This document shows, in pieces, positions 1 to 64,000 of a stretch of 64,000 nt of DNA. Origin of the DNA: an uncultured Alphaproteobacteria bacterium (GTDB lineage: Bacteria; Pseudomonadota; Alphaproteobacteria; Rs-D84); NCBI GenBank assembly GCA_905234465.1, contig CAJOHU010000001.1:31708-95707 (forward strand), given 5' to 3'. The notes beneath the pieces are model-generated. The model did no database searches and was not told the origin of the DNA. It was given only the letters and a program-made list of their open reading frames with translations. Position 1 is the first letter of the stretch. Each line of letters starts with the position of its first letter. A program made the position numbers and the translations under genes.

Positions 1-665
1 TGTCTGTGTTTACATTGTGGCTGTATCAGAAAAAGAATGGCGGAACTGTTCCATTCCTTAATGCGCCCGCCGATGGCATTATTGAAGAAGCAGAAACAAA
101 ACCTGTGGATACACCGATGGTTGATGATACAGATACTGCGCGTGATTTGCCTTTGCCGGAACCGATTGTGGAACCAGAGATTGAACCTGAAATTGAACCT
201 GAACCTGTTGTTGAACCGGAACCTGATGTGCCGGTTGTGATAGACAAACCGATTGAGGTCAGATACCCTAATGATAATATTTTGCAGGCGGCGGCACCGG
301 ACGCACGCGTGATAGAATCTGAAGAAGATGTCATTATGCGCAAGACGGCATATGATGTTGCGCGGGAAGATAAACCCATATATGCGCCGACACCACGTGT
401 GACGAATGTGATTGCCCCCGATGTTATTTTTGATGATGACATTATTTCTGTACCTGTTGCGCCGGTAAACTATACGGACGATGTTTATTACGAAGATGAA
501 GACGTGTATTATAATGGCGGATTCCAATATGAACAGAATGTAAATCAATCTGGTGGATTTGTGTCGGAACCGGTGTATCAGCAAACGGAACCCACGGTGC
601 AAAAACACCTTAGCATTCATGATGGTGGTCAATACAGTATTGGTTACACCGAAACAACATATTAA
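1..665 (+). CDS. hypothetical protein, C-terminal fragment (5' end outside the window). It contains a Pro/Glu-rich spacer (EPEIEPEIEPEP), like the linkers of TonB/TolA-type proteins.
   Basis: The ORF-track frame is open to the window edge (the GTG at 6 is probably internal). The repeat composition is visible in the translation. It is followed by a hairpin terminator. Confidence 0.5.
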   Translation, partial: SVFTLWLYQKKNGGTVPFLNAPADGIIEEAETKPVDTPMVDDTDTARDLPLPEPIVEPEIEPEIEPEPVVEPEPDVPVVIDKPIEVRYPNDNILQAAAPDARVIESEEDVIMRKTAYDVAREDKPIYAPTPRVTNVIAPDVIFDDDIISVPVAPVNYTDDVYYEDEDVYYNGGFQYEQNVNQSGGFVSEPVYQQTEPTVQKHLSIHDGGQYSIGYTETTY

Positions 666-692
666 AAAACGCACCGAACGGTGCGTTTCTTT
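666..692. terminator. bidirectional rho-independent terminator hairpin (aaaacgcaccg-aa-cggtgcgttt + T-run) between convergent genes
   Basis: Inverted repeat GCACCG/CGGTGC followed by TTTCTTTTT. It sits between the stops of two convergent ORFs. Confidence 0.5.
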
Positions 693-1070
693 TTATTCTT
701 TTTCAATGACAACCATTGCGGCGGAAAAATTTTCTTGATCTGTGATAGACAGGTGTACACGCGCGGTTATTCCTGCCAATTCTTTCAGTGCCGCCCGTGC
801 GCCACCGGCAATCAAGATTTCTGGGTGACCGGCATCGTCATGAATAACCGATATATCAGAAAATGCGATTTCTTCGCCAAACCCCGTTCCCATGGCTTTC
901 AGACATGCTTCGCGTGCCGCCCAAAAATTTGCCAGGTGTTTTTCGGCGTTTGCATTATCTGCGTCTGCGTATTCTAATTCTTTTTTTGTAAATATCCGTT
1001 GCTTTTTAAATGCGGACCAATCCAAGAAGCGTCCTGATTCAACCAAATCTATACCGATGCCAACAATCAT
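693..1070 (-). CDS. acpS: holo-[acyl-carrier-protein] synthase (4'-phosphopantetheinyl transferase)
   Basis: The translation from MIVGIGIDLVE...FTKKE...AAREACLKA...HLSITD matches the AcpS family signature. The size (~126 aa) fits once the internal Met start is used. Confidence 0.8.
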   Translation of the reverse strand: MIVGIGIDLVESGRFLDWSAFKKQRIFTKKELEYADADNANAEKHLANFWAAREACLKAMGTGFGEEIAFSDISVIHDDAGHPEILIAGGARAALKELAGITARVHLSITDQENFSAAMVVIEKE

Positions 1071-1237
1071 ATCTGTTTCCTCCCTTGGGTATAAATATAT
1101 TAATCTGATACGGGAATATAGAAACTTTTTTCCGATTCGTGCAAGCACAAAATTAGAAAAAATAAATTAAGATAAAAAAATTGTTGTATTTTATAATTAT
1201 TATATTATATAATGGTTTTGAATCAAAGGAGTAAAAC

Positions 1238-1510
1238 ATGAAAAAATCAAAACTTTTATTAACAGTGTGTGCGGTTGTGGCGTGTTTGGCGGCTGGTTCT
1301 GCGAATGCGGCACCGGGACATGGCGGGCATAATCATATGCCATCTGGTCATGTTGTGACGCATGTTCATAACGCACCGCGTCCGGGGCACCATACGCATC
1401 ATCATGGTGGACATCATCATAATAATCAGGTTGTACATCATTACCATCATAGTAATAACACAGGCAGTTTTATATTGGCGACAGCGATATTGATATCTGC
1501 ATTAATATAA
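1238..1510 (+). CDS. small exported His-rich (about 25 % His) protein with a C-terminal hydrophobic segment. Putative periplasmic metal-binding or storage protein.
   Basis: Signal peptide MKKSKLLLTVCAVVACLAAGSANA. His-rich runs follow: HGGHNHMPSGH...HHTHHHGGHHHNN...HHYHH. The C-terminal hydrophobic tail is SFILATAILISALI. Upstream is an AT-rich promoter-like region (tataat-like) and an RBS-like aaaggag. Confidence 0.6.
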   Translation: MKKSKLLLTVCAVVACLAAGSANAAPGHGGHNHMPSGHVVTHVHNAPRPGHHTHHHGGHHHNNQVVHHYHHSNNTGSFILATAILISALI

Positions 1511-1615
1511 AATGAATTTATTAATTAATTATAGAAAACCGCTGTTAGCGGTTTTTTTATGTATTAAAAAATATTTGAGTTTTTTGTAATATTAGTTTAG
1601 TATACTTTGCGTCGT

Positions 1616-1692
1616 CGGGGCGTAGCTCAGCCTGGTAGAGTACTTGCATGGGGTGCAAGGGGTCGCAGGTTCGAATCCTGTCGCCCCGACCA
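1616..1692 (+). tRNA. tRNA-Pro (anticodon GGG)
   Basis: Cloverleaf folded by hand. Acceptor stem CGGGGCG/CGCCCCG. U8. D-stem GCTC/GAGT. Anticodon stem CTTGC/GCAAG with loop AUGGGGU (anticodon GGG, G37). T-arm GCAGG-TTCGAAT-CCTGT. Discriminator A then CCA. Confidence 0.85.
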
Positions 1693-1700
1693 TAAAATTA

Positions 1701-1730
1701 AAAATGACCCCAAGGGGCATTTTTAATTTT
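1701..1730 (+). terminator. hairpin + T-run downstream of tRNA-Pro
   Basis: aaaatgaCCCCaaGGGGcattttt. A short GC stem flanked by an A-run and a T-run. Confidence 0.4.
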
Positions 1731-1833
1731 ATCGCCGCGTAGCGGTAGATGCGAACCGTAGGTGCGAAACCAAGTAGATTTCACAAACAAAGTGCGGTGA
1801 AATCGTCACGGGTTGCGCGAAGGCATTTATGCC

Positions 1834-1936
1834 GAGCGAATACGAAAATACACAATTAGAAAAATCAAAAAAATCGCAGGAACGAGATTTTTACAGATTT
1901 TTATTATTGTGTATTGAGGAAATGTCGCCCCGACCA
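1834..1936 (+). repeat. 103-bp direct repeat, copy 1. It ends in a 14-nt copy (tgtcgccccgacca, 1923-1936) of the tRNA-Pro 3' end (att-like).
   Basis: Identical to 3034-3136 except for about 8 mismatches. The 14-mer is identical to tRNA positions 1679-1692. Confidence 0.9.
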
Positions 1937-2106
1937 CGAAATTCAAACCCGCCACTAAGGGCGGTTTTTATTTTGTATTCCAATATCTTCGCTGAGTTCG
2001 AGAATTAAGTTTTTGGGAAGCGCTATTTTTGACCCGTTTTCGAACTTTTTAAGAAAAAAGCTTAGAAGCCTAACCTTTTTCATGAGTTCGAATTTATTGT
2101 ATTTTT

Positions 2107-2616
2107 TTATTCTGATACTTTAGAAACACGATTGTAAACTTCCATAAGTTTTTCTCTAGATATTAATGTTTCGTGTTCTTCTTGTGTCATAATAGCAGCA
2201 ATTTGATATTCTTTTTTGCCCTGATGTGTAGCATCTATTATTTCATTTAATTTGCAATCACCATCTATTTTTGCACGATTAAAATTATATGCACCATTTG
2301 CAGGGTCTAAAAGCTGTAATCCATTTGACATTTTTACAGCAATAATTTGATGTCCATTCATATGCTGTTTACCAATATCAGGAGTGTAAACGCTAACAAC
2401 AACATAAACATCTTTGATACCTGCTTCTTTTGCATACTTTGCAAATAAATTAGCACGACCAGAACATCCAACTACATAAGATGGTATTTTATACTTATCT
2501 ATTTCATCAGCAGAAAAAGAAAACATATTTTGATTTGGTTTTATTTGATGTTTTGCATCTCGCAACCACAAATTACGGTAGAAAAATTCGTCATCGCTAT
2601 TTTCTTTTATTTTCAT
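2107..2616 (-). CDS. hypothetical protein with a conserved Cys...His...Asp pattern (possibly a papain-fold or transglutaminase-like peptidase). It appears to be separated from an upstream in-frame signal/TM segment (2677-2802) by a TAA.
   Basis: ORF of 169 aa. The in-frame upstream segment encodes MKKVIIIAIIVILGIVGYFL... (ATG at 2802) and is interrupted by the TAA at 2676-2674. Motifs: VVGCSGRANLF, HMNGHQIIAV, LLDPANG. Confidence 0.45.
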   Translation of the reverse strand: MKIKENSDDEFFYRNLWLRDAKHQIKPNQNMFSFSADEIDKYKIPSYVVGCSGRANLFAKYAKEAGIKDVYVVVSVYTPDIGKQHMNGHQIIAVKMSNGLQLLDPANGAYNFNRAKIDGDCKLNEIIDATHQGKKEYQIAAIMTQEEHETLISREKLMEVYNRVSKVSE

Positions 2617-3033
2617 TTGCTTGTAATTTTCTGGTATAACATCAGCAGAAATAAAGAAATCATCTACTCGTTTTTAAACAGTATCTAATCTTTCAACAAT
2701 TTGTTGGTCAGTTAAGTTTTGTTGGTGTCTGTTTGAAGATATAAGAAAATATCCAACTATTCCCAAAATTACAATTATTGCGATTATTATGACTTTTTTC
2801 ATTTTTTATCCTTGTTTCTTATGGATATATTTTATCACTTCTTCAACATCTTGTCCAATCTTGATAATATCGGCTCGAGAATTGCTAATTAAGCACGACC
2901 AGAATTAAATAAAAGACCACGTAAAGTGGTCTTTTATTTAATTCCAAGGGGCGACAGGATGCGCCAGAATGGCAACGGCACAATAAGTGCCGTTGGAAAA
3001 CGAAGTTTTCGTGGGCGGACCACAGACATGCAT

Positions 3034-3136
3034 GAGCGAATACGCAGATGAACAATTAGAAAAATCAAAAAAATCGCAGGAACGAGATTTTTGCAGATTT
3101 TTATTATTGTGTATTGAGGAAATGTCGCCCCGATCA
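3034..3136 (+). repeat. 103-bp direct repeat, copy 2 (exactly 1200 bp from copy 1). It ends in a variant 14-mer tgtcgccccgaTca (att-like).
   Basis: Direct sequence comparison with 1834-1936. Confidence 0.9.
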
Positions 3137-3167
3137 TTGACCCATTGGGTCATTTTAAATTTAACAC

Positions 3168-4847
3168 TTAATCTTTCTTAAAAGCGTTTTTAATTTTTTG
3201 TATTGCATCGGTGTTTATGGCGGTGTTACCAATTACGCCGACGGCGGTACCACCAATTGCGACACCTGTACCAATTTTTTTGTTTTGCTCAGATTCTTGT
3301 TTTTGTTCTGCCCATGCGATTGCGTCTTCGCTGGTGCTGTACATTAATGCACGTGATACAGATACATTATCGCTGCTTTGGCGTTCCGCAGGGTTATATG
3401 AATATAAATCATAATCGGCGCGGTCATAAATTGTTTCAGATTCAATGCCGGGTTTTAACCCCAATGCCGCTTTGGTTTTTTTCAATTCGCCCGCCATATT
3501 TTTATATTCTTTGGCATATTCTGATATTTCATCGCCACCCGGCAAATAAATGGTTTCGGTGCCAACATTAAATACTTGGCCGTCACCATATTCGCATTTC
3601 ATTGTGTCAATCCATTCCCGCATATCAGATTCAGCTTTGGCATCTGCCGACTGTTCTGCCATCGCGGTTGCGACCATTCGCGCACCATACCCCGTTGCCG
3701 CAGATGCCCCAGCATTAACCAAGCGATTACCCAAAGAATTTTGTTTTTCGCGCGCATCGGCAAGTTTCTGTTGCGCGTCGGTAAGTTTTTGTTGTGCCGC
3801 GTCGATATCTGCTGCTGTGGGTTGTGGTTGTACAACAGGTTCTGGGGTCGTTTCTTTTTGTGTCGCCTCTTCTCTTTCTTTCTGTGTGGCATTGCTGTCA
3901 CTGTGGATATATTCGGATTTTGATTCCTGGCTTGCTTTTTGACTGACCATTAAGATCTGACTTTCGTCTGTTTGTCCCCATACCGGCATGTTTTCTATGT
4001 TGTCGCATATATTCTGGTTCAAATAAATATAGGTCGTGTTTCCCACGGTTTCATTGTTGTGCGCGCAGGTTTGTACCTCTTCATAACAAAAACTTTCTAT
4101 CGCGTCGGAACCAATTGCCTTATTACGATATAAGAAACCCAGAATATGCGTTTTGTCTGTGTTCATAATTTGTTTAGTTTTTGATGCATCGTTGAATGGA
4201 CGGCTGTCCCCAGGAACACCCGTTAATGATCCGCGACACCATTCAATGTCACTTATATCAAGTGCGGTCCATGTGCCCTCTTTTGTGGTTTGATCAACCT
4301 GGCATCTGTAGAGTCTGTTATCAATACCCAATACATAGGTGCCAGTGCCACAATCTTTATCGCTGGAAAAACCGCCGCAATAAAGCCATTTATGATCCGG
4401 ATTTTCAAGTACACCGGTTTTTGAGGAATATGTATCTTGTGGTATGCAATTAAGATTATCTATCTCATAGGTAATGTTAACAGAAGTATCTTTGTCGCAC
4501 CAAGCAACCATGTGCGTTGGAAAATTGTCACTAAAATTAGTAAAAGGATAATGTATTGTCATATCACATGTGTCATCATTCTCCAATATTCCTATCTGTC
4601 TTTGCCGCTGTGCTTGGGTACATGTATCAAGCAAATTATGATCTATCAAATATACTTGACCCCTTGCGGGTCTTGCTACCTTGGTCAGTTGTGTACAGTT
4701 GGTTATTTTTTCTGATACATCATTGGTAAACCAGCAAAAAGGACTGTCTTTGCTTTCGCAATGCATTGAAAATTGCGACTGTACTGAGTCAGCAAAAACG
4801 GGCACCGACAATAATATTAAATAGGCGGCAAATAAAAACTTTCTCAT
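3168..4847 (-). CDS. secreted/tail-anchored hypothetical protein. It has a signal peptide, a Cys-rich N-terminal region, a central coiled-coil (QQKLTDAQQKLADAREKQ) and a C-terminal hydrophobic Gly-rich segment.
   Basis: 559-aa ORF. N-terminus MRKFLFAAYLILLSVPVFA. More than 14 Cys in the first 300 aa. C-terminus IGTGVAIGGTAVGVIGNTAI. No recognisable catalytic motif. Confidence 0.65.
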   Translation of the reverse strand: MRKFLFAAYLILLSVPVFADSVQSQFSMHCESKDSPFCWFTNDVSEKITNCTQLTKVARPARGQVYLIDHNLLDTCTQAQRQRQIGILENDDTCDMTIHYPFTNFSDNFPTHMVAWCDKDTSVNITYEIDNLNCIPQDTYSSKTGVLENPDHKWLYCGGFSSDKDCGTGTYVLGIDNRLYRCQVDQTTKEGTWTALDISDIEWCRGSLTGVPGDSRPFNDASKTKQIMNTDKTHILGFLYRNKAIGSDAIESFCYEEVQTCAHNNETVGNTTYIYLNQNICDNIENMPVWGQTDESQILMVSQKASQESKSEYIHSDSNATQKEREEATQKETTPEPVVQPQPTAADIDAAQQKLTDAQQKLADAREKQNSLGNRLVNAGASAATGYGARMVATAMAEQSADAKAESDMREWIDTMKCEYGDGQVFNVGTETIYLPGGDEISEYAKEYKNMAGELKKTKAALGLKPGIESETIYDRADYDLYSYNPAERQSSDNVSVSRALMYSTSEDAIAWAEQKQESEQNKKIGTGVAIGGTAVGVIGNTAINTDAIQKIKNAFKKD

Positions 4848-4938
4848 CTCTCTAATCTAAAACCCTTTGCCCTATTCTATCAAATTTCAATTTTTGATAC
4901 AAGAGAAAAATTGGGCGAGTGGTTATCCGCCTTCGCCG

Positions 4939-4958
4939 CTAACCACTATCACTAACAC
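4939..4958 (-). repeat. copy of the dispersed 'GTGTTAGTG(A/G)TAGTGGTTAG' repeat family (reverse orientation)
   Basis: ctaaccactatcactaacac is the reverse complement of the motif seen at 13437, 37060 and 39424. Confidence 0.7.
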
Positions 4959-4964
4959 CGATTC

Positions 4965-6674
4965 CTACATCTCGTTTGGGACCTTTAACCCCATTAAATC
5001 TAGTGTCTTGGTTAATACATCAACCGCAATCTTTACCAGCCCCAATCGCGCATTGCGAATTTCCGCCGGTACATCTTCGCGTAATATCGGACAATTATGA
5101 TAGAATGTGTTCACCATTTGGCATAAATCGTATGCATAGTTTGCAACCAAATCAGTCGCGCGTTCGTTAAATGCCGACTGAATCGTCCGGTCAAAATCTA
5201 ACAGTTCCATAATCAGATTACGTTCGTCTGAACACATTTCCGTGATAGCCGTCGCCGAAAAATCGCCCGCACGCCGCAAAACAGAATTTAATCGCACTGC
5301 TGTATATAATATATATGGACCGGTGCGACCTTCAAATGATGTGATTTGCGCCGGGTCAAATATATAATCCGATTTTACATCGTGCAACAAATCATTAAAC
5401 TTTACCGCCGCCAACGCAATCGTTTGTATTGTGTCATCGTCTAATTTTTTATCAAATTCTTGCACCCGCGCCCGCACAGCATCATTCGCAATGTCAAATA
5501 TGTCGTCCAATCCCGCCGCATTGCCATCACGCGTCTTAAACGGTTTGCCGTCCGCGCCATTTATCGTGCCGTACCCAATGTGTTCAAATTTATCATACGG
5601 GTATATGCCCGACATGTCCGCCACACGGAACAGTTGTTCAAAATGCAGGCTTTGACGCAAATCTGTGAAATAAATAATCTTGTCTGGGTTATCGGTTTTT
5701 TTGCGACAATAAACAGCCGCCAAATCAGTGGAATCATAAGTGTCCGCCCCGCGAGAATCGCGCCACATGTACGGTGGCATGGGCTTGTTATCTGTGTCGC
5801 GTTTAACATTGATTATCTCTGCCCCATCATTTTCATAAATCATATTCTTTTCACGTAAGATTTTTTCCACAGAACCAAGATATTTTGCCGCGTTCCTTTC
5901 GCCTAAATCATAGTCAAATGGTAATATGTTTAACCGGCTTACCGTTTTGTTCATGGTGCGTAAAGATATTGCCAAAAACTTTTCATACAGTGCGAAATAC
6001 CCCGGGTGACCCGATTGAAACTTTGCCTTGATTTCTTGGGCGTGTGATTGGAATTCTGGGTTTTCTTTGGCAAACGCAGATGCCGCCGGATAATAAGTAT
6101 TTAATTCTTGTTCGTCTATTTCAAAATCAACAGGTGTATTCGGATTAAAATCATCCCGAAAATACGGTAATTCTGGGTGCAGGCGTTCAATCCACGCAAT
6201 AACCAATCCCATGGGCTTTCCCCAATCGCCAATATGGTTCCACGAAAATGTCTTGTGCCCCAAAGATTTCGCAATACGATTAAAAGTATCCCCAACAATA
6301 GATGTTCGCAAATGACCGATGTGTAAAGATTTTGCAACATTGTATGCGCCATAGTCCATGTCAATGATTATCGGTTTTTCCGCCGGTGTAATTTGTGCGG
6401 CGGTTTGTGCCGCATGCCACAAAAAATCATCTTTGATTGTCAAATTAATAAACCCAGGTCCCGCAACAGATGCAGATTTTACAAAATCCAGTTCATGAAT
6501 TTTTGGCAATATCTCGCCCGCCAATTCTCGTGGATTTTTGCCCGCAGATTTCGCCATCACCATCGCGGCATTCGTAGAAAAATCCCCGAATTCACGGTTG
6601 CGCGGTGTTTCCAATTTTGCGGCAAACCCAAGTTTTTCGTTTATTTTCTCAGACACATATTTGTATAGGTTCAT
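4965..6674 (-). CDS. argS: arginine--tRNA ligase
   Basis: 569 aa. Class I motifs: HIGH-like SLHIGHLRTS and KMSKS-like region. Full-length similarity to the ArgS architecture, including the N-terminal Arg_tRNA_synt_N and the C-terminal DALR anticodon-binding region. Confidence 0.9.
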   Translation of the reverse strand: MNLYKYVSEKINEKLGFAAKLETPRNREFGDFSTNAAMVMAKSAGKNPRELAGEILPKIHELDFVKSASVAGPGFINLTIKDDFLWHAAQTAAQITPAEKPIIIDMDYGAYNVAKSLHIGHLRTSIVGDTFNRIAKSLGHKTFSWNHIGDWGKPMGLVIAWIERLHPELPYFRDDFNPNTPVDFEIDEQELNTYYPAASAFAKENPEFQSHAQEIKAKFQSGHPGYFALYEKFLAISLRTMNKTVSRLNILPFDYDLGERNAAKYLGSVEKILREKNMIYENDGAEIINVKRDTDNKPMPPYMWRDSRGADTYDSTDLAAVYCRKKTDNPDKIIYFTDLRQSLHFEQLFRVADMSGIYPYDKFEHIGYGTINGADGKPFKTRDGNAAGLDDIFDIANDAVRARVQEFDKKLDDDTIQTIALAAVKFNDLLHDVKSDYIFDPAQITSFEGRTGPYILYTAVRLNSVLRRAGDFSATAITEMCSDERNLIMELLDFDRTIQSAFNERATDLVANYAYDLCQMVNTFYHNCPILREDVPAEIRNARLGLVKIAVDVLTKTLDLMGLKVPNEM

Positions 6675-6698
6675 CTTTGTCCCCGTAATTAAATGTTG

Positions 6699-7982
6699 TT
6701 ATATTGGTAATACCACGCGTACACGCAGACCGCCAAGTTCGCTGTCTTCCAAGAATATCTGACCACCGTGATTTTCAATCGCCGTCTTGGCAATAGATAG
6801 ACCCAACCCCGTTCCGCCTGTGTCCGCACCGCGCGCATCATCCAATCGTACAAATGGACGCATCGCATCCGCTTTTTTATTATCTGGGATACCGGGACCG
6901 TCATCTTCAATAATGACCGTCGTTTCGTTTTTGCCGTCAATTTCTGTAATCTTTATCGTTTTGTTCGCGTACCGCGCGGCATTTTCAATTATATTCCCAA
7001 ACGCACGTGCCAATGCCATCGGGCGCGCATAAAACTGAACCGGGGTATTTGGAAATTCGGTGATAATTTTTTTCTTTGGTGCCGCATCACGCGCAATGCG
7101 TATCAACATAGGTGGTAATTCCGTGGATTGTTCTATTTCCGGCATTTCGCCACGCGCAAATGCCAAATATCCGCTTATCATTGCACTCATCCGATCAATG
7201 TCGGCAAGCAGAGTTTCTTTGTCTGCCCCATCTGTTTCAATCGCCAAACGCATCCGCGCCAATGGCGATTTCAAATCGTGACTGACTGCGTTCAGCATAT
7301 CCGTGCGCGTGCGGTTATACCGGTCAAGTCTTTCTTTCATCGTTATCATCGCGGTTGCAGCCTCGCGGATTTCGCGCGAACCAGTTGGTTGAAACCCCGG
7401 CGCATCCAGCCCACGCCCGAAACGATTTGCCGCATGTGCAATACGACGAATACTGCGATTGTGCATAACCATAAATGGCGCAATTAAAATTGATACAATT
7501 AAAATCGCACCAATAAGCCATATTATAAATACCTCTGTACTGGTGGAATATATGCGATATAAACTTGTTCCAAAGGTCGCAATTTGTGTGCCGTCTTTGG
7601 TTGGAATGTCAACATATATCAGCCGTGGTGCGCGGTCTATATAAATCTTTGCTGGGCGTTCAACGCGCGCAGATAATTCTTTCGCCAACATGCCCGCTTC
7701 GCGCGATTTGTTATCGTTATGAGGCGGACGGTTCAATTTGTCGTGAATAGAAAAGTTTATGCCGATGTCCGTTGCTAATTTTTTGGCGATTTCTTCATTC
7801 CCAGAATCTATATTCCGCATCACTGTCGCAATTTCCCCAGCCAGTGTGCGCGCCAATGTCGCATGAACCCTCGCCCAGTGATTTCCAAAAAATACATTCG
7901 CAATAATAACCTGGGCCACAACCAGTGGAACCAGTATCAATAATATTGTGCGCCAGAAAAAACCGCGTGGAATTAATCTCAT
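6699..7982 (-). CDS. sensor histidine kinase (EnvZ/PhoR-like; 2 TM, HisKA + HATPase_c)
   Basis: H-box AVSHDLKSPLARM. N-box, G1 and G2 motifs (DDGPGIP, GGTGLGLSIAKT). Two hydrophobic segments. It overlaps the response regulator by ATGA. Confidence 0.8.
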   Translation of the reverse strand: MRLIPRGFFWRTILLILVPLVVAQVIIANVFFGNHWARVHATLARTLAGEIATVMRNIDSGNEEIAKKLATDIGINFSIHDKLNRPPHNDNKSREAGMLAKELSARVERPAKIYIDRAPRLIYVDIPTKDGTQIATFGTSLYRIYSTSTEVFIIWLIGAILIVSILIAPFMVMHNRSIRRIAHAANRFGRGLDAPGFQPTGSREIREAATAMITMKERLDRYNRTRTDMLNAVSHDLKSPLARMRLAIETDGADKETLLADIDRMSAMISGYLAFARGEMPEIEQSTELPPMLIRIARDAAPKKKIITEFPNTPVQFYARPMALARAFGNIIENAARYANKTIKITEIDGKNETTVIIEDDGPGIPDNKKADAMRPFVRLDDARGADTGGTGLGLSIAKTAIENHGGQIFLEDSELGGLRVRVVLPI

Positions 7983-8644
7983 GATATATCCGCCTTGGTG
8001 TTGCTGCAGTCTTGATTTGAACAGACTATTTTGTAGCCACGACTGCGTATGGTTACGATGTCTACATTTGATAATACACTATTTAATTTATTGCGCAAGC
8101 GTTTTACAACCATTGCCGGCGCAGATACGATATTTCCAACCGGACATGTCAAATTAGTTAATAATTTCTTTTCTTCGCCGGATAGCGCAAGAACATTAAT
8201 TTGACCATCATTGTCGCGCACAAAAAATTCTTGGTCAGATAAAATCAGCCCATCCGGCATTTTCGGCGTATTAATATCGGGTGCGTGCCGCATGATATTG
8301 TTAAGTCGCAATACCAATTCACGCAACTGAAAAGGCTTTGCAATATAATCATCTGCGCCGCCAACCAGACCGTCAATCGCGTTTTCTGCGCCACCCATCG
8401 CCGTCAGCATGATAACAGGTGTTTTATCACCCGCAGCGCGCAATTCTTTAAGAAACGTCAATCCGTCTGTCCCTGACATCATTCTGTCAAGAATTATGCC
8501 GTCCACAGATATGCGTTTTAATATTTCGCGCGCATCTTCGGCAGAACGCGCATTCAGAACATAAAAATTATTTGCACGCAACCCCCGCGCCAATGTCGTG
8601 CGCAATATATCATCATCATCAATAACAAGAACTGTCTTATTCAT
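7979..8644 (-). CDS. OmpR-family response regulator (REC + winged-helix)
   Basis: VLVIDDDD...D(52)...K motifs of the receiver domain. C-terminal winged helix (LTxxExxLL, RSRGYKI). Its 4-nt overlap with the kinase gene suggests an operon. Confidence 0.85.
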   Translation of the reverse strand: MNKTVLVIDDDDILRTTLARGLRANNFYVLNARSAEDAREILKRISVDGIILDRMMSGTDGLTFLKELRAAGDKTPVIMLTAMGGAENAIDGLVGGADDYIAKPFQLRELVLRLNNIMRHAPDINTPKMPDGLILSDQEFFVRDNDGQINVLALSGEEKKLLTNLTCPVGNIVSAPAMVVKRLRNKLNSVLSNVDIVTIRSRGYKIVCSNQDCSNTKADIS

Positions 8645-8718
8645 ATATGTGGGTCCTTGCGTTGTATTTTAAGGCATTTTTACCCCGATTTCAAGCCCCA
8701 CATGTGTAAAATGTGGAC

Positions 8719-9624
8719 TTAGCGCGTTAACGGTTCAACCGCGTATTCGCCGGGTTGAATCGTCTGAATCAAGTTATTGTTTTCATCAACCGCCGCACGA
8801 AACTGCATGCCGCCTGTTGTAAATTCTGTCTTAAACAAAGCATAACCCGTTCCGCCACCAGACGTCGGACCTTGGGTACCAAGTGAATAATAACCACCCA
8901 AAATACCATAGTCTAAATCAATATAGTCCAAATTTACCAATAAAGACACATTACTAAGCCCGTCACTGGTCATATTACATGTGAATTCGCGATTGGACAG
9001 TGTTGCCGAAGAATTATTCGGAATAACAATATCCATAACAGTTGGCTCGCAAACCCGACCTATTCCGTTGACCAACAATTCATATGTCATGTTCACGGTT
9101 GCACGCGAAAGCCCTGTTGAAACATTTACCTGGGAAATTGTGGCCTTTGGTATCTTGACCAATGCGTTCGCAATACCCGAACGAACCGGAAAAGATATCC
9201 CAGATTGCAAACAATCGCGCGAAAATGGGTCTGCTTCACAGATATAAAGCCGTGAATGCGCATTCATCATAAATATGTTAACAAGACTGTTAAACAGAAA
9301 TGTTCTTGTGATTTTGTCGTTTAACCGTGTGCATCCAAAATTACGACATACAATCATGGGACGTTCCGCAAACATTACACCCGGATGTGCCGCAGATTCT
9401 GCATTGCGTGCATCTATTATGTTTTGATCGTAATTCAGACTGTCTGCGCGTTGCATAAATTCACTTTCGGGGACAAAATTGGGGTCGTCTGGATACGCAT
9501 AATATGATTGAACAGGCGTTTCTGTGTATATTGTTTGAAAATTTTCTTGTATATATTCGGTTGCGCCAAACGCACCCGTCACAAAAAACATCCCAAAAAT
9601 CGCCGCGAAAGTAGAGTTTTTCAT
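8719..9624 (-). CDS. secreted hypothetical protein (signal peptide, no recognisable domain)
   Basis: 301 aa. N-terminus MKNSTFAAIFGMFFVTGAFGA. Several Cys. A Gly-rich C-terminal region. Confidence 0.55.
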   Translation of the reverse strand: MKNSTFAAIFGMFFVTGAFGATEYIQENFQTIYTETPVQSYYAYPDDPNFVPESEFMQRADSLNYDQNIIDARNAESAAHPGVMFAERPMIVCRNFGCTRLNDKITRTFLFNSLVNIFMMNAHSRLYICEADPFSRDCLQSGISFPVRSGIANALVKIPKATISQVNVSTGLSRATVNMTYELLVNGIGRVCEPTVMDIVIPNNSSATLSNREFTCNMTSDGLSNVSLLVNLDYIDLDYGILGGYYSLGTQGPTSGGGTGYALFKTEFTTGGMQFRAAVDENNNLIQTIQPGEYAVEPLTR

Positions 9625-9763
9625 TTTATTTGCCCTTCCCTTATATATTTATGATGCTATTTTATCTTATTATGCCCATTCGTGTCAAAGCAAAAATTTT
9701 TATTGAAAATCTATATTCGTTTGTACTATAAATTCTGTGTGCATATAAATAAACAATGGAAAG

Positions 9764-10432
9764 GTGTATTATATGGTTGATATTATTATATCTGGCGAAG
9801 TCGGAAAATTGCATGCGGTGTATCACAAATCTTTGACGCCTGCGGCGCCTTTGGCGGTGGTATTGTCGGGCAATCCGCGGCAAAAACATCATATGAACGA
9901 TAGGATATCTTATGCGATGTTCCGGGCGTTTATGGATATTGGATTTTCGGTGGTGCGTTTTGATTACCGTGGCGTTGGCGATTCCGAAGGCGGACTTGGA
10001 ACAACGGCAGATAATATGTTAGATATTGCCACAGTTATAGATTGGATACAAAATCATAATGAAGACAGTGATAAATTGTGGTTGGCAGGACATCAGTTGG
10101 GCGCATGGTATGTTTTACAAACATTGATGCGGCGTCCCGAGGTTTCGGGCTTTGCACTGGTTTCGCCCGATGCGTCCGTGTCGGACTTTGCATTTTTATC
10201 GCCACGACCAAATCGTGGACTGTTGCTTCAGGGTGCAGAAGAATCTGAAGATGCGCGGGCGTTTTCAACACATATTACCCAGGTGCTTAAGAAACAGGCA
10301 CAGATTGATTTGGAAACTATTCGCATCAAGGGTGCAAATGAAACCTATGGCGCGCCCGCAGATTTACGACAATTATATAATGACCTTAAGGCGTATGTTG
10401 GACGCGAAAACGCTGATACTAAATTACTGTAA
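9764..10432 (+). CDS. alpha/beta-hydrolase-fold protein (COG2945-like). The usual nucleophile motif reads GHQLG rather than GxSxG.
   Basis: The motif RFDYRGVGDSEG is typical of this small hydrolase family. LWLAGHQLGAW sits at the nucleophile-elbow position. Confidence 0.55.
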   Translation: MYYMVDIIISGEVGKLHAVYHKSLTPAAPLAVVLSGNPRQKHHMNDRISYAMFRAFMDIGFSVVRFDYRGVGDSEGGLGTTADNMLDIATVIDWIQNHNEDSDKLWLAGHQLGAWYVLQTLMRRPEVSGFALVSPDASVSDFAFLSPRPNRGLLLQGAEESEDARAFSTHITQVLKKQAQIDLETIRIKGANETYGAPADLRQLYNDLKAYVGRENADTKLL

Positions 10433-10445
10433 TATTGGATAATGC

Positions 10446-11435
10446 ATGGAAAGTACAAACAGATTTCTTGATCCGAATATCCCAGACGAAATGGCGGCAA
10501 CGATTCGCCCGAAAACTTTATCAGATTTTATCGGACATGATGGATTGAAACAGAATTTATCTGTGTTTATATCTGGGGCGCGGTCGCGTGGCGAACCGAT
10601 GGATCATGTTTTGCTGTATGGACCGCCGGGATTGGGCAAGACGACATTGGCGCACATTATTGCAAATGAATTGGGCGCAAATTTTCGGGCAACATCTGCG
10701 CCTATGTTGACCAAGCAAGGCGATTTGGCGGCGATATTGACTGCATTGGAACCGATGGATGTTCTGTTCATAGATGAAATTCATCGTTTGCCAACCGCCA
10801 TAGAAGAAGTGTTGTATTCTGCAATGGAAGATTTTAAGTTAGATATAATGTTGGGCGAAGGTCCGTCGGCAAAAAGTGTGCGAATTGATTTGCCGCCATT
10901 TACATTGGTTGGGGCGACTACTCGTACCGGTTTGTTGTCTAATCCTTTGCGGGACAGATTCGGAATTGATTTAAGGCTTAGTTTTTATCCACCCGAAGAT
11001 TTGGCAAAAATAATACGGCGCAGTGCGGGAATCATTGGTACGGAAATTGATGCGGGGGGCGCGGTGGCGTTGGCAAAAAGTTCGCGTGGAACCCCGCGTA
11101 TCGCGAATCGTTTGTTGAAGCGTGCGCGTGATTTTGCCGCGGCAATGGGTACCGGTATAATCACGCCTGATGTGATAAAGACCACATTGGCACAGTTGCA
11201 TATTGATGAATGTGGTCTTGACCAAATTGATCGCGAATATCTGAATGCGATAATCATGCATTATGCGGGTGGACCGGTTGGAATTGATAATTTGGCGGCG
11301 GCACTATCTGAACCGGCAGATACAATAGAAGATGTAATAGAACCGTATTTGATGCAACTGGGGCTTATTCAGCGAACCCCCCGTGGGCGAATTGTGACGG
11401 ATGCGGGGTATCGCCATGTGGGGTTGGAGAAGTAA
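10446..11435 (+). CDS. ruvB: Holliday junction branch migration ATPase RuvB
   Basis: Walker [14 protein letters not shown] (Walker B/sensor). C-terminal winged helix. Conserved throughout with the RuvB family. Confidence 0.95.
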
Positions 11436-11437
11436 TC

Positions 11438-11818
11438 ATGAAAAAACATACATTTAATTTTTCGGTTGCCTATGCCGACACCGATGCGGGTGGGATAATG
11501 TATCATGGGCGATATATTGAAATTGCAGAACGTGCGCGTATGAATTGGTTGGGGCATAATGCACGACCCGTCGCAGGTGATATCGGTTTGGTTATTCGCG
11601 ATTTAAGTATCCGCTATATAAAGCCTTTATTTTTGGCGGATGAATTCATTGTAGAAACGGTTGTGACGGCGGTTGGTGCGGCGTCTGTGTCGGTTGAACA
11701 AAAATTCGTGAAAAACGGTGAAATATGTGCTATACTTACCGGGACGGCGGCGTATTTGAATGCGACGGGACGTCCAACACGGATGCCAGATATTCTGGTT
11801 TCTGCGCTTAGGAATTAA
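11438..11818 (+). CDS. ybgC: Tol-Pal-associated acyl-CoA thioesterase (4HBT fold)
   Basis: The motif YADTDAGGIMYHGRYIEIAERAR is typical of YbgC. It lies immediately upstream of tolQRA. Confidence 0.8.
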   Translation: MKKHTFNFSVAYADTDAGGIMYHGRYIEIAERARMNWLGHNARPVAGDIGLVIRDLSIRYIKPLFLADEFIVETVVTAVGAASVSVEQKFVKNGEICAILTGTAAYLNATGRPTRMPDILVSALRN

Positions 11819-11836
11819 AGGAAAAAAGGAATAGAA

Positions 11837-12277
11837 ATGAATGCATTTTCGTTTTGGAAGTTGTTTACAGGCGATATTGTGACGGCGGTTGCGTCCATTG
11901 TCTTGGTGGTGTTCAGTGTGATGTCTTGGGCGGTGATTGTGGAAAAGATACGCCTGTTTCATGGAATTAAACATAAAAAACCAAGTGGAACCCCAGACGA
12001 AGCGATTCGACCATTTGATAAAAATTTGTGGTTTTTGGCGATGGTGGCGTATGTTTCGCCGTTTATTGGTCTGTTTGGTACGGTTTGGGGGGTGATGGAT
12101 TCTTTTGCGGCGATTGGTGCGAATCAATCGGTCAGCATTGGTGTTGTTGCACCCGGTTTGGCGATTGCGTTGGGAACGACGGCGTTGGGGTTAATAGTTG
12201 CGATACCTGCGGCGATTGCACACCAAGTGTTTTCTAAACGCACGGATGAATTATATGATAATCTTGGGGGAAAATAA
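11837..12277 (+). CDS. tolQ: MotA/TolQ/ExbB-family proton channel (short, 3 TM)
   Basis: Three hydrophobic helices. A conserved TM2/TM3 region (GLFGTVWGVM, PGLAIALGTTALGLIVAIP). Context is ybgC-tolQ-tolR-tolA. Confidence 0.75.
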   Translation: MNAFSFWKLFTGDIVTAVASIVLVVFSVMSWAVIVEKIRLFHGIKHKKPSGTPDEAIRPFDKNLWFLAMVAYVSPFIGLFGTVWGVMDSFAAIGANQSVSIGVVAPGLAIALGTTALGLIVAIPAAIAHQVFSKRTDELYDNLGGK

Positions 12278-12278
12278 C

Positions 12279-12680
12279 ATGACACGTGTGCGTCGCAGAA
12301 TTTCAGATGTGACATTATCATTGACGCCAATGATAGATGTTATGACGGTATTGTTGGCGGTGTTCATGGTGACTACGCCAATGATGACGAACGGCATAGA
12401 TTTAGACTTGCCGAATGCGGGCACTACTGTTTTGACGGGGACCGACCATGCCATGCAAATAAGTGTGGATTCGGCGGGGCGTTATTTTATTGGTACGGAT
12501 AATTTGCCGTTGGATGCGGTGATTAAGCGCGCGGTTGCGATGCGGGGCGAGAATTCTAAATTGGCGATTGTTATAAATGGTGACCGGCGTGCAGATTATG
12601 GTGCGGTTATGGCGGTTATGGGAAAATTAAAGTCTGCGGGTTTTGAACGCGTTGGGTTGCGGACGAAATTGGATAAATAA
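12279..12680 (+). CDS. tolR: TolR/ExbD biopolymer transport protein
   Basis: The motif LTPMIDVMTVLLAVFMV is the ExbD/TolR TM signature with its conserved Asp. The ATG at 12279 comes 1 nt after the tolQ stop. Confidence 0.75.
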   Translation: MTRVRRRISDVTLSLTPMIDVMTVLLAVFMVTTPMMTNGIDLDLPNAGTTVLTGTDHAMQISVDSAGRYFIGTDNLPLDAVIKRAVAMRGENSKLAIVINGDRRADYGAVMAVMGKLKSAGFERVGLRTKLDK

Positions 12681-12682
12681 GA

Positions 12683-13435
12683 ATGGCAAAGATAGACCAT
12701 TTCTTTTCAGAAAATATTGGAATTTCCGTTTTGGGACATTTGGTATTGTTGGCGGCGGTGGTGCTGTTGGCGGATGTCGTTTTTGTTGGGTTTAACCGGT
12801 TTGTCGCGCCCGACAGGATTCAGATTACAATGATAGATTTGGATAATGTGCGTGTGTCTGGGGATGAAACGGTGCTTTATAATACAAATACAGACAATAA
12901 CAAAAAAGACGATTTGAAAAAGCCGGATAACAAGAAAATACAGGAACAAAATGCCGCGCCGAAACAGAGTGAAGAAATGAAATCTACCACCCTTGTCCCG
13001 GATACAGAAAAAAAACAAGATAAAAATAAAAAGAGTGACAGTCCGGCACCCGATGAAACAGTTGCCCCGAAAACCAGTACGATTGTGCGGGTGAATCGGA
13101 ATGTTGTATCGTTGGACAGGACGCTTACTGTATCGGTGGTTGATGCGTTGCGTGTGGCGATGACGCGTTGTTGGACGATTGATACGGCGCATCCTGGAAT
13201 TGATGGAATTCGGGCGGTTGCGCATTTGACAATGCGGCAAAATGGAACGGTATCTGATGTTTGGTTTGAATCGGCGACGCGTGCGGAAACCGATGCGGCG
13301 TTTGCCTATGTTTTGGAAACGGTTCGTTCCGCGATAAATGTGTGCCAGCCTTTACGTATGTTGCCGATTGCGGAATATGACAAATGGAAAAAGATTCAGT
13401 TAACATTTTATCCCACCACCGGCGCAGTAATGTGA
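12683..13435 (+). CDS. tolA: TolA-like protein (N-terminal TM anchor, Lys/Glu/Asp-rich linker, C-terminal TolA/TonB-type domain)
   Basis: Anchor ISVLGHLVLLAAVVLLADVVFV. A charged linker of about 90 aa. The position after tolR is conserved. No tolB/pal follows, which is unusual. Confidence 0.55.
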   Translation: MAKIDHFFSENIGISVLGHLVLLAAVVLLADVVFVGFNRFVAPDRIQITMIDLDNVRVSGDETVLYNTNTDNNKKDDLKKPDNKKIQEQNAAPKQSEEMKSTTLVPDTEKKQDKNKKSDSPAPDETVAPKTSTIVRVNRNVVSLDRTLTVSVVDALRVAMTRCWTIDTAHPGIDGIRAVAHLTMRQNGTVSDVWFESATRAETDAAFAYVLETVRSAINVCQPLRMLPIAEYDKWKKIQLTFYPTTGAVM

Positions 13436-13436
13436 G

Positions 13437-13812
13437 AGAGTGGTTAGTGGATAGTGTTAGTGGTTAGTAAAACGGTGGCGTTCGCCACCGTTTTACGTCA
13501 CACCGCCTAAGGGCGGTGCCCAGTCTGAGCGTAGCGAAGACCTGCTCCGCAGGAGATTTTTCATCGCGGTGCGATGAAAATCTTTGGTGTCTGCGACGCA
13601 AGTTCACAGCGTTGCTGTGAACTGGGTCCCGGCCTTCGCCGGGATGACTGGTGTCTGGAATATTAGCCCCTAACCACTAACACTAGCCACTATCACAGCC
13701 CCTATCCCCCCGGCGGTTCCGCCGTACCCCTTCCCACAGGTAAGGGGAATTAAAAACGGTTGCCTTTTGCAACCGTTTACTAACCACTTACACTAACCAC
13801 TAATTACTAATT
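13437..13812. repeat. MITE-like composite element (about 375 bp). Its terminal inverted repeats are built from GTTAGTGG units (13437-13469 and 13780-13812), with an internal copy at 13667-13696. It encloses at least 6 stable hairpins.
   Basis: Left end: gtggttagtggatagtgttagtggttagtaaaac. Right end: the reverse complement ctaaccacttacactaaccactaattac. Internal hairpins include aaaacggtggcgttcgccaccgtttt, caccgcctaagggcggtg, gattttcatcgcggtgcgatgaaaatc, gttcacagcgttgctgtgaac, cccggccttcgccggg and aaacggttgccttttgcaaccgttt. Confidence 0.45.
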
Positions 13813-14294
13813 TTGCCGTGGCAGTTGGAATATAAGCCGGATTCTGTTCCGCCCAAATCCCGTGTCGTTCCGGCGCGTGCGACACCAAACATTGGGTGGC
13901 AAGCATAATTAATCTGCAAATGGCGTTGCCGCCAAGTGTCAAGCCCTTTACCCGTTTCCGATTCGGAACAAATCATTGGAAACCTATTTAAGGTTGCTGC
14001 GCACAGAGATTGCCCGTTTCACTCAAACACGCGTGGTGTTTGCTTCGTCACTGTTGCTCTAATCGTCAGATTGCTCTGCCCGGTAATTAGCCGGTGTGCT
14101 GTTCCGGTGCAGTCCGGACTTTCCTCCGCCATGGTGATGACGGCTATGCTTTTTCCAACTGCCGCGGGACAGGTTAGAATAAGGTGGCAATAAAATCAAC
14201 AAAATTTTTATATAAATTTTTTATATTTTTGTCTTGCACGGGTGTGGATAAATTGCTAACGTTTTTATCAAAGGGGAAGGAAGAAAACAGAAAA

Positions 14295-17200
14295 ATGTCC
14301 ATATTTCGCAGGTTTTTTGGCGTTTTAACAATCGCATTTTGTTGCGTGTTTGCCGTACATTCCGCATGGGCAAATTTTTACATCACCACAACAACCACAG
14401 GCTATTATCAACATGCTCCTACTGTATGCATAAAAGCCAAGGGTTCGTTTTTTGTTGATTGGGGTGACGGGGGAACTGATTCCTGTCATAATTCAATAGT
14501 AAAAAGTTGCTGTAAAACTCATACTTATTCAGATAATAGCATATCCCACACTGTAGAGATAAGTGGGCAACCAACAGAGTATGCTGACTATACCAATGCC
14601 ACTTTTGATGCTCAGCCAACAATAGCATTTTGCAATTGGGGCAATCCTTATCTTTTCCATTGTGCGGCGCCCTGGGTGGCGGGCATATCTGGGTCTATTG
14701 GTGAAATTTTTCCGACACTTGGTAATGGAAATAACCCAGGGCAACAACCATCGTTTAGCCATACATTTGGCAGTATGCCCAATTTAACCGGCACTATACC
14801 CGCTAATTTATTTAATGGGGTTCATGGAACGCCTGTGCGGTGGATGTTTAGCAATTTGTTTTTTGCCGATACGGGTTTGACCGGCAGTATACCGTCAAAT
14901 TTATTCAGTGGTATTACGGGTACGGCTGTCGGGGCATTTGCACATGCGTTTGGGAGAACCACCCATTTGAATTGCCATGTCCCGGCGGGTTTGTTTCATA
15001 ATATAGTGGGCAATGTTCCTCAGAGTATGTTTTATGAGACTTTTGCGGGTAGTCCGGAAAATGGACCGGATGATGGTTTTTGTACAGAAAGTGGCACATA
15101 TGGTTGGATAGCGCCCGATGCGTTTTCTATATCTCGCTTGTATGGCACGCCTTTTTCTAATTATCAAATGTATCGGATGTTTTATAAGTCTGGTCTGGCA
15201 CAAAGTTGTCCAAGTGGTTATACCCAATGGGTGACGGGGTTTGAAGACGATTGGGATGGTCGCAAGGCGTGTGTCCCGTCAAGTATGACACTTACGACCA
15301 ACTGCGGGGAAGGAACCGGTAACGGCACAAGTATGAATGTTTCATATAATGATAATGTAATTGTGGGATCCCCTTCGTCTTGGGGTTGTACTGCACCGGC
15401 GGGCGAAACATTCAGTCATTGGGCGGTGTCAAACAGTACAGACACATATAACGCAGGTCAGCAGTTTAATTGGCACTATGTACAAAACAAGGTGTTTACA
15501 GCCGTATGGGAAGGACATTATTATAATTTCGCGTTAAATCATAAAGACGGATCAAACAATGTGAATACGGTTTATGAAAAATACAATACCGGTTGGGCGA
15601 CCAGTGCAAATGCGTCTTCATGGAATTGGAATATGATTCTTCCACAAGATACTGTGCGCGATGGATACACTTTGCGTGGTTATTATGATTATGATTTTGG
15701 GGATGTAAGCAGCAATGATACTGTAAGTGAAACAGAAGCGTATTATCATATGAAAATTAAGTATGATAGTAGCAGCAGTGGGTGGAAACTGCCTGCGCCA
15801 ACTCAGGCGCCGGGTGCCACATGGTATGCGGCATGGGCGCGTAATTGTGCACCGGTTGCGCCCGCAACATGCAGTTTACAAATTGCTCCGCACACTGGTT
15901 CTGTGACGTACGTCACCACGTGTCCGGAAGGATATAATAAAGTCAATGGTACTTCATACAACCCGAGTTGTACGCCGGTGGGTGTGACAATTACTTTAAA
16001 TAATAATGATGCCACATCGGCGGGAACGACCAGTTTGACAACAGCGTACGGTGTCGGGGTTTATCTTGATGGTACTTTGATGACCACAAGTGGTCCTTCA
16101 ATTACCAAACCGCAAAAGCAATTTACCGTCACTTATTATGCCCAGGGCGGAACGATGACCGGTGGCAATTCAAGTATCACGCAAACCGCAACATCCACAT
16201 TTGATGGGTATTATTATGCCGAGAACAATAATGCACCTGTCCAGGTCATTGATGATGATGGATATATAACAACCAATGGTGATACGATTGGTAAAGAGTA
16301 TACCACCAATGCAACATGGACGGCGCAATGGTCGGGGGGGGCGGTCACTTTGCCGAATGCCCAACGTCCGGGGTGGACGCTGGTGGGGTGGAAAACATCG
16401 GGAAATTGTGGTGGGTCATTGGCAGGTACCCCGGGGCAGCACTATACCCCGGATGGAAATATAATGTTGTACGCATGTTGGACAAATGTGCCATATTATA
16501 TAATCACATTGGCCGATGGGTCTTATAATGATATTATACAAAACGGCATGATTACCGGGACAAATGGTGGCTGTACCAGGGCCGGGTTGCAATATGGTCA
16601 AGGTTGGCTGAATATATGCGATGCCCCATTGCGTGGTGCGCTGTCGCTAAGCCAGATTCCAAAACGACCAAACCATGTGTTTAATGGATACTGGGCGGAA
16701 TTGGCGGGTGGCGCGTCGGGCGTAGATAGCCAGGTCGTTACCAAAGACGGCGAATTTTGGGAAACAAGCGAGGTTTTAAATGGATTTGTGTCCGATTCAA
16801 CGATTACCGCATATTGGCAACCAAAATATCTTATAACGCTTAATCCCAATGGCGGCAGTGGTGGTGACACATCTATATATGAAGGATATGGGGTTGGTTG
16901 GTCAAAAACACAAAATGGTGATTATACTGATACTATAACAGTTACTAAACCACAAAGAACGGGCTATACATTTAGTGGATATTATGATGATCCGAATTTT
17001 GGTATAAAATACATTCCTCGCAGTGGTGTGGTATCATTAAGTCCTGCAACATTTTCAACACCAAAGACACTGTATGCACATTGGTCCCCGCGGAGATATA
17101 CCATCACATTAAATGATAATGGTGGCAGTGGCGGTCAGGTCGGTGACGCGTCGTCACACTGTACCACAGCCGACTTGGTGTACGGTACCCGTTGGGAAAA

Positions 17201-20200
17201 TGGATGCGATTCGGGCGGTGCTGTATATGACCGCGGTGCCAGTGGCAGTGGCGAGGGTGACAAAACAGAAACGGGCGAATCGGGTGAAGGCGGGTCTGGC
17301 GAAAAAGCCGCATCAAGTTCTTCAAATACCGGGTCCAGCAGTTTAAGTTTGTATCCTCCTCTGCCTACAAGAGATGGTTATATTTTCAATGGGTATTGGA
17401 ATACGTCCGCATCTTCTGGTGGAACCATGATTGTTACTCCACAGGGGGCTTTCCGCGAGGTAGATGCTGCCTTGACCTTTACATCCCAGGATGCGACTAT
17501 ATATGCGCGTTGGGAATCGGGAACACCAAGTAATACGATATATACGATAACATTAGACCCCAATAACAATGGGGCGGATGGAAATCGTCCACCAAAGATA
17601 TACCAAAAGGGAACTTCTTTCTGGGCGGATTCAAGCGCAACTGACTACCCGATTACTGGTTCTGTATTTGACCCGATTGCCGACGGTGGTGCGGGTATAA
17701 CTCGCCCAACCCCACCAAGCGGTAAAGCGTTCAGTGGATACTGGGATGACAGAATGACGGAACGGTTTACCGATGCAGATGGAAATATAGTGGCAACTGC
17801 TTATTTCACAGGCGCTGCAACGGTTAATGCCCACTGGGGGGATGCCGCCACGACAACGGTTACATTGGATGCGAATAATGGTACCCCATGTGCAACAAGA
17901 ACGGTGACCGCCACCCAGGGGCACGATATGCCGACATTGACGTGTGGTCCAACACCGCCCCCCGGGTATGACTTTACCGGGTATTATAAGACAGAATATG
18001 GGGGGTGGCAGTATTATGATGAACAACCGGCGTCGGTGCATGTTTGGGATCAAACAACATCAACCGCAACAATTTATGCAGGATATGAGCCGGCGGTTCG
18101 TGATGTGTCGTATCTGTGCAACAGCGGTGGGATTGGTTCGGCTAATATGGTGGATCAGGCGACGTATGGTTCCGAATATACTATCAAAGATTTTAGTACT
18201 GTTGGGTGCAACGCAATCATCGGTAAAAAGTTCATAGGGTGGACTATATCAGGATCCAATACTTTCGTGGAACCGGGCAAATCATACCAAAATTGGCCAT
18301 ACTATACCGATTTAACTCTGGTCGCCAAATATTTGGACATATACACTGTGACTTTGCGGCACCCCGATGCGACAAATAGCCCTATGCCGCGTGTCGCATA
18401 TGTTATACCATACACATCTGATTCAGCTGGGTATGAAGGTTGGTATTCAGAGTCAACCGCCGATACACCTCTTGTGGCCATGATTACGGCACCGCAACGT
18501 CCGCTGTATGATTTTACCGGGTATTTCTATTTGCCAGATGGTGATACACAATCCGACGAGATACAGATTGTGCGCGAAAACGGGTATTTTTTTGATAATC
18601 AAGAAACATTAGAGTTAATTACATCAGATGGAGTTGCAGACGCAGCTTGGAAGCCTGTATCGCCAGAATTGACTATCACGACTACATCGTTACCGGCAAA
18701 TACAACATTCAGATTCTATATCGGTGCCACGGGTGAATTTGTTATAACGTGGGGCGATGGACAGACACAAACCGTTTCTTCACCGGGTATCGTTTCGCAC
18801 ACCTATTCCAGTGCAGGTGCGCGTACCATCGATATTGTCGGAGATGCTACAAGTTATACAGATGCGTACACAACAGGAACTATATATAATACCGGCCGAG
18901 TGGCAGAATCTAGCCAGTGGTCAAACAATGCTGTGCGCCCGATCCAAATTAATTTCCCGGCGGCGATACGGTTTGGATGTGAAGCCGAGGATACATCGTG
19001 TGCCCTAACCCCACAATTAATTAGTGCTGTGCATGGATCTTTGGGTGATGTGTTTCCGACGCTTGGTACCGGAAACACGCAACAGCCGCGGTTTAGTCGG
19101 ACGTTCGCAGGCTGTACTAACTTGACCAATGTTCCTGAAGATTTGTTTGGAGGTGTGTATGGTGCGGCAATACCCGGAATGTTCTATGGTACATTTGAAG
19201 ATTCTGGGTTGGTATCTGTTGGACAGAATTTGTTCAGCGGTATAACATCGTTCGCACCGCACGCATTCCAAAGAACATTTATGGGATCTGATTTGTCTAC
19301 TGTGCCGGCGGGGTTGTTTAGTCATATTTCTGGCGCCCCAGCCGAGGCCATGTTTGCGTATACTTTTGCGAACACACCGTTGCGCAGCATACCAAGTGGT
19401 ATATTTAGTGGTGTCGTTGGTGCACCGGCGGTCGATATGTTCTGGGGAACATTTAGTGGGGTTCCTTTTGTATATGGAAATACTTTGCCGGCGTTGTTTA
19501 GTGGTATATCAGGTGCGCCCGCCAAAGGTATGTTTGATTCAACGTTTTATAATAGTTATAACCTAACTGGCACGATACCGGCTAATTTATTCGGCGGCAC
19601 CAATTTGTCGGGTGTGCCGGCAGAACGCATGTTCGCAAGTACATTCTATGGTTGTTATAATTTAAGTGGTTCTATCCCGGCAAATCTGTTCGGTGGCATG
19701 GGATTAACCGGTGCATCGGCGGTTGGAATGTTTGATACAACATTCTTTGCGTGTATCGGTCTAAGTGGTTATGTTCCAATGACACTGTTTGGTGGAATAT
19801 CTACATCTAATCCAGCAGCTGATATGATGAATCATGTGTTTCAGCATTCTGGGTTATTGCCAGTTTGTCCATGCGGAACACATGATTATACCACCGGTTT
19901 TGAATCTTATTGGGATGGCAAGGTTTCTTGCGAAGTCGGGTTAAAACCAAACGAACATTGGTACGGCGATATATGTGTAGAAGATTGTGCGGCGGGTATA
20001 ACGCAAATAAGAACAAGTACAGGGCTGTCTTTCCAAATATTAAAGACAAAACCAACAGAACATGCAATTCATATTAGTGCCCCTAGTGATGGTACGGTTT
20101 GCTATGTGCCATTGGAATCTGGGCTTGGAGGCACGGACAGTATGAATGTTGCATATAGTGGTACAACATATCATCTTGGAATTGTTTCTGATACTGCGCC

Positions 20201-20231
20201 TGCTAACTGGGATCCGTTGGCGTCATCATAA
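14295..20231 (+). CDS. giant secreted repeat protein (1979 aa). It has a signal peptide and N- and C-terminal blocks of about 30-aa LRR-like (BspA/DUF285-type) tandem repeats. Between them are at least 8 Listeria-Bacteroides-type repeat domains. There is also a Gly/Ser/Glu-rich acidic linker.
   Basis: The ORF-track frame begins at 14184, but the probable start is the ATG at 14295 (MSIFRRFFGVLTIAFCCVFAVHSAWA, with a GGAAGGAAG RBS). The LRR-like repeat consensus is MFxxTFxGCxNLTGSIPANLFGGxxGxPA, with about 4 copies N-terminal and about 9 C-terminal. The Listeria-Bacteroides repeats read YxITLNPNGGSGG...RTGYTFSGYYDD...TLYAHW. The duplicated module is FYITTTTTGYY..FFVDWGDGGTD / FRFYIGATGEFVITWGDGQTQ. 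Confidence 0.85.
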   Translation: MSIFRRFFGVLTIAFCCVFAVHSAWANFYITTTTTGYYQHAPTVCIKAKGSFFVDWGDGGTDSCHNSIVKSCCKTHTYSDNSISHTVEISGQPTEYADYTNATFDAQPTIAFCNWGNPYLFHCAAPWVAGISGSIGEIFPTLGNGNNPGQQPSFSHTFGSMPNLTGTIPANLFNGVHGTPVRWMFSNLFFADTGLTGSIPSNLFSGITGTAVGAFAHAFGRTTHLNCHVPAGLFHNIVGNVPQSMFYETFAGSPENGPDDGFCTESGTYGWIAPDAFSISRLYGTPFSNYQMYRMFYKSGLAQSCPSGYTQWVTGFEDDWDGRKACVPSSMTLTTNCGEGTGNGTSMNVSYNDNVIVGSPSSWGCTAPAGETFSHWAVSNSTDTYNAGQQFNWHYVQNKVFTAVWEGHYYNFALNHKDGSNNVNTVYEKYNTGWATSANASSWNWNMILPQDTVRDGYTLRGYYDYDFGDVSSNDTVSETEAYYHMKIKYDSSSSGWKLPAPTQAPGATWYAAWARNCAPVAPATCSLQIAPHTGSVTYVTTCPEGYNKVNGTSYNPSCTPVGVTITLNNNDATSAGTTSLTTAYGVGVYLDGTLMTTSGPSITKPQKQFTVTYYAQGGTMTGGNSSITQTATSTFDGYYYAENNNAPVQVIDDDGYITTNGDTIGKEYTTNATWTAQWSGGAVTLPNAQRPGWTLVGWKTSGNCGGSLAGTPGQHYTPDGNIMLYACWTNVPYYIITLADGSYNDIIQNGMITGTNGGCTRAGLQYGQGWLNICDAPLRGALSLSQIPKRPNHVFNGYWAELAGGASGVDSQVVTKDGEFWETSEVLNGFVSDSTITAYWQPKYLITLNPNGGSGGDTSIYEGYGVGWSKTQNGDYTDTITVTKPQRTGYTFSGYYDDPNFGIKYIPRSGVVSLSPATFSTPKTLYAHWSPRRYTITLNDNGGSGGQVGDASSHCTTADLVYGTRWENGCDSGGAVYDRGASGSGEGDKTETGESGEGGSGEKAASSSSNTGSSSLSLYPPLPTRDGYIFNGYWNTSASSGGTMIVTPQGAFREVDAALTFTSQDATIYARWESGTPSNTIYTITLDPNNNGADGNRPPKIYQKGTSFWADSSATDYPITGSVFDPIADGGAGITRPTPPSGKAFSGYWDDRMTERFTDADGNIVATAYFTGAATVNAHWGDAATTTVTLDANNGTPCATRTVTATQGHDMPTLTCGPTPPPGYDFTGYYKTEYGGWQYYDEQPASVHVWDQTTSTATIYAGYEPAVRDVSYLCNSGGIGSANMVDQATYGSEYTIKDFSTVGCNAIIGKKFIGWTISGSNTFVEPGKSYQNWPYYTDLTLVAKYLDIYTVTLRHPDATNSPMPRVAYVIPYTSDSAGYEGWYSESTADTPLVAMITAPQRPLYDFTGYFYLPDGDTQSDEIQIVRENGYFFDNQETLELITSDGVADAAWKPVSPELTITTTSLPANTTFRFYIGATGEFVITWGDGQTQTVSSPGIVSHTYSSAGARTIDIVGDATSYTDAYTTGTIYNTGRVAESSQWSNNAVRPIQINFPAAIRFGCEAEDTSCALTPQLISAVHGSLGDVFPTLGTGNTQQPRFSRTFAGCTNLTNVPEDLFGGVYGAAIPGMFYGTFEDSGLVSVGQNLFSGITSFAPHAFQRTFMGSDLSTVPAGLFSHISGAPAEAMFAYTFANTPLRSIPSGIFSGVVGAPAVDMFWGTFSGVPFVYGNTLPALFSGISGAPAKGMFDSTFYNSYNLTGTIPANLFGGTNLSGVPAERMFASTFYGCYNLSGSIPANLFGGMGLTGASAVGMFDTTFFACIGLSGYVPMTLFGGISTSNPAADMMNHVFQHSGLLPVCPCGTHDYTTGFESYWDGKVSCEVGLKPNEHWYGDICVEDCAAGITQIRTSTGLSFQILKTKPTEHAIHISAPSDGTVCYVPLESGLGGTDSMNVAYSGTTYHLGIVSDTAPANWDPLASS

Positions 20232-20311
20232 TTTGAGAGTAAACCACATAAAAAATGGCGTGTTAACGGCGTGCCATTTTTTAATAAAACCACATCATAT
20301 CAATCGGTTGG

Positions 20312-20527
20312 TTAGTGTTGTTCACCCATTTTTTTGGCGGCGTGTAATGCGGTGCGTAATGATTCATTTGCAATGTCATAAATACGTCCGGAAAAGGTTC
20401 GCATATTCATTGTATCGGCAAAATTTTTGCTGAAAACACCGGCGATGTATTCCAATTGGGCGGGCGATATAATAAAAACCTCGCTTGTAATATTGTTTTT
20501 TTCCAACTGTTTGATTTGTTCTTTCAT
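20312..20527 (-). CDS. small hypothetical protein (71 aa)
   Basis: The ORF lies between the giant gene and secA. The start MKEQIKQLEK was chosen inside the 82-aa ORF. No domain recognised. Confidence 0.3.
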   Translation of the reverse strand: MKEQIKQLEKNNITSEVFIISPAQLEYIAGVFSKNFADTMNMRTFSGRIYDIANESLRTALHAAKKMGEQH

Positions 20528-20682
20528 TATTATCCCCCTGCTGACATAAATATACACCAATTTTGAATAAATTTCAACCGTTATGACTTGTTTATTTTTC
20601 TGATTGTATTATATACATAAAGTATCTTGACCACAAGGCATAAAGTTGCTATACCAAGATTTGATAAAGATAAGGAAAAATT

Positions 20683-23292
20683 ATGGCGATAAATATTATT
20701 CAGAAAATACTGGGGTCGGCAAATGACCGATTGGTGAAATCTTATGATAAAACAGTATCGTTGATAAACGATTTAGAACCAAAATATCATGCAATGTCTG
20801 ATGCGGAATTACGCGCACAAACTGATGTTTTACGTAAACGTATTGCAGACGGAGAAAAAGAAAAGAATGTGTTGCCTGATGCGTTCGCTTTGGTACGCGA
20901 AGCGTCTGTGCGAACAATTGGTTTGCGCCACTTTAATGTCCAAATGATTGGCGGCATGGTTCTGAATAATGGTCAAATTGCTGAAATGAAGACCGGTGAA
21001 GGGAAAACCTTGGTTGCAACATTGGCGCTTTATCTTAAGGCGTTGTATGGCAGGGGCGCACACCTGATTACTGTGAACGATTATTTGGCATCGCGCGATG
21101 CAAAATGGATGGGTCAGGTTTATGAATTTTTGGGTTTGTCAGTCGGTATTATTCAGCATGATATGACCGATGACGAACGTCGTGCAGCATACGCGTGCGA
21201 TATTACATACGTGACAAATTCAGAACTGGGGTTTGATTATCTGCGTGATAATATGAAGTTTTCAAAATCGCAACAGGTCTTGCGCCCGTTGTTCTTTGGT
21301 ATTGTTGATGAGGTGGACAGTATTTTAATTGATGAAGCGCGTACACCGCTTATTATATCTGGACCATCCGAAGATATAAGCGAATTGTATGCCAAGGTTG
21401 ACGCAGTTGTTGCCAAATTAGCGCCTGATGATTATAAAAAAGACGAAAAAGACCGGCACGTCACACTGACCGAAGTTGGGGTTGATTCTGTGATGCGATT
21501 GTTGGCGGACGCAGGGTTGCTGGTTGGTGATAATTTATATGCGCCGGAAAATGCCGCATTGGTTATGCATATTCAACAGTCTTTGTTGGCACATCATTTG
21601 TTCCAAAAGAATGTAAATTATGTTGTCCGCAATGGCGAAGTTTTAATTGTTGATGAATTTACAGGGCGTGTTATGCCTGGACGCCGCTTTGGACGCGGTC
21701 TGCATCAGGCAATAGAAGCCAAAGAACATGTTCGTGTTCAACCAGAGAATCAGACGGTTTCCAGTATTTCTTATCAGAACTTGTTCCGATTGTATGAAAC
21801 ATTGGCGGGTATGACCGGAACGGCGATGACCGAAGCCGCTGAATTTGAAGAAATCTATAAATTGCGCGTTGTGTCTATTCCGACTAATCGCCCGGTGGCG
21901 CGTGTTGATCATCATGATGAAATTTATTTGAACAAAGATGAAAAATATTCGGCTATTATTAATCAGATAGATGAATGTCTTAAACGAAAGCAGCCGGTTC
22001 TTGTGGGCACTGTTTCAATTGAAAAATCTGAAGAGTTGGCGGACATAGTTCGTAAAAGATTGGGTATAAATCCGGCGGTGTTAAACGCAAAACATCATCA
22101 ATCAGAGGCAAAAATTGTTGCCCAGGCGGGTGCGCCGGGTGCGGTGACAATTGCAACAAATATGGCGGGGCGTGGAACAGATATTAAGTTGGGGGGTAAT
22201 GCAGAAGATTTAATTGCTGACTTGGATAAAGATGCGCCAGATTACGAACAGAAAAAGAAAGAAATTTATGATACGATTGAAAAAAATAAAAAAATTGTGT
22301 TGGATGCAGGTGGATTGTATGTAATTGGTACGGAACGCCACGAATCACGCCGCATTGATAATCAGTTGCGTGGGCGCAGTGGGCGTCAGGGTGATCCAGG
22401 CGATTCTAAATTCTTTTTGGCGTTGGATGATGATTTGATGCGTATATTTGGTGCCGCGCGGTTAAGCGGAATGTTAACAACGTTAGGGTTGAAACCGGGT
22501 GAGGCAATTACGCACCCGTGGATAACCAAGGCATTAGAAAAAGCGCAAAAACGTGTGGAAACGCGGTATTTTGAAGCGCGTAAGGAATTATTAAAGTACG
22601 ATGATGTGATGAACGAACAACGCGGGGTTATTTATAAGCAGCGTGATGATTTAATGACGGCGAAAGATTTGGCGCCTTTGACTAAAGAAATGATAGGGGA
22701 TGTTGTTGAAATTATATGTGAAAACAATATTCCGGAAAAAGCGCAGCCCGCAGATTGGAATATCAGGGGTATACATGATGCAATGGTGCGAATATTTGCG
22801 TTGGATATTACAGATATTGAAAATTGGAAAAATGACGAAGGTTTGACCGAGCGCAAAGCGTATGAATCTTTGTTGAATTTAGCGATGCAGCGATACGAAC
22901 ATCAATTCCAAAAGTATGGCGCAGATATGATGTCCGTTGCTTCGCGTCAAATGATGTTAGGGGCGTTGGATTCTGTGTGGAAACAACATTTGCAGCAAAT
23001 GGATTACTTGCAGACCGGCATCGGATTGCGTGGGTATGCCCAGAAGAATCCATTATATGAATACAAACGCGAAGCGTTGGGGTTGTTCAAAAGCACGATA
23101 AACAATTTTAAGATAATGTCGGTTGCATATATATCGCGTATGGATTTAACGCGCGCAGATGTTGATGAAACAGAAAAGAAACGCAATGAACATGACCAAT
23201 CGTTGAATTCTGCGGGCGAAGCACGCCGTAATGCGCCCTGCCCGTGTGGTTCTGGATTAAAGTACAAGCATTGTTGTGGAAAATTAAAATAA
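20683..23292 (+). CDS. secA: preprotein translocase ATPase SecA
   Basis: 869 aa. DEAD-motor motifs (MKTGEGKTL, DEVDSILIDEARTPLIISG). C-terminal zinc finger CPCGSGLKYKHCCG. Confidence 0.95.
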   Translation: MAINIIQKILGSANDRLVKSYDKTVSLINDLEPKYHAMSDAELRAQTDVLRKRIADGEKEKNVLPDAFALVREASVRTIGLRHFNVQMIGGMVLNNGQIAEMKTGEGKTLVATLALYLKALYGRGAHLITVNDYLASRDAKWMGQVYEFLGLSVGIIQHDMTDDERRAAYACDITYVTNSELGFDYLRDNMKFSKSQQVLRPLFFGIVDEVDSILIDEARTPLIISGPSEDISELYAKVDAVVAKLAPDDYKKDEKDRHVTLTEVGVDSVMRLLADAGLLVGDNLYAPENAALVMHIQQSLLAHHLFQKNVNYVVRNGEVLIVDEFTGRVMPGRRFGRGLHQAIEAKEHVRVQPENQTVSSISYQNLFRLYETLAGMTGTAMTEAAEFEEIYKLRVVSIPTNRPVARVDHHDEIYLNKDEKYSAIINQIDECLKRKQPVLVGTVSIEKSEELADIVRKRLGINPAVLNAKHHQSEAKIVAQAGAPGAVTIATNMAGRGTDIKLGGNAEDLIADLDKDAPDYEQKKKEIYDTIEKNKKIVLDAGGLYVIGTERHESRRIDNQLRGRSGRQGDPGDSKFFLALDDDLMRIFGAARLSGMLTTLGLKPGEAITHPWITKALEKAQKRVETRYFEARKELLKYDDVMNEQRGVIYKQRDDLMTAKDLAPLTKEMIGDVVEIICENNIPEKAQPADWNIRGIHDAMVRIFALDITDIENWKNDEGLTERKAYESLLNLAMQRYEHQFQKYGADMMSVASRQMMLGALDSVWKQHLQQMDYLQTGIGLRGYAQKNPLYEYKREALGLFKSTINNFKIMSVAYISRMDLTRADVDETEKKRNEHDQSLNSAGEARRNAPCPCGSGLKYKHCCGKLK

Positions 23293-23301
23293 AAAGAACA
23301 A

Positions 23302-23330
23302 AGCCCGAATTTGTTCGGGCTTTTTTTTGT
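23302..23330 (+). terminator. rho-independent terminator after secA
   Basis: agcccgaa-tttg-ttcgggct followed by T8. Confidence 0.6.
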
Positions 23331-23409
23331 TGGCGCGGTTTGGGAATAATATCTTGATTTTTATGTTCAAAAGGAATAATATCAAACGCAGTTAACCAGG
23401 GGCAGAAAA

Positions 23410-24135
23410 ATGAGCAGAATACCATTTTATATAGGAAATTTTTTGGCGATATTTGTGCCAGGTGGCGCACGACGCGCGCGTGTTCGTGGTAATGTTAATG
23501 TGACACTGTACGCGCCACGTATTAAAAGGTTTATTAAAAGAATATATAATGAACCGGTTAAAAGCATAAAGTTCGTTCGCCAAATAAATCTGAATCGTGT
23601 TTGCTGTGTCGTAAATGGTAAATATTATGTAAAATTGTTTCGTAATATTACGGCACAACGCGTCAAGAATTACCAGGAATTAATGGAATTTGTTCAACCA
23701 CGCATAAGTGTTTGTATGCCCAAGATATATGCAGATGACCATATGGCAATGTATGTTAGCGAAAAGATTCCAGGACATGGAATTAAAGATTTTGATGCCA
23801 AGACGATATTGAAAAATGAAGATAAAATCAAAGACCAAGTGACCAAAATTATTTCAGAAATTCAGGCGATAAAAATTAAATCTATTCCCGGGTATCAGCG
23901 TTTTTCACACAGTCTGCAACCGGAACGCGCCACAGAACCGGCAACAGATAAACCGAAACCGGTGTTGGCACATTTTGATTTGAATGAAACCAATCTGCTG
24001 TTTGATGATGATATGAATATTTGTGGTATTATTGATTGGGATATGTGTTCTATTGCCAAAAACCCGAATACAGATATATTTGTGTTTAACCGTTTTTGGA
24101 ATCGCTTTAAAAAAACATTGATGCGTAATGCATAA
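23410..24135 (+). CDS. phosphotransferase-family (APH/Kdo-kinase-like) small kinase
   Basis: The catalytic-loop motif HFDLNETNLLF (HxDxxxxN) and IDWD (the DFG equivalent). The N-lobe Lys is in YYVKLF. No substrate can be inferred. Confidence 0.55.
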   Translation: MSRIPFYIGNFLAIFVPGGARRARVRGNVNVTLYAPRIKRFIKRIYNEPVKSIKFVRQINLNRVCCVVNGKYYVKLFRNITAQRVKNYQELMEFVQPRISVCMPKIYADDHMAMYVSEKIPGHGIKDFDAKTILKNEDKIKDQVTKIISEIQAIKIKSIPGYQRFSHSLQPERATEPATDKPKPVLAHFDLNETNLLFDDDMNICGIIDWDMCSIAKNPNTDIFVFNRFWNRFKKTLMRNA

Positions 24136-24191
24136 AATGTATTTTTTATGAAATATTTGCTTTACACATAATTGGTGTTTTTGCTAATCTG

Positions 24192-27100
24192 GTGTCAATG
24201 GAAAATCAGTTCATTCATCTTCATATGCACAGTCGTCTGTCCATTGGGATTGGTACGATAGAAGTAAAGAAAATTCCGAAACTTTGTGCGGAAAACGGGA
24301 TGTTTGCATGCGCACTGACTGATACGAATATGATGTCGGGTTGCGCAGAATTTTCGGATGTTATGCCATCTGCGGGAATTCAACCTATTATCGGTGTGGA
24401 AATAACTTTGAATCATCATACGGCGGACCCTAAGATGCTGCGGGCGTCTTCTTTGTCGCGGGTCGTACTGTTGGCACAAAGTCATGATGGATATCTGAAT
24501 CTGTGCGAACTTAGTCGTATTATGTACATGCGTGATGAAAACCATCATTTGGGGCCGTATATAACATTTGATGAATTGGCAAGCCATAGTGACGGCGTGA
24601 TATGTTTGTCGGGTGCGCATATGGGACCAATAGGTATGGCGGTTTTGAATAATCAAGATGGTTTGGCGCGAACATATGCGGAACATCTGGTTCAGATTTT
24701 TGGTAATCGGTTTTATATTGAAATTCAACGTCATGGTTTAGAAGATGAAATTAAAACTGAACCGGTGTTTTTAGATATTGCAAAATCTTTAAACATTCCT
24801 ATTGTTGCGACAAACGATGTTTGCTTTGCGGGGGCGTCTGATTACGAGGCGGCAGATGCGTTGGGTTGCGTTCTGAATCAGACCAAAGTGATAGATCCAG
24901 ACAGACCCAGAAAATCATCGGAGCAATACTTTAAAACATCGGCACAAATGATTGATATGTTTTCAGATTTGCCAGAGGCGATAGAGAATACTGTTAACAT
25001 AGCAAAGCGTTGTGCTTTTTTTGTAAATGTTCATGAAAAGCCTTTGTTGCCACGTTTCGGAAATGATTTTGAAACAGAATGTCAGATGTTGCGTGATAAT
25101 ACCATGAACGGTCTGACCGAACGCCTGCGGCAAAACGACATTAAAGATACGGCGCCCTATTTTGAACAGGCGAATTACGAATTAGATGTTATTATTGGTA
25201 TGGGGTTTCCAGGGTATTTCTTGATTGTTGCGGACTATATTGAATGGTGCCGTAAACACGATATTTTAACCGGTCCGGGGCGCGGTTCGGGTGCCGGGTC
25301 TATTGTGGCATGGGCGTTGGGTATCACGCATGTTAATCCATTAAAATATGGGTTGTTGTTTGAACGTTTTTTGAATCCCGATCGTATATCTATGCCTGAT
25401 TTTGATGTGGACTTTGAACCAAGTGGAATTGAACAGGTGTTGGCATATATTTGCGATAAGTACGGGCATGATTCTGTTTGTCGTATAATTACATTTGGCA
25501 GTCTTCAGGCACGCGGCGCAATTCGTGATGTTGGTCGTGTTTATGGTATACCGTATTCAAAATCTGACCGATTGTCCAAGATGATACCGCCCGATGCCAA
25601 GAAATTAAAAGATGCCATTGATACATCACAAGAAATTCAAAATGTTCTAAATACCGATGCCGATATGGCCAAGGTGGTTTCTATTGCCGAAGAATTAGAA
25701 GGTTCATTTAGAAATTTGGGGCAACACGCATGTGGGGTTGTTATTGGTGATCGCCCAACAACCAAGATTGCACCGGTTTATCGTGACCCCGCCAACCCGT
25801 TGCCATCGTGCCAGTTTGATGGACATTATTTGGAATCTGCGGGGTTGATTAAGTTTGACTTTTTGGGTTTGGAAACATTGGTCGTATTAAAGTACGCAAC
25901 AAAACTTATTCAAAAGACCCGGCGTATTAATGTGAACTTGGATGAAATACCAACCGATGATGACAAGACTTTGGCGTTGTGGCAATCAGGTATGACCGAA
26001 GGCATATTCCAATTTGATGCGCCGTTTGTTCAACAGACTTTGCGTAAGATGCGACCAACCAGTTTCTTGGAAATTTCTGCATTAAATGCGTTAAATCGTC
26101 CGGGTCCCATTGCGTTTATTCCGCAATTTATCGCCCGTATGCATGGCGAAGAAAAAATAGAATATGTGCACCCACGTGCAGAACCAATTTTGAAAGAAAC
26201 ATACGGAATTATTGTTTATCAAGAACAGGTTATGCAACTGACGCGTGCATTGGCGGGATTTACGCGTGGGGAATCTGATACCGTGCGTAAAGCGATGGGT
26301 AAAAAGAAATTGGATTTATTGGCAAAATTGGAAGTTAAATTCTTGGACGGTTGTAAAAAAGAAGGAACCCTGGATGAGGCGGCTGCAAAAGATTTGTGGG
26401 AAAAGTTCAAAGAATTTGCTAAATATGCATTTAATAAATCACATGCTATCGCCTATTCTATTGTTGCAAATCAATGTGCATATCTTAAGGCGCACTTTAC
26501 GCCGGAATTTCTTGCGGCGTCTATGTCCAGTAATATGGGTGACACAGACCAGTTGGCTTTATTTGTTGATGATGCAAAATCTAATTTTGGAATCCAGATT
26601 GTTCCGCCTGATATAAACAAAAGCGAATCGTTGTTTACGGTTGATAAAGGAAAGATTATATACGCGTTGGCGGCGATTAAGGGTGTCGGTGTTGCGGCAA
26701 CAGATGCGATTATCGCGGAACGCGCCAAAGGCGCATTCAAGAATATAACCGATTTTGCAAAACGTTGCGCGCCAATAATAAACAAGCGCGTATTAGAAGC
26801 CTTTGCCAAGGTCGGGGTACTTGATTCCATTAACCCGAATCGTGCCGAGATATTTATGAACGCGGATATGATTTTGTCATATGCGGCAAAATCAAAAGAA
26901 AGCGCGAATATGTTATCGTTGTTCGCAAATACAGTGGAAGATGATGTGGCAGAAGACAGATTAGCCAAAAATTTGGTAAAAACTGCGCCGTGGACGTTTG
27001 GTCAAAAATTAGAAAATGAATTGTCAGCATTGGGCTTTTATATTTCTGCGCACCCGTTGGATCAATATAAACACCTGATTTTGGGCGCGCATTTGGCGAA

Positions 27101-27605
27101 CAGCGCAAAATTGGCGGAAATGCCGGACCGGGCAAATATTCGTATTGCGGCAAATGTAAATTCTTATTCACATCGTCGCACAAAAACTGGCAAAGAAATG
27201 ATAACAATAAATGCATCTGATGGTTTTGGTAATATTGATGCGGTGGCGTTCGGTGATGCGGTTGCAAATCTGATGGGGGTTTTGGCGTCTGAAACCGAGG
27301 TTGTTATGTCTGGGCGTCTGTCTAATCGTGACGATAGGGTTTCTGTATTTGTAGATTCCATAATACCCTTGGCACAGTGGGTTGCCGGAATCGCAAAAAA
27401 AATAACATTGGATATACGCAATCAATCTGTGTTGCAGGATGTTAAAAAGGCGTTAAGCACTTTGCCGACGGGTGGGACGCGTGTTGCATTGAATCTGTAT
27501 TCTGGGGGTAAAAAGACGACAATGGAATTAAAAGGCGGTGTGGAACTGGGGAAAAACACTATCGCAGATTTCACAGGATTGGGGATAAAGGTGGCAATAG
27601 AATGA
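24192..27605 (+). CDS. dnaE: DNA polymerase III alpha subunit
   Basis: 1137 aa. PHP domain (HLHMHS). Polymerase core motifs (GFPGYFLIVADYI, PDFDVDF). OB-fold tail. Full-length DnaE architecture. Confidence 0.95.
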   Translation: MSMENQFIHLHMHSRLSIGIGTIEVKKIPKLCAENGMFACALTDTNMMSGCAEFSDVMPSAGIQPIIGVEITLNHHTADPKMLRASSLSRVVLLAQSHDGYLNLCELSRIMYMRDENHHLGPYITFDELASHSDGVICLSGAHMGPIGMAVLNNQDGLARTYAEHLVQIFGNRFYIEIQRHGLEDEIKTEPVFLDIAKSLNIPIVATNDVCFAGASDYEAADALGCVLNQTKVIDPDRPRKSSEQYFKTSAQMIDMFSDLPEAIENTVNIAKRCAFFVNVHEKPLLPRFGNDFETECQMLRDNTMNGLTERLRQNDIKDTAPYFEQANYELDVIIGMGFPGYFLIVADYIEWCRKHDILTGPGRGSGAGSIVAWALGITHVNPLKYGLLFERFLNPDRISMPDFDVDFEPSGIEQVLAYICDKYGHDSVCRIITFGSLQARGAIRDVGRVYGIPYSKSDRLSKMIPPDAKKLKDAIDTSQEIQNVLNTDADMAKVVSIAEELEGSFRNLGQHACGVVIGDRPTTKIAPVYRDPANPLPSCQFDGHYLESAGLIKFDFLGLETLVVLKYATKLIQKTRRINVNLDEIPTDDDKTLALWQSGMTEGIFQFDAPFVQQTLRKMRPTSFLEISALNALNRPGPIAFIPQFIARMHGEEKIEYVHPRAEPILKETYGIIVYQEQVMQLTRALAGFTRGESDTVRKAMGKKKLDLLAKLEVKFLDGCKKEGTLDEAAAKDLWEKFKEFAKYAFNKSHAIAYSIVANQCAYLKAHFTPEFLAASMSSNMGDTDQLALFVDDAKSNFGIQIVPPDINKSESLFTVDKGKIIYALAAIKGVGVAATDAIIAERAKGAFKNITDFAKRCAPIINKRVLEAFAKVGVLDSINPNRAEIFMNADMILSYAAKSKESANMLSLFANTVEDDVAEDRLAKNLVKTAPWTFGQKLENELSALGFYISAHPLDQYKHLILGAHLANSAKLAEMPDRANIRIAANVNSYSHRRTKTGKEMITINASDGFGNIDAVAFGDAVANLMGVLASETEVVMSGRLSNRDDRVSVFVDSIIPLAQWVAGIAKKITLDIRNQSVLQDVKKALSTLPTGGTRVALNLYSGGKKTTMELKGGVELGKNTIADFTGLGIKVAIE

Positions 27606-28453
27606 TGAAACATGTGCCTGTCTTATTAGATTGTGTAATGAATGCGTTGGGCGATATCCGTGGTGCGCATATCATTGATGCGACATTTGGTGCCGGTGGG
27701 TATACACGCGCTTTTTTGAATGCGGGGGCAAATGTTGTTGCATTTGATAGAGACCCGAATGTGCGAATGGATGCAGAAAGTATCGCAAATGAATTTAAAT
27801 CAAGATTTGAATTTATACCAAAACCTTTTTCTGAAATGGCGAATTTGGACGATAAGTTTGATGCAATTGTGTTTGATTTGGGAATTTCATCTATGCAGAT
27901 AGATAACCCAGAACGCGGTTTTTCTTTTCGGGCGGATGCGCCGCTTGATATGCGAATGTCGGATGATGGCGCAACGGTTTGTGATATGTTTGATACATTA
28001 TCTGTTGACGAGTTGGCGCAAATTCTGCGGGAATATGGTGATGTGGGACCGGCGGTTGCAATCGCGAACGCAATTAAACAGAACATGCCAAAAACAACAT
28101 TTGAATTGCGCGATTTAATACATAGACCACGTGATATTGCGCCAACATTTCAGGCATTGCGTATTGCGGTAAACGATGAAATGGGTGAATTGCGGCGCGC
28201 CTTGGATGCGGTACCGAACTTGCTGAACGTGGGGGGGCGTTGTATATGTGTCACATTTCATTCGGTTGAAGACAGAATTGTTAAGAACGTGTTCAAAGAT
28301 TGGACAAGTGTTCGGGGTGACCCACGTTTGCCGGTGACTGGCAGACCACCGCAATTTGAAATGTTAAAAGTACAAACCCCAACAAGCCAGGAAACAAATG
28401 CAAATCCGCGGGCGCGCAGTGCACATATGCGCGGTGTTGTAAAATCATATTGA
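27602..28453 (+). CDS. rsmH: 16S rRNA (cytosine1402-N4)-methyltransferase
   Basis: VPVLLDCV...IDATFGAGGYTRAFL...FDRDP is the SAM-MTase signature of RsmH/MraW. The start overlaps the dnaE stop (ATGA). Confidence 0.85.
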   Translation: MMKHVPVLLDCVMNALGDIRGAHIIDATFGAGGYTRAFLNAGANVVAFDRDPNVRMDAESIANEFKSRFEFIPKPFSEMANLDDKFDAIVFDLGISSMQIDNPERGFSFRADAPLDMRMSDDGATVCDMFDTLSVDELAQILREYGDVGPAVAIANAIKQNMPKTTFELRDLIHRPRDIAPTFQALRIAVNDEMGELRRALDAVPNLLNVGGRCICVTFHSVEDRIVKNVFKDWTSVRGDPRLPVTGRPPQFEMLKVQTPTSQETNANPRARSAHMRGVVKSY

Positions 28454-28505
28454 CCGGGTGGCGGTGATTTGTGTAGAATGGCGAAAACAAAAAAGGAAGG
28501 AATAT

Positions 28506-29000
28506 ATGAAAAAGTTTATTATGGCAATTATTTGTGCGTTTGTTGCGTCTCATGCGTTTGCGGTTTGTCCGGTGTGCACGGTGGCGGTTGGTGCAGGACT
28601 GGAAGGGGCGCGTTTGTTGGGCGTTGATGATGTAATAACCGGAATTTGGGCGGGTGGACTTACATTGTCGCTGTTTTTCTGGACGGCGGGATGGTTGCGT
28701 AAACATGGGGTAAAAAGTGTGTTTTGGCAATTGATTGTGCCGTTTGTGTTTTACTATGCATTGCTGGGTATGGTTTATTTGTTGCCTGATGTGTATTTCG
28801 GTGTCAACACTATATGGGGAATTGATAAGTTTTTATTGGGAATTATTGTCGGTTCGGTCTGTTTTTGGCTTGGGGCACGGTGGTATGTGTCCATTAAGCG
28901 CAGAAATGGCGGACATGCCCAATTTGCGTTTCAAAAAGTTGTTGTTCCAATTAGTTTTTTGTTAATCGCAACATTGGTATTCTGGTTGATTACTAAATAA
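28506..29000 (+). CDS. hypothetical integral membrane protein (signal peptide + CPVC motif + 4 TM)
   Basis: The ATG at 28506 has RBS aaggaagg. MKKFIMAIICAFVASHAFAVCPVC. Four hydrophobic helices. Confidence 0.55.
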   Translation: MKKFIMAIICAFVASHAFAVCPVCTVAVGAGLEGARLLGVDDVITGIWAGGLTLSLFFWTAGWLRKHGVKSVFWQLIVPFVFYYALLGMVYLLPDVYFGVNTIWGIDKFLLGIIVGSVCFWLGARWYVSIKRRNGGHAQFAFQKVVVPISFLLIATLVFWLITK

Positions 29001-29031
29001 ACATGGTTTTAGCACGCAAAGGAGAAAAGTT

Positions 29032-29607
29032 ATGAAAAAAATGTCGTTGGAAGAAATGGTGCAAAAGGTTGATGAATCTAAAAAGGTAAATCCGTTGGAT
29101 TTGTCGTCTGACCAAGATTTGTCTATTGCGCTGATGAATTTGGTGTCGTTGGAAGAACATTTCTTTTTCAGTGGCGCAAAAACGAAAAAACCTGGATTCT
29201 ATGATTTGATAAATGTTGTTCGCAATATGCGTAAAGAATTGATGGAACGAATTGTTGACAAGAATGCAGCCCAAGGTGCCGAAGTTTGGTGTATATCTAA
29301 GCATTTATTGGCGGCATCTATGCGCCTGTACGAGGTTGGAACCAAGGCATTAGGGGGCGGAAATAAAAAAGACGCGTATAAAATGTTTGAACGCGCATAT
29401 GAATTGTATTCTTTGTTTTGGGGATTGAATATGAAAATGATAGACCTAAGTGGTGTGCAACAGATGGAACCTGATTTTTACAAATGCGTGTTGGACAAAG
29501 GCGCAAAAAAAGAAAAAGATGTCAAAAAACAAATGGTTGAGTCTAAATCTGTTGTGCATAAATTGGGTGATTGGGTTAAAAATGCGGTAAATTGCTGCAT
29601 AGAATAA
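29032..29607 (+). CDS. hypothetical cytoplasmic protein (191 aa, Lys/Glu-rich)
   Basis: ORF with RBS aaaggagaaaag. No recognisable motif. Confidence 0.5.
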   Translation: MKKMSLEEMVQKVDESKKVNPLDLSSDQDLSIALMNLVSLEEHFFFSGAKTKKPGFYDLINVVRNMRKELMERIVDKNAAQGAEVWCISKHLLAASMRLYEVGTKALGGGNKKDAYKMFERAYELYSLFWGLNMKMIDLSGVQQMEPDFYKCVLDKGAKKEKDVKKQMVESKSVVHKLGDWVKNAVNCCIE

Positions 29608-29677
29608 GTGTTGTTTAATTTTATGGTTGATTCAAGTTGTGTGTTTCTACTATAATAAACAACAGAAGGGAGTAGAA

Positions 29678-32059
29678 TTGGTCAAAGGAAGGGTGTTTTT
29701 TGCCATTGCTTTTGCGTTTATTGTTGCGCCGTTGATTGGTGGCGGGGCGTTTTGTGCGACCCAACCGAATCCCCGCACAACCGATTCGAATGCTGTGCCT
29801 CGTCGGTCTGTTGGTGCGGTACAATCACGCAGTGTCACAACATTACCAACGCGAATTCGTGCCGTTACGCAACCTGGGGCGGGTCGCAGCGCAAAAACCA
29901 TAACAGCGGTGCGTACAGCAACCGTGACAGGTCCGCGTTCAGGAAGTACGCGCAGTGCAGTACCGTCTATGCGTGCGCGCAGTGCCAAGACGGGCGCAAC
30001 AAATGCCCGAACGGGTAAAAACATACTGGCGGGATTGTCGGGTGGCGCACGCAGCGCAATGGCGCGCGCAACCGCGGTGTTCAGTGATGTATCAAAAATT
30101 GGTTCGGGATATGCGGCGTGTCGGGAATCATATGCGACTTGTATGGATCAGATTTGTGCAAGTGCTAACGATTCATATCGCAGATGTGTTTGCAGTGACC
30201 GTTATACAAAATTCCGCAACATAGAAGATGCCTTAGATCAGGCGATGATTATGTTGGCGCAATTTCAGGATAATAATTTGAATGCTGTTGATAAAACCGC
30301 CGCCGAAGTTGATGCGATGTATTCCGCCACGGTTGGTGAAATGGCGATTAAAAGTGATACCAGTGCTGCCGCCAAAATGCTGGACGAAATCAGTAATTTG
30401 TTGTCCGGAAAATCAACATCATCGCCCTATTCTGGTTCTGCCAATTCTTTGGGAATTTTGGATTTAGATTTCTCTACCGATTTGGGCGACATATGGTCAA
30501 ATGATGTATCGTCTATATTTTCGTCTTCGGGGCAGGATATGTCTACACTGGAAGGTGTGGCGTTGTTTAATGCGGCACAGAATCAATGTGTGAAACTTAG
30601 CCAGGACGCATGTGAAAATGATGCGGCGTTTTCAATGTCACGCAGTTCTTATAATATTCTGATTAATCAAGATTGCAATCTGTATGAAACGAAATTGAAT
30701 ACAAACAGGGAAAAAGTGGCAAAGGCGATTCGTTTGGCGGAACAATACCTGCGTGAGGCGCGTTTGGAAGAATACCGTTCACATAATTCTGCAGATGTGA
30801 ATGAATGTATTGCCAAGGTTCGTGATGCGATTCTAAAAGATACCGCGTGCGGCGAAAATTATAAACGTTGTTTGGATCCAACAGGTGCATATATCAATGG
30901 CGTGACCGGTGCGGCAATTTACAGTCCACGTCTGTTCCAATTAGAAAAAACGATTTCATTGGAAGGGGTCACAACATCTGGGAATGTGAATACTGATATT
31001 TTGGGACAAAACAAGACATATGATAAGTTTTTAGAAAATTATCGCCAATATGTGGTTCGGGAATTAGATACGTGTCGGGATATTGCAGATTTTGTGTGGA
31101 GCGAATTCAAACGCAATGCGATTATTGAAATTGCCCAAGCACAAAGCGAGAAATTAGAAGAAGTAAAATCTTCGTGCGTTAATACCATAGCAGAATGTTA
31201 TGACACCCAAACAAACGCATTAAAAAATGTTGATAAAAATACGGCAACCACCGCAGGGGCATTGGGGCGGTATACTGCGCGTGACATGTGTGCGGAACAG
31301 GTGTCAGCATGTGCTACATTATATGGCAGTACCAAGAATAATGAATCGTGCAAATTTGATTCGCGTGGTCATTTGACATCTGATACCGATAAAGATTCGT
31401 GCGGATTAACATCGTTGTTGAACTATGTCAAGGCGGTTGATGATTTAAGTGTCGCACAAAAGTGTGAAGAGGCGATTGAAGAATATGTGACAAACCTGTG
31501 CACACCTGACAATTCTACGTATTCTTATCCATATAATTGCCGCAAATTAAGCAGGGATAATATACGTGATTCAATACAAAAGTTTGCAATAGATAATTGT
31601 TATGATCCCGGGACGGATACGGTTGCCGAGTACAGTGATTTGCCGGATAGGGTTCAAACGCGCATTACACTTTTATTAAATGATATTGATGAATCCATGA
31701 ATGCGACGTTGGCGGATGAATGCAGCGAATCGGGTGGTATGTGGTCAGAAAAAAGAGATTCTGATAATCAGGATAATTATTGGTTAGGTTTCTATAATAC
31801 GGTTTATGGCGGATACACCCCAGATAATGCCGATAGTGACAAAAAGTATGGAACCGAATGGGGATATTGTTACGCGAACAGTCCGCGGTTGGCATGTTTG
31901 GCATATGCCGACATGTGGGATGAAGACGAAGATGTCGCGGAATGGGATATGGCGACCCAGACATGTGTTTTATACGATGCTTGGTACAGACATAAATGTC
32001 AAGAACTGGGGTCGGGATATTATTTGGATGGTGTGTGTTATATATCATCTGATAATTAA
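29678..32059 (+). CDS. large secreted hypothetical protein. It has a signal peptide, an Arg/Thr/Ser-rich low-complexity region (RSxxT repeats), then a Cys-rich region of about 600 aa.
   Basis: Probable TTG start at 29678 (RBS gaagggag). The ORF-track frame opens at 29627. Signal peptide VFFAIAFAFIVAPLIGGGAFCA. About 35 Cys. No catalytic motif recognised. Confidence 0.65.
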   Translation: MVKGRVFFAIAFAFIVAPLIGGGAFCATQPNPRTTDSNAVPRRSVGAVQSRSVTTLPTRIRAVTQPGAGRSAKTITAVRTATVTGPRSGSTRSAVPSMRARSAKTGATNARTGKNILAGLSGGARSAMARATAVFSDVSKIGSGYAACRESYATCMDQICASANDSYRRCVCSDRYTKFRNIEDALDQAMIMLAQFQDNNLNAVDKTAAEVDAMYSATVGEMAIKSDTSAAAKMLDEISNLLSGKSTSSPYSGSANSLGILDLDFSTDLGDIWSNDVSSIFSSSGQDMSTLEGVALFNAAQNQCVKLSQDACENDAAFSMSRSSYNILINQDCNLYETKLNTNREKVAKAIRLAEQYLREARLEEYRSHNSADVNECIAKVRDAILKDTACGENYKRCLDPTGAYINGVTGAAIYSPRLFQLEKTISLEGVTTSGNVNTDILGQNKTYDKFLENYRQYVVRELDTCRDIADFVWSEFKRNAIIEIAQAQSEKLEEVKSSCVNTIAECYDTQTNALKNVDKNTATTAGALGRYTARDMCAEQVSACATLYGSTKNNESCKFDSRGHLTSDTDKDSCGLTSLLNYVKAVDDLSVAQKCEEAIEEYVTNLCTPDNSTYSYPYNCRKLSRDNIRDSIQKFAIDNCYDPGTDTVAEYSDLPDRVQTRITLLLNDIDESMNATLADECSESGGMWSEKRDSDNQDNYWLGFYNTVYGGYTPDNADSDKKYGTEWGYCYANSPRLACLAYADMWDEDEDVAEWDMATQTCVLYDAWYRHKCQELGSGYYLDGVCYISSDN

Positions 32060-32091
32060 TTAAAAGAAAAACAAAAGGAAAGGAAAAAGTT

Positions 32092-32901
32092 ATGTTCAAA
32101 CAAATATTGGTATGTATAGTTGCTTTATCAGCAGGAATGACGGGGTCGTTTGGCGCGGCAAGTGTTCGTTCAATCGGAATACTTCCACATTCAGGTAGTG
32201 TTGGGGCGGTGACGCGCGCGGGAACTTTGCGGATGCAACCAACAACGGCTGTTGGTAAAAAATCTGTATCAACTGGTGCTACGCTTTCAGAAAACATATC
32301 TGGGGATAATACCACGCGTATGTCAAGTATTTCTGGAATCCCGGGTGTTGGGTCAAAACCGAAACTTTCTTCTTCTACATCGGCGGCTACACTTGCGGAT
32401 TTGAAAAAACAAGTTGCAGATTTGGCGAACGTGGTTTCTGATATGTTAAGTGCGGGCGTTGATGAAGAGGCGGTTCGTGAGATCATAGATTCTGAATTGG
32501 CGGCGAAAAATTTTGCAACCAATGAAGAACTTAACCAAAAAGCCGACAAAGAAGATGTAATATCCAGTGATGTCACGTTCACCGAAGAAAATGGGTATAT
32601 AGTTTTGACCAGTGGAAAGACCAAAGCGAATGTGGTCGCACTTTCAGACATTCAAGGGGGGCAAGGCACGCCGGGTGCGAATGCGTGTGAACCCAAATAT
32701 TCTTCTAAAACAAATGCTGATGGTGATACTGAGGTCACAATAACATGTGCTGACAATGAATCACAAGTTTTGGGGCAATATACTGTTGCCAAGGGCGCAG
32801 ATGGCGTGAATCCATGTCCGAAAGGCTTGGAATTGGTTGAGGACACAGAATACGAAGATTCGGTCAATTCAAAAAAATATGACTTGGTCTGCAATGAATA
32901 A
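32092..32901 (+). CDS. secreted paralog B (269 aa). It has a signal peptide and a middle module DLKKQVADLANVVSDML shared with paralog D. Its C-terminal module PCPKGLELVEDTEYEDSVNSKKYDLVCNE is shared with paralog C.
   Basis: Signal peptide MFKQILVCIVALSAGMTGSFGAA. Modules aligned by eye. Confidence 0.7.
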   Translation: MFKQILVCIVALSAGMTGSFGAASVRSIGILPHSGSVGAVTRAGTLRMQPTTAVGKKSVSTGATLSENISGDNTTRMSSISGIPGVGSKPKLSSSTSAATLADLKKQVADLANVVSDMLSAGVDEEAVREIIDSELAAKNFATNEELNQKADKEDVISSDVTFTEENGYIVLTSGKTKANVVALSDIQGGQGTPGANACEPKYSSKTNADGDTEVTITCADNESQVLGQYTVAKGADGVNPCPKGLELVEDTEYEDSVNSKKYDLVCNE

Positions 32902-32932
32902 AAAATAAACTTATAAAACATGGGGGAAAATA

Positions 32933-33979
32933 ATGAAAGAAAAAATGTTATATATGGGTATGTTCGCGGCGGTTGTGGCGTTGTTTGGTGCAAACGCATA
33001 TTCTAAAACACTGGGCAGTATAATTGTGCCCGCGCCAACAAATGGAAACGATGGTTTATCGGCATATCAAATATGGCTTAATAATGGAAACACGGGAACT
33101 GAGGCAGATTTTTTGGCTTCGTTAAAGGGTGAAGCTGGTACCAGTGTAAAGATAAAGGGTACCGTTTCAACCTGTGCCGCGTTAAACAGTCTTACTAATG
33201 TAAGTGCGGGGGATATTTATTTGGTTACGGGTGATAATAATATGGGTTATATTTATGACGGCACCTCGTTTCCAAATTGCCCGGGTAATGGTATTCAAAT
33301 TCAAGGACCGCAGGGACAGGCGTGTCTGACGACACTTACGACACAGGCGTGTGGTCCGGATCTTACTAAAAAATGTCCTGTGGCGACAAGGTCTGGCACA
33401 GTCTATACCAAAACAGATTGTAATGGCACGAATCCAACCGATGATGTCGTTTATAATGGTGATGATGGCGATGATATTTGTGATAATGTGGAAAATCCGG
33501 CGACATCGGTTAAAACATATACAAAGACATATACTGCACATACCGCCAGTTTGCCGGGATATGTGACGTTGACACAGACAATGTGCAACAACACTACAAA
33601 TACTACCAATTATCAAGATTCTTGTGTGCCGATTATTCCGCGCACAAATCAAAATATTTGCAGCGCCGGGACATATATGGAATGCACCGCCCAAAATGAT
33701 GGCACCGTGTATAATGTATGCAAACCCAAAGATACTGACGATGCCGACACAGTTTTCACGGCATTAAAAGATAAATTGTCAAAAAATGTGACATTTGCGA
33801 CAGAAACAGTGGACAATGTTGAATCTTTCGTATTAAAGGAAGGCAGTAATACGGTTGCGGTATTGGCGGCAAAGTCTGAATTAAAGGGTGAAACCCCTTG
33901 TCAGCAAGGGTTGAATTTAGTGGAAGATGATAATTATACAGGCAGTGGAAAGAAATATAATTTGGTATGTGATGATTAA
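32933..33979 (+). CDS. secreted paralog C (348 aa). Its N-terminal module (LGSIIVPAPTNGNDGLSAYQIWLNNGNTGTEADFLASLKGEAGT, plus a Cys-rich body) is shared with paralog D. Its C-terminal module is shared with B. It carries a short collagen-like GPQGQ.
   Basis: Signal peptide MKEKMLYMGMFAAVVALFGANAYS. The motif SAYQIWLxNGxxGTEADFLAxLKG. Confidence 0.7.
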   Translation: MKEKMLYMGMFAAVVALFGANAYSKTLGSIIVPAPTNGNDGLSAYQIWLNNGNTGTEADFLASLKGEAGTSVKIKGTVSTCAALNSLTNVSAGDIYLVTGDNNMGYIYDGTSFPNCPGNGIQIQGPQGQACLTTLTTQACGPDLTKKCPVATRSGTVYTKTDCNGTNPTDDVVYNGDDGDDICDNVENPATSVKTYTKTYTAHTASLPGYVTLTQTMCNNTTNTTNYQDSCVPIIPRTNQNICSAGTYMECTAQNDGTVYNVCKPKDTDDADTVFTALKDKLSKNVTFATETVDNVESFVLKEGSNTVAVLAAKSELKGETPCQQGLNLVEDDNYTGSGKKYNLVCDD

Positions 33980-33995
33980 AAAAAAGGTGGATGAA

Positions 33996-35003
33996 ATGAG
34001 TGGAAAAATCGTTTTTTTAGGGGCGTGTTCGGTGGCGGCTGTATGCACAGTTGTCGCGGGCGAATGTTTCGCCAGCAGAAATTTGGGCAGTATTATCATA
34101 CCCCCGGTGACAGACGGAACCGATGGTCAGGATGGTGCGTCGGCATATCAAATATGGCTTGCCAATGGGCACGAAGGAACCGAGGCGGACTTTTTGGCAT
34201 GGTTAAAAGGTGCTCCGGGCACACCGGCGTGTAATACAACTTTGACCAAAAGTGTGATAACCAATCCAGTGACCAGTAAAAAATCTGTGACTGTCACGGC
34301 AACAGATTGTAATAGTAACACATTGTGGACAGAAACGGTTGAAGACGGTGTAGATGGCAGCAATGGTGCGGCGGGTGTTGGGGTTTGTGATAATGTTGCA
34401 GATACAGCAACCGCCAACAAGAATACCGTTAGCATTTATACTGCGGGGACGGCAACCACCATTGGTTATATGACGCATACATATACCAAATGTAATGGAA
34501 ATACAGAAACAAGCATCGTGGAAGATTCTTGTGCCCAGGTCTTTGATAAACGCACCAGTGGCGCATGTAGTGGCGCATATATGGTTTGCAAAAATCAGCA
34601 GGCGGGTACGGAATACAATGTTTGCAAGCCGATAAGCGGGCAAGACATTAGTCCTTTTGGCAAAGCAATAAGCGATTTGGCAGACAGGGTCGCCGATAAA
34701 GCAGATACTTCTGTGTTGTCGGGTTATGTAAAGACAGATGGTACAAATTTACCAAACGGTATTATTACAACTAGCAATCTTGCCCAAAATAATATAGTGA
34801 CGACAAGCGCATTGAATTCTGCTGTAAATACTGCGGTCGGCGCCAAGGCTGTGTCGTTCGGTGGTCAAACGATGACAATGGACGATGTCGTTGAATTGTT
34901 AAGCAGCGCGGTTACATGTACAGAAAGCGATGTGGATTCTGTTAATACAATATCATGCAGTGGCAACGGTCTGAATTTATCACGATCAAAGGCTAGTAAT
35001 TAA
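33996..35003 (+). CDS. secreted paralog D (335 aa). Its N-terminal module is shared with C. It has a distinct C-terminus with the module ISDLADRVADKADTSVLSGYVKTDGTN.
   Basis: Probable ATG at 33996 (RBS aaaaggtgga). The ORF-track frame opens at 33927. Signal-like MSGKIVFLGACSVAAVCTVVAGECFA. Confidence 0.65.
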   Translation: MSGKIVFLGACSVAAVCTVVAGECFASRNLGSIIIPPVTDGTDGQDGASAYQIWLANGHEGTEADFLAWLKGAPGTPACNTTLTKSVITNPVTSKKSVTVTATDCNSNTLWTETVEDGVDGSNGAAGVGVCDNVADTATANKNTVSIYTAGTATTIGYMTHTYTKCNGNTETSIVEDSCAQVFDKRTSGACSGAYMVCKNQQAGTEYNVCKPISGQDISPFGKAISDLADRVADKADTSVLSGYVKTDGTNLPNGIITTSNLAQNNIVTTSALNSAVNTAVGAKAVSFGGQTMTMDDVVELLSSAVTCTESDVDSVNTISCSGNGLNLSRSKASN

Positions 35004-35015
35004 TTTATAAAAAAT

Positions 35016-35040
35016 GCCGCCCGGTTGGGCGGTTTTTTTT
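35016..35040. terminator. bidirectional terminator
   Basis: CCGCCCggttGGGCGG followed by T8. It lies between convergent genes. Confidence 0.6.
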
Positions 35041-35052
35041 ATGAAGTTTATA

Positions 35053-35472
35053 TTATTCTGCGGTTCCAACCATGCTTTTCAACATGTTCAAAAACGCGGC
35101 GCGTTGGGCATCTGTTTCTAATTTCCAATACAAACGGATTAACTGCAGACTCTCTGTACGCAACAATGGGTCGTCAGCGTCAGGCTGATGTACACGCATA
35201 GAACGAGTTGTTCGCGTTTCGTCCGGCATATTTCCCGGCAAACCACTAAAGAAAAAAGATACGGGTGTTTGCATTGCGGTACCGATTTCAAACAATCGGG
35301 ATGCGGATATACGGTTGTCCGCGGTTTCGTACTTCTGGATTTGTTGAAATGTGACACCGCATATGTTTGCCAAATCTTTTAACGATAGTCCCAACATCGT
35401 GCGACGCAGTTGCATGCGTTTGCCAATATGTTGATCTATGATAGTTGGTGTATAGGTTTTGCCTGCCATAAT
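35053..35472 (-). CDS. XRE-family (HTH_3) transcriptional regulator with a C-terminal extension
   Basis: The motif IGKRMQLRRTMLGLSLKDLANICGVTFQQIQKYETADNRISASRLFEIGTAM is a classic lambda-repressor-like HTH. The start MAGKTY was chosen. Confidence 0.7.
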   Translation of the reverse strand: MMAGKTYTPTIIDQHIGKRMQLRRTMLGLSLKDLANICGVTFQQIQKYETADNRISASRLFEIGTAMQTPVSFFFSGLPGNMPDETRTTRSMRVHQPDADDPLLRTESLQLIRLYWKLETDAQRAAFLNMLKSMVGTAE

Positions 35473-35595
35473 ATTTCCCCTTGGTAAAAGGATGTAGTTC
35501 CTAGTGTTTGTTATACAATCTTTCTTTTTGTTTTGCAATCAAAAAAGCGTTATGATATGCTTAATAGCAATAAAAATACTCAAAGGGGAAAAGAT

Positions 35596-37068
35596 ATGAA
35601 AAAGCCTGTGGTTTTGTGTGTGCTGGATGGTGTAGGTGTTAACGAGGCGCGTTCGCATAATGCGGTTGCGTTGGCAAAAATGCCGTTCTTTCGCGGTTTG
35701 ATTAAGAAATATCCAAATTCTTTGTTGCGGGCATCGGGAACTGCGGTTGGGTTGCCTGGGAATTTGATGGGAAATTCAGAAGTTGGGCATATTTGTATTG
35801 GTGCCGGTCGGGTCGTTATGCAATATTTGTTGCGATTTGCACGCGAAAATTGGGCGAAGAATAAGCCGTTAAACAAATTCATTTCCGATGTACGACATGA
35901 TGGCGGAATCGTGCATTTTGCAGGGTTGATGTCCGATGGGCGTGTTCATTCTGATGTGCGCGACGAAATGAAAATTGTTAAATATATATTAGATTCTGGA
36001 TTACAGGTTTGTATCCATTTTATCGCCGATGGTCGTGACACACCGCCACGTTCCGCTTTAAAATATGTTCGTATGATAAAACGGATATTGGCACCATATT
36101 TTGCCGATGGGCGCGTGTTTTTTGGAACTCTTTCGGGGCGGTATTATACTATGGACAGAAACAAGAATATGGACAGAACAAAAATGGCGTTTGATGCGAT
36201 TGCCCAGGCAGAATCTAAGTTTTCTGCGCCAAACATTGAAGATGCAATCAAAGAATCTTATGCAAATGATATAACAGATGAATTCTTTAAGCCCACAATT
36301 ATAAATGCCACACCAATTACAAAGCACGATGGTTTTATGTTCGGAAATTATCGCAGTGACCGCGCCCGTCAAATTGTTCGTGAAATGTTAAAGACTGGTG
36401 CCCATATTTTGTGCTTTTCGCAATATGGTGAAGGCTTGAATGAAAAGTGTCCTGCACTGCTGAATGATATTCCGGTGGAAAACACATTGGGCGATGTTGT
36501 GGAGGCGGCGGGGCTGCGTCAGTTACGTATCGCTGAAACAGAAAAGTATAATCATGTGACATACTTTATGGATGCGGAACGCACCATAGATTTTAACGAG
36601 GAAGAAAAAGTGCTGATAGATTCGCCGGATGTTGCAACATTTGACATGAAGCCAGAAATGTCTGCGCCCGAAATCACACGGGCATTATTGCCGCGATTAG
36701 GGAAATTTGATGTGGTAATGATGAATTTTGCAAATGGCGATATGGTTGGACACACCGGAAATGAAGCCGCGACAATTCGTGCAATGGAGTGTTTGGACAA
36801 TCAATTAAAACAAATTGTGCCAGCGGTTTTACAACTTGGTGGTAAAATGCTGATTATTGCCGACCATGGCAATGCAGAAAAAATGTGGGACGATAAAGCG
36901 AACGCCCCATGGACCGCACATACTAATAATAAAGTCCGGGCGATTTTAGTGTCTGAACCAAAGTACCCAAAAATTAAAAACGGTGGATTGGCAGACGTAG
37001 CACCAACGATTTTGAAATTACTTGGCGTGCCACATCCAAAAGAAATGACAGGAAAGTCATTAGTGTAA
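35596..37068 (+). CDS. gpmI: 2,3-bisphosphoglycerate-independent phosphoglycerate mutase
   Basis: The ATG at 35596 has RBS aaagggga. The iPGM motifs are present: VLCVLDGVG, GNSEVGH, DGRD and, at the C-terminus, ADHGNAE. Confidence 0.9.
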   Translation: MKKPVVLCVLDGVGVNEARSHNAVALAKMPFFRGLIKKYPNSLLRASGTAVGLPGNLMGNSEVGHICIGAGRVVMQYLLRFARENWAKNKPLNKFISDVRHDGGIVHFAGLMSDGRVHSDVRDEMKIVKYILDSGLQVCIHFIADGRDTPPRSALKYVRMIKRILAPYFADGRVFFGTLSGRYYTMDRNKNMDRTKMAFDAIAQAESKFSAPNIEDAIKESYANDITDEFFKPTIINATPITKHDGFMFGNYRSDRARQIVREMLKTGAHILCFSQYGEGLNEKCPALLNDIPVENTLGDVVEAAGLRQLRIAETEKYNHVTYFMDAERTIDFNEEEKVLIDSPDVATFDMKPEMSAPEITRALLPRLGKFDVVMMNFANGDMVGHTGNEAATIRAMECLDNQLKQIVPAVLQLGGKMLIIADHGNAEKMWDDKANAPWTAHTNNKVRAILVSEPKYPKIKNGGLADVAPTILKLLGVPHPKEMTGKSLV

Positions 37069-37098
37069 GTGTTAGTGGTTAGTGTTAGTGGTTAGTAA
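37060..37098 (+). repeat. tandem copy of the GTTAGTGG repeat family. It overlaps the gpmI stop.
   Basis: ttagtgtaagtgttagtggttagtgttagtggttagtaaaaa. Confidence 0.7.
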
Positions 37099-37130
37099 AA
37101 ATCCCGCGACATGCGGGATTTTTGCTTTTA
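37097..37130. terminator. bidirectional terminator hairpin
   Basis: aaaaatcccgc-gacat-gcgggattttt. Confidence 0.6.
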
Positions 37131-37640
37131 TCGCTGATTTTCAAAGAATTCTGTTATCATTTTTTCGGTTGTAAAATTACGCAATATTTTATACTTGTTG
37201 TTTGAATCATTTTCTGGCTGCACCAATACAATATCGCCACGTTTAGTATCAAAAAACTTTGTTTCCCATAATGGTAAAGATAGTCTTGATAAACTTATTG
37301 GTACAGCCCCGAATTTCTTGCCCATCAATTTCAATTTTCGTATTTCGTCTGATATATCGTATGCGCCGGTGACCAACATAACATCGCATTTGCGCAAAAC
37401 ATATTGAACGGGTCTGATTGTTCCTTTTTTTGTTAATGTGACCAATCCCCCACGATAAAATGCTTCTTCGCGTTTGAATTTATCTAGATATGAATAATGT
37501 ATAGAAACTTTTTTTGGTAATTTACCGCCATCAATATAGGTCGGAATAAGTGTAAAATCTATCATTCCATTATTGTGCATTTTTCTGTCTGCGATTACAT
37601 ATTCGTTAAATATACGGTTTTTATCGGATAGGTTTTCCAT
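37128..37640 (-). CDS. hypothetical protein (170 aa)
   Basis: ORF with no recognised motif. It is convergent with gpmI. Confidence 0.45.
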   Translation of the reverse strand: MENLSDKNRIFNEYVIADRKMHNNGMIDFTLIPTYIDGGKLPKKVSIHYSYLDKFKREEAFYRGGLVTLTKKGTIRPVQYVLRKCDVMLVTGAYDISDEIRKLKLMGKKFGAVPISLSRLSLPLWETKFFDTKRGDIVLVQPENDSNNKYKILRNFTTEKMITEFFENQR

Positions 37641-37660
37641 TTTATATATTCCCCTTTTGT

Positions 37661-38128
37661 TTAATCTTTTTTTCGGCGTTCGGCAAAGAATTTGCGTAGT
37701 AATTCGGCTGATTCGTCAGCATATTCCGACATTTGGACTATATTTGGGTGCCACAGGTGTTTGTCGTTTTCAAATATGCGCGCATTTGATGTTATGCCCC
37801 CGCCCTTTTCATCTGTGGCGGCAAAGTATATGTTCTTTATCCGGGCAAAAGAAATTGCCGTTGCGCACATCGCGCATGGTTCCAATGACACATAGATATC
37901 GCAGCCATCCAAAAATTTTGTGCCAAGTTTTTTGCATGCACGATTTATTGCAACAATTTCTGCGTGCAGTGTTGGATTTTGTTTCCGCTGAACCAAATTT
38001 TCACCACGAGAAAGAATTTCGCCATTGTGGACAACCACTGCACCAATCGGTACATCACCCGCCTCACCTGCCCGGCGCGCCAAATTTAAAACTTGCTTCA
38101 TTATGTTCATGATTGTAGAATTTATCAC
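37661..38128 (-). CDS. tadA: tRNA-specific adenosine deaminase
   Basis: HAEIVAI...SLEPCAMCA is the CDA-fold zinc-binding signature typical of TadA. Confidence 0.8.
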   Translation of the reverse strand: MINSTIMNIMKQVLNLARRAGEAGDVPIGAVVVHNGEILSRGENLVQRKQNPTLHAEIVAINRACKKLGTKFLDGCDIYVSLEPCAMCATAISFARIKNIYFAATDEKGGGITSNARIFENDKHLWHPNIVQMSEYADESAELLRKFFAERRKKD

Positions 38129-38692
38129 ATGGATTCAAAATTGCAAATTATTTCTGGAACATATCGTGGGCGAAAACTTGTATTGCCCGATGGCGCGCGT
38201 CCGACCCAAAACATGGCGCGTGCGGCGGTATTTAATATGCTTGCGGAAATTTTTCAACAAAGCACAAATATATCGGCATGGGATGCTTTTGCGGGGGCCG
38301 GCGCAATGGGAATAGAAGTCCTGTCACGTTATCCAAGTGCAAAAGTGTTTTTTACTGATATTTCCGATGAATCAATAAAAGCAATAAAGAAAAATACCAC
38401 TGGAATTGCGGCAAATCGTATCTGTATTACAAAGATTAGTGCGATAAAAGCAATCAAAGTTTATGCACAAAACGCAAATTTGATTTTTGTTGATCCACCA
38501 TATGCAGATGCCGGAATTGGTATAGAATTTGTTGCAGAAATGGCAAAGATTGTGCGCGGTGGCACTGTCGTTGTCCAAGAAATTGAAAAAATTGTACCCT
38601 ATTCGCCCGATGAAACGAGATGGGAAGTATTGCGCGATAAAACCTATGGGCGGGCGCGATTTCTGATTTTGCGCAGAAATAATAACAAATAA
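38129..38692 (+). CDS. rsmD: 16S rRNA (guanine966-N2)-methyltransferase
   Basis: IISGTYRGRKL...DAFAGAGAMGIE...FVDPPY are the RsmD family motifs. The internal Met start was chosen (the ORF-track frame opens at 38093). It is divergent and abutting tadA. Confidence 0.75.
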   Translation: MDSKLQIISGTYRGRKLVLPDGARPTQNMARAAVFNMLAEIFQQSTNISAWDAFAGAGAMGIEVLSRYPSAKVFFTDISDESIKAIKKNTTGIAANRICITKISAIKAIKVYAQNANLIFVDPPYADAGIGIEFVAEMAKIVRGGTVVVQEIEKIVPYSPDETRWEVLRDKTYGRARFLILRRNNNK

Positions 38693-38785
38693 CTTGATTT
38701 TTAGGTAAATTTATTACATAATATGCCGCGCACAACACCCTTGGAGGTTGTGCAAACAGTAAAACAAAATAAAAAGGAATTTAAA

Positions 38786-39406
38786 ATGGCAATAGAATTA
38801 AATGCAGAAATACGCAATGTTGCTGGCAAGGGGGCCGCGCGTGCAATTCGTAAAAACAAGAATATTCCCGCTGTGATTTATGGTGAAAAGAAAGAACCCG
38901 TCGCGATTGAAATTGCAGGTCGTGATTTTGATGCGTTGGTTCAAACACCGTCATTACGCACAAAATTGTTCCATATCGCAACCAAGGCGGGCAAAGAAGA
39001 TGCGATGTTGATGGATATTCAATATCATCCCGTGACAGACCGGGTTATTCATGCTGATTTTAAGCGTATTGATGTCAAAAAACCTGTTTGTGTGTCCGTT
39101 CCGGTGGAAGTTGTTAATGCCGATATTTCCAAAGGATTAAAATTGGGGGGCGTTTTGAACTTTGCGGTACGTAAGGTTTTGGTTGTCGCATTGGTTGATA
39201 AATTGCCGGAAAAAATAACGATTGATTTGACCGATTTGACGATTGGTGATTCAGTTCACGGTTCTGATTTGGTCTTGCCAGAAGGCGTTTCATTGGGACT
39301 GCACCAGGCAGAATTGGCATTTGCCACAATCGGCGGTAAGATGCCAGAAGAAGCAGATGCAAAACCGGCACCTGCGGCGGCAGCAGCCCCAGCAGACAAG
39401 AAGTAA
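38786..39406 (+). CDS. rplY: 50S ribosomal protein L25 (general stress protein Ctc form, with C-terminal extension)
   Basis: MAIELNAEIR..GKGAARAIRK..IPAVIYG is the L25 N-terminal signature. The ATG at 38786 has RBS aaaggaa. Confidence 0.85.
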   Translation: MAIELNAEIRNVAGKGAARAIRKNKNIPAVIYGEKKEPVAIEIAGRDFDALVQTPSLRTKLFHIATKAGKEDAMLMDIQYHPVTDRVIHADFKRIDVKKPVCVSVPVEVVNADISKGLKLGGVLNFAVRKVLVVALVDKLPEKITIDLTDLTIGDSVHGSDLVLPEGVSLGLHQAELAFATIGGKMPEEADAKPAPAAAAAPADKK

Positions 39407-39423
39407 TTCTTGGGCATACAGTA

Positions 39424-39458
39424 TGTTAGTAAAACGGTGGCGGTTGCGCCGCCGTTTC
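39424..39458 (+). repeat. partial GTTAGT repeat fused to a member of the AACGGTGGCG...CGCCGCCGTT terminator-palindrome family
   Basis: gttagtaaaacggtggcggttgcgccgccgttt. Compare 13466-13496 and 46718-46747. Confidence 0.55.
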
Positions 39459-39557
39459 TTTTTAATTGGTATTATTTTTATTCCTATGGTCTTGAAATCG
39501 GTTTTGGGATAACTATATCTGTGTCATACAAGATTGATATACTAAGGAGTAATAAAA

Positions 39558-41459
39558 ATGGGAAAAGTTTTAGGTATTGATTTAGGTACTACTAATTCTG
39601 CCATGGCATTTATGGATGGAAATGATCCAAAAATTATTGAAAATGCCGAAGGTGGTCGTACAACACCGTCTGTGGTGGCGATGACATCAGGTGGTGAACA
39701 GTTGGTCGGTATTACCGCAAAAAACCAAGCGGTCACAAATCCTGAAAACACTATATACGAAATTAAGCGTCTTATGGGATTGCGTTTTGACAGTCCCGCG
39801 GTACGTGAAATCATGGCACGTGTACCATATAAAATTGTTGCGGGCGATAATGGTGATGCATGGGTTGAAATGGATGGTAAAAAATATGCTCCGTCCCAGA
39901 TTTCTGCAATGATTTTGGCTAAATTGAAAAAAGACGCAGAAAGTTATCTTGGTGAAACAGTGACGGATGCTGTTATTACTGTGCCGGCATATTTTAATGA
40001 TTCACAACGCCAGGCAACAAAAGACGCTGGGCGTATTGCCGGATTGAATGTTTTGCGTATCGTTAATGAACCAACCGCGGCGGCGTTAGCGTATGGTTTA
40101 GACAAAGATAAAAACGGAACTATCGTTGTGTATGACCTTGGTGGTGGTACATTTGATGTGTCTGTGTTGGAAATCGTTGACGGTGTATTTGAAGTTAAAT
40201 CTACCAACGGTGATACTGCATTGGGTGGATCTGATTTTGATGCACGCGTGTTGAAATACCTTATTGAAGAATTCAAATCACAAACAGGTATTGATTTATC
40301 GGGCGATAAATTGGCGTTGCAACGTTTGAAAGAAGCGGCGGAAAAAGCCAAGATTGAATTGTCGTCTAAGACATCAACCGATATTAACCTGCCCTTTTTA
40401 ACCGCGGATGCGTCGGGTCCAAAGCACTTTAATATCACTTTGACACGTGCAAAGTTGGAATCTTTGGTTTCTGATTTGATTGAACGCACTATTGAACCTT
40501 GCCGCAAAGCGTTAAAAGATGCGGGTATTGAAAAATCTCAAATTAATGAAGTCATATTGGTCGGTGGTCAAACCCGTATGCCAAAAGTTGTTGAAACAGT
40601 AAAAGAATTCTTTGGGCGCGAACCACACAAAGGCGTTAACCCGGACGAAGTTGTCGCAATGGGTGCCGCAATTCAGGGTGGTGTGTTAAAAGGCGATGTC
40701 AAAGATGTTTTGTTGTTGGATGTCACACCGTTGTCTTTGGGTATTGAAACACTGGGTGGTGTGTTTACGCGTCTTATTGACCGCAACACAACAATTCCAA
40801 CCAAGAAATCCCAAGTGTTCTCAACCGCAGAAGACAACCAATCGGCGGTGACAATCCGTGTGTTCCAAGGCGAACGCGATATGGCGGCAGATAACAAACT
40901 GTTGGGGCAATTCAACCTTGAAGGTATTGCACCTGCGCCGCGCGGAATGCCACAAATTGAAGTATCTTTTGATATTGACGCGAATGGCATTGTCCATGTG
41001 TCTGCAAAAGATAAAGGCACCGGTAAAGAACAGGCGATTTCTATTAAGTCTGATGGTGGTCTGTCCGAAGAAGAAATTAAACGCATGGTTGATGAAGCCG
41101 CGGCAAATGCAGAATCTGATAAAAAGAAGAAAGAATTAGCGGAAGCTAAAAATAATGCGGAAACTGCTATCTTTACAATAGAAAAGTCTTTGAAAGAATA
41201 TGGCGATAAAATATCAGCCGATGAAAAGAATGCCATTGAGGCCGCCAAGAAAGAATTGTCTGACGAATTGGCGAAATCTGATGCGAACACCGAAAGTCTT
41301 AAATCCAAGACCGAAGTGTTAACAGAAAAAGCCATGAAGTTGGGTGAAGCGGTGTACAAAGCGCAACAGGAAGCCCAGCAGAGTGCCGGTGACGCAAACG
41401 CGGCGTCAGATGATTCTAAATCTGATGGTGCACGTGACGCAGATTTTTCTGAGAAATAA
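39558..41459 (+). CDS. dnaK: molecular chaperone DnaK (Hsp70)
   Basis: [16 protein letters not shown] and [11 protein letters not shown] are Hsp70 signatures. 633 aa. Confidence 0.97.
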
Positions 41460-41475
41460 TTATAGTTCTGAGACT

Positions 41476-41504
41476 AAAAAATGTGGGGCATTTGCCCCAC
41501 ATTT
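41476..41504. terminator. bidirectional terminator
   Basis: aaaaatgtggggca-tt-tgccccacattt. Confidence 0.6.
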
Positions 41505-42584
41505 CTATTTTGTTTGACCAATATATATGTTCATACTGGTCGCCACACCCAAAAGCGGGTCATCCGGTTCAACATATGCGTTTGATGTGCACAAATCTGG
41601 AATATTCGGATCGCGTGAAATGTCGCCAGATTCATAGAATTCTGATAATGGCACAGTCACACATTTGCCCCCACGCAGCGCCGTCATAACATTTGTTTCG
41701 CGATTTTCAATCGCATTCAGCGCACATGTCACCATTTTTGCCGCAATTATACGATCGTTTGCAATGGTATCCCCGGTGCGTTGAATATAATCAGGAAATG
41801 CCGTACGATTTGGAATTTCTGCCGCAGTTAGTTTGCGTGAAATCATATCCGCCGGTCTTCCAGAATGCCCCCGCAAAGTTATTCCTTCGGATACCATAAT
41901 AATACCATAATCGCGACCAACATTCCGAATGTGTTTAATTAAATCATCAACATTAAATTTGATTTCAGGAATAATAATCGCATCCGCACCAAACGCGACA
42001 CCGGCGTTCAACGCCAATCGCCCACATTCGCGCCCCATTGTTTGAACAACAAACCAACGATGATGACTGCGCGATGTTAGTATTAATTGGTCACAATATT
42101 TAACCAGTTCATTAACCGCGGTATCAAATCCAATTGTTCTTTCTGTGATTGGTATATCAAAATCTATGGTTTTTGGAATACATACCAAGGACAGATTTGA
42201 ATAAATATCATTATTCTTGTATGCCAAAGACAAACTGCCGTTGCCACCAACCAAAATCAATGCATCCAAATTTAATGTTGTTAAAGACTTTTTCAATGTC
42301 TTGTTAAACAGACCAAGACGACCTGATTTCGCCGCGGTTTCAAAATTCATAACGCCAATGTTGCCGTTGTGTAAAAAACTGCCCGCAAGGCGCGCGTTCT
42401 CTATTGGCACTGTGTCGGGTGTTAATTCAACAGCATTCGCAGGAATACAACAAAGCCCGTCTGTGCCATCTATGATTCCGTATGTACGCCATCCACGTGC
42501 ATGCGCCCCACAAACAATCCGATTTATAACCGTATTTAAACCACTGCAGTCACCACCCGTGGTCATAATTCCAATCTTTTTCAT
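41505..42584 (-). CDS. pfp: phosphofructokinase, probably pyrophosphate-dependent (PFK-A family)
   Basis: The motifs GIMTTGGDCSGLN and ILVGGNGS. 359 aa. Confidence 0.7.
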   Translation of the reverse strand: MKKIGIMTTGGDCSGLNTVINRIVCGAHARGWRTYGIIDGTDGLCCIPANAVELTPDTVPIENARLAGSFLHNGNIGVMNFETAAKSGRLGLFNKTLKKSLTTLNLDALILVGGNGSLSLAYKNNDIYSNLSLVCIPKTIDFDIPITERTIGFDTAVNELVKYCDQLILTSRSHHRWFVVQTMGRECGRLALNAGVAFGADAIIIPEIKFNVDDLIKHIRNVGRDYGIIMVSEGITLRGHSGRPADMISRKLTAAEIPNRTAFPDYIQRTGDTIANDRIIAAKMVTCALNAIENRETNVMTALRGGKCVTVPLSEFYESGDISRDPNIPDLCTSNAYVEPDDPLLGVATSMNIYIGQTK

Positions 42585-42687
42585 TTTTCCCCCGTTTATT
42601 GGGAAATTATATCACAAATAAGTTGACAAAGAAAGTTTTTTTATGCTATTTTGTCCAATAGTAAAAGCATCCTTAGGAGATATTGCT

Positions 42688-43848
42688 ATGGCAACAAATA
42701 ATACCGCTGTTATGGGCAAGACGAAACGTTCAACAGATAATATGATTGACGATGCGATTGCACGACAGAATGATTGGTTGGCTAATCGGCGAATTTTTAC
42801 ACGCAGATTCTTAAAAACTTTGAATGTGTATCCCGATGAAGAACAAAAAAAACAGCCCGTGGCCGTCAAACAAGAACGTGAATCAAAAGACAATAAATCT
42901 GTGCTGCGGGAATATTGGTTCCCTATTCTGTGTGCGCTGATTGTGTTGTTGGTTGCAATATGGGTCGTTTTTATCAGAATTGGCACACCCCAGAAAGTTA
43001 TTGTGTTGAATACAGAAACATCACAAACAGAAAAAGTTGAACACAATACAATAAAAAATGTTCCGGAACTGGTGGACATTCCAACATTTGATATTGTGCG
43101 AATCAAAGAAAATGGTATCGTTGTCGCGGGACGGTGGTTGCCGAATAAAACAATTTCTGTATTAATGAACAATAAACTAGTCGCAACCGAACAGACCGAT
43201 GCAAATGGCGAATTTGTTTATGCACCGACAAACGGTTTGAAACCCGGCAATTATACATTGTCGTTGATTGGGGTTGAACCAAAAACAAAGTCTGTGGACA
43301 AGGTTTTTTTATATATATCCGAGGCAGATTTCAGAAATTCTGTTTCATTGCTTATGACACCCAACGGCAGTCGTGTTTTACAGTCTCCATCTATTTTAAC
43401 TGATGGTGATTTGGTTGTGTCCAAGATAGACTATTTGGACACAGGACGCATAATCGTCACAGGGGATGCGTTGCCGCGGTTGCGTGTATCTCTATCATTA
43501 AATGACAAATATATTGGTCTTGCGCGTGTGTCAGATTATAAACACTTTGGTGTTGGTGCAGATGTTGGCAAATTAGAACCTGGAAATCGTTACGATTTAA
43601 CTGTACGATTGCATGACGGCGATGGGCAAACAATCGCAACAGTTAATCACAGTTTTATTATGCCGGAAATGACCGGCGATAACGACACATTTTATACTGT
43701 GCGGCGTGGTGATTGTTTGTGGGTGATTGCACGCAATTTCTTGCGTCGCGGTGTGTTGTTCAGCATAATTGCCGAACGCAACAGTATTGAAAACCCAGAT
43801 TTAATTTTCACAAATCAATTACTACAAATTCCAACAAAAAATAATTAA
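42688..43848 (+). CDS. LysM-domain protein (N-terminal TM anchor + C-terminal LysM)
   Basis: The C-terminal YTVRRGDCLWVIARNF...IFTNQLLQIP is a LysM motif. The hydrophobic anchor is ILCALIVLLVAIWVVFI. The ATG at 42688 has RBS aggaga. Confidence 0.7.
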   Translation: MATNNTAVMGKTKRSTDNMIDDAIARQNDWLANRRIFTRRFLKTLNVYPDEEQKKQPVAVKQERESKDNKSVLREYWFPILCALIVLLVAIWVVFIRIGTPQKVIVLNTETSQTEKVEHNTIKNVPELVDIPTFDIVRIKENGIVVAGRWLPNKTISVLMNNKLVATEQTDANGEFVYAPTNGLKPGNYTLSLIGVEPKTKSVDKVFLYISEADFRNSVSLLMTPNGSRVLQSPSILTDGDLVVSKIDYLDTGRIIVTGDALPRLRVSLSLNDKYIGLARVSDYKHFGVGADVGKLEPGNRYDLTVRLHDGDGQTIATVNHSFIMPEMTGDNDTFYTVRRGDCLWVIARNFLRRGVLFSIIAERNSIENPDLIFTNQLLQIPTKNN

Positions 43849-43862
43849 GGTGGTGCAAAGAA

Positions 43863-44324
43863 ATGACAGAAGAAGAAGTAAGTATTATTCTTGCCGGCAT
43901 ATTAAAACATTGGAAAACATTAAGTCCCGCTGAACTTAAAAGTCTGTTAAAGATTCTTATTGTTCGTGGTGATTTGCCGATATGTCCGGCGTGCAAGCAA
44001 CCCATATTAACCATTCAAGACAATTCTTTTGATCATGTTATTCCTGAATCTAAGGGTGGACCAACCGAAGCCGGGAATCTGCAACCTATGCATAAATGGT
44101 GCAATGTGGAAAAAGATGATGAAATATACGAACAATATTTTTGCCATGTTGATCCGGAACTGTTGGCACAGATGATTAAACAAGGCAAAGCCAAAGGTTC
44201 ACATGTGGCACGCAAATCTAAACAAAGATATGATAATGAACCCAAGGGACGTCGCAATCATGTTCGTATAAAGGGCGGTTGCGATATGACATCTTTTAAC
44301 AACAGCAATGGTCGTCACAGATAA
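43863..44324 (+). CDS. free-standing HNH endonuclease-domain protein
   Basis: CPACKQ...FDHVIPESKGGPTEAGNLQPMHKWCN has a C-x2-C, then H, N and H in HNH spacing. 153 aa. It lies 60 bp upstream of tRNA-Gly. Confidence 0.7.
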   Translation: MTEEEVSIILAGILKHWKTLSPAELKSLLKILIVRGDLPICPACKQPILTIQDNSFDHVIPESKGGPTEAGNLQPMHKWCNVEKDDEIYEQYFCHVDPELLAQMIKQGKAKGSHVARKSKQRYDNEPKGRRNHVRIKGGCDMTSFNNSNGRHR

Positions 44325-44384
44325 GGTTCAAAATTTTTATTCTGGACAATTATGGGGTTGTGATATAAAATAACATCCTATATT

Positions 44385-44458
44385 GCGGGCGTGGTATAAT
44401 GGCAGCACGAAAGCTTCCCAAGCTTTAGACGAGGGTTCGATTCCCTTCGCCCGCACCA
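44385..44458 (+). tRNA. tRNA-Gly (anticodon CCC)
   Basis: GCGGGCG...anticodon loop TTCCCAA...GAGGG-TTCGATT-CCCTT-CGCCCGC-A-CCA. Near-identical in acceptor, anticodon and T arms to the canonical bacterial tRNA-Gly(CCC). Confidence 0.85.
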
Positions 44459-44555
44459 AAGTTCAATCTATTGATGCGGTTAGTCGGGTAACCTTGTAAT
44501 GCGCGCATCAACTCGTTGCTAATAACGCAACTCGTTGTGTGTTTGTATACTCGGT

Positions 44556-44573
44556 TTCCCTTCGCCCGCACCA
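44556..44573 (+). repeat. 18-nt exact direct repeat of the tRNA-Gly 3' end (ttcccttcgcccgcacca), 98 bp downstream of the tRNA. Att-like remnant.
   Basis: Direct comparison with 44441-44458. Confidence 0.85.
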
Positions 44574-44682
44574 TCCGCCTTCGCTTAGCGCTGCGGCAGC
44601 GATTTTGTGCCACACCCCGCCGGTTTCGCTGATATGGCAGATTTTATAAAAAGACATTGTCGATAAACAAAAGGTAAATAAA

Positions 44683-45258
44683 ATGACAAATAATGATAAT
44701 TATGCAAAAAAAGAAATACAATCTGATGACCCAATAATTCAAAAATGTTTGGATATTATTCGTAATCCAAAAGCCTGGGTATCAGATTTAGCCGATGCCG
44801 GCTATTACACTGTACATATTGGTAATAAAGAATATTTTACGTTTAATAAAATATGTGCTTTTGGGCTAGGCACAAAATACAAAATTACAGTGAATGTGCA
44901 AGATTATAATTTTAGTGGCGAAAGACCGGATTTGGAAGATTTGCATAGATTATGTGTTGCCAAATATAAAGAACAATCACAAGAAAGGGAAAAGAATACA
45001 CTGGATTTTTTGAATGATGTCGACAAAGCCCAAAAGGCGAATAAAAATAATGGTACCGCGACGTTTGTTTTGTTGATGGGATTGGCGATAGCGGGTATTA
45101 TCAGTCCTGCTGTGATACGTGGCATACAAGAGAAAAAAGCGCAACGCGTGAATAAACAGGTCGAAGCATTTGAAAAAACTTTGCCGGCAGAGTACTTGGA
45201 ACAAAAACATGCGGTTGAGCATTATCGTGATAGTTTAATGCATGTCAAAGGACGGTAA
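44683..45258 (+). CDS. hypothetical protein (191 aa, one TM near the C-terminus)
   Basis: ORF with AT-rich upstream region. Hydrophobic segment ATFVLLMGLAIAGIISPAVI. Confidence 0.5.
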   Translation: MTNNDNYAKKEIQSDDPIIQKCLDIIRNPKAWVSDLADAGYYTVHIGNKEYFTFNKICAFGLGTKYKITVNVQDYNFSGERPDLEDLHRLCVAKYKEQSQEREKNTLDFLNDVDKAQKANKNNGTATFVLLMGLAIAGIISPAVIRGIQEKKAQRVNKQVEAFEKTLPAEYLEQKHAVEHYRDSLMHVKGR

Positions 45259-45322
45259 TAAAAACCTATCATTTACACCAATTTTATGATATAATTCCCC
45301 TGTTGTCACAGGGGGATTTTTT

Positions 45323-45616
45323 ATGAAAGAAATAATTGCTTATGCTTTTTTATCTGTTTATACCGTTTTGGAATTCGTTGCCTATATACCGCAAATAGTT
45401 AAGATATTAAAGACCCGGCATGCTGATGATTTAAGTTTAACATCTTGGTTTGTATGGATTACAACCGATTTGTCTTATTTGGGATATGTTCTGTTGGAAA
45501 CGCCGCAATTTGGTGTGATATTTATCGCTACACTAGATTTGGTATTTATTGTGACCGTATTTTTGTTAACCGCATATTATCAAAAACACAACAAACGCAG
45601 AAAAAATTGCAGTTAG
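45323..45616 (+). CDS. PQ-loop / SemiSWEET-like small membrane protein (3 TM)
   Basis: 97 aa. A conserved PQ motif (AYIPQIVKILKT) at the end of TM1. Three hydrophobic helices. Confidence 0.55.
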   Translation: MKEIIAYAFLSVYTVLEFVAYIPQIVKILKTRHADDLSLTSWFVWITTDLSYLGYVLLETPQFGVIFIATLDLVFIVTVFLLTAYYQKHNKRRKNCS

Positions 45617-45732
45617 TTGTTTTAATAAATAAACACATCCACTTTATCTGTTTTCATATTTTATCATTGCTTTTTACTTTACATCGCGGTATACATGTAT
45701 TCGTATAGAGAATTAAAAAGAAAGGAGAATTC

Positions 45733-46713
45733 ATGAAACCATATATATTTATTGCGTTGCTTGTGGGACTGACCGCGTGTAATAATGGTGATACGGTGCA
45801 CCAACATGACCCCATTGACAAAAAAATTTCGGACAGCAATCGTATTGTGACACATATGGCAACAAAAGTTATGGTCTCGCAAGAAAATCGTTCGGATGAC
45901 CGCGAGTATGTTAAATACAAACTGGACAATGTGAACCTTAGCAGTCTTATAACACCGGGCGAAACCAGTAATCTGAAATTCACAGTATCCCCAGATGGAG
46001 AAATTATTGGTATCCAGTTTGAAACAGATTCTAACAGTATCCCAGAAGCATGGAAAAGCGAGATGACACGCCAAACCGGAACAAACAGATTTGTTAGTGA
46101 ATCTGATGAAAATTTGGGCGCCGCAACGGTGACATATAACAGTTATGCAAAACATCTGAATTTGCATTATGCAGATTTTGGTGTCGCAGAATTCAAATTT
46201 ACCGAGGATGGCGTGGAAAAAACTGCAAATGCGCCGTTTGCTGGCGGATACGCGGTCAAGAAAATAGAACAACAAAGTATGTCAAATGAACCGATTGTGT
46301 TTAATGGAACGGCGCGTGGCAATGTAGAATATGCCAATAGCACAGAACACGCGTTCTTGCCGGTACAGGACCGAAGTGCACAAATGACATTTGATAATGG
46401 AATTGAAACATTAAGTGCTAATTTTAAAAATTGGCATAAAATGGACATAGAAAAAGATGGCGATACAATCAATGTTTCTTTTGCCAGCCCAATAAACCCA
46501 GATGATGATATAGATACGCGTTTCCAAATGAATGGTACAAATGACACAGTACGGTTTATGGAAACGGGATATTATGGTTCGGACAATCGTCCATCTGAAG
46601 CGGTCGCACTGTTTGAATACCAGGAAAAAATAGACCCGTCACAAGACGCGCGCGACAACAACCGAACGGTTTATGTCGGGTTTGGGGGTAAAGATGCAGG
46701 TATTTCTGAATAA
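45733..46713 (+). CDS. lipoprotein (lipobox LVGLTAC) of unknown function
   Basis: MKPYIFIALLVGLTAC. 326 aa. A beta-rich composition suggests a surface-lipoprotein fold. Confidence 0.6.
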   Translation: MKPYIFIALLVGLTACNNGDTVHQHDPIDKKISDSNRIVTHMATKVMVSQENRSDDREYVKYKLDNVNLSSLITPGETSNLKFTVSPDGEIIGIQFETDSNSIPEAWKSEMTRQTGTNRFVSESDENLGAATVTYNSYAKHLNLHYADFGVAEFKFTEDGVEKTANAPFAGGYAVKKIEQQSMSNEPIVFNGTARGNVEYANSTEHAFLPVQDRSAQMTFDNGIETLSANFKNWHKMDIEKDGDTINVSFASPINPDDDIDTRFQMNGTNDTVRFMETGYYGSDNRPSEAVALFEYQEKIDPSQDARDNNRTVYVGFGGKDAGISE

Positions 46714-46717
46714 TAAG

Positions 46718-46747
46718 AAACGGTGGTGATTAATCGCCACCGTTTTT
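46718..46747 (+). terminator. terminator hairpin of the AACGGTGG...CCACCGTT family
   Basis: aaacggtggtgattaatcgccaccgttttt. Confidence 0.55.
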
Positions 46748-46933
46748 ACATATCGTTAACAAACTTGACTTTTTAATATTTTTATTTCATAATACACACG
46801 CAAATCCCACAAGATTGCCATTTTAATCGTTCCTGTATGCGGTATGCATAAGGCACATCATCCGATGAGTTTCATCCTTGATGGCGGTTTTTGTGTGGAC
46901 AAAAACAGTTTTAACCTAAAAAGGAGTAAAAAT

Positions 46934-47410
46934 ATGGCAACTGTTATTCGTTTGGCGCGCTATGGCGCAAAGAAACGTCCGTACTATCATATCGTCGTCG
47001 TGGATTCTCGCGTCGCCCGTAATTCTGGTAATGTATTGGAAGTTGTTGGTAAATATGACCCAATGTTGGCACGCGACAATGAAAAACGCGTAGTGTTAAA
47101 AATTGATGAAATCAAGGCATGGATGTCCAAGGGCGCAAAACCGTCTGACCGCGTATATCGTTTCTTGGCAAATGCGGGTTTGGTCGCAAAACGCGAAATT
47201 CCAAATCAGACCAAGAAAAACCTGCAAAGCGAAAAGACCATGCAGAAAATTAAAGATAAAGCTGATAAATTGGCAAAGATAGCCGAAGAAAAAGCCAAGG
47301 CAGAGGCAGAAGCCAAAGCCGCCGCCGAAGCACCAGCAGAAACCCCGGCACAAGAAACAGTATCTGAACCGGCACCATCAGAAACAACAATGGAAACCCA
47401 AGCAGAGTAA
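46934..47410 (+). CDS. rpsP: 30S ribosomal protein S16 with a long Lys/Ala/Glu-rich C-terminal extension
   Basis: MATVIRLARYGAKKRPYYHIVVVDSR is the S16 signature. The ATG at 46934 has RBS aaaggag. Confidence 0.9.
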   Translation: MATVIRLARYGAKKRPYYHIVVVDSRVARNSGNVLEVVGKYDPMLARDNEKRVVLKIDEIKAWMSKGAKPSDRVYRFLANAGLVAKREIPNQTKKNLQSEKTMQKIKDKADKLAKIAEEKAKAEAEAKAAAEAPAETPAQETVSEPAPSETTMETQAE

Positions 47411-47419
47411 ACACCAACA

Positions 47420-47728
47420 ATGTCAAAATGGCGATTGAAAAAAGACATAATTAAAAATCCATGTCAGAAATATTCTTATACAGAATATATGAAGGCTTTG
47501 GACAATGTGTTTTATTCTGTCTTTTTCCAAGATGTTGAATTGCGCAAAATTCTGTGGGATTCGTACAGAATGGCTTTGTGGAATATCGCGTTGTATGCAA
47601 TAGAACATCATATTGATGAAATTCAACACATACAAAGCATTCAAAACATACTGTTGACAATTCCAGGATGTAAGATGCGGAGATTGCGTTATAAAAAACA
47701 ATTGGGATACAATGAAAGGCACCGATAA
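47420..47728 (+). CDS. doubtful ORF in an AT-rich 300-bp spacer between rpsP and rimM
   Basis: The ORF is present in the track, but the region is about 33 % GC with open frames on both strands and no RBS. It is listed for completeness. Confidence 0.15.
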   Translation: MSKWRLKKDIIKNPCQKYSYTEYMKALDNVFYSVFFQDVELRKILWDSYRMALWNIALYAIEHHIDEIQHIQSIQNILLTIPGCKMRRLRYKKQLGYNERHR

Positions 47729-48176
47729 TATATTTGTTGGAAAAATAGTTGCACCCCAGGGCATTCGGGGCGAGGTTCGTGTGCAGACTTTTACCGAACA
47801 TCCGTCAGATTTTAAAAATTTGGCGGTGTTCGGGGATGAAATTGCCAATGGTGCCATGCACTTTGTGCGCGTGGTCCCAAATACAAATGTAATTATCGCG
47901 CAAATTGACGGTGTTAATACCAGAAATGATGCAGAAAATCTGCGTGGGACAGAATTGTTTATTAAGCGCGAAAATCTGCCACCAATTAAATCAGGGGAAT
48001 ATTACCAGGCAGATTTAATCGGCATGACAGTCGTGCGTAATGGAACTGAAATTGGGCGTGTTGTTTGCTTTCAGAACTTTGGTGCCGGCGACATCATGGA
48101 ATTGGATAACGGCGAAATGGTTGCCTTTCGTGGCGCAAAGGTAGATTTTAATACAAATACGATTTATGCGGAGTGA
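47712..48176 (+). CDS. rimM: ribosome maturation factor RimM
   Basis: VGKIVAPQGIRGEVRV is the RimM N-terminal signature. Operon position is rpsP-rimM-trmD-rplS. Confidence 0.85.
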   Translation: MKGTDNIFVGKIVAPQGIRGEVRVQTFTEHPSDFKNLAVFGDEIANGAMHFVRVVPNTNVIIAQIDGVNTRNDAENLRGTELFIKRENLPPIKSGEYYQADLIGMTVVRNGTEIGRVVCFQNFGAGDIMELDNGEMVAFRGAKVDFNTNTIYAE

Positions 48177-48868
48177 TAATGCACTTTAATATACTGACCG
48201 TTTTCCCAGAAATGTTTCCCGGAACCCTTGGTGGCGGGGTGGTTGGTCGCGCACTGGAAAAAGGCATTTGGTCATACAATGTGATAAATATTCGTGATTT
48301 TGCCATAAACGAATACGGCAGTGTTGATGACGCGCAATTTGGTGGTGGTGCCGGAATGGTTATGCGCCCTGATGTTTTGGGGGCGGCATTGGATTCTATT
48401 GAAAATCCGGGGCAAATTATCTATTTTTCACCCCGCGGACCGCGTCTGGAACAGAAAATGGTGCGAGAATTCGCATCCACACCAGATAACAAGGTATTTA
48501 CCCTGCTCTGCGGTCGTTACGAAGGAATTGACCAACGGGTTATTGATGAATATAATATAATGGAATTATCTATTGGCGATTATATTCTGTCCGGTGGTGA
48601 GATTGCCGCGCAAGTTTTTGTTGACAGCGCCGTTCGCTTGATAGATAATGTTGTTGGCGGTGGCGAAGACGCAACTGCAAACGAGAGTTTTGAAATCGGG
48701 GGGTTGGAATGGCCGTTATACACCCGCCCGTCAGTATGGCGTGGACAAAGTGTCCCAGAAGTCCTGCTGTCTGGTCACCACGGCAATATAGAACGGTGGC
48801 GGAAACAACAATCGGACAACCTTACAAAAACAAGACGTCCGGACTTAATAAAGGAAAACCAAAAATGA
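48173..48868 (+). CDS. trmD: tRNA (guanine37-N1)-methyltransferase
   Basis: ILTVFPEMF...GGGAGMVM...[11 protein letters not shown] are TrmD motifs. ATGA overlaps on both sides. Confidence 0.9.
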
Positions 48869-49254
48869 ATATTGTTAAAAAAATAGAACAAAAAAATGTT
48901 GAAAAATTAAAGGCTGGGAAAAATATTCCGAACTTTAAAGCGGGTGATACACTGCGCGTTCATGTAAAAATCAAAGATGGCGACAAATTCCGTATTCAAT
49001 TATTTGAAGGCGTTGTTATCGCACGCGATGGCGGCATGGGGAATACCGCATCATTTACGGTTCGTCGTGAATCTTATGGTGTGGGCGTAGAACGCAAGTT
49101 CCCGTTGTACAGCCCGGCGATTGAAAAAATAGAAAAGGTTCGTATTGGTCGCGTTCGCCGTGCTAAATTGTTCTTCTTGCGTAAACTGTCTGGGAAAAAG
49201 GCGCGCATTGTTGAAGATTTGTCTGCAACGGCGGGCGAAAAGAACGCAAAATAA
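48865..49254 (+). CDS. rplS: 50S ribosomal protein L19
   Basis: MNIVKKIEQ...[13 protein letters not shown]...[14 protein letters not shown] is the L19 signature. The internal Met is the real start (the ORF-track frame opens at 48709). Confidence 0.9.
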
Positions 49255-49286
49255 CATCAAAATATTAAACGGGGGGCAGAAAAAAA

Positions 49287-49649
49287 ATGAAAATGTTAAA
49301 CATCGTCAGATTTTTCTGGTTCCCCGTTTTTTGTGCTTTGGTGACACCGGTTGCAAATGCGTATATAAATCGCCCTGTTGCGGTGATTCAGGTTCTGAAC
49401 AAGGCGGCTGGCAAAACACAAACCCTGCGAATTCCGGTGGGTGAAACAGCACAATTTGAAAAACTAAATATCACTGTGCAATCGTGCATGCAATCTGACC
49501 CATTTGATGCAGAAAATTTTTACGCATTTGTGGAAATAGCGCAATCTGGGAACACTAAATTTTTTGGTAATTGGATGGACAGAAATAATCCCGGCAAAAA
49601 CCCAGTACAAAATCCGGACTATGATGCATGGTTGGTAAAATGTGATTAA
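49287..49649 (+). CDS. small secreted hypothetical protein (120 aa)
   Basis: Signal peptide MKMLNIVRFFWFPVFCALVTPVANA. Confidence 0.5.
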   Translation: MKMLNIVRFFWFPVFCALVTPVANAYINRPVAVIQVLNKAAGKTQTLRIPVGETAQFEKLNITVQSCMQSDPFDAENFYAFVEIAQSGNTKFFGNWMDRNNPGKNPVQNPDYDAWLVKCD

Positions 49650-49661
49650 GGGGGACAGAAA

Positions 49662-49970
49662 ATGGTAAAATTCTTGAAAAAATATCTGAAATTTTTAATC
49701 GGTGTCGGTGTTTTGTTGGTTGTGGTGTTGGTTTTTGTCCAAACCCAGGGCGCAACATCTTTGGAATCAGGGCTGTTAAAAGACTGGCGCGGGGCGGCGG
49801 TAGAACGCAAAACAGATGCAATTAAGATTTTAACGGCTTCGGATGCCGATGCAGATTTATTGGTAAAATGTGTTGATAAAATGGCGACTTTGCCAGATTC
49901 ATCGGATATGCCCGTGCGTGATGCGGTACAATTATGCTTAATGGGCATACGGCTTAAAAGTAATATTTAA
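49662..49970 (+). CDS. small membrane-anchored hypothetical protein (102 aa)
   Basis: The N-terminal hydrophobic helix LIGVGVLLVVVLVFV. Confidence 0.45.
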   Translation: MVKFLKKYLKFLIGVGVLLVVVLVFVQTQGATSLESGLLKDWRGAAVERKTDAIKILTASDADADLLVKCVDKMATLPDSSDMPVRDAVQLCLMGIRLKSNI

Positions 49971-49975
49971 CAAAA

Positions 49976-51091
49976 ATGTCAGAAGATAAAATAATTCATA
50001 TGGATATGGGCGCGTCTGTATCATCCAGCGGGGGTGCAACAGTATGCTTGGGCATAGAATCTTCGTGTGATGAAACCAGTGCAGCAATAGTAGATTCAAA
50101 TAAAAATATTCTTGCTCATATAATTTATTCACAAATACCCGAACATCAAAAATACGGCGGGGTTGTGCCTGAATTGGCGGCGCGTGCGCATATTTTGGCC
50201 ATAGATGAAGTAATTCGTCAGACTTTGGCGCGTGCGAATATGAATATCAACGATATAGATGTTATTGCCGCAACTGCGGGTCCGGGATTGATTGGTGGCG
50301 TGCTAATTGGGTGGATGAGTGCCACGGGAATCGCACAAAGCACCGGCAAACCATTGGTCGCAGTGAATCATTTGGAAGGTCACGCGTTGGTACCGCGTCT
50401 TGCCGCGGCAACTGCAGACAATACTTGTTCTGCGGTGTCGGTTGAATTTCCATACTTGTTGATGTTGGCATCGGGGGGGCATTGCCAGATTCTGTTGGTG
50501 CGCGGTGTCGGTAAATATGATTTAATCGGACAAACACTGGATGACAGCGCGGGCGAAGCGTTTGATAAAGTTTCAAAAATGTTGGGACTGGGGTATCCGG
50601 GCGGTCCGATTGTAGATAAACGTGCCGCATTGGGAAACCCACGCGCATTTGATTTTCCAAGACCATTGACAGACAAACCGGGGTGTGATTTCTCGTTCAG
50701 TGGCATAAAAACCGCCGCACGAACATTTTTATCAAAACACGCCGAACCATATAACGATGAATTTATAAATGATTTCTGTGCATCTTTTCAATCTGCCGTG
50801 GTGGATTGCATAATAAATCGTTTGAGCCATGCAATGCGATCAAATCAGGTTATATCGGCAAATCCAAAAACACTGGTCGTGGCGGGCGGTGTCGCGAAAA
50901 ACAGTGCTATACGCAGTGCAATGGAAAAATTGGCACGTGAACACAACATGGTTTTTGCTGCCCCACCAATGAGTTTGTGTACAGACAACGGTGCAATGAT
51001 TGCGTGGGCGGGTTTAGAAAATTATCAAATCGGCAATATTGTGCGCGAACCCGTTGCGCCCCGCCCTCGTTGGCCACTTACGGAATTATAG
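49976..51091 (+). CDS. tsaD: tRNA N6-adenosine threonylcarbamoyltransferase
   Basis: LGIESSCDETSAAIVD, GHCQIL and GGVAKNS are Kae1/TsaD motifs. The true start may be the Met at about 50000. Confidence 0.85.
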   Translation: MSEDKIIHMDMGASVSSSGGATVCLGIESSCDETSAAIVDSNKNILAHIIYSQIPEHQKYGGVVPELAARAHILAIDEVIRQTLARANMNINDIDVIAATAGPGLIGGVLIGWMSATGIAQSTGKPLVAVNHLEGHALVPRLAAATADNTCSAVSVEFPYLLMLASGGHCQILLVRGVGKYDLIGQTLDDSAGEAFDKVSKMLGLGYPGGPIVDKRAALGNPRAFDFPRPLTDKPGCDFSFSGIKTAARTFLSKHAEPYNDEFINDFCASFQSAVVDCIINRLSHAMRSNQVISANPKTLVVAGGVAKNSAIRSAMEKLAREHNMVFAAPPMSLCTDNGAMIAWAGLENYQIGNIVREPVAPRPRWPLTEL

Positions 51092-51100
51092 GATAACAAG

Positions 51101-52273
51101 ATGCAGAAACCGGAACCATTTGTTAAGCCTGATATGATTTTTTCTGTATCCGATGCATCGGCACTGTTGAAAAATGTGGTTGAAACGGCGTTTCCTGTTA
51201 TCAAAATTCGTGGCGAATTATCCCAAATTACACGCGCAACATCGGGTCATATGTATATGACAATCAAAGACGCCGGCGCGGCAATGTCCGTTATAATATG
51301 GCGCGGAACACCAATAAATTTTGCATTAAGCGATGGCTTAGAGGTTATTATTACCGGACGACTTACAACATATCCTGCGCGCAGCAATTATCAAATTGTC
51401 GCCACCAGCATAGAAATGGCGGGTGTGGGCGCGATTCTTAAGATGTTAGAAGAACGCAAACAAAAATTGGCGGCCGAGGGTTTATTTGATGCGGCGCGCA
51501 AAAAGCCATTACCTAAATTACCAACGACAATAGGTGTCGTCACAAGCCCAACCGGCGCGGCATTTCAAGATATTCAAAATCGTTTGCGCGAACGGTTTCC
51601 TGTACATGTCATTTTGTACCCTGCAACCGTCCAAGGGCAAACCGCCGCTGCCGAAGTTGCCGCCGGTGTCAGATATTTTAATCGCGCCCGGAATGTTGAT
51701 GTTATTATCGTTGCGCGTGGTGGCGGCGCATTGGAAGATTTGCTGCCTTTTTCCGAAGAAATTGTTGTGCGTGCAGTTGCAGAAAGTGAAATCCCCGTTA
51801 TAACCGGTGTTGGTCATGAGCCTGATTGGATGTTGGTAGATTTTGCCGCAGATTATCGCGCACCCACACCAACCGGCGCCGCCGAAGCGGTTGTACCAAC
51901 AAAAATATCGTTAATTCAAGAATTGGATAATCTGTGGCATCGTTTGACATCAAACCTTATAACAAGAATTGCTAATGCAAAAAATCGTATAGAAAACACA
52001 ACTATCAAAAGCCCGCGGCAAATGGTTATGGAACGCACACAAAGACTGGACGATATTACCCGGACTTTGGGAATAATTATAAACGCCAAGATGATGGAAG
52101 CAAAACGCAACATAGAACACAGTGGTCAAATGTTGAATTCTTTGGGATATAAGAATGTTTTGTCGCGTGGGTACGCGATTGTGCGCGATGAAAATAATGT
52201 AATAATTGCGTCCGCCAACGTCCAAAATAAAATTGCCAGTATAGAATTTGCAGATGGAATTAAACGCATATAA
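51101..52273 (+). CDS. xseA: exodeoxyribonuclease VII large subunit
   Basis: An OB-fold N-terminus (VIKIRGELSQITRATSGHMYMTIKD). The central motifs GVVTSPTGAAFQDI and IIVARGGG. Confidence 0.85.
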   Translation: MQKPEPFVKPDMIFSVSDASALLKNVVETAFPVIKIRGELSQITRATSGHMYMTIKDAGAAMSVIIWRGTPINFALSDGLEVIITGRLTTYPARSNYQIVATSIEMAGVGAILKMLEERKQKLAAEGLFDAARKKPLPKLPTTIGVVTSPTGAAFQDIQNRLRERFPVHVILYPATVQGQTAAAEVAAGVRYFNRARNVDVIIVARGGGALEDLLPFSEEIVVRAVAESEIPVITGVGHEPDWMLVDFAADYRAPTPTGAAEAVVPTKISLIQELDNLWHRLTSNLITRIANAKNRIENTTIKSPRQMVMERTQRLDDITRTLGIIINAKMMEAKRNIEHSGQMLNSLGYKNVLSRGYAIVRDENNVIIASANVQNKIASIEFADGIKRI

Positions 52274-52293
52274 TTTAAATAAAAGGAACAAGA

Positions 52294-52641
52294 ATGTTTA
52301 GAATGGATAAAAATATAAAGGCGGATATGTTGAATTTGTTAACAAGACCCGATATCACAGTTGAAAAATTAGATTGCAGCGAATATTGCAACCGACCCAC
52401 AACATATTACAAGATTTCAAATACTTTTTCTGAACAAATGGCATTTTCTGTGTCGCCAATTTCTTTACGCATGAACAATATCGCCCGTTGCGAGATAATA
52501 TCACCAAACAACAAAAAAATTGCACGTTTGGTACGAATGAATGCGATATTCCGCAGACCTATGGCGGGCGATATTATGGATATTTATAATTGGATAAAAT
52601 TGCGTTATTTATTGCAAGAATCTAAAAATAACCAAAAATAA
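52294..52641 (+). CDS. hypothetical protein (115 aa)
   Basis: ORF only. No motif recognised. It lies between the convergent xseA and recN. Confidence 0.3.
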   Translation: MFRMDKNIKADMLNLLTRPDITVEKLDCSEYCNRPTTYYKISNTFSEQMAFSVSPISLRMNNIARCEIISPNNKKIARLVRMNAIFRRPMAGDIMDIYNWIKLRYLLQESKNNQK

Positions 52642-52643
52642 TA

Positions 52644-54302
52644 TTATTGTTTTATAAGTGTTCGTGCGGTTGCCAAAGATTCCGGGGTTATTTCTGCCCC
52701 ACTGATTATACGAGCAATTTCATTTAATCTTTCATCACCAGTGATTTCATGAACATTGGTTGTTGTGGTTTCATTATTAGATGTCTTTTCTATCTTAAAA
52801 TGTTTGTCGGCAAAGCCTGCGACCTGGGCAGAATGGGTTATCACCAATGCCTGGGATTTTGCTGCAAGCCGGTTTAGCCTGTCGCCAACCGCGGATGCCG
52901 TCGCGCCACTGATTCCTGTATCTATTTCATCAAAAACGAATGTGTGCGCGTCTGTCGCACCAGACAAAACGACACGCAGTGCCAACATAAAACGCGCCAA
53001 TTCGCCCCCAGATGCAGATTTATGTAATGGTGCAAACGGCATACCCGGGTTTGTTTTTATCATAAATGTTATATCATCACAACCATACGATGTTGCGTCC
53101 ATCGGCATAATTTCAACCATAAAGTCCGCATTGTTCAATTTCAAATCTGGCAATTCTGATAAAATTTTGGTACGCAATTCATTCGCCGCCGTATGCCGCG
53201 CATCGGTAAGCTGATTCGCAAAATCTTCATATTTTTGTTTTGCCACCGCAACAGATGTACGCAATTTTTTTAATTCTGCATCAGAATTTGTAATCGTATT
53301 TAGCGCCGATTCCATTTCCGCCAATTTATTGGGCAAATCATCCGCACTAACATGATGTTTGCGCGCGGCGGCACGTATCGCGAACAAACGTTCTTCAACA
53401 GAATCCACTGTTTCGGTATCTATATCGCCGGGCGTTATTGCGCCAGCAACATTTGCAACCATTTCCGCAGCATTATACAGCGCATCTATTTGTTCACTGT
53501 ACGGATTTGGTTCTGTTTTTATTCGTTCCAAAATATGCGCAACCGTAAATATTTGTGAATCAATACTGTTTCCGCCCGCCATCATCGCATTTGTCGCATC
53601 TGTTAAAATCGCCGTATTTTTTTCGGCATTTATCATATCTGCGCGACGCACCGCCAATTCGTCTTCTTCACCGGGCGTCACATTTAATGCGCGCAATTCA
53701 GCAATATTATGTTCCAAATATTCTTGTTCTGCGGCATTACGCGCGATAAAATCTTCGGTTTCGTGTAATTTTTTGCTTAATGTATTATATTCATCATACG
53801 AAACATGAACATCGGACAATAACTTATTAAAACCTGTGATGTTTTTGCAAGCGAATTCATCCAGTGTTTTGCGATGAGTTGACTGATTCAGCAACGCATG
53901 GTTTGCAAATTGACCATGAACTTCCACCAATTCGTCGCCAATAGATTTCAATGTTTTGATGGAAACAGGGGTATCATTTACCCACGCACGACTTTTGCCA
54001 TCTGTGCCCAATGTGCGGCGTAATATCAAATTATCACAACGGTCAATGCCCGCCCCGTCCAGTATTTCATTTATCGTATCATTCACGCCATCAAATTCTG
54101 CGACAACAGATGCCCCAGATGTGCCGTGCCTGATTAAGCCAATATCTGAACGTGCGCCCAATACCAATGCCAATGCGTCCATTAATATACTTTTGCCCGC
54201 ACCCGTTTCCCCGGTCAAAACATTTAATCCAGAACCGAATTCAAGATTCAGTTTATCTATTAAAACAATATTTGAAATACTAATCTGTGTTAACATAGCC
54301 AA
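52644..54302 (-). CDS. recN: DNA repair protein RecN
   Basis: An SMC-like ATPase. N-terminal Walker A GETGAGKSIL. C-terminal signature/Walker B (LSGGE...VFDEIDTGISG). A central coiled-coil. Confidence 0.9.
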   Translation of the reverse strand: MAMLTQISISNIVLIDKLNLEFGSGLNVLTGETGAGKSILMDALALVLGARSDIGLIRHGTSGASVVAEFDGVNDTINEILDGAGIDRCDNLILRRTLGTDGKSRAWVNDTPVSIKTLKSIGDELVEVHGQFANHALLNQSTHRKTLDEFACKNITGFNKLLSDVHVSYDEYNTLSKKLHETEDFIARNAAEQEYLEHNIAELRALNVTPGEEDELAVRRADMINAEKNTAILTDATNAMMAGGNSIDSQIFTVAHILERIKTEPNPYSEQIDALYNAAEMVANVAGAITPGDIDTETVDSVEERLFAIRAAARKHHVSADDLPNKLAEMESALNTITNSDAELKKLRTSVAVAKQKYEDFANQLTDARHTAANELRTKILSELPDLKLNNADFMVEIMPMDATSYGCDDITFMIKTNPGMPFAPLHKSASGGELARFMLALRVVLSGATDAHTFVFDEIDTGISGATASAVGDRLNRLAAKSQALVITHSAQVAGFADKHFKIEKTSNNETTTTNVHEITGDERLNEIARIISGAEITPESLATARTLIKQ

Positions 54303-54315
54303 ATTATAACCATAT

Positions 54316-54762
54316 TTATATTATGTTTTCCAGTGTAAAATCATTCATCCACAGTATTTTACATTCTACCCTATAATGCCGGTATATTTGTTTTAACAAT
54401 GCACAATATTCTGTTAATTGTTCAGTATATTTTTTATAAAACAGTTTTTTATCTATATCTGTTTTATAATCTAAAACCACTATACTTTTTGTGTCGTGGT
54501 TTATATACAACCTATCAATACGACGACTTATGAATTTTCCGTTTATATAACCCGCGATTGGAACCTCGGTACGCGAAAGAGGCCCAAATAATTCACACAT
54601 ATCTGAAACATCAGATAATTTCTTGATAATATCTTTATCACCCACCCAACCGTTCTGTGCATAAAAAACATGTGACATTTTTGCGTGCACAGCCCGTCCT
54701 GTGGCGGTTGCGTGTTCTTGATGTGTTTTTGTACTTAATATTTGTTCCAATTTATTTGTCAT
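54316..54762 (-). CDS. PD-(D/E)xK (RecB-family) nuclease domain, apparently a separate or frameshifted C-terminal part of the upstream helicase
   Basis: The motif VVLDYKTD is the canonical RecB nuclease motif III, preceded by an acidic residue and by Cys/His residues. Its start overlaps the helicase stop by 11 nt in a different frame. Confidence 0.6.
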   Translation of the reverse strand: MTNKLEQILSTKTHQEHATATGRAVHAKMSHVFYAQNGWVGDKDIIKKLSDVSDMCELFGPLSRTEVPIAGYINGKFISRRIDRLYINHDTKSIVVLDYKTDIDKKLFYKKYTEQLTEYCALLKQIYRHYRVECKILWMNDFTLENII

Positions 54763-57367
54763 AGTTTGAAATCCTTATCATATCATCATCAACACTCAAA
54801 TTGCGGGACAGCGTATTCCACAACATATTATGCCAAGACATTTCAGGCGCATTTTTGTTTGGTGAAAATCCATAAATATACAATTCATCACGGGCGCGTG
54901 TCATGGCAACATACAGCAATCTATAACTTTCTTCTATATCTTTGGACAACTGTTTGGCACGCAATTCTTCAAATTCCGGAGAAAAACCATCAGGGGCATG
55001 CGGAGTCCAAACCCATACAGGCATATCCGTATCTGGCAAATCGTAAACTTCGTGAGATTTTGGCATAGATGTTGTATCTATTAAAAACACTGCGCGCGAT
55101 TGCAACCCCTTGCTGCCATGTATGGTGACAATACGCACCCCAGAACCCGAATCCATGTCGCGTTTAATTTCGCTGTTGCCGGTAATGAACCATTTGATAA
55201 ATTGGCGCAATGCACCCGGACACGTGCGTTCATACGCAAGACATATAGTAATAAACTCTTCCAACGGGTCTATGATTTGTTCGCCAAGTGCCGCAATAAA
55301 TTTCTGGCGCACATCATTAGTATTCAGGACATATGTAAAGAAACTGTACGGCCCCAGATGGCGAGATTTTTCCATCAAGTCAACCAAAACAGAATATATA
55401 TCTGGATGCAGTTTATTAACAAAATCTAAAACCGTTGCTTTTGGGGCATCGGACGATTCTTTGACGCGGCGGATGTTTTCTTCGTTACGCGCAGCACAGA
55501 TTTTATATACCACCGCATCATTTAATCTGAACACAGGACTTTTTAACACGCACGCCAAAGAATAATCATCAGACGGATTTATACAGAACCGCAACAGATT
55601 CATAAGATCGCGCACAACCGGGAAATTAGGTAATATTATGCGGTCACTGCCGGCAACATCAATTCCGCGACGTTTTAATTCATTTGCCATTGGTACCGCC
55701 AAAGGATGTCTGTTTTGAACCAGAATCATGATATCATGTGGTTTGTATTTTTTACCAGACAACAAAGATTCTATTTTATCTGCAATGTCACGAATATATT
55801 CTTTGCGCGCGATATCAGTATCTTGGTCTTTTGGGGTATGTAACGCATGAATTTCCACCGCACCGGTTTCACCGACACGAAAACATTTATGCGGATTGTT
55901 TATAAAACCTGTGCGCGCCATAACATTTGTATCACCAAAAAACATATCCACCGTTTTTAATATCGGTTCAACAGAACGGAAACTTTGTGTCAATGGAACC
56001 TCACGAATTTGTCGTGCGTTATTCTTGATTTGTTGGGCGATATGTTCGCGACTTTCTGCGAACGCGTTTGGATCCGCACCTTGAAAACCATAGATAGACT
56101 GTTTGGTGTCACCCACGACAAACAATGACCGTGGTGTGCCAGTTTTGTCACCATCCACAAAGAAATCACCCGCCAACATTTGCAATAATTCCCACTGCAA
56201 CGGGCCGGTATCTTGGGCTTCATCAACCAATATGTGCGACAATGATAAATCCATTTGCGACAAAACCCAACCCATGGTTTCAGGATTTGAAAATAAACGA
56301 TGTGTATATAAAATCAAATCTTCAAAATCCAAAACATTGTGAATCTTTTTTAATTCCATATATTTTTTTGCAAATGCCGCAGATAAATCAAACAATGCTA
56401 TGCTGGCATCGTAAATATCCCGATTTATACGAAATACATTTTCGTTAAAAACACGCTCTTTTTCATCAGCCAAATAATCATAATTTAATCCGCGTTGAAT
56501 TATTGTTCCGGCACTTATTAAATACGCAGACTTGTATTCTTGAAAATCTATTGTGTTTTTAATGTACTGTTCTGTTAAACAAATAAGTTTCTGTAATGTT
56601 TTGCCGGGCTTTTTTTCGTTGCGCGCGCATTCCAGGATAAATTCCAGTTTTTTTATGTCTTTTTTTGCATGATTTTGATTTTTGATATTTAATTTTTTTT
56701 CAATCGTATCAATAAAATAATTTCTATACTTATCAAAACTCTTTACCATAAAAAAGTGTTTATATTGTTGTCCGATATTTTGCAATAAATCGTCTAATTT
56801 ATACTCTGATATCCGTCCCACGATGTAATCAAAGGCGTTGACTGTTCGGGCGTCATTTGATGAAGATGTAATAAGATGGTTTAATGCGTCATTTAATAAT
56901 ACCCGCTGTGGTGCGTCAGATATCAAAGACCAAGATGGTGATATACCTGCCTCGGTTGGAAAACGGTGTAAGATTTCTTCACAAAAACTGTGTATTGTTT
57001 TTATTTTTAATATTTCAGGATTATCAATATATCTGAAAAATATATCACGGGCATGCCCAATATCCGCAACGGTTGGATTTTGATTTTTAGAAATCCCAAT
57101 CAACAATTCTGCCAATTCTTCATCCGAAGACATTGCCCATTCCCGCAGCGCCGCCAATATACGATTGCGCATTTCGCCCGCCGCCGCATTTGTATAGGTC
57201 AGACACAATATTCCCCCCATATCAACATCACCGCGAAACAATATTCTTAACAAACGCGCGATTAAAACACTGGTCTTGCCGGTGCCGGCGTTCGCCTGGA
57301 CCCATGCGTTAATTGTTGGTTCTGCGGCAATTTCTTGTTCGGCGGAAAGAATATCTTTTTTTATCAT
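54752..57367 (-). CDS. UvrD/PcrA/AddA-family SF1 helicase (871 aa)
   Basis: Motif I AGTGKTSVL. Motif II DEAQDT. Motifs III to VI are recognisable (VGDTKQSIYGFQGAD, RSVEPI, VTIHGSKGLQ, YVAMTRAR). Confidence 0.8.
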   Translation of the reverse strand: MIKKDILSAEQEIAAEPTINAWVQANAGTGKTSVLIARLLRILFRGDVDMGGILCLTYTNAAAGEMRNRILAALREWAMSSDEELAELLIGISKNQNPTVADIGHARDIFFRYIDNPEILKIKTIHSFCEEILHRFPTEAGISPSWSLISDAPQRVLLNDALNHLITSSSNDARTVNAFDYIVGRISEYKLDDLLQNIGQQYKHFFMVKSFDKYRNYFIDTIEKKLNIKNQNHAKKDIKKLEFILECARNEKKPGKTLQKLICLTEQYIKNTIDFQEYKSAYLISAGTIIQRGLNYDYLADEKERVFNENVFRINRDIYDASIALFDLSAAFAKKYMELKKIHNVLDFEDLILYTHRLFSNPETMGWVLSQMDLSLSHILVDEAQDTGPLQWELLQMLAGDFFVDGDKTGTPRSLFVVGDTKQSIYGFQGADPNAFAESREHIAQQIKNNARQIREVPLTQSFRSVEPILKTVDMFFGDTNVMARTGFINNPHKCFRVGETGAVEIHALHTPKDQDTDIARKEYIRDIADKIESLLSGKKYKPHDIMILVQNRHPLAVPMANELKRRGIDVAGSDRIILPNFPVVRDLMNLLRFCINPSDDYSLACVLKSPVFRLNDAVVYKICAARNEENIRRVKESSDAPKATVLDFVNKLHPDIYSVLVDLMEKSRHLGPYSFFTYVLNTNDVRQKFIAALGEQIIDPLEEFITICLAYERTCPGALRQFIKWFITGNSEIKRDMDSGSGVRIVTIHGSKGLQSRAVFLIDTTSMPKSHEVYDLPDTDMPVWVWTPHAPDGFSPEFEELRAKQLSKDIEESYRLLYVAMTRARDELYIYGFSPNKNAPEMSWHNMLWNTLSRNLSVDDDMIRISNYDK

Positions 57368-57456
57368 TTATGTCCTTGCTTTGTTAATGAAAGTTTAGTA
57401 TAAAGTCTTGGAAACTGCAAGGACATATCTGGTCAATTTGTTGGGGGGCAAGGAAA

Positions 57457-59379
57457 ATGAATCTTAGTAATATTTTTGTTATTATTGGTCTTTCTGTTAT
57501 GGGGTTGTTGGTTGTCGCGCTGATTGCACTGTTTTTCATATCCCGAAAATCACAGAAAGTTATGGAATCTGTGGTTTCTATTATGACCGCCCCAGACCGC
57601 GCAAAAATTACAGATGCTTCACGGGTATTGCAAATGATAATGGCAGATGAAATTAAGCGCATTATCGCATGTTTTCAAAATATGCAATCTGCATTAAACG
57701 CACAAATTGAATCAGCGCAAAAATTGCACCAAGAATTGTCCGCGCGCAATGAAGAATTGGTTAATGTCGCAGATAGTGCCATTCAACGCGTTGTTCAAAT
57801 GACGGGACGCATGGATAATACTGTATCTGGGCTGGGGCAAATTGTGACATCTGAATCGTGGAACAATGTGGTTGCGGCAACAGATAGATTCGCGCAAACG
57901 GTCACGAATACATTAAACCAAATACACGATACTACAAATGAATCTGCTGAAAAAATATCGGTAATTGATACTAAAATTGCCCAATGGACAGATACCAGCA
58001 AAAAACTTAGCACGGAATTACAAAACGCTATTGAGAACAATACAGAACAATTCCAAAAAATGACAGAAAATGCGAATACTGTCCAAGGTCAATTATCTGA
58101 ATTGGCACAGAAAAGCGTTGAAGGATTCAATGAAATCAAAGAATCCGCCACAGATTATGAGAATGTGTTGACTGAAAACAACAAAATATTAAATACATAC
58201 CTTACAAAACTGGATACTTTCGGAAAACAAAGCAAAAAACAATTAACCGCCCAAGTAAACACACTGACTAATACCGCAAATGTTGTAGGAGCCCAGGTGT
58301 TATTGACCGAATCGTCGGTTGAAAAGCAAATCAAGAAATTAACTGATGCAGTAGAAGCATTGATGACCAGTGCAACCGAAACAGAAAGTTCTGTACGCGG
58401 CATATCCACAGAACTGTCCGGGCTAACCAATCATTTTGAAAGCGAAATTAAAGATTTTGCCGGCGATGTCGTTGATGAATTAAAAACTGTATCTGGGGTT
58501 GCAAACAATACATTAAAAGACACAAAAACCGCCGCAAATGCGTTTTCAGAATCGGTAAAGTCTATGGCAACAGGCGTGCGCGAAACATTGATAGAAATGA
58601 ATGCGGCACACACACAACTGACCGGACAATCCGAAGGTCTAATCAAAATGTCTGTTGATACGACTGCACAGTTGAAACCACTTTCTGATTTGATTAAAAA
58701 GTACTATGATGCCCTGCCCGAATTGGCGCGACAATCTGGGGATGCGGGAATTGGACTTGGCAAGATTGTATCAGAACTGGACGAAAAAATCGCCAACGTC
58801 CGCGATACAGTTGAAAAATCAACCGTCGCGATATCTGATTCCGCAATAAAGTTGGAAAACCTTGCGGGGGCATCACGGCAACAAATGATTGATTTGATGT
58901 CAGATTATGCCAAGGCAGTTGATACCATGCAAACATTGAACAAGCAAATGATGGTCGCACGCGCGGCGGCACCAATGGATGCGATGAAATCAACAGTTTC
59001 TGATGTACCAATGCCACGCGTTAGTGGACGCGATTTCTTGTCTGAAAGTGCGCGCGATTTTGATAAGTTGTATGAACAAACCATAGATTTAACACGCGCA
59101 ATGGGGGGCGAAATTCCCGATGTTGTTTGGAAAAAATATCATGATGGCGATAAAACTATATTCGCCAAATGGATGGCAAAAATCATTCGTGCGGCAAACA
59201 AAAAGCAAATTCGGGATTTGTTAAAATCTGATTCTGTATTCAAATCCCAGGCAAACCAATTCGTACGCAGTTTTGAAAAGATTCTTGTTGGTGCCAAACA
59301 AACGGATACAGCAGACAAGATTGTCGCAAATTTAATTAAAACAGATTTAGGAATAATATATTCCGCATTGGCACAGTAA
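57457..59379 (+). CDS. membrane-anchored coiled-coil protein (640 aa)
   Basis: An N-terminal TM (IFVIIGLSVMGLLVVALIALFFI). About 450 aa of heptad-rich Q/E/K/T sequence. A C-terminal globular region. Confidence 0.6.
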   Translation: MNLSNIFVIIGLSVMGLLVVALIALFFISRKSQKVMESVVSIMTAPDRAKITDASRVLQMIMADEIKRIIACFQNMQSALNAQIESAQKLHQELSARNEELVNVADSAIQRVVQMTGRMDNTVSGLGQIVTSESWNNVVAATDRFAQTVTNTLNQIHDTTNESAEKISVIDTKIAQWTDTSKKLSTELQNAIENNTEQFQKMTENANTVQGQLSELAQKSVEGFNEIKESATDYENVLTENNKILNTYLTKLDTFGKQSKKQLTAQVNTLTNTANVVGAQVLLTESSVEKQIKKLTDAVEALMTSATETESSVRGISTELSGLTNHFESEIKDFAGDVVDELKTVSGVANNTLKDTKTAANAFSESVKSMATGVRETLIEMNAAHTQLTGQSEGLIKMSVDTTAQLKPLSDLIKKYYDALPELARQSGDAGIGLGKIVSELDEKIANVRDTVEKSTVAISDSAIKLENLAGASRQQMIDLMSDYAKAVDTMQTLNKQMMVARAAAPMDAMKSTVSDVPMPRVSGRDFLSESARDFDKLYEQTIDLTRAMGGEIPDVVWKKYHDGDKTIFAKWMAKIIRAANKKQIRDLLKSDSVFKSQANQFVRSFEKILVGAKQTDTADKIVANLIKTDLGIIYSALAQ

Positions 59380-59391
59380 TAATAAAAAAAG

Positions 59392-59410
59392 AACCGCCAA
59401 TGTGGCGGTT
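59392..59410. terminator. hairpin between convergent genes
   Basis: aaccgcca-atg-tggcggtt. Confidence 0.4.
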
Positions 59411-59415
59411 TATCT

Positions 59416-60051
59416 TTATTTAGAAATCACTGATTCATATCCCTTGGATTGCCGCCACAGCATTTCATCGTACAGCATGCCGATATATTGCATTAATCGC
59501 GAATCCATTTGATTCTTGATGGGACATAAAATGTAATCGGGCCAAATACCAACATCAAGAAAATCGTTGGCATCACAAGTATTCTTTTGGCGTACATCTA
59601 AATCATTTGGCATATTCGCACGTGCAGATAAAATATCCATATTATTCTTGGCCGGTAAAAACCACGCGACCTTGAACGAATATATTGTTTCTAGGCCGTG
59701 CATACGAAACCAATTTATCATCTGACGTATATATTTTGGCTCTATGACATCATATATAAAATTCTTGCCTAAGTTTTGAATTATTTCTGTTTCAGGCACG
59801 CCGTATAACCATTTCTTCTGACCAGGTTGCCAAAAATCACGATTCACCCATAATTTGGTTGCCAATGGTGTTGTTAAAAAATATTCTTCATCGCGAAAAT
59901 AATACTGGTTGCCATCTGATTCGCCTGGTCGCATATCACGTGTTGTCGCAGATTTTAAATTGTAAAACAGCCCATCTGGCAATGTATTCTTGATAAAATA
60001 TGACTTGCCACTGCCCGATGGACCCGTGCAGAATAAAAGCGTGTTTTGCAT
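59416..60051 (-). CDS. divergent guanylate-kinase-like P-loop kinase
   Basis: GPSGSGKS (Walker A). LKSATTRDMRPGESDGNQYYF matches the GMP-binding signature SxTTRxxRxGExxGxxYxF. The C-terminal half is highly diverged from housekeeping Gmk. Confidence 0.6.
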   Translation of the reverse strand: MQNTLLFCTGPSGSGKSYFIKNTLPDGLFYNLKSATTRDMRPGESDGNQYYFRDEEYFLTTPLATKLWVNRDFWQPGQKKWLYGVPETEIIQNLGKNFIYDVIEPKYIRQMINWFRMHGLETIYSFKVAWFLPAKNNMDILSARANMPNDLDVRQKNTCDANDFLDVGIWPDYILCPIKNQMDSRLMQYIGMLYDEMLWRQSKGYESVISK

Positions 60052-60108
60052 ATTTGCCCCCTTTTGTTCTAAAATCAGGGGGCGTCAAAAGACGCCCCCC
60101 CCATTTGA

Positions 60109-62208
60109 TTAATCTTCCAAGAAACTGCGTAACTTGCGCGCCCGCGTCGGGTGTTTAAGTTTATTCAGTGCCTTTTGTTCAATCTGACGAATACGTTCAC
60201 GGGTCACACCAATGTATTCACCAACTTCTTCCAATGTACTGGTCTTATTTGTACTCATCCCAAAGCGTTGACGCAGAACAGTTTCTTCTTTTGGATCCAA
60301 TTCAGACAGAATCTGAGTGACAATTTTACGCAGATTCTTTTGTGCCGCCGACGTAAACGGATTTTTTGCTGTTTCATCCGCAATGATTTCCATACGCGAA
60401 CTGTCGTCTTCGGTACCAACAGGCGCTTCAAGCGAAATTGGTTTAAGATTTACCTTCATTGCCTTGTGAATCTTTTCCACCGGCAGATATACAATCTTGG
60501 ATAATTCTTCGGCGGTTGGTTGACGGCCATATTTGTGCATAAACTGACGTGATGCACGTTGAATCTTGTGTATATTATCAATCATATGCACCGGTATACG
60601 AATGGTGCGCGCCTGGTCTGCAATACTGCGCAAGATGGCCTGCTGTATCCAATTTGTGGCATATGTAGAAAACTTGTTTCCCAAACGATAGTCAAATTTA
60701 TCAACCGCCTTCATTAGACCAATATTACCATCTTGAACTAAATCAGAAAAATCCAGTCCCAGACCGCGATTGCTGCTTTTTTTGGCAAACTTAATCACCA
60801 AACGCAGGTTGGCTTCTATCATTTCGCGTTTTGCACGGGCCGCCTCGCTTTGCCCACGACGAACCAGTTCAACAACCTTTTTATATTCCGATGTAGGCTG
60901 ACCTGTCTCGTTCGCAATCGCCGTGATATCTTCTTGGATTTTTGCAATATCGGCGCCATGCTTTTTGGCAAAGTTCACCCACACAGGATTTTTATGTTTC
61001 AGCAATTTCTTGACCCAATTACGATTTATTTCGTTTCCAGTATATTCTGCCAAGAAATCTTCACGTTTAATCTTGTTTGCCATGGCAAGACGCAACAATT
61101 TGCCTTCAAGTCCCATAAGCAACTGGTCACGTTGGGTCAATTTCTCCATAATTTCTGCGATACGATCGTCATTCATACGAATCTTGCTAACATGCTCAAA
61201 CAAAGTTAGGCGCATTTTATTGTACTTTACTTCCAATGCTTCGTCACGCTTTGACGATGTTAACAAATTCTCTAAACGCATAGCCTGAAGTTTCTGCATG
61301 CTATTAAAAGTGCGTTTAATTTTTGCAAATAAATCTGAAACCGTCGGCATAAGTGCTTCTTCCATAACCGGAATCGGCACACCCGAAGTTCCACGTGGCG
61401 TATCTTCTTTTTTGTTGCCGTCTTCATCCAATATATCGTCATCTTCATCGTCGTCATCTTCATCGTCGGAAACAGGTTCTTCTAAATCGTCCAAATCGTC
61501 ATCGTCCAAATCATCAACTTGATCTACACCTTTGGATCTAAGTGTTTCGGAAATCGCCGCCACAGATTTCTGTTCGGCATCAGATGAATACATTGCTTCC
61601 AAATTGATAATATAACGCAAACGAATGTCTTCATTTAACAGTTGCTGATACCAATCCAACATCGCTTGAATCGTCATAGGACTTTCACACAGACCGTAAA
61701 CCATTAAACGGGACGCGGCTTCTATACGTTGGGCGATTGCGACTTCACCTGCGGCGGTTAATAACTGAACCATACCAATTTGTTTTAAATACGATTGAAC
61801 AGAATCTTGAACGCCCAAAACCAATGTGCCGGTTTGACTGCGTTCCAATTGTTTCGCATAGTGTTCATAATCTTCTTCGTTAACATCAACCTGTTCGGCA
61901 TCGTTATTCAAAAGATTACGATATTTTTCAACGTTTTCATCAGAATCTTCATCGTAATATTTTTCTAAATCTTTGGAAAAACCTTCGTTTTCAATAAATT
62001 CCAGTCCCAAATCTTGCCGAAAGAAATCTTGAACTTCATCCTGTTCATCGTCAGGAATTTCATCAGCGCCAACCGCAGCGTTGAAATCCATTTGAGACAA
62101 ATAACCATTTTCCAATGATGAAACCGCCAGTTTTTGAAGATTTTCTGGCAAAGAATCTACCAATAATTTGGTTGCGCTATCAAGTTTTTTGGACATCAAA
62201 AACCCCAT
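60109..62208 (-). CDS. rpoD: RNA polymerase sigma-70 factor RpoD (with a long acidic insertion [14 protein letters not shown]...DDDDEDDD)
   Basis: Region 2 ([18 protein letters not shown]), region 3, and the region 4.2 HTH ([20 protein letters not shown]). 699 aa. Confidence 0.95.
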
Positions 62209-62226
62209 GCTTTATGGTTTGATAAA

Positions 62227-62772
62227 TTATTTCTTTTTTGCCGACTTTTCCGCATTGCGATTCGCCTTGGCCACCGCGTCGTGCAACGCAGATTCAGACA
62301 ACAAACCCAAAACTATCGGACTTTGAATCTGAATTTCCGAATAATTCTTGTGCGTTTTATTACGAACAGACGCAACTGTCGGATTTGTGCTGCGCATAAG
62401 GCGCGCAATCTGACCATCGGATAATTCCGGACAATTCTTTAAAACCCATAAAATACCACCCAAACGGTTTTGACGATGTAATTTCGGCGTATAGCCCACA
62501 CCTTTTTTATTCTGGGCGTTTTGAGCACGCACAATATTTTCACGCAACGTCAATCGCGCATTTGGATCAGATTCACAGTTTTTAATATCTTCACGGGTAA
62601 GTTGACCATTCAAGATTGGGTCAAGTCCTTGAATTTTTTGGACTTCGGCATCTGCGATATTCTTAACCTCTAATTCATGAAGTCCGCAGAATTCAGCAAT
62701 TTGTTCAAATGTCAATGCAGTGTTTTCAATTAACCACAAAGCAGTGGATTTAGGCATATATGGGTAATTCAT
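62227..62772 (-). CDS. conserved hypothetical protein with two internal repeats of about 45 aa (HTH-like)
   Basis: Repeats: TALWLIENTALTFEQIAEFCGLHELEVKNIAD and GGILWVLKNCPELSDGQIARLMRSTNPTVASVRN. Confidence 0.5.
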   Translation of the reverse strand: MNYPYMPKSTALWLIENTALTFEQIAEFCGLHELEVKNIADAEVQKIQGLDPILNGQLTREDIKNCESDPNARLTLRENIVRAQNAQNKKGVGYTPKLHRQNRLGGILWVLKNCPELSDGQIARLMRSTNPTVASVRNKTHKNYSEIQIQSPIVLGLLSESALHDAVAKANRNAEKSAKKK

Positions 62773-62847
62773 AAAAAATCCTCTTGTTCGCTGTCGCTAA
62801 ATATAGCACAAAAACTATTATATTCAAGGGGTTTTTTATAAAATATT

Positions 62848-64000
62848 TTACTGTTTTTTCACCAGTTTAAAACCACCCGGAATATCGGTCACTGTCCAAC
62901 CCGCAGAATCTATTTTCGCACGCAATTCATCCGCCAATGCAAAATCACGATTCTTCTTGGCATCTGCACGTTTCGCGGCCAATTCTTGAATTTCCGCCGG
63001 TGCAGTTTCGGATTCCGCCGCCAACAGTTTTTTTGCCCTGTCCGCCAATTGCAACCCAAGCAATTCATCAACAAAATCTAACAGTGCCAATTTTGTTGGG
63101 GTATTTATCGTCTGATTTTTCAACATATCTTGAACAACGACCAATGTTTCCGCGGTTTTCAGGTTGTCGGAAATCGGCGTCAAAATCTTGTCATGCCATT
63201 CGTTATACAAATCTTGGTTGACCGGTTCCGTATCGCCCGCGGCCATTAAATCGGCAATTTTACGAACCATGTTTTTATAGCCCGCCGCCGCCGCATCCAA
63301 AGATTCAAATGCAAAATCCATAGGTTGACGATAGTGCCCCTGAAGCAACAAATAACGAAATGCCATTGGGTCATAGCCGCGCTCTATCAATCCGCGCACA
63401 GTATAGGATGTGCCCGAAGATTTTGACATTTTACCGTCTTTCAACATTAACCATGCCCAATGAACCCAATAATGAACCCATGGCGCACCAACGATTGGTT
63501 CAGATTGTGCAATTTCGTTGGTATGATGAACCTTGATATGTTCTTGACCACCGGTGTGAATATCAAAATGATTGCCCAGGTATTTCATACTCATTGCGCT
63601 ACATTCCAAGTGCCACCCGGGGAAACCGACACCCCATGGACTATCCCATTCCATTTGGCGTTTTACATCGGTCGGCGAAAATTTCCACAACGCAAAATCT
63701 GTAATATTGCGTTTATTGTTGTTTTCAATACGGGCACCACCACGCAATTCGGACAAATTCTGACCACCCAATTTGCCATAATCATGTAACTTTGATGTAT
63801 CATAATAAATTCCGTCACCGGGTATTTCATAGGTAAAACCAAGTTTTTCCAGTTTCTGAATCAATTCAATTTGTTCTTTGATATGATCGGTCGCACGCGG
63901 TGTATGTGTTGGGCGCATGATGTTTAATAAATCCATATCAGAAAAGCAACTGTTCATGTATTTATTCGCAACATCCCAAACAGAAAGATTTTCACGTGCG
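62848..64000 (-). CDS. cysS: cysteine--tRNA ligase (C-terminal about 380 aa; the N-terminus lies beyond the window end)
   Basis: KMSKSSGTS (KMSKS). An anticodon-binding DALR-like C-terminus. The conserved core WHLECSAM. The frame continues open to position 64000. Confidence 0.9.
   Translation of the reverse strand, partial: ARENLSVWDVANKYMNSCFSDMDLLNIMRPTHTPRATDHIKEQIELIQKLEKLGFTYEIPGDGIYYDTSKLHDYGKLGGQNLSELRGGARIENNNKRNITDFALWKFSPTDVKRQMEWDSPWGVGFPGWHLECSAMSMKYLGNHFDIHTGGQEHIKVHHTNEIAQSEPIVGAPWVHYWVHWAWLMLKDGKMSKSSGTSYTVRGLIERGYDPMAFRYLLLQGHYRQPMDFAFESLDAAAAGYKNMVRKIADLMAAGDTEPVNQDLYNEWHDKILTPISDNLKTAETLVVVQDMLKNQTINTPTKLALLDFVDELLGLQLADRAKKLLAAESETAPAEIQELAAKRADAKKNRDFALADELRAKIDSAGWTVTDIPGGFKLVKKQ

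Follow-up and report, generated by a model that had tools for sequence, protein, structure and literature searches.

A three-layer gene block in Candidatus Enterousia, with a widespread two-gene module as a candidate membrane thiol-disulfide relay

The window, by which we mean the whole analysed stretch of 64,000 nucleotides, comes from Candidatus Enterousia, a gut bacterium of the alphaproteobacterial order Rs-D84 with genomes below 1 Mb. Respiratory chains are reported to be absent in this order and its dependence on partner cells has been predicted (PMC12306168). Between positions 28506 and 35003 the window carries six consecutive open reading frames on the plus strand, here called g1 to g6, which are separated by spacers of 13-70 nt and each preceded by a purine-rich Shine-Dalgarno-like site, and none of which could be assigned to a Pfam, NCBIfam or PADLOC family. 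A previous sequence-only reading had described this region as a series of tightly spaced, functionally undescribed plus-strand genes with individual Shine-Dalgarno sites, lacking housekeeping assignments and closed by a bidirectional terminator, and our analyses agree with it on all these points. Its title made exported or membrane proteins of all six and its text of five; the text was right, since hydropathy detected an N-terminal hydrophobic segment in g1, g3, g4, g5 and g6, whereas g2 has neither a transmembrane (TM) segment nor a signal and is cytoplasmic. The missing family assignment is not peculiar to the block, several further exported proteins of the window being likewise without Pfam match. 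The features of the region are the following:

27602..28453, plus strand: rsmH, 16S rRNA m4C1402 methyltransferase (Methyltransf_5 E 5e-69, TIGR00006 E 3e-63, synteny)
28506..29000, plus strand: g1, membrane protein of 164 aa (hydropathy, HMMER search, family conservation, charge analysis)
28566..28577, plus strand: CPVC motif of g1, residues 21-24 (family conservation)
29032..29607, plus strand: g2, cytoplasmic protein of 191 aa (hydropathy, homologs, AF2 model)
29593..29604, plus strand: C-terminal CCIE of g2, residues 188-191 (alignments)
29678..32059, plus strand: g3, exported, mostly helical protein of 793 aa (homologs, invariant cysteines, AF2)
29726..30100, plus strand: disordered N-terminal region of mature g3, residues 17-141 (pLDDT <50)
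32092..32901, plus strand: g4, exported protein of 269 aa, first in a variable slot (hydropathy, paralogy)
32933..33979, plus strand: g5, exported protein of 348 aa with 14 cysteines, paralogue of g6 (g5/g6 comparison)
33038..33271, plus strand: phage-tail-fibre-type module of g5, residues 36-113 (...DGLSAYQIWLNNGNTGTEADFLASLKGEAGT...) (PHROGs, tblastn)
33996..35003, plus strand: g6, exported protein of 335 aa with 13 cysteines, paralogue of g5 (g5/g6 comparison, PHROGs)
35016..35033, no strand: bidirectional intrinsic terminator (7-bp and 6-bp GC stems, T-runs on both strands)
35053..35472, minus strand: XRE-family HTH protein (Pfam HTH_3, synteny)

The first gene encodes a protein with a signal-like TM1 followed, according to hydropathy, by about four further TM segments. 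An exhaustive HMMER search placed it in an undescribed family with 426 representatives at 50% clustering, and comparison of 77-104 divergent representatives showed that only a CPxC motif, W48 and a few glycines are conserved. The motif, CPVC in Enterousia, is located at the outer end of TM1, immediately past an AxA signal-peptidase-like site, and while C24 is invariant throughout the family C21 and P22 are conserved in at least 90% of its members. Because this is the single conserved cysteine pair of g1 and no cofactor ligand is conserved (His137 is not kept family-wide), the protein offers no evident trans-membrane electron route. The N-terminus and the loops 64-72 and 128-144 were placed inside by positive-inside analysis. 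No Pfam match was obtained for g1 at E≤1, and sequence and profile searches with g1 and 77 relatives yielded no Pfam or PDB match; in particular, DsbB (PF02600) was matched neither in Pfam by g1 or the 77 representatives nor in PDB by the family profile, the profiles of VKOR (PF07884) and of the CcdA/DsbD transmembrane domain (PF02683) matched neither g1 nor its relatives, and the g1 family had no Pfam match to MerT, MerC or MerF.

The second gene, the most conserved of the block, has at least 8000 database clusters of homologs, every one of them named hypothetical and none carrying a Pfam domain, and its identity with homologs from CPR bacteria still amounts to 53-59%. The AF2 model shows a four-helix-bundle core (residues ~25-135, pLDDT 70-89) and a flexible C-terminal tail (pLDDT <50) that ends in the consensus CC[I/L]E, a vicinal cysteine pair. 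Alignments of 22, 35 and 60 sequences from across Alphaproteobacteria and CPR show no variation at C188, C189 and E191, and C87 and H91 (WCISKH) as well as E41-E42-H43 are likewise invariant. Searches of Pfam, NCBIfam and PDB sequences gave no match for g2, and a fold search against PDB returned generic four-helix bundles, none of them significant (E≥0.48). We considered a ferritin-like or rubrerythrin di-iron bundle and rejected it, as g2 has no ExxH motif and no Pfam or PDB sequence match; Foldseek comparison with rubrerythrin and sulerythrin gave E values of ~0.5-3 and TM-scores of 0.24-0.31.

The two genes travel together. They are adjacent in 76 of 80 genomes (loci), including those of Falkowbacteria, Uhrbacteria and Saccharibacteria, and at one locus (L064) they have been swapped as one unit, which demonstrates that g1-g2 is an ancient and tightly linked two-gene module of Rs-D84, CPR/Patescibacteria and some other bacteria. 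In non-alphaproteobacterial loci, 13 of 18 have a membrane-anchored glutaredoxin-like (Grx-like) CxxC protein encoded directly upstream of the pair. This partner presents an invariant CxxC (mostly CPHC), a cis-proline and an extra cysteine pair, and it has a thioredoxin fold, its profile matching a PDB glutaredoxin at E 9e-7 and 13 of 17 members matching Pfam Glutaredoxin. Among the top 150 representatives of g1, approximately 15 are fusions of 275-370 aa, and in the five full-length fusions whose sequences were examined the order is signal, Grx-like CxxC domain, TM, basic linker, TM, AxCPxC and g1. From this order it follows that the CPxC and the Grx domain would both face outwards, and the positive-inside count agrees; fusion architectures and charge distribution thus lead us to predict an outward-facing CPxC in g1. 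A thioredoxin-fold partner combining CxxC, cis-proline, fold and adjacency or fusion is therefore a feature found outside Rs-D84 and not in the window: beside g1-g2, neither the block nor any examined Rs-D84 locus has a Grx-like gene.

Downstream of the pair, g3 most likely starts at TTG 29678, as indicated by the public gene call on an identical contig and by the position of the Shine-Dalgarno site. Its homologs (at least 992) are all unnamed proteins of alphaproteobacterial MAGs, and among the loci examined it was found solely in Rs-D84, with identities falling to 38-58%. It possesses 28 invariant cysteines, an even number, and no CxxC, and is a disulfide-rich exported protein that was added 3' of g2 in Rs-D84. 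AF2 predicts long helices and a confident C-terminal alpha/beta domain at ~580-793. Neither PDB nor BFVD gave a fold match for g3, and PDB sequences gave no match either. Ser, Thr, Ala and Gly abound in the disordered region, which has conserved arginines every ~9-10 residues (R33, R42, R51, R61, R70, R101, R111, R125 and R130, all invariant or near-invariant).

Between g3 and the terminator lies a slot of variable content, filled here by g4-g6 and elsewhere by an unrelated protein that is exported and has 18-30 cysteines, or by nothing at all; it is empty in 16 loci and occupied by unrelated families in others. In two loci devoid of g4-g6 (L003 and L005) an equivalent terminator follows immediately 3' of g3, while in the window it follows g6. 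The trio as such occurs only in the closest relatives (L001, L007-L009), which are also the only ones with homologs of g5; those of g4 are confined to L001 and L007-L010/L012, with identities of 31-56% over partial length. The last two genes are paralogues (32% identity over 312 aa, E 7e-39), g6 having its likely start at ATG 33996 on the same grounds as given for g3, and the C-terminal ~32 residues of g4 are similar to the C-terminus of g5. Three different slot families all consist of Cys-rich exported proteins (3.6-7% Cys), and the median Cys content is 3.6% for g3 together with the slot proteins and 1.4% for the other genes of the same loci, although the baseline of other exported proteins (n = 6) is too small for a real test of this difference.

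Taken together, these results show that the six genes are three layers of different age and no recently imported island: the g1-g2 module, the lineage-wide Cys-rich exported g3, and the fast-changing surface trio g4-g6. The lineage specificity that had been suggested for the whole block is accordingly true of g3 within Rs-D84 and of g4-g6 within the closest relatives, and untrue of g1-g2, an undescribed, widespread and unannotated module common to other ultra-small bacteria. This pair is the most interesting part of the block, and the earlier reading did not single it out.

We propose, with a probability of roughly 0.45, that in this three-layer composite g1-g2 constitutes a membrane thiol-disulfide relay placed beside disulfide-rich surface proteins, the mechanism being inferred. 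That the pair handles thiol chemistry at the cell envelope is probable. Facing outwards from the membrane, the CPxC of g1 would exchange disulfides with exported thioredoxin-fold proteins or directly with substrates; in CPR the thioredoxin-fold protein would be the fused or adjacent CPHC partner. From the cytoplasmic side g2 would dock on the conserved basic loops of g1, and its Cys-Cys tail would act as a swinging arm that carries reducing equivalents to or from the cytoplasm, perhaps with the involvement of C87 and H91. Vicinal cysteine pairs on flexible C-terminal tails serve as shuttle arms in MerA and in the high-Mr thioredoxin reductases, and the tail of g2 is comparable to these. Either direction, oxidase or reductase, would be compatible with the sequence. 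In hosts without respiratory chain the pair may do the work of DsbB/VKOR, whose step depends on quinones, or that of CcdA/DsbD, and in Enterousia it would be co-transcribed with its likely clients g3, g5 and g6. Should this reading be true, g1-g2 would be a new envelope thiol-disulfide relay. What weighs against it is the missing family match of g1, its lone conserved cysteine pair, the insignificant fold matches of g2 and the lack of a Grx-like neighbour in Rs-D84.

Such a relay resembles known systems in part. In DsbA-DsbB of Gram-negative bacteria and in MdbA-VKOR the membrane component is, like g1, a small polytopic protein with a CxxC at the outer face; natural VKOR-thioredoxin fusions in Actinobacteria, cyanobacteria and some CPR recall the way in which g1 is fused to, or encoded beside, an exported thioredoxin-fold protein; the CPHC of DsbA and MdbA is that of the Grx-like partner; and the likeness extends to the position of g1-g2 beside disulfide-rich exported proteins. 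However, no sequence or profile similarity between g1 and DsbB or VKOR was found, and the four-TM bundle of DsbB bears two periplasmic cysteine pairs, both of them essential, and VKOR a CxxC in a TM helix together with a loop cysteine pair, whereas g1 has its CPxC pair only. DsbB moreover depends on a quinone acceptor, while g1 has no recognisable quinone site and resides in lineages without respiratory chains (PMC12306168 for Rs-D84), and the Dsb/VKOR systems have no counterpart of the obligatory cytoplasmic partner g2. The need for such a cysteine-bearing partner fits CcdA/DsbD better than DsbB, because the former, with ResA, CcmG or TlpA, follows a similar logic from cytoplasmic thiol protein to membrane protein to exported thioredoxin-fold protein. 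Nevertheless, in CcdA/DsbD two separate TM helices of the 6-8 TM inverted repeat each contribute a cysteine, in contrast to the one CPxC at the outer end of TM1 in g1; its cytoplasmic donor is thioredoxin and not a four-helix bundle with a CC tail; and homology was not detected. The most likely role of g3-g6 is that of structural and adhesion proteins in the envelope or at the surface of a partner-dependent bacterium. OmcA and OmcB, which form the disulfide cross-linked outer membrane complex of Chlamydia, offer an analogy for g3 and the slot proteins, which would likewise be lineage-specific, exported and Cys-rich envelope proteins of a host-dependent bacterium with a reduced genome, although neither sequence nor fold relates OmcA and OmcB to g3, which is predicted to consist mostly of long helices.

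Whether the module and the Cys-rich proteins are functionally linked is the point at which the relay meets its strongest competitor. In CPR the pair is found among housekeeping genes (thrS) without Cys-rich neighbours, and in some related Rs-D84 MAGs (L049, L051, L052 and L055) rsmH-g1-g2 is present without g3; the link between g1-g2 and g3-g6 could therefore be positional only. In that case g1-g2 would have another conserved envelope-related function, g3-g6 would be unrelated surface or adhesion proteins gathered at the 3' end of an operon, a permissive site shortly before a strong terminator, and Cys richness would be the style of exported proteins in the lineage. The empty or differently filled slots are in agreement with this, as are the 2-2.7% Cys of the other exported proteins of the window and the published view of Rs-D84 as encoding many hypothetical membrane proteins for cell-cell interaction (PMC12306168). 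Against it, three different slot families have all turned out Cys-rich and exported, and no terminator separates g2, g3 and g4, so that g3 and g4 are predicted to share a transcript with g1-g2. Mere coincidence of position also leaves the pair itself unexplained and is partly compatible with the thiol relay; we consider it unlikely, while giving it serious weight.

The cysteine motifs (CxxC and CC) and the thioredoxin-like fold also fit the binding of soft metals. In the mercury transport chain cysteine pairs are disposed outside the cell, in the membrane and inside it, and the MerP-MerT-MerA series parallels the Grx-like partner, g1 and g2, the last with its CC and conserved Cys/His. By that logic an ion such as Cu(I), Zn, Hg or Cd would pass from the outer CxxC protein to the membrane surface, where the CPxC of g1 takes it over, and from there to the cytoplasmic CC tail of g2. 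Among the g1 fusions there is one whose additional domain is NifX/NifB-like and binds a cofactor (Nitro_FeMo-Co, E 5e-15); two CPR loci have genes for Fur and AhpC at a distance of a few kb from the pair; and a heavy-metal P-type ATPase lies 2 kb from the pair in L060, at that locus alone. This metal relay seems to us improbable: Pfam gave no hit for MerT, MerC, MerF, HMA or any other metal family, g1 lacks the second, cytoplasmic cysteine pair of MerT as well as any conserved TM His or Met, and the partner shows a glutaredoxin/thioredoxin fold with cis-proline and a DsbA-like CPHC, whereas MerP has a ferredoxin-like fold. With the Mer chain there is no homology, and a flavin or NAD(P)H domain is missing from g2.

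The thiol relay thus remains our preferred reading of g1-g2, and the genomic setting speaks strongly against the interpretation originally offered for the block, a horizontally acquired surface or secretion locus under the control of the adjacent XRE regulator. The block has a GC content of 0.38-0.46 (flanks 0.42-0.45), and the comparison with the flanks that the sequence-only reading had advised revealed no deviation, as GC, GC3 and codon-usage distance of g1-g6 all fall inside the range of the flanking housekeeping genes, the codon distances (0.08-0.21) being those of housekeeping genes of similar length. No integrase, transposase or other mobility gene and no tRNA borders the block. The presence-absence comparison it had also advised gave a divided answer, g4-g6 being variable and g1-g3 syntenic: the order secA-dnaE-rsmH-g1-g2-g3-XRE-gpmI-tadA-rsmD is kept in ~45 Rs-D84 species. 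The reading was to fall if the block showed family-wide synteny and housekeeping homologs, and for g1-g3 the synteny exists. In every Rs-D84 locus with the canonical block rsmH is directly upstream of g1; in the window ftsL/ftsI do not come after rsmH. The XRE gene is indeed an HTH_3 protein (PF01381 E 2.8e-8; score 34.1 bits, cut-off 23) on the minus strand, yet it is divergent from gpmI and not from the block, being convergent, tail to tail, with g6; the two sides share the terminator, an A-tract/GC-stem/T-tract. Its position is kept across Rs-D84 (56-77% identity), next to g3 with or without g4-g6, which argues against control of the block. Signature components of known secretion systems (T1SS-T9SS, Tad and others) were absent among g1-g6 in Pfam, NCBIfam and PADLOC, the closest match being the T7SS-associated lone7_assoc_B with 19.8 bits, under the cut-off of 35. 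What the six unannotated genes, five of them exported or membrane, the restriction of g4-g6 to close relatives and an imperfect 18-nt direct repeat around this trio (TAATTAATT..., the sole candidate border feature, which may be chance) leave of an acquired island is a very small probability, and for g1-g3 such an origin is already contradicted.

An equally small chance attaches to g4-g6 being a prophage remnant with leftover tail-fibre genes: the N-terminal module of g5 and g6 does match PHROGs tail-fibre families (best E 1e-13 for g5), and tblastn with g5 found 233 phage records with a tail-fibre or tail-spike annotation, but the match spans ~80 residues, only 22% of g5, no other phage gene is nearby, a search of 2.9 million viral contigs yielded no g5 relative, and g4, g5 and g6 have Sec-type N-terminal hydrophobic signals that phage fibres lack. 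As true tail fibres g5 and g6 were rejected, there being neither full-length similarity nor a phage structural-gene context; to the shared residues they add signal peptides and unique Cys-rich bodies. The motif ...SAYQIWLxxGxxGTExxFLxxLKG..., which recurs repeatedly in tail fibres, is common to g5, g6 and tail-fibre/collagen-like modules (PHROGs 15437, 13286 and 3904), and the DNA of the g6 module (~34107-34226) is 77% identical to that of g5.

The block between rsmH and the XRE gene consists of six consecutive genes (designated g1 to g6), separated by gaps of 13-70 nt and each with a purine-rich Shine-Dalgarno-like site ahead of its start. For g3 (TTG at 29678) and g6 (ATG at 33996) we chose the start codons from those called on an identical public contig and from where the ribosome-binding sites lie.

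28506-29000, + strand: g1, 164 aa
29032-29607, + strand: g2, 191 aa
29678-32059, + strand: g3, 793 aa
32092-32901, + strand: g4, 269 aa
32933-33979, + strand: g5, 348 aa
33996-35003, + strand: g6, 335 aa
35016-35033: bidirectional terminator
35053-35472, - strand: HTH_3 (XRE) gene, convergent with g6

An N-terminal hydrophobic segment is present in g1, g3, g4, g5 and g6, with about four further transmembrane (TM) segments in g1, the exception being g2, which has neither an N-terminal hydrophobic segment nor a TM segment. The sequence-only reading was largely right on this layout (six unassigned + strand genes with their own Shine-Dalgarno sites, short gaps, a bidirectional terminator and five products with hydrophobic N-termini), but it took the XRE gene to be divergent from the block, when this minus-strand gene is divergent from gpmI instead. 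Scans of all six proteins against Pfam, NCBIfam and PADLOC matched no family, those against PHROGs only a short tail-fibre module in g5 and g6, and searches of PDB sequences with g5 alone and with profiles of g1, g2 and g3 gave no match; the literature yielded lineage context for Enterousia/Rs-D84 and none on g1-g6 themselves. Missing annotation alone does not single out the block, for several exported proteins from other parts of the window have none either.

Related loci were gathered through g3 homologs (at 58% and 51% identity) and a scan with a g2 profile, taking one genome per GTDB species, and phmmer and blastp were run on all ORFs of the 86 loci (L001-L086). The order (secA-dnaE-)rsmH-g1-g2-g3-slot-XRE(-)-gpmI-tadA-rsmD, where the slot is the interval between g3 and the XRE gene, was seen in about 45 Rs-D84 species, with identities to the window of 63-88% for g2, 57-77% for rsmH, 56-77% for XRE and 38-65% for g3. 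Homologs are named solely "MAG: Alphaproteobacteria bacterium" or "Candidatus Enterousia sp.", their sources being rumen and gut metagenomes. Enterousia, of the order Rs-D84, has genomes smaller than 1 Mb without a TCA cycle or respiratory chains and is predicted to be an obligate symbiont or parasite (PMC12306168). Among the 86 loci, homologs of g4-g6 were confined to L001, from the species of the window, and to the nearest relatives of that species (L007-L009), with weak g4-like matches in L010 and L012. The slot was empty (19-95 nt, the terminator alone) in 16 of the 33 loci having both g3 and XRE, and in 15 it held one exported protein of 334-476 aa with 18-30 cysteines, from a family unrelated to g3-g6; a more distant Cys-rich protein fills it in L026, and g4-g6 in the window. 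A terminator made of A-tract, stem and T-tract lies directly 3' of g3 in L003 and L005, its equivalent in the window lies 3' of g6, and nothing there resembling a terminator separates g3 from g4; thus, g4-g6 were inserted between g3 and the operon terminator. The block, which the sequence-only reading regarded as accessory in its entirety, is composite: its core is mostly vertically inherited and only g4-g6 are accessory.

The alternative slot family (L013-L046, L064; for example, L014 9142-10386) shows EGF-like C-x-x-G-x-x-G-x-x-C spacings. An imperfect 18-nt direct repeat (83% identity) brackets the g4-g6 insertion, the ends of g3 and g6 (32053-32070 and 34997-35014) sharing TAATTAATT; this could be the trace of an insertion or duplication event, or chance. 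At the other border, rsmH (27602-28453) is detached from the division and cell-wall cluster, no ftsL, ftsI or mur genes lying 3' of it; it invariably precedes g1-g2 instead in the Rs-D84 lineage, and thrS does so in CPR (Patescibacteria).

That the block was lineage-specific and undescribed proved true in part: the genes are undescribed, g3 is confined to Rs-D84-type MAGs (all those listed among its at least 992 homologs) and g4-g6 to the closest relatives, whereas g1 and g2 extend widely beyond the lineage. The most conserved gene of the block is g2. Its homologs fill at least 8000 database clusters; those listed are all called "hypothetical" and have no Pfam domain. The g2 profile retrieved at least 585 confirmed loci in the genome scan. 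Candidatus Falkowbacteria, Uhrbacteria and Saccharibacteria have homologs at 53-59% identity, as do MAGs labelled Gamma- or Deltaproteobacteria, and a second type of g2 with the same identity is found inside Rs-D84 itself. A g1 homolog lies directly 5' of g2 in 76/80 scan loci. In L064 the two genes were exchanged as a unit for this type-2 pair (g1 35%, g2 54%), rsmH (70%), g3 (52%) and XRE (74%) being of the local type; the type-2 pair is otherwise located away from rsmH (L062, L067, L070-72, L077, L079, L083 and L086). L007 compared with the window has g2 at 88% and g3 at 62% but g1 at only 33% identity, and divergent g1 types do not follow the species tree. These comparisons of sequences suggest cassette-like replacement of g1, or of the g1-g2 pair. 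The pair is widespread, undescribed and tightly linked, and its sole strongly conserved chemistry is cysteine-based. Homologs of g2 (66-67% identity) also lie 5' of a tlyA-like gene and aspS at L028 3550-4158, L033 5977-6618 and L036 5977-6597, with g1, rsmH and g3 undetected nearby, and may be stand-alone copies or extra paralogs.

An exhaustive HMMER search gave 426 representatives of the g1 family at 50% clustering, and conservation across 77-104 of them is limited to CPxC (C21, P22, C24), W48 and a few glycines. In 13/18 non-alphaproteobacterial loci a glutaredoxin-like (Grx-like) protein of about 115-140 aa is encoded directly 5' of g1. It has a single TM segment at the N-terminus, a CxxC motif that is invariant (in most cases CPHC, as in DsbA/MdbA), a proline invariant at the cis-Pro position and an additional invariant cysteine pair; its profile matched glutaredoxins in PDB (E 9e-7), and Pfam Glutaredoxin was matched by 13/17 of these partners. 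Of the top 150 representatives of g1, about 15 are fusion proteins of 275-370 aa, and the five full-length ones that we read run from signal peptide through Grx-like CxxC domain, TM segment, Lys/Arg-rich linker and a second TM segment to AxCPxC and the g1 body, an order that leaves the CPxC of g1 and the Grx domain both on the extracytoplasmic side. Charge counts across the family agree with this order, since K and R abound at the N-terminus and in loops 64-72 and 128-144, as expected inside, and the CPxC segment is net acidic, as expected outside. The cysteines of g1 thus face outward, and fusion and adjacency tie g1-g2 to an exported thioredoxin-fold CxxC protein. One g1 fusion carries a cytoplasmic Nitro_FeMo-Co (NifX-like) domain instead.

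The AF2 model of g2, built with a 60-sequence alignment (overall pLDDT 62), consists of a four-helix bundle at residues about 25-135 (pLDDT 70-89) and a low-confidence tail (134-191) closing with a short helix and an invariant C-terminal CC[I/L]E; further invariant residues include E41-E42-H43, E84, C87, H91 (WCISKH) and E101. Foldseek against PDB returned only insignificant generic four-helix bundles (E >= 0.48). A rubrerythrin-like identity was dropped, rubrerythrin and sulerythrin scoring E about 0.5-3 with TM-scores of 0.24-0.31, and a di-iron site is not supported because g2 has no ExxH motifs. We also set aside a CaaX-like reading of CCIE (host prenylation), which had no other support, the motif being equally invariant in free-standing CPR homologs. 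A metagenomic protein, P0443 (350 aa), is a tandem duplication of the g2 domain with a degenerate first copy (no WCISKH, no CC tail) and a canonical second one, which hints that g2 may work as a dimer.

The products that follow the pair are rich in cysteine: 3.6-4.0% in g3, g5 and g6 and about 4.5-7% in the alternative slot proteins, against a median of 1.4% for the rest of the genes in these loci, and the comparison with other exported proteins there (n=6 controls, too few) is descriptive only. There are 28 invariant cysteines in g3 and no CxxC. Its residues 17-141 (window 29726-30100) form a disordered, Ser/Thr/Ala/Gly-rich region with conserved arginines every 9-10 residues, followed by long helices and a confident C-terminal alpha/beta domain (AF2, pLDDT 64); Foldseek against PDB and BFVD found no significant fold relative of the model. 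Residues about 22-95 of g4, after the signal peptide, are similar in composition to the disordered region of g3, and both regions could bind an anionic envelope polymer.

We propose that g1-g2 may form a membrane thiol-disulfide relay, with a probability of about 0.4-0.45. In such a scenario g2, as a cytoplasmic four-helix bundle, would use its Cys-Cys tail as a swinging arm to service the single outward CPxC of g1, and the relay would do the work of the DsbB/VKOR or the CcdA/DsbD step in non-respiring, ultra-small bacteria; in Enterousia it would be co-transcribed with its likely clients, the disulfide-rich envelope proteins. Cys-Cys tails act as swinging arms in MerA and the high-Mr thioredoxin reductases, to which the tail of g2 may be likened. 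CPR and Rs-D84 bacteria are ultra-small and partner-dependent, with surface proteins needed for attachment to other cells, and to our knowledge they are without the respiratory quinones that power the DsbB and VKOR disulfide pathways. A wider proposal, which we consider doubtful, is that g1-g2, with the Grx-like outer partner where present, could be an unrecognised quinone-independent transmembrane relay, its outward CPxC serviced from the cytoplasm by the g2 tail, by means of which CPR and other non-respiring bacteria of ultra-small size, Rs-D84 among them, would fold or maintain disulfide-rich surface proteins.

Several points weaken the relay. There is one cysteine pair only in g1, no electron path across the membrane is visible, homology of g1-g2 to any known relay was not found and no Grx partner adjoins the pair in Rs-D84 loci. 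Moreover, rsmH-g1-g2 without g3 exists, as do CPR pairs without cysteine-rich neighbours. That g1-g2 simply sit beside unrelated adhesins, in a purely positional association, seems to us rather unlikely. A soft-metal relay we judge improbable; g1 and its relatives matched neither MerT nor DsbB, VKOR, CcdA/DsbD or any PDB entry. If the thiol-disulfide relay is true, it would be a new form of envelope disulfide relay, a type of system already known, and bear on quinone-free surface-protein folding in CPR-like organisms. The link to an exported CxxC thioredoxin-fold protein makes g1-g2 a concrete candidate for envelope thiol handling in ultra-small bacteria and the part of the block worth pursuing, and Enterousia, having the pair in one operon with plausible clients, offers a natural system in which to study it by experiment. 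Should the redox reading prove wrong, g2 would still rank among the better conserved of the unknown proteins in minimal bacterial genomes.

The proposal that the block is a horizontally acquired island or a secretion system fared badly and is very improbable. In GC, GC3 and codon-usage distance g1-g6 stay inside the range of the flanking housekeeping genes, which gives no support to recent horizontal acquisition, and the borders have neither a mobility gene nor a tRNA; the Pfam, NCBIfam and PADLOC scans matched no secretion components in the six proteins, and a defence system was rejected for want of components in the same scans. Control of the block by the XRE gene is likewise unsupported, this gene being convergent and kept whatever the slot holds. 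Among the genes compared, the lowest GC (0.333), lowest GC3 (0.298) and highest codon-usage distance (0.214) belong to the following ORF, which is missing between gpmI and tadA in L005 and L006 and makes a stronger case for recent acquisition than does any gene of the block.

37128-37640, - strand: 170-aa ORF, no Pfam match

That g4-g6 are a prophage remnant is hardly credible: g5 and g6 do carry, immediately after the signal peptide, a module of about 80 residues that also occurs in phage tail fibres (PHROGs E 1e-13; matches in 233 phage records, with 22% coverage), but there are no phage genes around them and no relative among the viral contigs searched. The two are paralogs (32% identity, E 7e-39), and the C-terminus of g4 is similar to that of g5.

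Other features of the window are the following.

13817-14162, - strand: RNase P RNA class A, 188 bits
14184-20231, + strand: giant protein (2015 aa, 40 Cys) that has a hydrophobic segment at its N-terminus and contains a Listeria-Bacteroides repeat (Flg_new, E 3e-6)
43863-44324, + strand: HNH endonuclease gene, directly 5' of a tRNA
44385-44455, + strand: tRNA, directly 3' of the HNH endonuclease gene
1238-1510, + strand: small exported His-rich protein, GHGGHNHMPSGHVVTHVHN

Relatives of the giant protein (1964-1978 aa) have no Pfam matches and are conserved 5' of secA. The His-rich protein could bind metal.

Follow-up and report, generated by a model that had tools for sequence, protein, structure and literature searches.

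Several bacteria bear collagen-like surface proteins, among them BclA of the Bacillus exosporium and Scl of Streptococcus. For the three genes described here (B, C and D), the closest analogues are the mosaic adhesive trimer (MAT) fibres of Bdellovibrio bacteriovorus; B-D are not themselves MAT members. MAT fibres are chromosomally encoded, carry signal peptides and follow the plan of phage tail fibres: the N-terminal end is conserved, the shaft is modular and the C-terminal tips are exchangeable (PMC10769870). A conserved beta-rich N-terminal domain of ~130 aa directly follows their signal peptide (PMC10769870), their shafts are intertwined beta-prisms or beta-helices, and an S74 chaperone-protease ends 13 of the 21 MATs (PMC10769870, Caulton et al. 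2024).

The 64-kb stretch of DNA analysed here (the window) comes from an Rs-D84/'Candidatus Enterousia'-like gut alphaproteobacterium with a reduced genome. Genomes of this lineage measure roughly 0.7-1.6 Mb, most being under 1 Mb; the bacteria are widespread in animal guts, lack respiration and standard nutrient transporters, encode many unexplained membrane proteins and have been proposed to depend on partner organisms, and no structure for attachment or uptake is known from them (PMC12306168). An earlier note on the window, written from the sequence only, described B, C and D as mosaic paralogs sharing a fibre-like motif; that observation largely holds and is partly confirmed below, and the interpretation placed on it is partly supported.

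Gene models and modules of B, C and D

B, C and D are genuine ORFs. A Shine-Dalgarno-like element precedes each of them by 6-10 nt (B, aaggaaagg; C, gggggaaaa; D, aaggtgga), and calling genes independently on the source scaffold yielded identical proteins of 269, 348 and 335 aa, respectively. Their features, in window coordinates, are as follows.

32092..32901, + strand: gene B, 269 aa (ORF with Shine-Dalgarno sequence, source-scaffold gene call, module map)
B residues 21-100, + strand: region after the signal peptide; basic, S/T-rich, probably disordered (module map)
B residues 97-150 and 149-200, + strand: coiled-coil linker and 'Ct1b' beta unit (module map)
B residues 197-240 and 238-269, + strand: two-Cys unit and C-terminal disulfide loop (module map)
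32803..32898, + strand: C-terminal loop of B, PC-x20-YDLVC; its homologue is the C-terminal end of C (BLASTP)
32933..33979, + strand: gene C, 348 aa; signal peptide, N-terminal strand, SAY, IKG, CysR1, CORE, linker, Ct1
33059..33130, + strand: SAY motif of C, SAYQIWLNNGNTGTEADFLASLKG (regex match)
33137..33313, + strand: IKG module of C, residues 69-127, SVKIKGTV..GDIYLV..GYIYDG..IQGPQ (tblastn against phages; phrog_15437)
33320..33466, + strand: CysR1 unit of C, residues 130-178, four Cys (module map; unit-variant alignment)
33473..33730, + strand: CORE domain of C, residues 181-266, six invariant Cys (invariant alignment columns)
33770..33976, + strand: Ct1 C-terminal module of C, residues 280-348, ending in a hypervariable disulfide-bounded loop, PC-x22-C (module map)
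33996..35003, + strand: gene D, 335 aa; signal peptide, N-terminal strand, SAY, CysR2, CORE, linker, Ct2
34140..34211, + strand: SAY motif of D, SAYQIWLANGHEGTEADFLAWLKG (regex match)
34221..34349, + strand: CysR2 unit of D, residues 76-118, two Cys; aligns with the two-Cys unit of B (module map)
34383..34631, + strand: CORE domain of D, residues 130-212, 46% identical to the CORE of C (BLASTP E 3e-24)
34704..35000, + strand: Ct2 of D, residues 237-335, YVKTDGTNLP..TSNLAQNNIVTT..TCTESDVDSVNTISCSG; common to P0023, P0025 and P0070, absent from B and C

All three proteins are predicted from sequence to start with a signal peptide (a K-containing n-region followed by a hydrophobic core and then an AxA-like cleavage site), and the number of cysteines in the mature chain is even (4 in B, 14 in C and 10 in D), as it is within every module. 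Sec-type signal peptides and even cysteines together point to oxidative folding outside the cytoplasm, and they speak against reading the proteins as secretion- or injection-system cargo or as a domesticated phage part. T, S and N are abundant in B, C and D (25-30%). The analysis found neither an anchor nor a pathway across the outer membrane for them, so they could remain periplasmic.

C and D had been described as sharing their first ~250 aa. The N-terminal 76 aa (51% identity, E 3e-18) and a Cys-rich body of 179 aa ending YNVCKP in both (36% identity, E 3e-24) do match significantly by BLASTP, and the SAYQIWL...LKG motif is present in both proteins, but the shared region is not continuous: it is interrupted by the IKG and CysR1 modules of C, both missing from D, which has CysR2 there instead. 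CysR1 belongs to a set of variants of a ~40-aa Cys-stapled unit terminating in DGxDG. The shared C-terminus proposed for B and C (the last ~30 aa) proved to be 32 aa at 53% identity (B 238-269 versus C 319-348; BLASTP E 7e-7), and B 170-240 matches D 53-123 (E 2e-4), pairing the two-Cys unit of B with CysR2. A further module thought to link B and D, 'DL(A/K)..VAD(L/K)A', is not confirmed, as the match has an E of 0.035 at 25% identity and the appearance of a generic coiled-coil linker. The short G-X-Y runs are present (GEAGTS, GPQGQA, GAPGTP); the longest comprise 2-4 triplets, which is too short for an unaided collagen helix, and Pfam Collagen gave no match to B, C or D at E <= 1. Recent gene conversion among the three genes was rejected, since the longest DNA repeat, in the SAY region of C and D, covers 95 nt at only 77% identity. 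Module exchange among these paralogs is nonetheless real, and the module map displays it more clearly across the wider family than within the window.

The CORE family and its phage-type modules

CORE is the family-defining domain. In an alignment of 21 proteins, six cysteines of the CORE of C are invariant (C183, C218, C231, C243, C251 and C263), and a CORE profile search of 1.84 billion proteins returned just 43 cluster representatives. A simple heuristic finds a signal peptide in 33 of the 43; the remainder resemble gene fragments. Some 20 full-length relatives consist of the same modules in differing number and order (SAY-IKG-CysR1-CORE-Ct1; IKG-CysR3x2-CORE-Ct1; SAY-CysR1x3-CORE-Ala-zipper tail), and one relative of 1578 aa has seven matched CORE stretches. 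Most full-length members have an IGxFxxP-type N-terminal strand; C and D each combine a signal peptide, an N-terminal [IL]GxxxxP strand and the six-Cys CORE. B has no CORE and is linked to the family solely through Ct1/Ct1b, the two-Cys units and the place it occupies in the locus; a homologue search with B found 6 proteins only. Within Ct1, residues G319, C323, Y342 and C346 are invariant in alignment A2, with no conservation across 324-341. Pfam cut-offs are passed by a B-position orthologue (L002_B) for Collagen, at 28.7 bits against 27.2, and by P0009 for Alanine_zipper, at 26.1 bits against 23.1; both are recognised trimer motifs.

Pfam and NCBIfam gave no meaningful match to B, C, D or the neighbouring proteins A, P191 and TM (weak matches to Gp23, S25, lone7 and Mbov_0395 all lay under the curated cut-offs), Pfam found no domain in ten long CORE-containing proteins, and sequence searches of the PDB with C alone and with family profile A1 had no match. 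The AlphaFold2 (AF2) monomer model of C (pLDDT 69, pTM 0.28) has the form of beta-rich beads on a string, with SAY modelled as a pair of short helices (44-50 and 57-63). Foldseek found nothing in the PDB better than E 0.1 for this model or better than E 2.5 for the model of A; in a viral library, the best matches to the C model were tail-fibre proteins (E 2e-5 to 1e-3), with low TM-scores. By these searches, the CORE-domain fibre proteins would constitute a new family of Rs-D84-like bacteria, and CORE a newly delimited six-Cys domain with no apparent Pfam, PHROG or PDB relative.

Tail-fibre shaft modules are found in both C (SAY and IKG) and D (SAY only). Residues 37-128 of C match 332 phage records by tblastn, mostly annotated as tail fibre; PHROG tail-fibre families match C 39-131, a stretch spanned by the phrog_15437 match, and D 38-77 (E 1e-13 to 1e-7); and gp033 of Escherichia phage muut, a tail fibre (YP_009985830.1), contains a SAY + IKG + G-X-Y unit. 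Among 112 database matches, ~90 cover solely the 24-aa SAY motif, which in database proteins usually occurs in 2-4 copies between Pfam Collagen repeats. The association of the motif with tail fibres and collagen-like proteins, which the earlier note proposed, is borne out; a full-text literature search with the motif strings found no relevant paper. The IKG module of C is the second half of the phage shaft repeat plus a Cys pair, C81/C116, that is nearly invariant in the family and missing from the muut gp033 unit. The SAY and IKG modules are present in hundreds of phage tail fibres, yet the SAY + IKG unit has no PDB relative by sequence search. Residues 73-335 of D matched none of 50,697 phage records (tblastn), and the Cys-rich units, CORE and C-termini likewise lack phage, Pfam or PDB relatives. 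The family exemplifies a reuse of phage tail-fibre shaft modules in Sec-exported, disulfide-stabilised bacterial proteins.

Locus conservation and substitution rates

The genes lie in housekeeping DNA, in the order dnaE-rsmH-TM-P191-A-B-C-D-XRE-iPGM, with two further features next to B-D.

29678..32059, + strand: neighbour gene A, 793 aa; an exported, mostly helical protein (AF2) whose mature chain has 28 Cys and a basic disordered N-terminus
35016..35033, no strand assigned: GC-rich hairpin with T-runs on both strands (sequence)

From its sequence, the hairpin is a probable bidirectional terminator closing the A-B-C-D unit and the convergent XRE gene. TM is a membrane protein with a CxxC motif, and P191 is very highly conserved and has a C-terminal CCIE; TM might conceivably act in a DsbB/VKOR-like way, and the CCIE might be CaaX-like. 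The presence of tolQ and tolR in the window indicates a diderm envelope. The locus is syntenic in six other species-level MAGs, so that gene order is conserved in seven genomes. Flanking proteins in these loci are 73-92% identical, B 33-56%, C 32-37% and D 30-44%; across the syntenic loci and the family, proteins are between 269 and 1578 aa long and differ in module set. In one relative (933-kb contig), gene A is present and B-D are absent at this site; B-D are therefore dispensable for that lineage or encoded elsewhere. The earlier note had seen no other phage structural genes nearby, and there are none anywhere in the window or in the syntenic loci examined, each read over +/-10 kb of its contig; the neighbours are housekeeping genes throughout.

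Gene A, upstream of the variable slot, is 63-66% identical in the six syntenic loci and has at least 992 unnamed homologues. A may belong to the same machine as B-D. As an obligatory fibre base it is a weakened candidate, because A occurs without B-D (L012) and, in another genome (L013), is followed in the slot by an unrelated secreted protein rich in Cys.

In a comparison with the closest strain, dN/dS over the whole gene comes to 0.36 for B, 0.17 for C and 0.36 for D, and 0.04-0.24 for seven flanking genes. The values for B, C and D are elevated but below 1, which falls short of establishing the diversifying selection proposed earlier. In the same comparison, 6 of the 21 substitutions in B fall in its C-terminal loop, those of C and D do not cluster at the C-terminal tip, and C differs in its number of G-P-Q triplets.

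Interpretation and comparison with known fibres

The reading we prefer, with a probability of roughly 0.55, is that B, C and D are lineage-restricted, Sec-exported, disulfide-stapled modular fibres, probably trimeric and surface-exposed, that diversify by module shuffling. Each chain runs from the signal peptide through an N-terminal strand that is short and conserved, [IL]G-x-[IF]-x-[VI]-P, and a series of small beta modules (phage-type SAY + IKG shaft units, ~40-aa Cys-stapled units and the six-Cys CORE, with collagen-like G-X-Y linkers between them) to a variable C-terminal module. Trimerisation is suggested by likeness to the tail-fibre and collagen-like proteins that share these modules. 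The fibres would project from the cell envelope, conserved N-terminus proximal and variable C-terminus distal, and may contact a partner cell, a host surface or a glycan; no domain of known ligand-binding activity was found in B-D, and receptor binding or adhesion is something we only infer. Diversification would proceed through whole modules being gained, lost, duplicated or recombined and through altered G-X-Y number. With a fixed place in the chromosome and a family that is exported, fibre-like and quick to diversify, the locus is a candidate partner interface of Rs-D84/Enterousia.

It is possible, if doubtful, that B-D instead serve as struts in the periplasm or at the outer membrane, in the manner of Braun lipoprotein or a surface layer, stabilising the diderm envelope of a reduced-genome cell. 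The position of the genes in the core genome, next to rsmH and in a window that also contains tolQ and tolR, would suit such a role, as would the high conservation of the neighbouring exported proteins A and TM and the alanine-zipper coiled coil that ends D-position orthologues and matches Pfam Alanine_zipper, a family of the major outer-membrane lipoprotein. However, the D of the window has no alanine zipper, no lipobox is conserved across the family, and structural proteins are usually conserved, whereas B-D are far more divergent than their flanks (30-56% versus 73-92%), vary widely in length and are missing at this site from one relative. Less probable again are secreted soluble factors, that is, toxins, bacteriocins or decoys binding phages or host immune molecules: signal peptides with no recognisable anchor, fast evolution and the unrelated Cys-rich secreted protein found after A elsewhere are in keeping with this, but the repetitive shaft-like architecture and the N-terminal strand common to most full-length members suggest attachment to a shared base, and Pfam, NCBIfam and PHROGs contain no enzymatic or toxin domain matching the family.

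Phage, tailocin and injected-cargo readings are disfavoured. That B-D are domesticated phage tail fibres arming a tailocin, gene transfer agent or contractile injection system elsewhere in the genome is very improbable: the SAY and IKG modules and the viral-library Foldseek matches do connect them with tail fibres, but only the shaft modules are phage-shared, Sec signal peptides and 4-14 paired cysteines are unexpected for assembly of a cytoplasmic particle, phage structural genes are absent from the loci examined, and genomes of ~0.9 Mb leave scant room for such a cluster. Chance or low-complexity resemblance between unrelated ORFs, which the T/S/N-rich composition and the non-significant B/D coiled-coil match might have suggested, is ruled out for practical purposes by the BLASTP matches, the invariant cysteines in 21 proteins and the synteny.

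If B-D are exported modular fibres, a more specific and rather unlikely proposal is that they are the exchangeable partner-recognition fibres of an undescribed Rs-D84/'Candidatus Enterousia' attachment apparatus, occupying a variable slot downstream of a conserved core, TM-P191-A. Were this true, gut alphaproteobacteria with very small genomes would be docking onto other cells by means of phage-fibre-derived, disulfide-stapled trimers, an independent invention of the Bdellovibrio MAT fibre strategy.

Compared with the phage shaft repeat, all its elements are present here (the 24-aa SAY helix hairpin, the 'xKGxV..GDxY.V..xxYxWDG' beta module and G-X-Y triplets), at ~52% identity over 76 aa (PHROG 15437, 13286 and 3904; muut gp033). 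Phage fibres differ in having no signal peptide, no IKG Cys pair, several repeats of the unit and virion-gene neighbours, whereas here the unit is single in C, its SAY half stands alone in D, and both are fused to Cys-rich domains that phages lack. With the collagen-like surface proteins, B-D have in common that they would be exported fibres, trimeric by likeness, with a G-X-Y number that varies between strains, and many SAY-motif database proteins are of this type (Pfam PF01391). Unlike them, B-D have G-X-Y runs under the Pfam Collagen threshold, which a single orthologue passes, and they lack a TNF/C1q-like head or LPXTG anchor. Pfam likewise found no YadA-type C-terminal anchor, as in trimeric autotransporter adhesins, in B, C, D or ten long members.

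The MAT fibres differ from B-D in several respects. Where MATs have their ~130-aa domain, SAY begins in C and D only ~15 residues after the predicted cleavage site, and in B an 80-aa low-complexity region follows the signal peptide. B-D have neither S74 nor a known NS74 tip fold (no Pfam or PDB-sequence match, and no Foldseek PDB match below E 0.1); the PDB, which includes the reported MAT tip structures, gave no sequence or fold match. The family is also shorter (mostly 269-700 aa), Cys-rich and furnished with collagen-like linkers. Despite these differences, B-D resemble MAT fibres in being chromosomal and carrying signal peptides, in their conserved N-terminal end, modular shaft and variable C-terminus, and in belonging to an organism that lives at other cells' expense, here in the form of a proposed partner dependence.

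Three exported, cysteine-rich proteins in a variable chromosomal slot

The adjacent genes B, C and D are separated by gaps of 31 nt (B-C) and 16 nt (C-D), each has a Shine-Dalgarno-like sequence upstream, and an independent gene call on an identical ENA metagenome scaffold gave the same three proteins. All three begin with a Sec-type signal peptide. The mature chains, signal peptides not counted, contain 4 (B), 14 (C) and 10 (D) cysteines and every defined module has an even number, as expected with oxidative folding outside the cytoplasm.

Features of the locus (window coordinates)
28509-29000 (+): TM, membrane protein of 163 aa
29032-29607 (+): P191, 191 aa, C-terminal NCCIE, no signal peptide
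29678-32059 (+): A, 793 aa, 28 Cys in the mature chain
32092-32901 (same strand as C and D): B, 269 aa
32933-33979 (same strand as B and D): C, 348 aa
33996-35003 (same strand as B and C): D, 335 aa
35016-35033: GC-rich hairpin, T-runs on each strand, 3' of D
35053-35469 (-): XRE-family HTH regulator

The window is housekeeping DNA throughout (secA, dnaE, rsmH, iPGM, tadA, dnaK, pfk, ruvB, tolQ/tolR, ribosomal proteins, rpoD and RNase P RNA), and tolQ and tolR point to a diderm cell. We found neither a phage gene nor a dedicated secretion-system gene in the 64 kb, in agreement with the earlier note, which had seen no other phage structural genes nearby. Rumen and gut MAGs that carry the label Alphaproteobacteria or 'Candidatus Enterousia' are the nearest genomes; genomes in this lineage (order Rs-D84) span about 0.7-1.6 Mb, mostly below 1 Mb, without TCA cycle, respiration or standard transporters, and dependence on partner organisms has been proposed (PMC12306168).

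The order dnaE-rsmH-TM-P191-A-B-C-D-XRE(-)-iPGM is identical in six species-level genomes, and the C-position gene of a seventh encodes 1578 aa. A more distant relative (L012, 933-kb contig, 10001-13000) keeps TM-P191-A with nothing between A and XRE, and in another locus (L013, 4061-7645) the slot after A is occupied by an unrelated secreted protein, Cys-rich and 388 aa long; B-D are thus accessory occupants of a variable slot in a conserved locus.

Amino acid identity of syntenic genomes to the window's proteins, with protein lengths, and dN/dS for the window against the closest strain
DnaE: 91-92%
P191: 87-88%
iPGM: 85%
RsmH: 73-77%
A: 63-66%; dN/dS 0.14
B: 33-56%, 269-524 aa; dN/dS 0.36
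C: 32-37%, 348-423 aa; dN/dS 0.17
D: 30-44%, 335-698 aa; dN/dS 0.36
Seven flanking genes: dN/dS 0.04-0.24

The dN/dS values come from one sequence pair (C is 95% identical there), too little to resolve site-wise selection; those of B-D are elevated yet below 1. In this pair C differs by two G-P-Q triplets, 6 of 21 substitutions in B fall within the last 27 residues, and those in C and D cluster in signal peptides and linkers, not at the tip.

P191, better conserved across the six genomes than RsmH, is without relatives in Pfam, NCBIfam, PHROG and the PDB. TM matched no known family. Its first helix is signal-like and leads directly into a conserved CxxC, and there are four more hydrophobic helices; as TM adjoins three or four Cys-rich exported proteins, a thiol-disulfide role is conceivable. 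In protein A, a basic, S/T/R-rich N-terminus of ~125 aa, predicted disordered, precedes long helices. At least 992 unnamed proteins are homologous to A (48-97% identity), no PDB fold matched it, and it is kept even in genomes without B-D. The XRE regulator, with 78-87% identity across the syntenic loci set against each other by BLAST and also present in L012, converges on D with a terminator common to both, and may control the locus.

Elsewhere in the window, a giant 2015-aa ORF (14184-20231, +), in which Pfam detects nothing but a single Listeria-Bacteroides (Flg_new) repeat, is a possible further surface protein; immediately upstream on the opposite strand lies the RNase P RNA (bacterial class A, 188 bits, 13817-14162, -). 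A stand-alone HNH endonuclease gene (43863-44324, +) directly precedes tRNA-Gly(CCC) (44385-44458, +). Four ORFs of 300-640 aa (3168-4847, -; 8719-9624, -; 45733-46713, +; 57457-59379, +) have no Pfam match or a sub-threshold one only (Bestrophin-like, 28.1 bits where the cut-off is 32).

Modules shared within the window, with phage tail fibres and across a wider family

C and D share an N-terminal block of 76 aa (51% identity, E 3e-18) and a Cys-rich body of 179 aa (36%, E 3e-24) ending in YNVCKP in both, and between them two modules of C are missing from D, which has a different unit there. The 'first 250 aa' that the earlier note described as shared are therefore two common blocks around a swapped middle, not one continuous stretch. 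The common C-terminus proposed for B and C held up (last 32 aa 53% identical, E 7e-7), whereas the 'DLA..VADLA' match of B to D was not significant (E 0.035); the significant match lies elsewhere (B 170-240 against D 53-123, E 2e-4) and reflects a common ~40-aa unit stapled by two cysteines. CysR1-4 and the copy in B, five variants of this unit, can be aligned to one template: xC-x-[PT]-x-[FLY]-[TS], next a hairpin, then another C and finally [VI]-x-[DN]-G-x-D-G. No further paralogue was found in the window. As the longest DNA repeat among the three genes is 95 nt at 77% identity, recent gene conversion is ruled out and module exchange is old. Chance is excluded as the source of the similarities.

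About 90 of 112 database matches to C cover only the 24-aa SAY motif, SAYQIWLxxGNxGTEADFLxSLKG, typically present in two to four copies between Pfam Collagen repeats. C residues 37-128 matched 332 phage records by tblastn, most annotated tail fibre, and both C 39-131 and D 38-77 have matches among the PHROG tail-fibre families. The earlier note's association of the motif with tail fibres and collagen-like proteins proved correct. C has one complete unit of SAY and the beta module that follows it (IKG); D has SAY alone. In Escherichia phage muut, tail fibre gp033 (L010, 2683-4644) has several such units, each SAY, then "LKLLGTL..GDAWIV..MYAWDG", then G-X-Y. Phage copies of IKG lack a Cys pair (C81, C116) that the bacterial module has gained. 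The SAY + IKG shaft repeat had no PDB relative by sequence search and no significant Pfam family coverage, making it a common tail-fibre module without a solved structure detectable by sequence. An AF2 model of C (pLDDT 69, pTM 0.28) shows SAY as two short helices and the other modules as beta elements; it had no match in the PDB, and its best matches in a viral structure library were tail-fibre proteins (E 2e-5 to 1e-3), with the low TM-scores expected for extended monomers. D residues 73-335 found nothing among 50,697 phage records and, judged by sequence, the parts downstream of the shaft modules are not phage-like.

Some 20 full-length relatives share one plan: signal peptide; short N-terminal strand [IL]G-x-[IF]-x-[VI]-P, common to most full-length members; SAY or else G-X-Y triplets; in some cases IKG; Cys-stapled units, of four types and one to three per protein; a CORE domain in which six cysteines are invariant; an Ala/Gln-rich linker; and one of at least three C-termini, namely Ct1 (a PC-x20-22-C loop, found in B and C), Ct2 (found in D) or an alanine-zipper coiled coil ending CSTCAAPKADN. 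In two orthologues a recognised trimer motif exceeds the Pfam cut-off, namely Collagen in L002_B and Alanine_zipper in P0009. A CORE profile search of 1.84 billion representative proteins found only 43, some with up to seven matched stretches; 33 have a signal peptide by a simple heuristic and the remainder look like fragments. Pfam found no domain in any of ten long CORE proteins, and all family members in databases are unnamed or "hypothetical protein".

Fibre-like proteins, alternatives and the closest analogue

The evidence supports B-D as modular, fibre-like proteins that are exported, stabilised by disulfides and diversified through the shuffling of modules. From the shared modules, the architecture (shared N-terminal strand, variable C-termini) and the host's proposed lifestyle, we infer that the chains would trimerise into surface-exposed fibres, N-terminus proximal and C-terminus distal, with a probable binding function. 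The main alternative is an envelope-structural role, which is supported by the placement in the core genome and by the Lpp-like alanine zipper that some orthologues carry but fits poorly with proteins that are extremely variable and dispensable. Less probably, B-D could be soluble secreted factors. The signal peptides, the disulfides and the absence of phage genes make it unlikely that B-D serve as fibres of a tailocin, GTA or injection system, and the signal peptides and paired cysteines also count against a domesticated phage part or injection cargo.

That bacterial adhesive fibres can be assembled from phage-fibre modules is already known; the B-D family, the CORE domain, the Cys-stapled units, the fixed chromosomal slot and the setting in this host lineage are undescribed. 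The closest functional analogue is the family of mosaic adhesive trimer (MAT) fibres of Bdellovibrio, chimeric trimers that resemble tail fibres and have signal peptides and swappable tips (PMC10769870). B-D lack the 130-aa N-terminal domain that defines MAT proteins, as well as S74 or known tip folds, and the family is thus analogous to MAT rather than a member of it.
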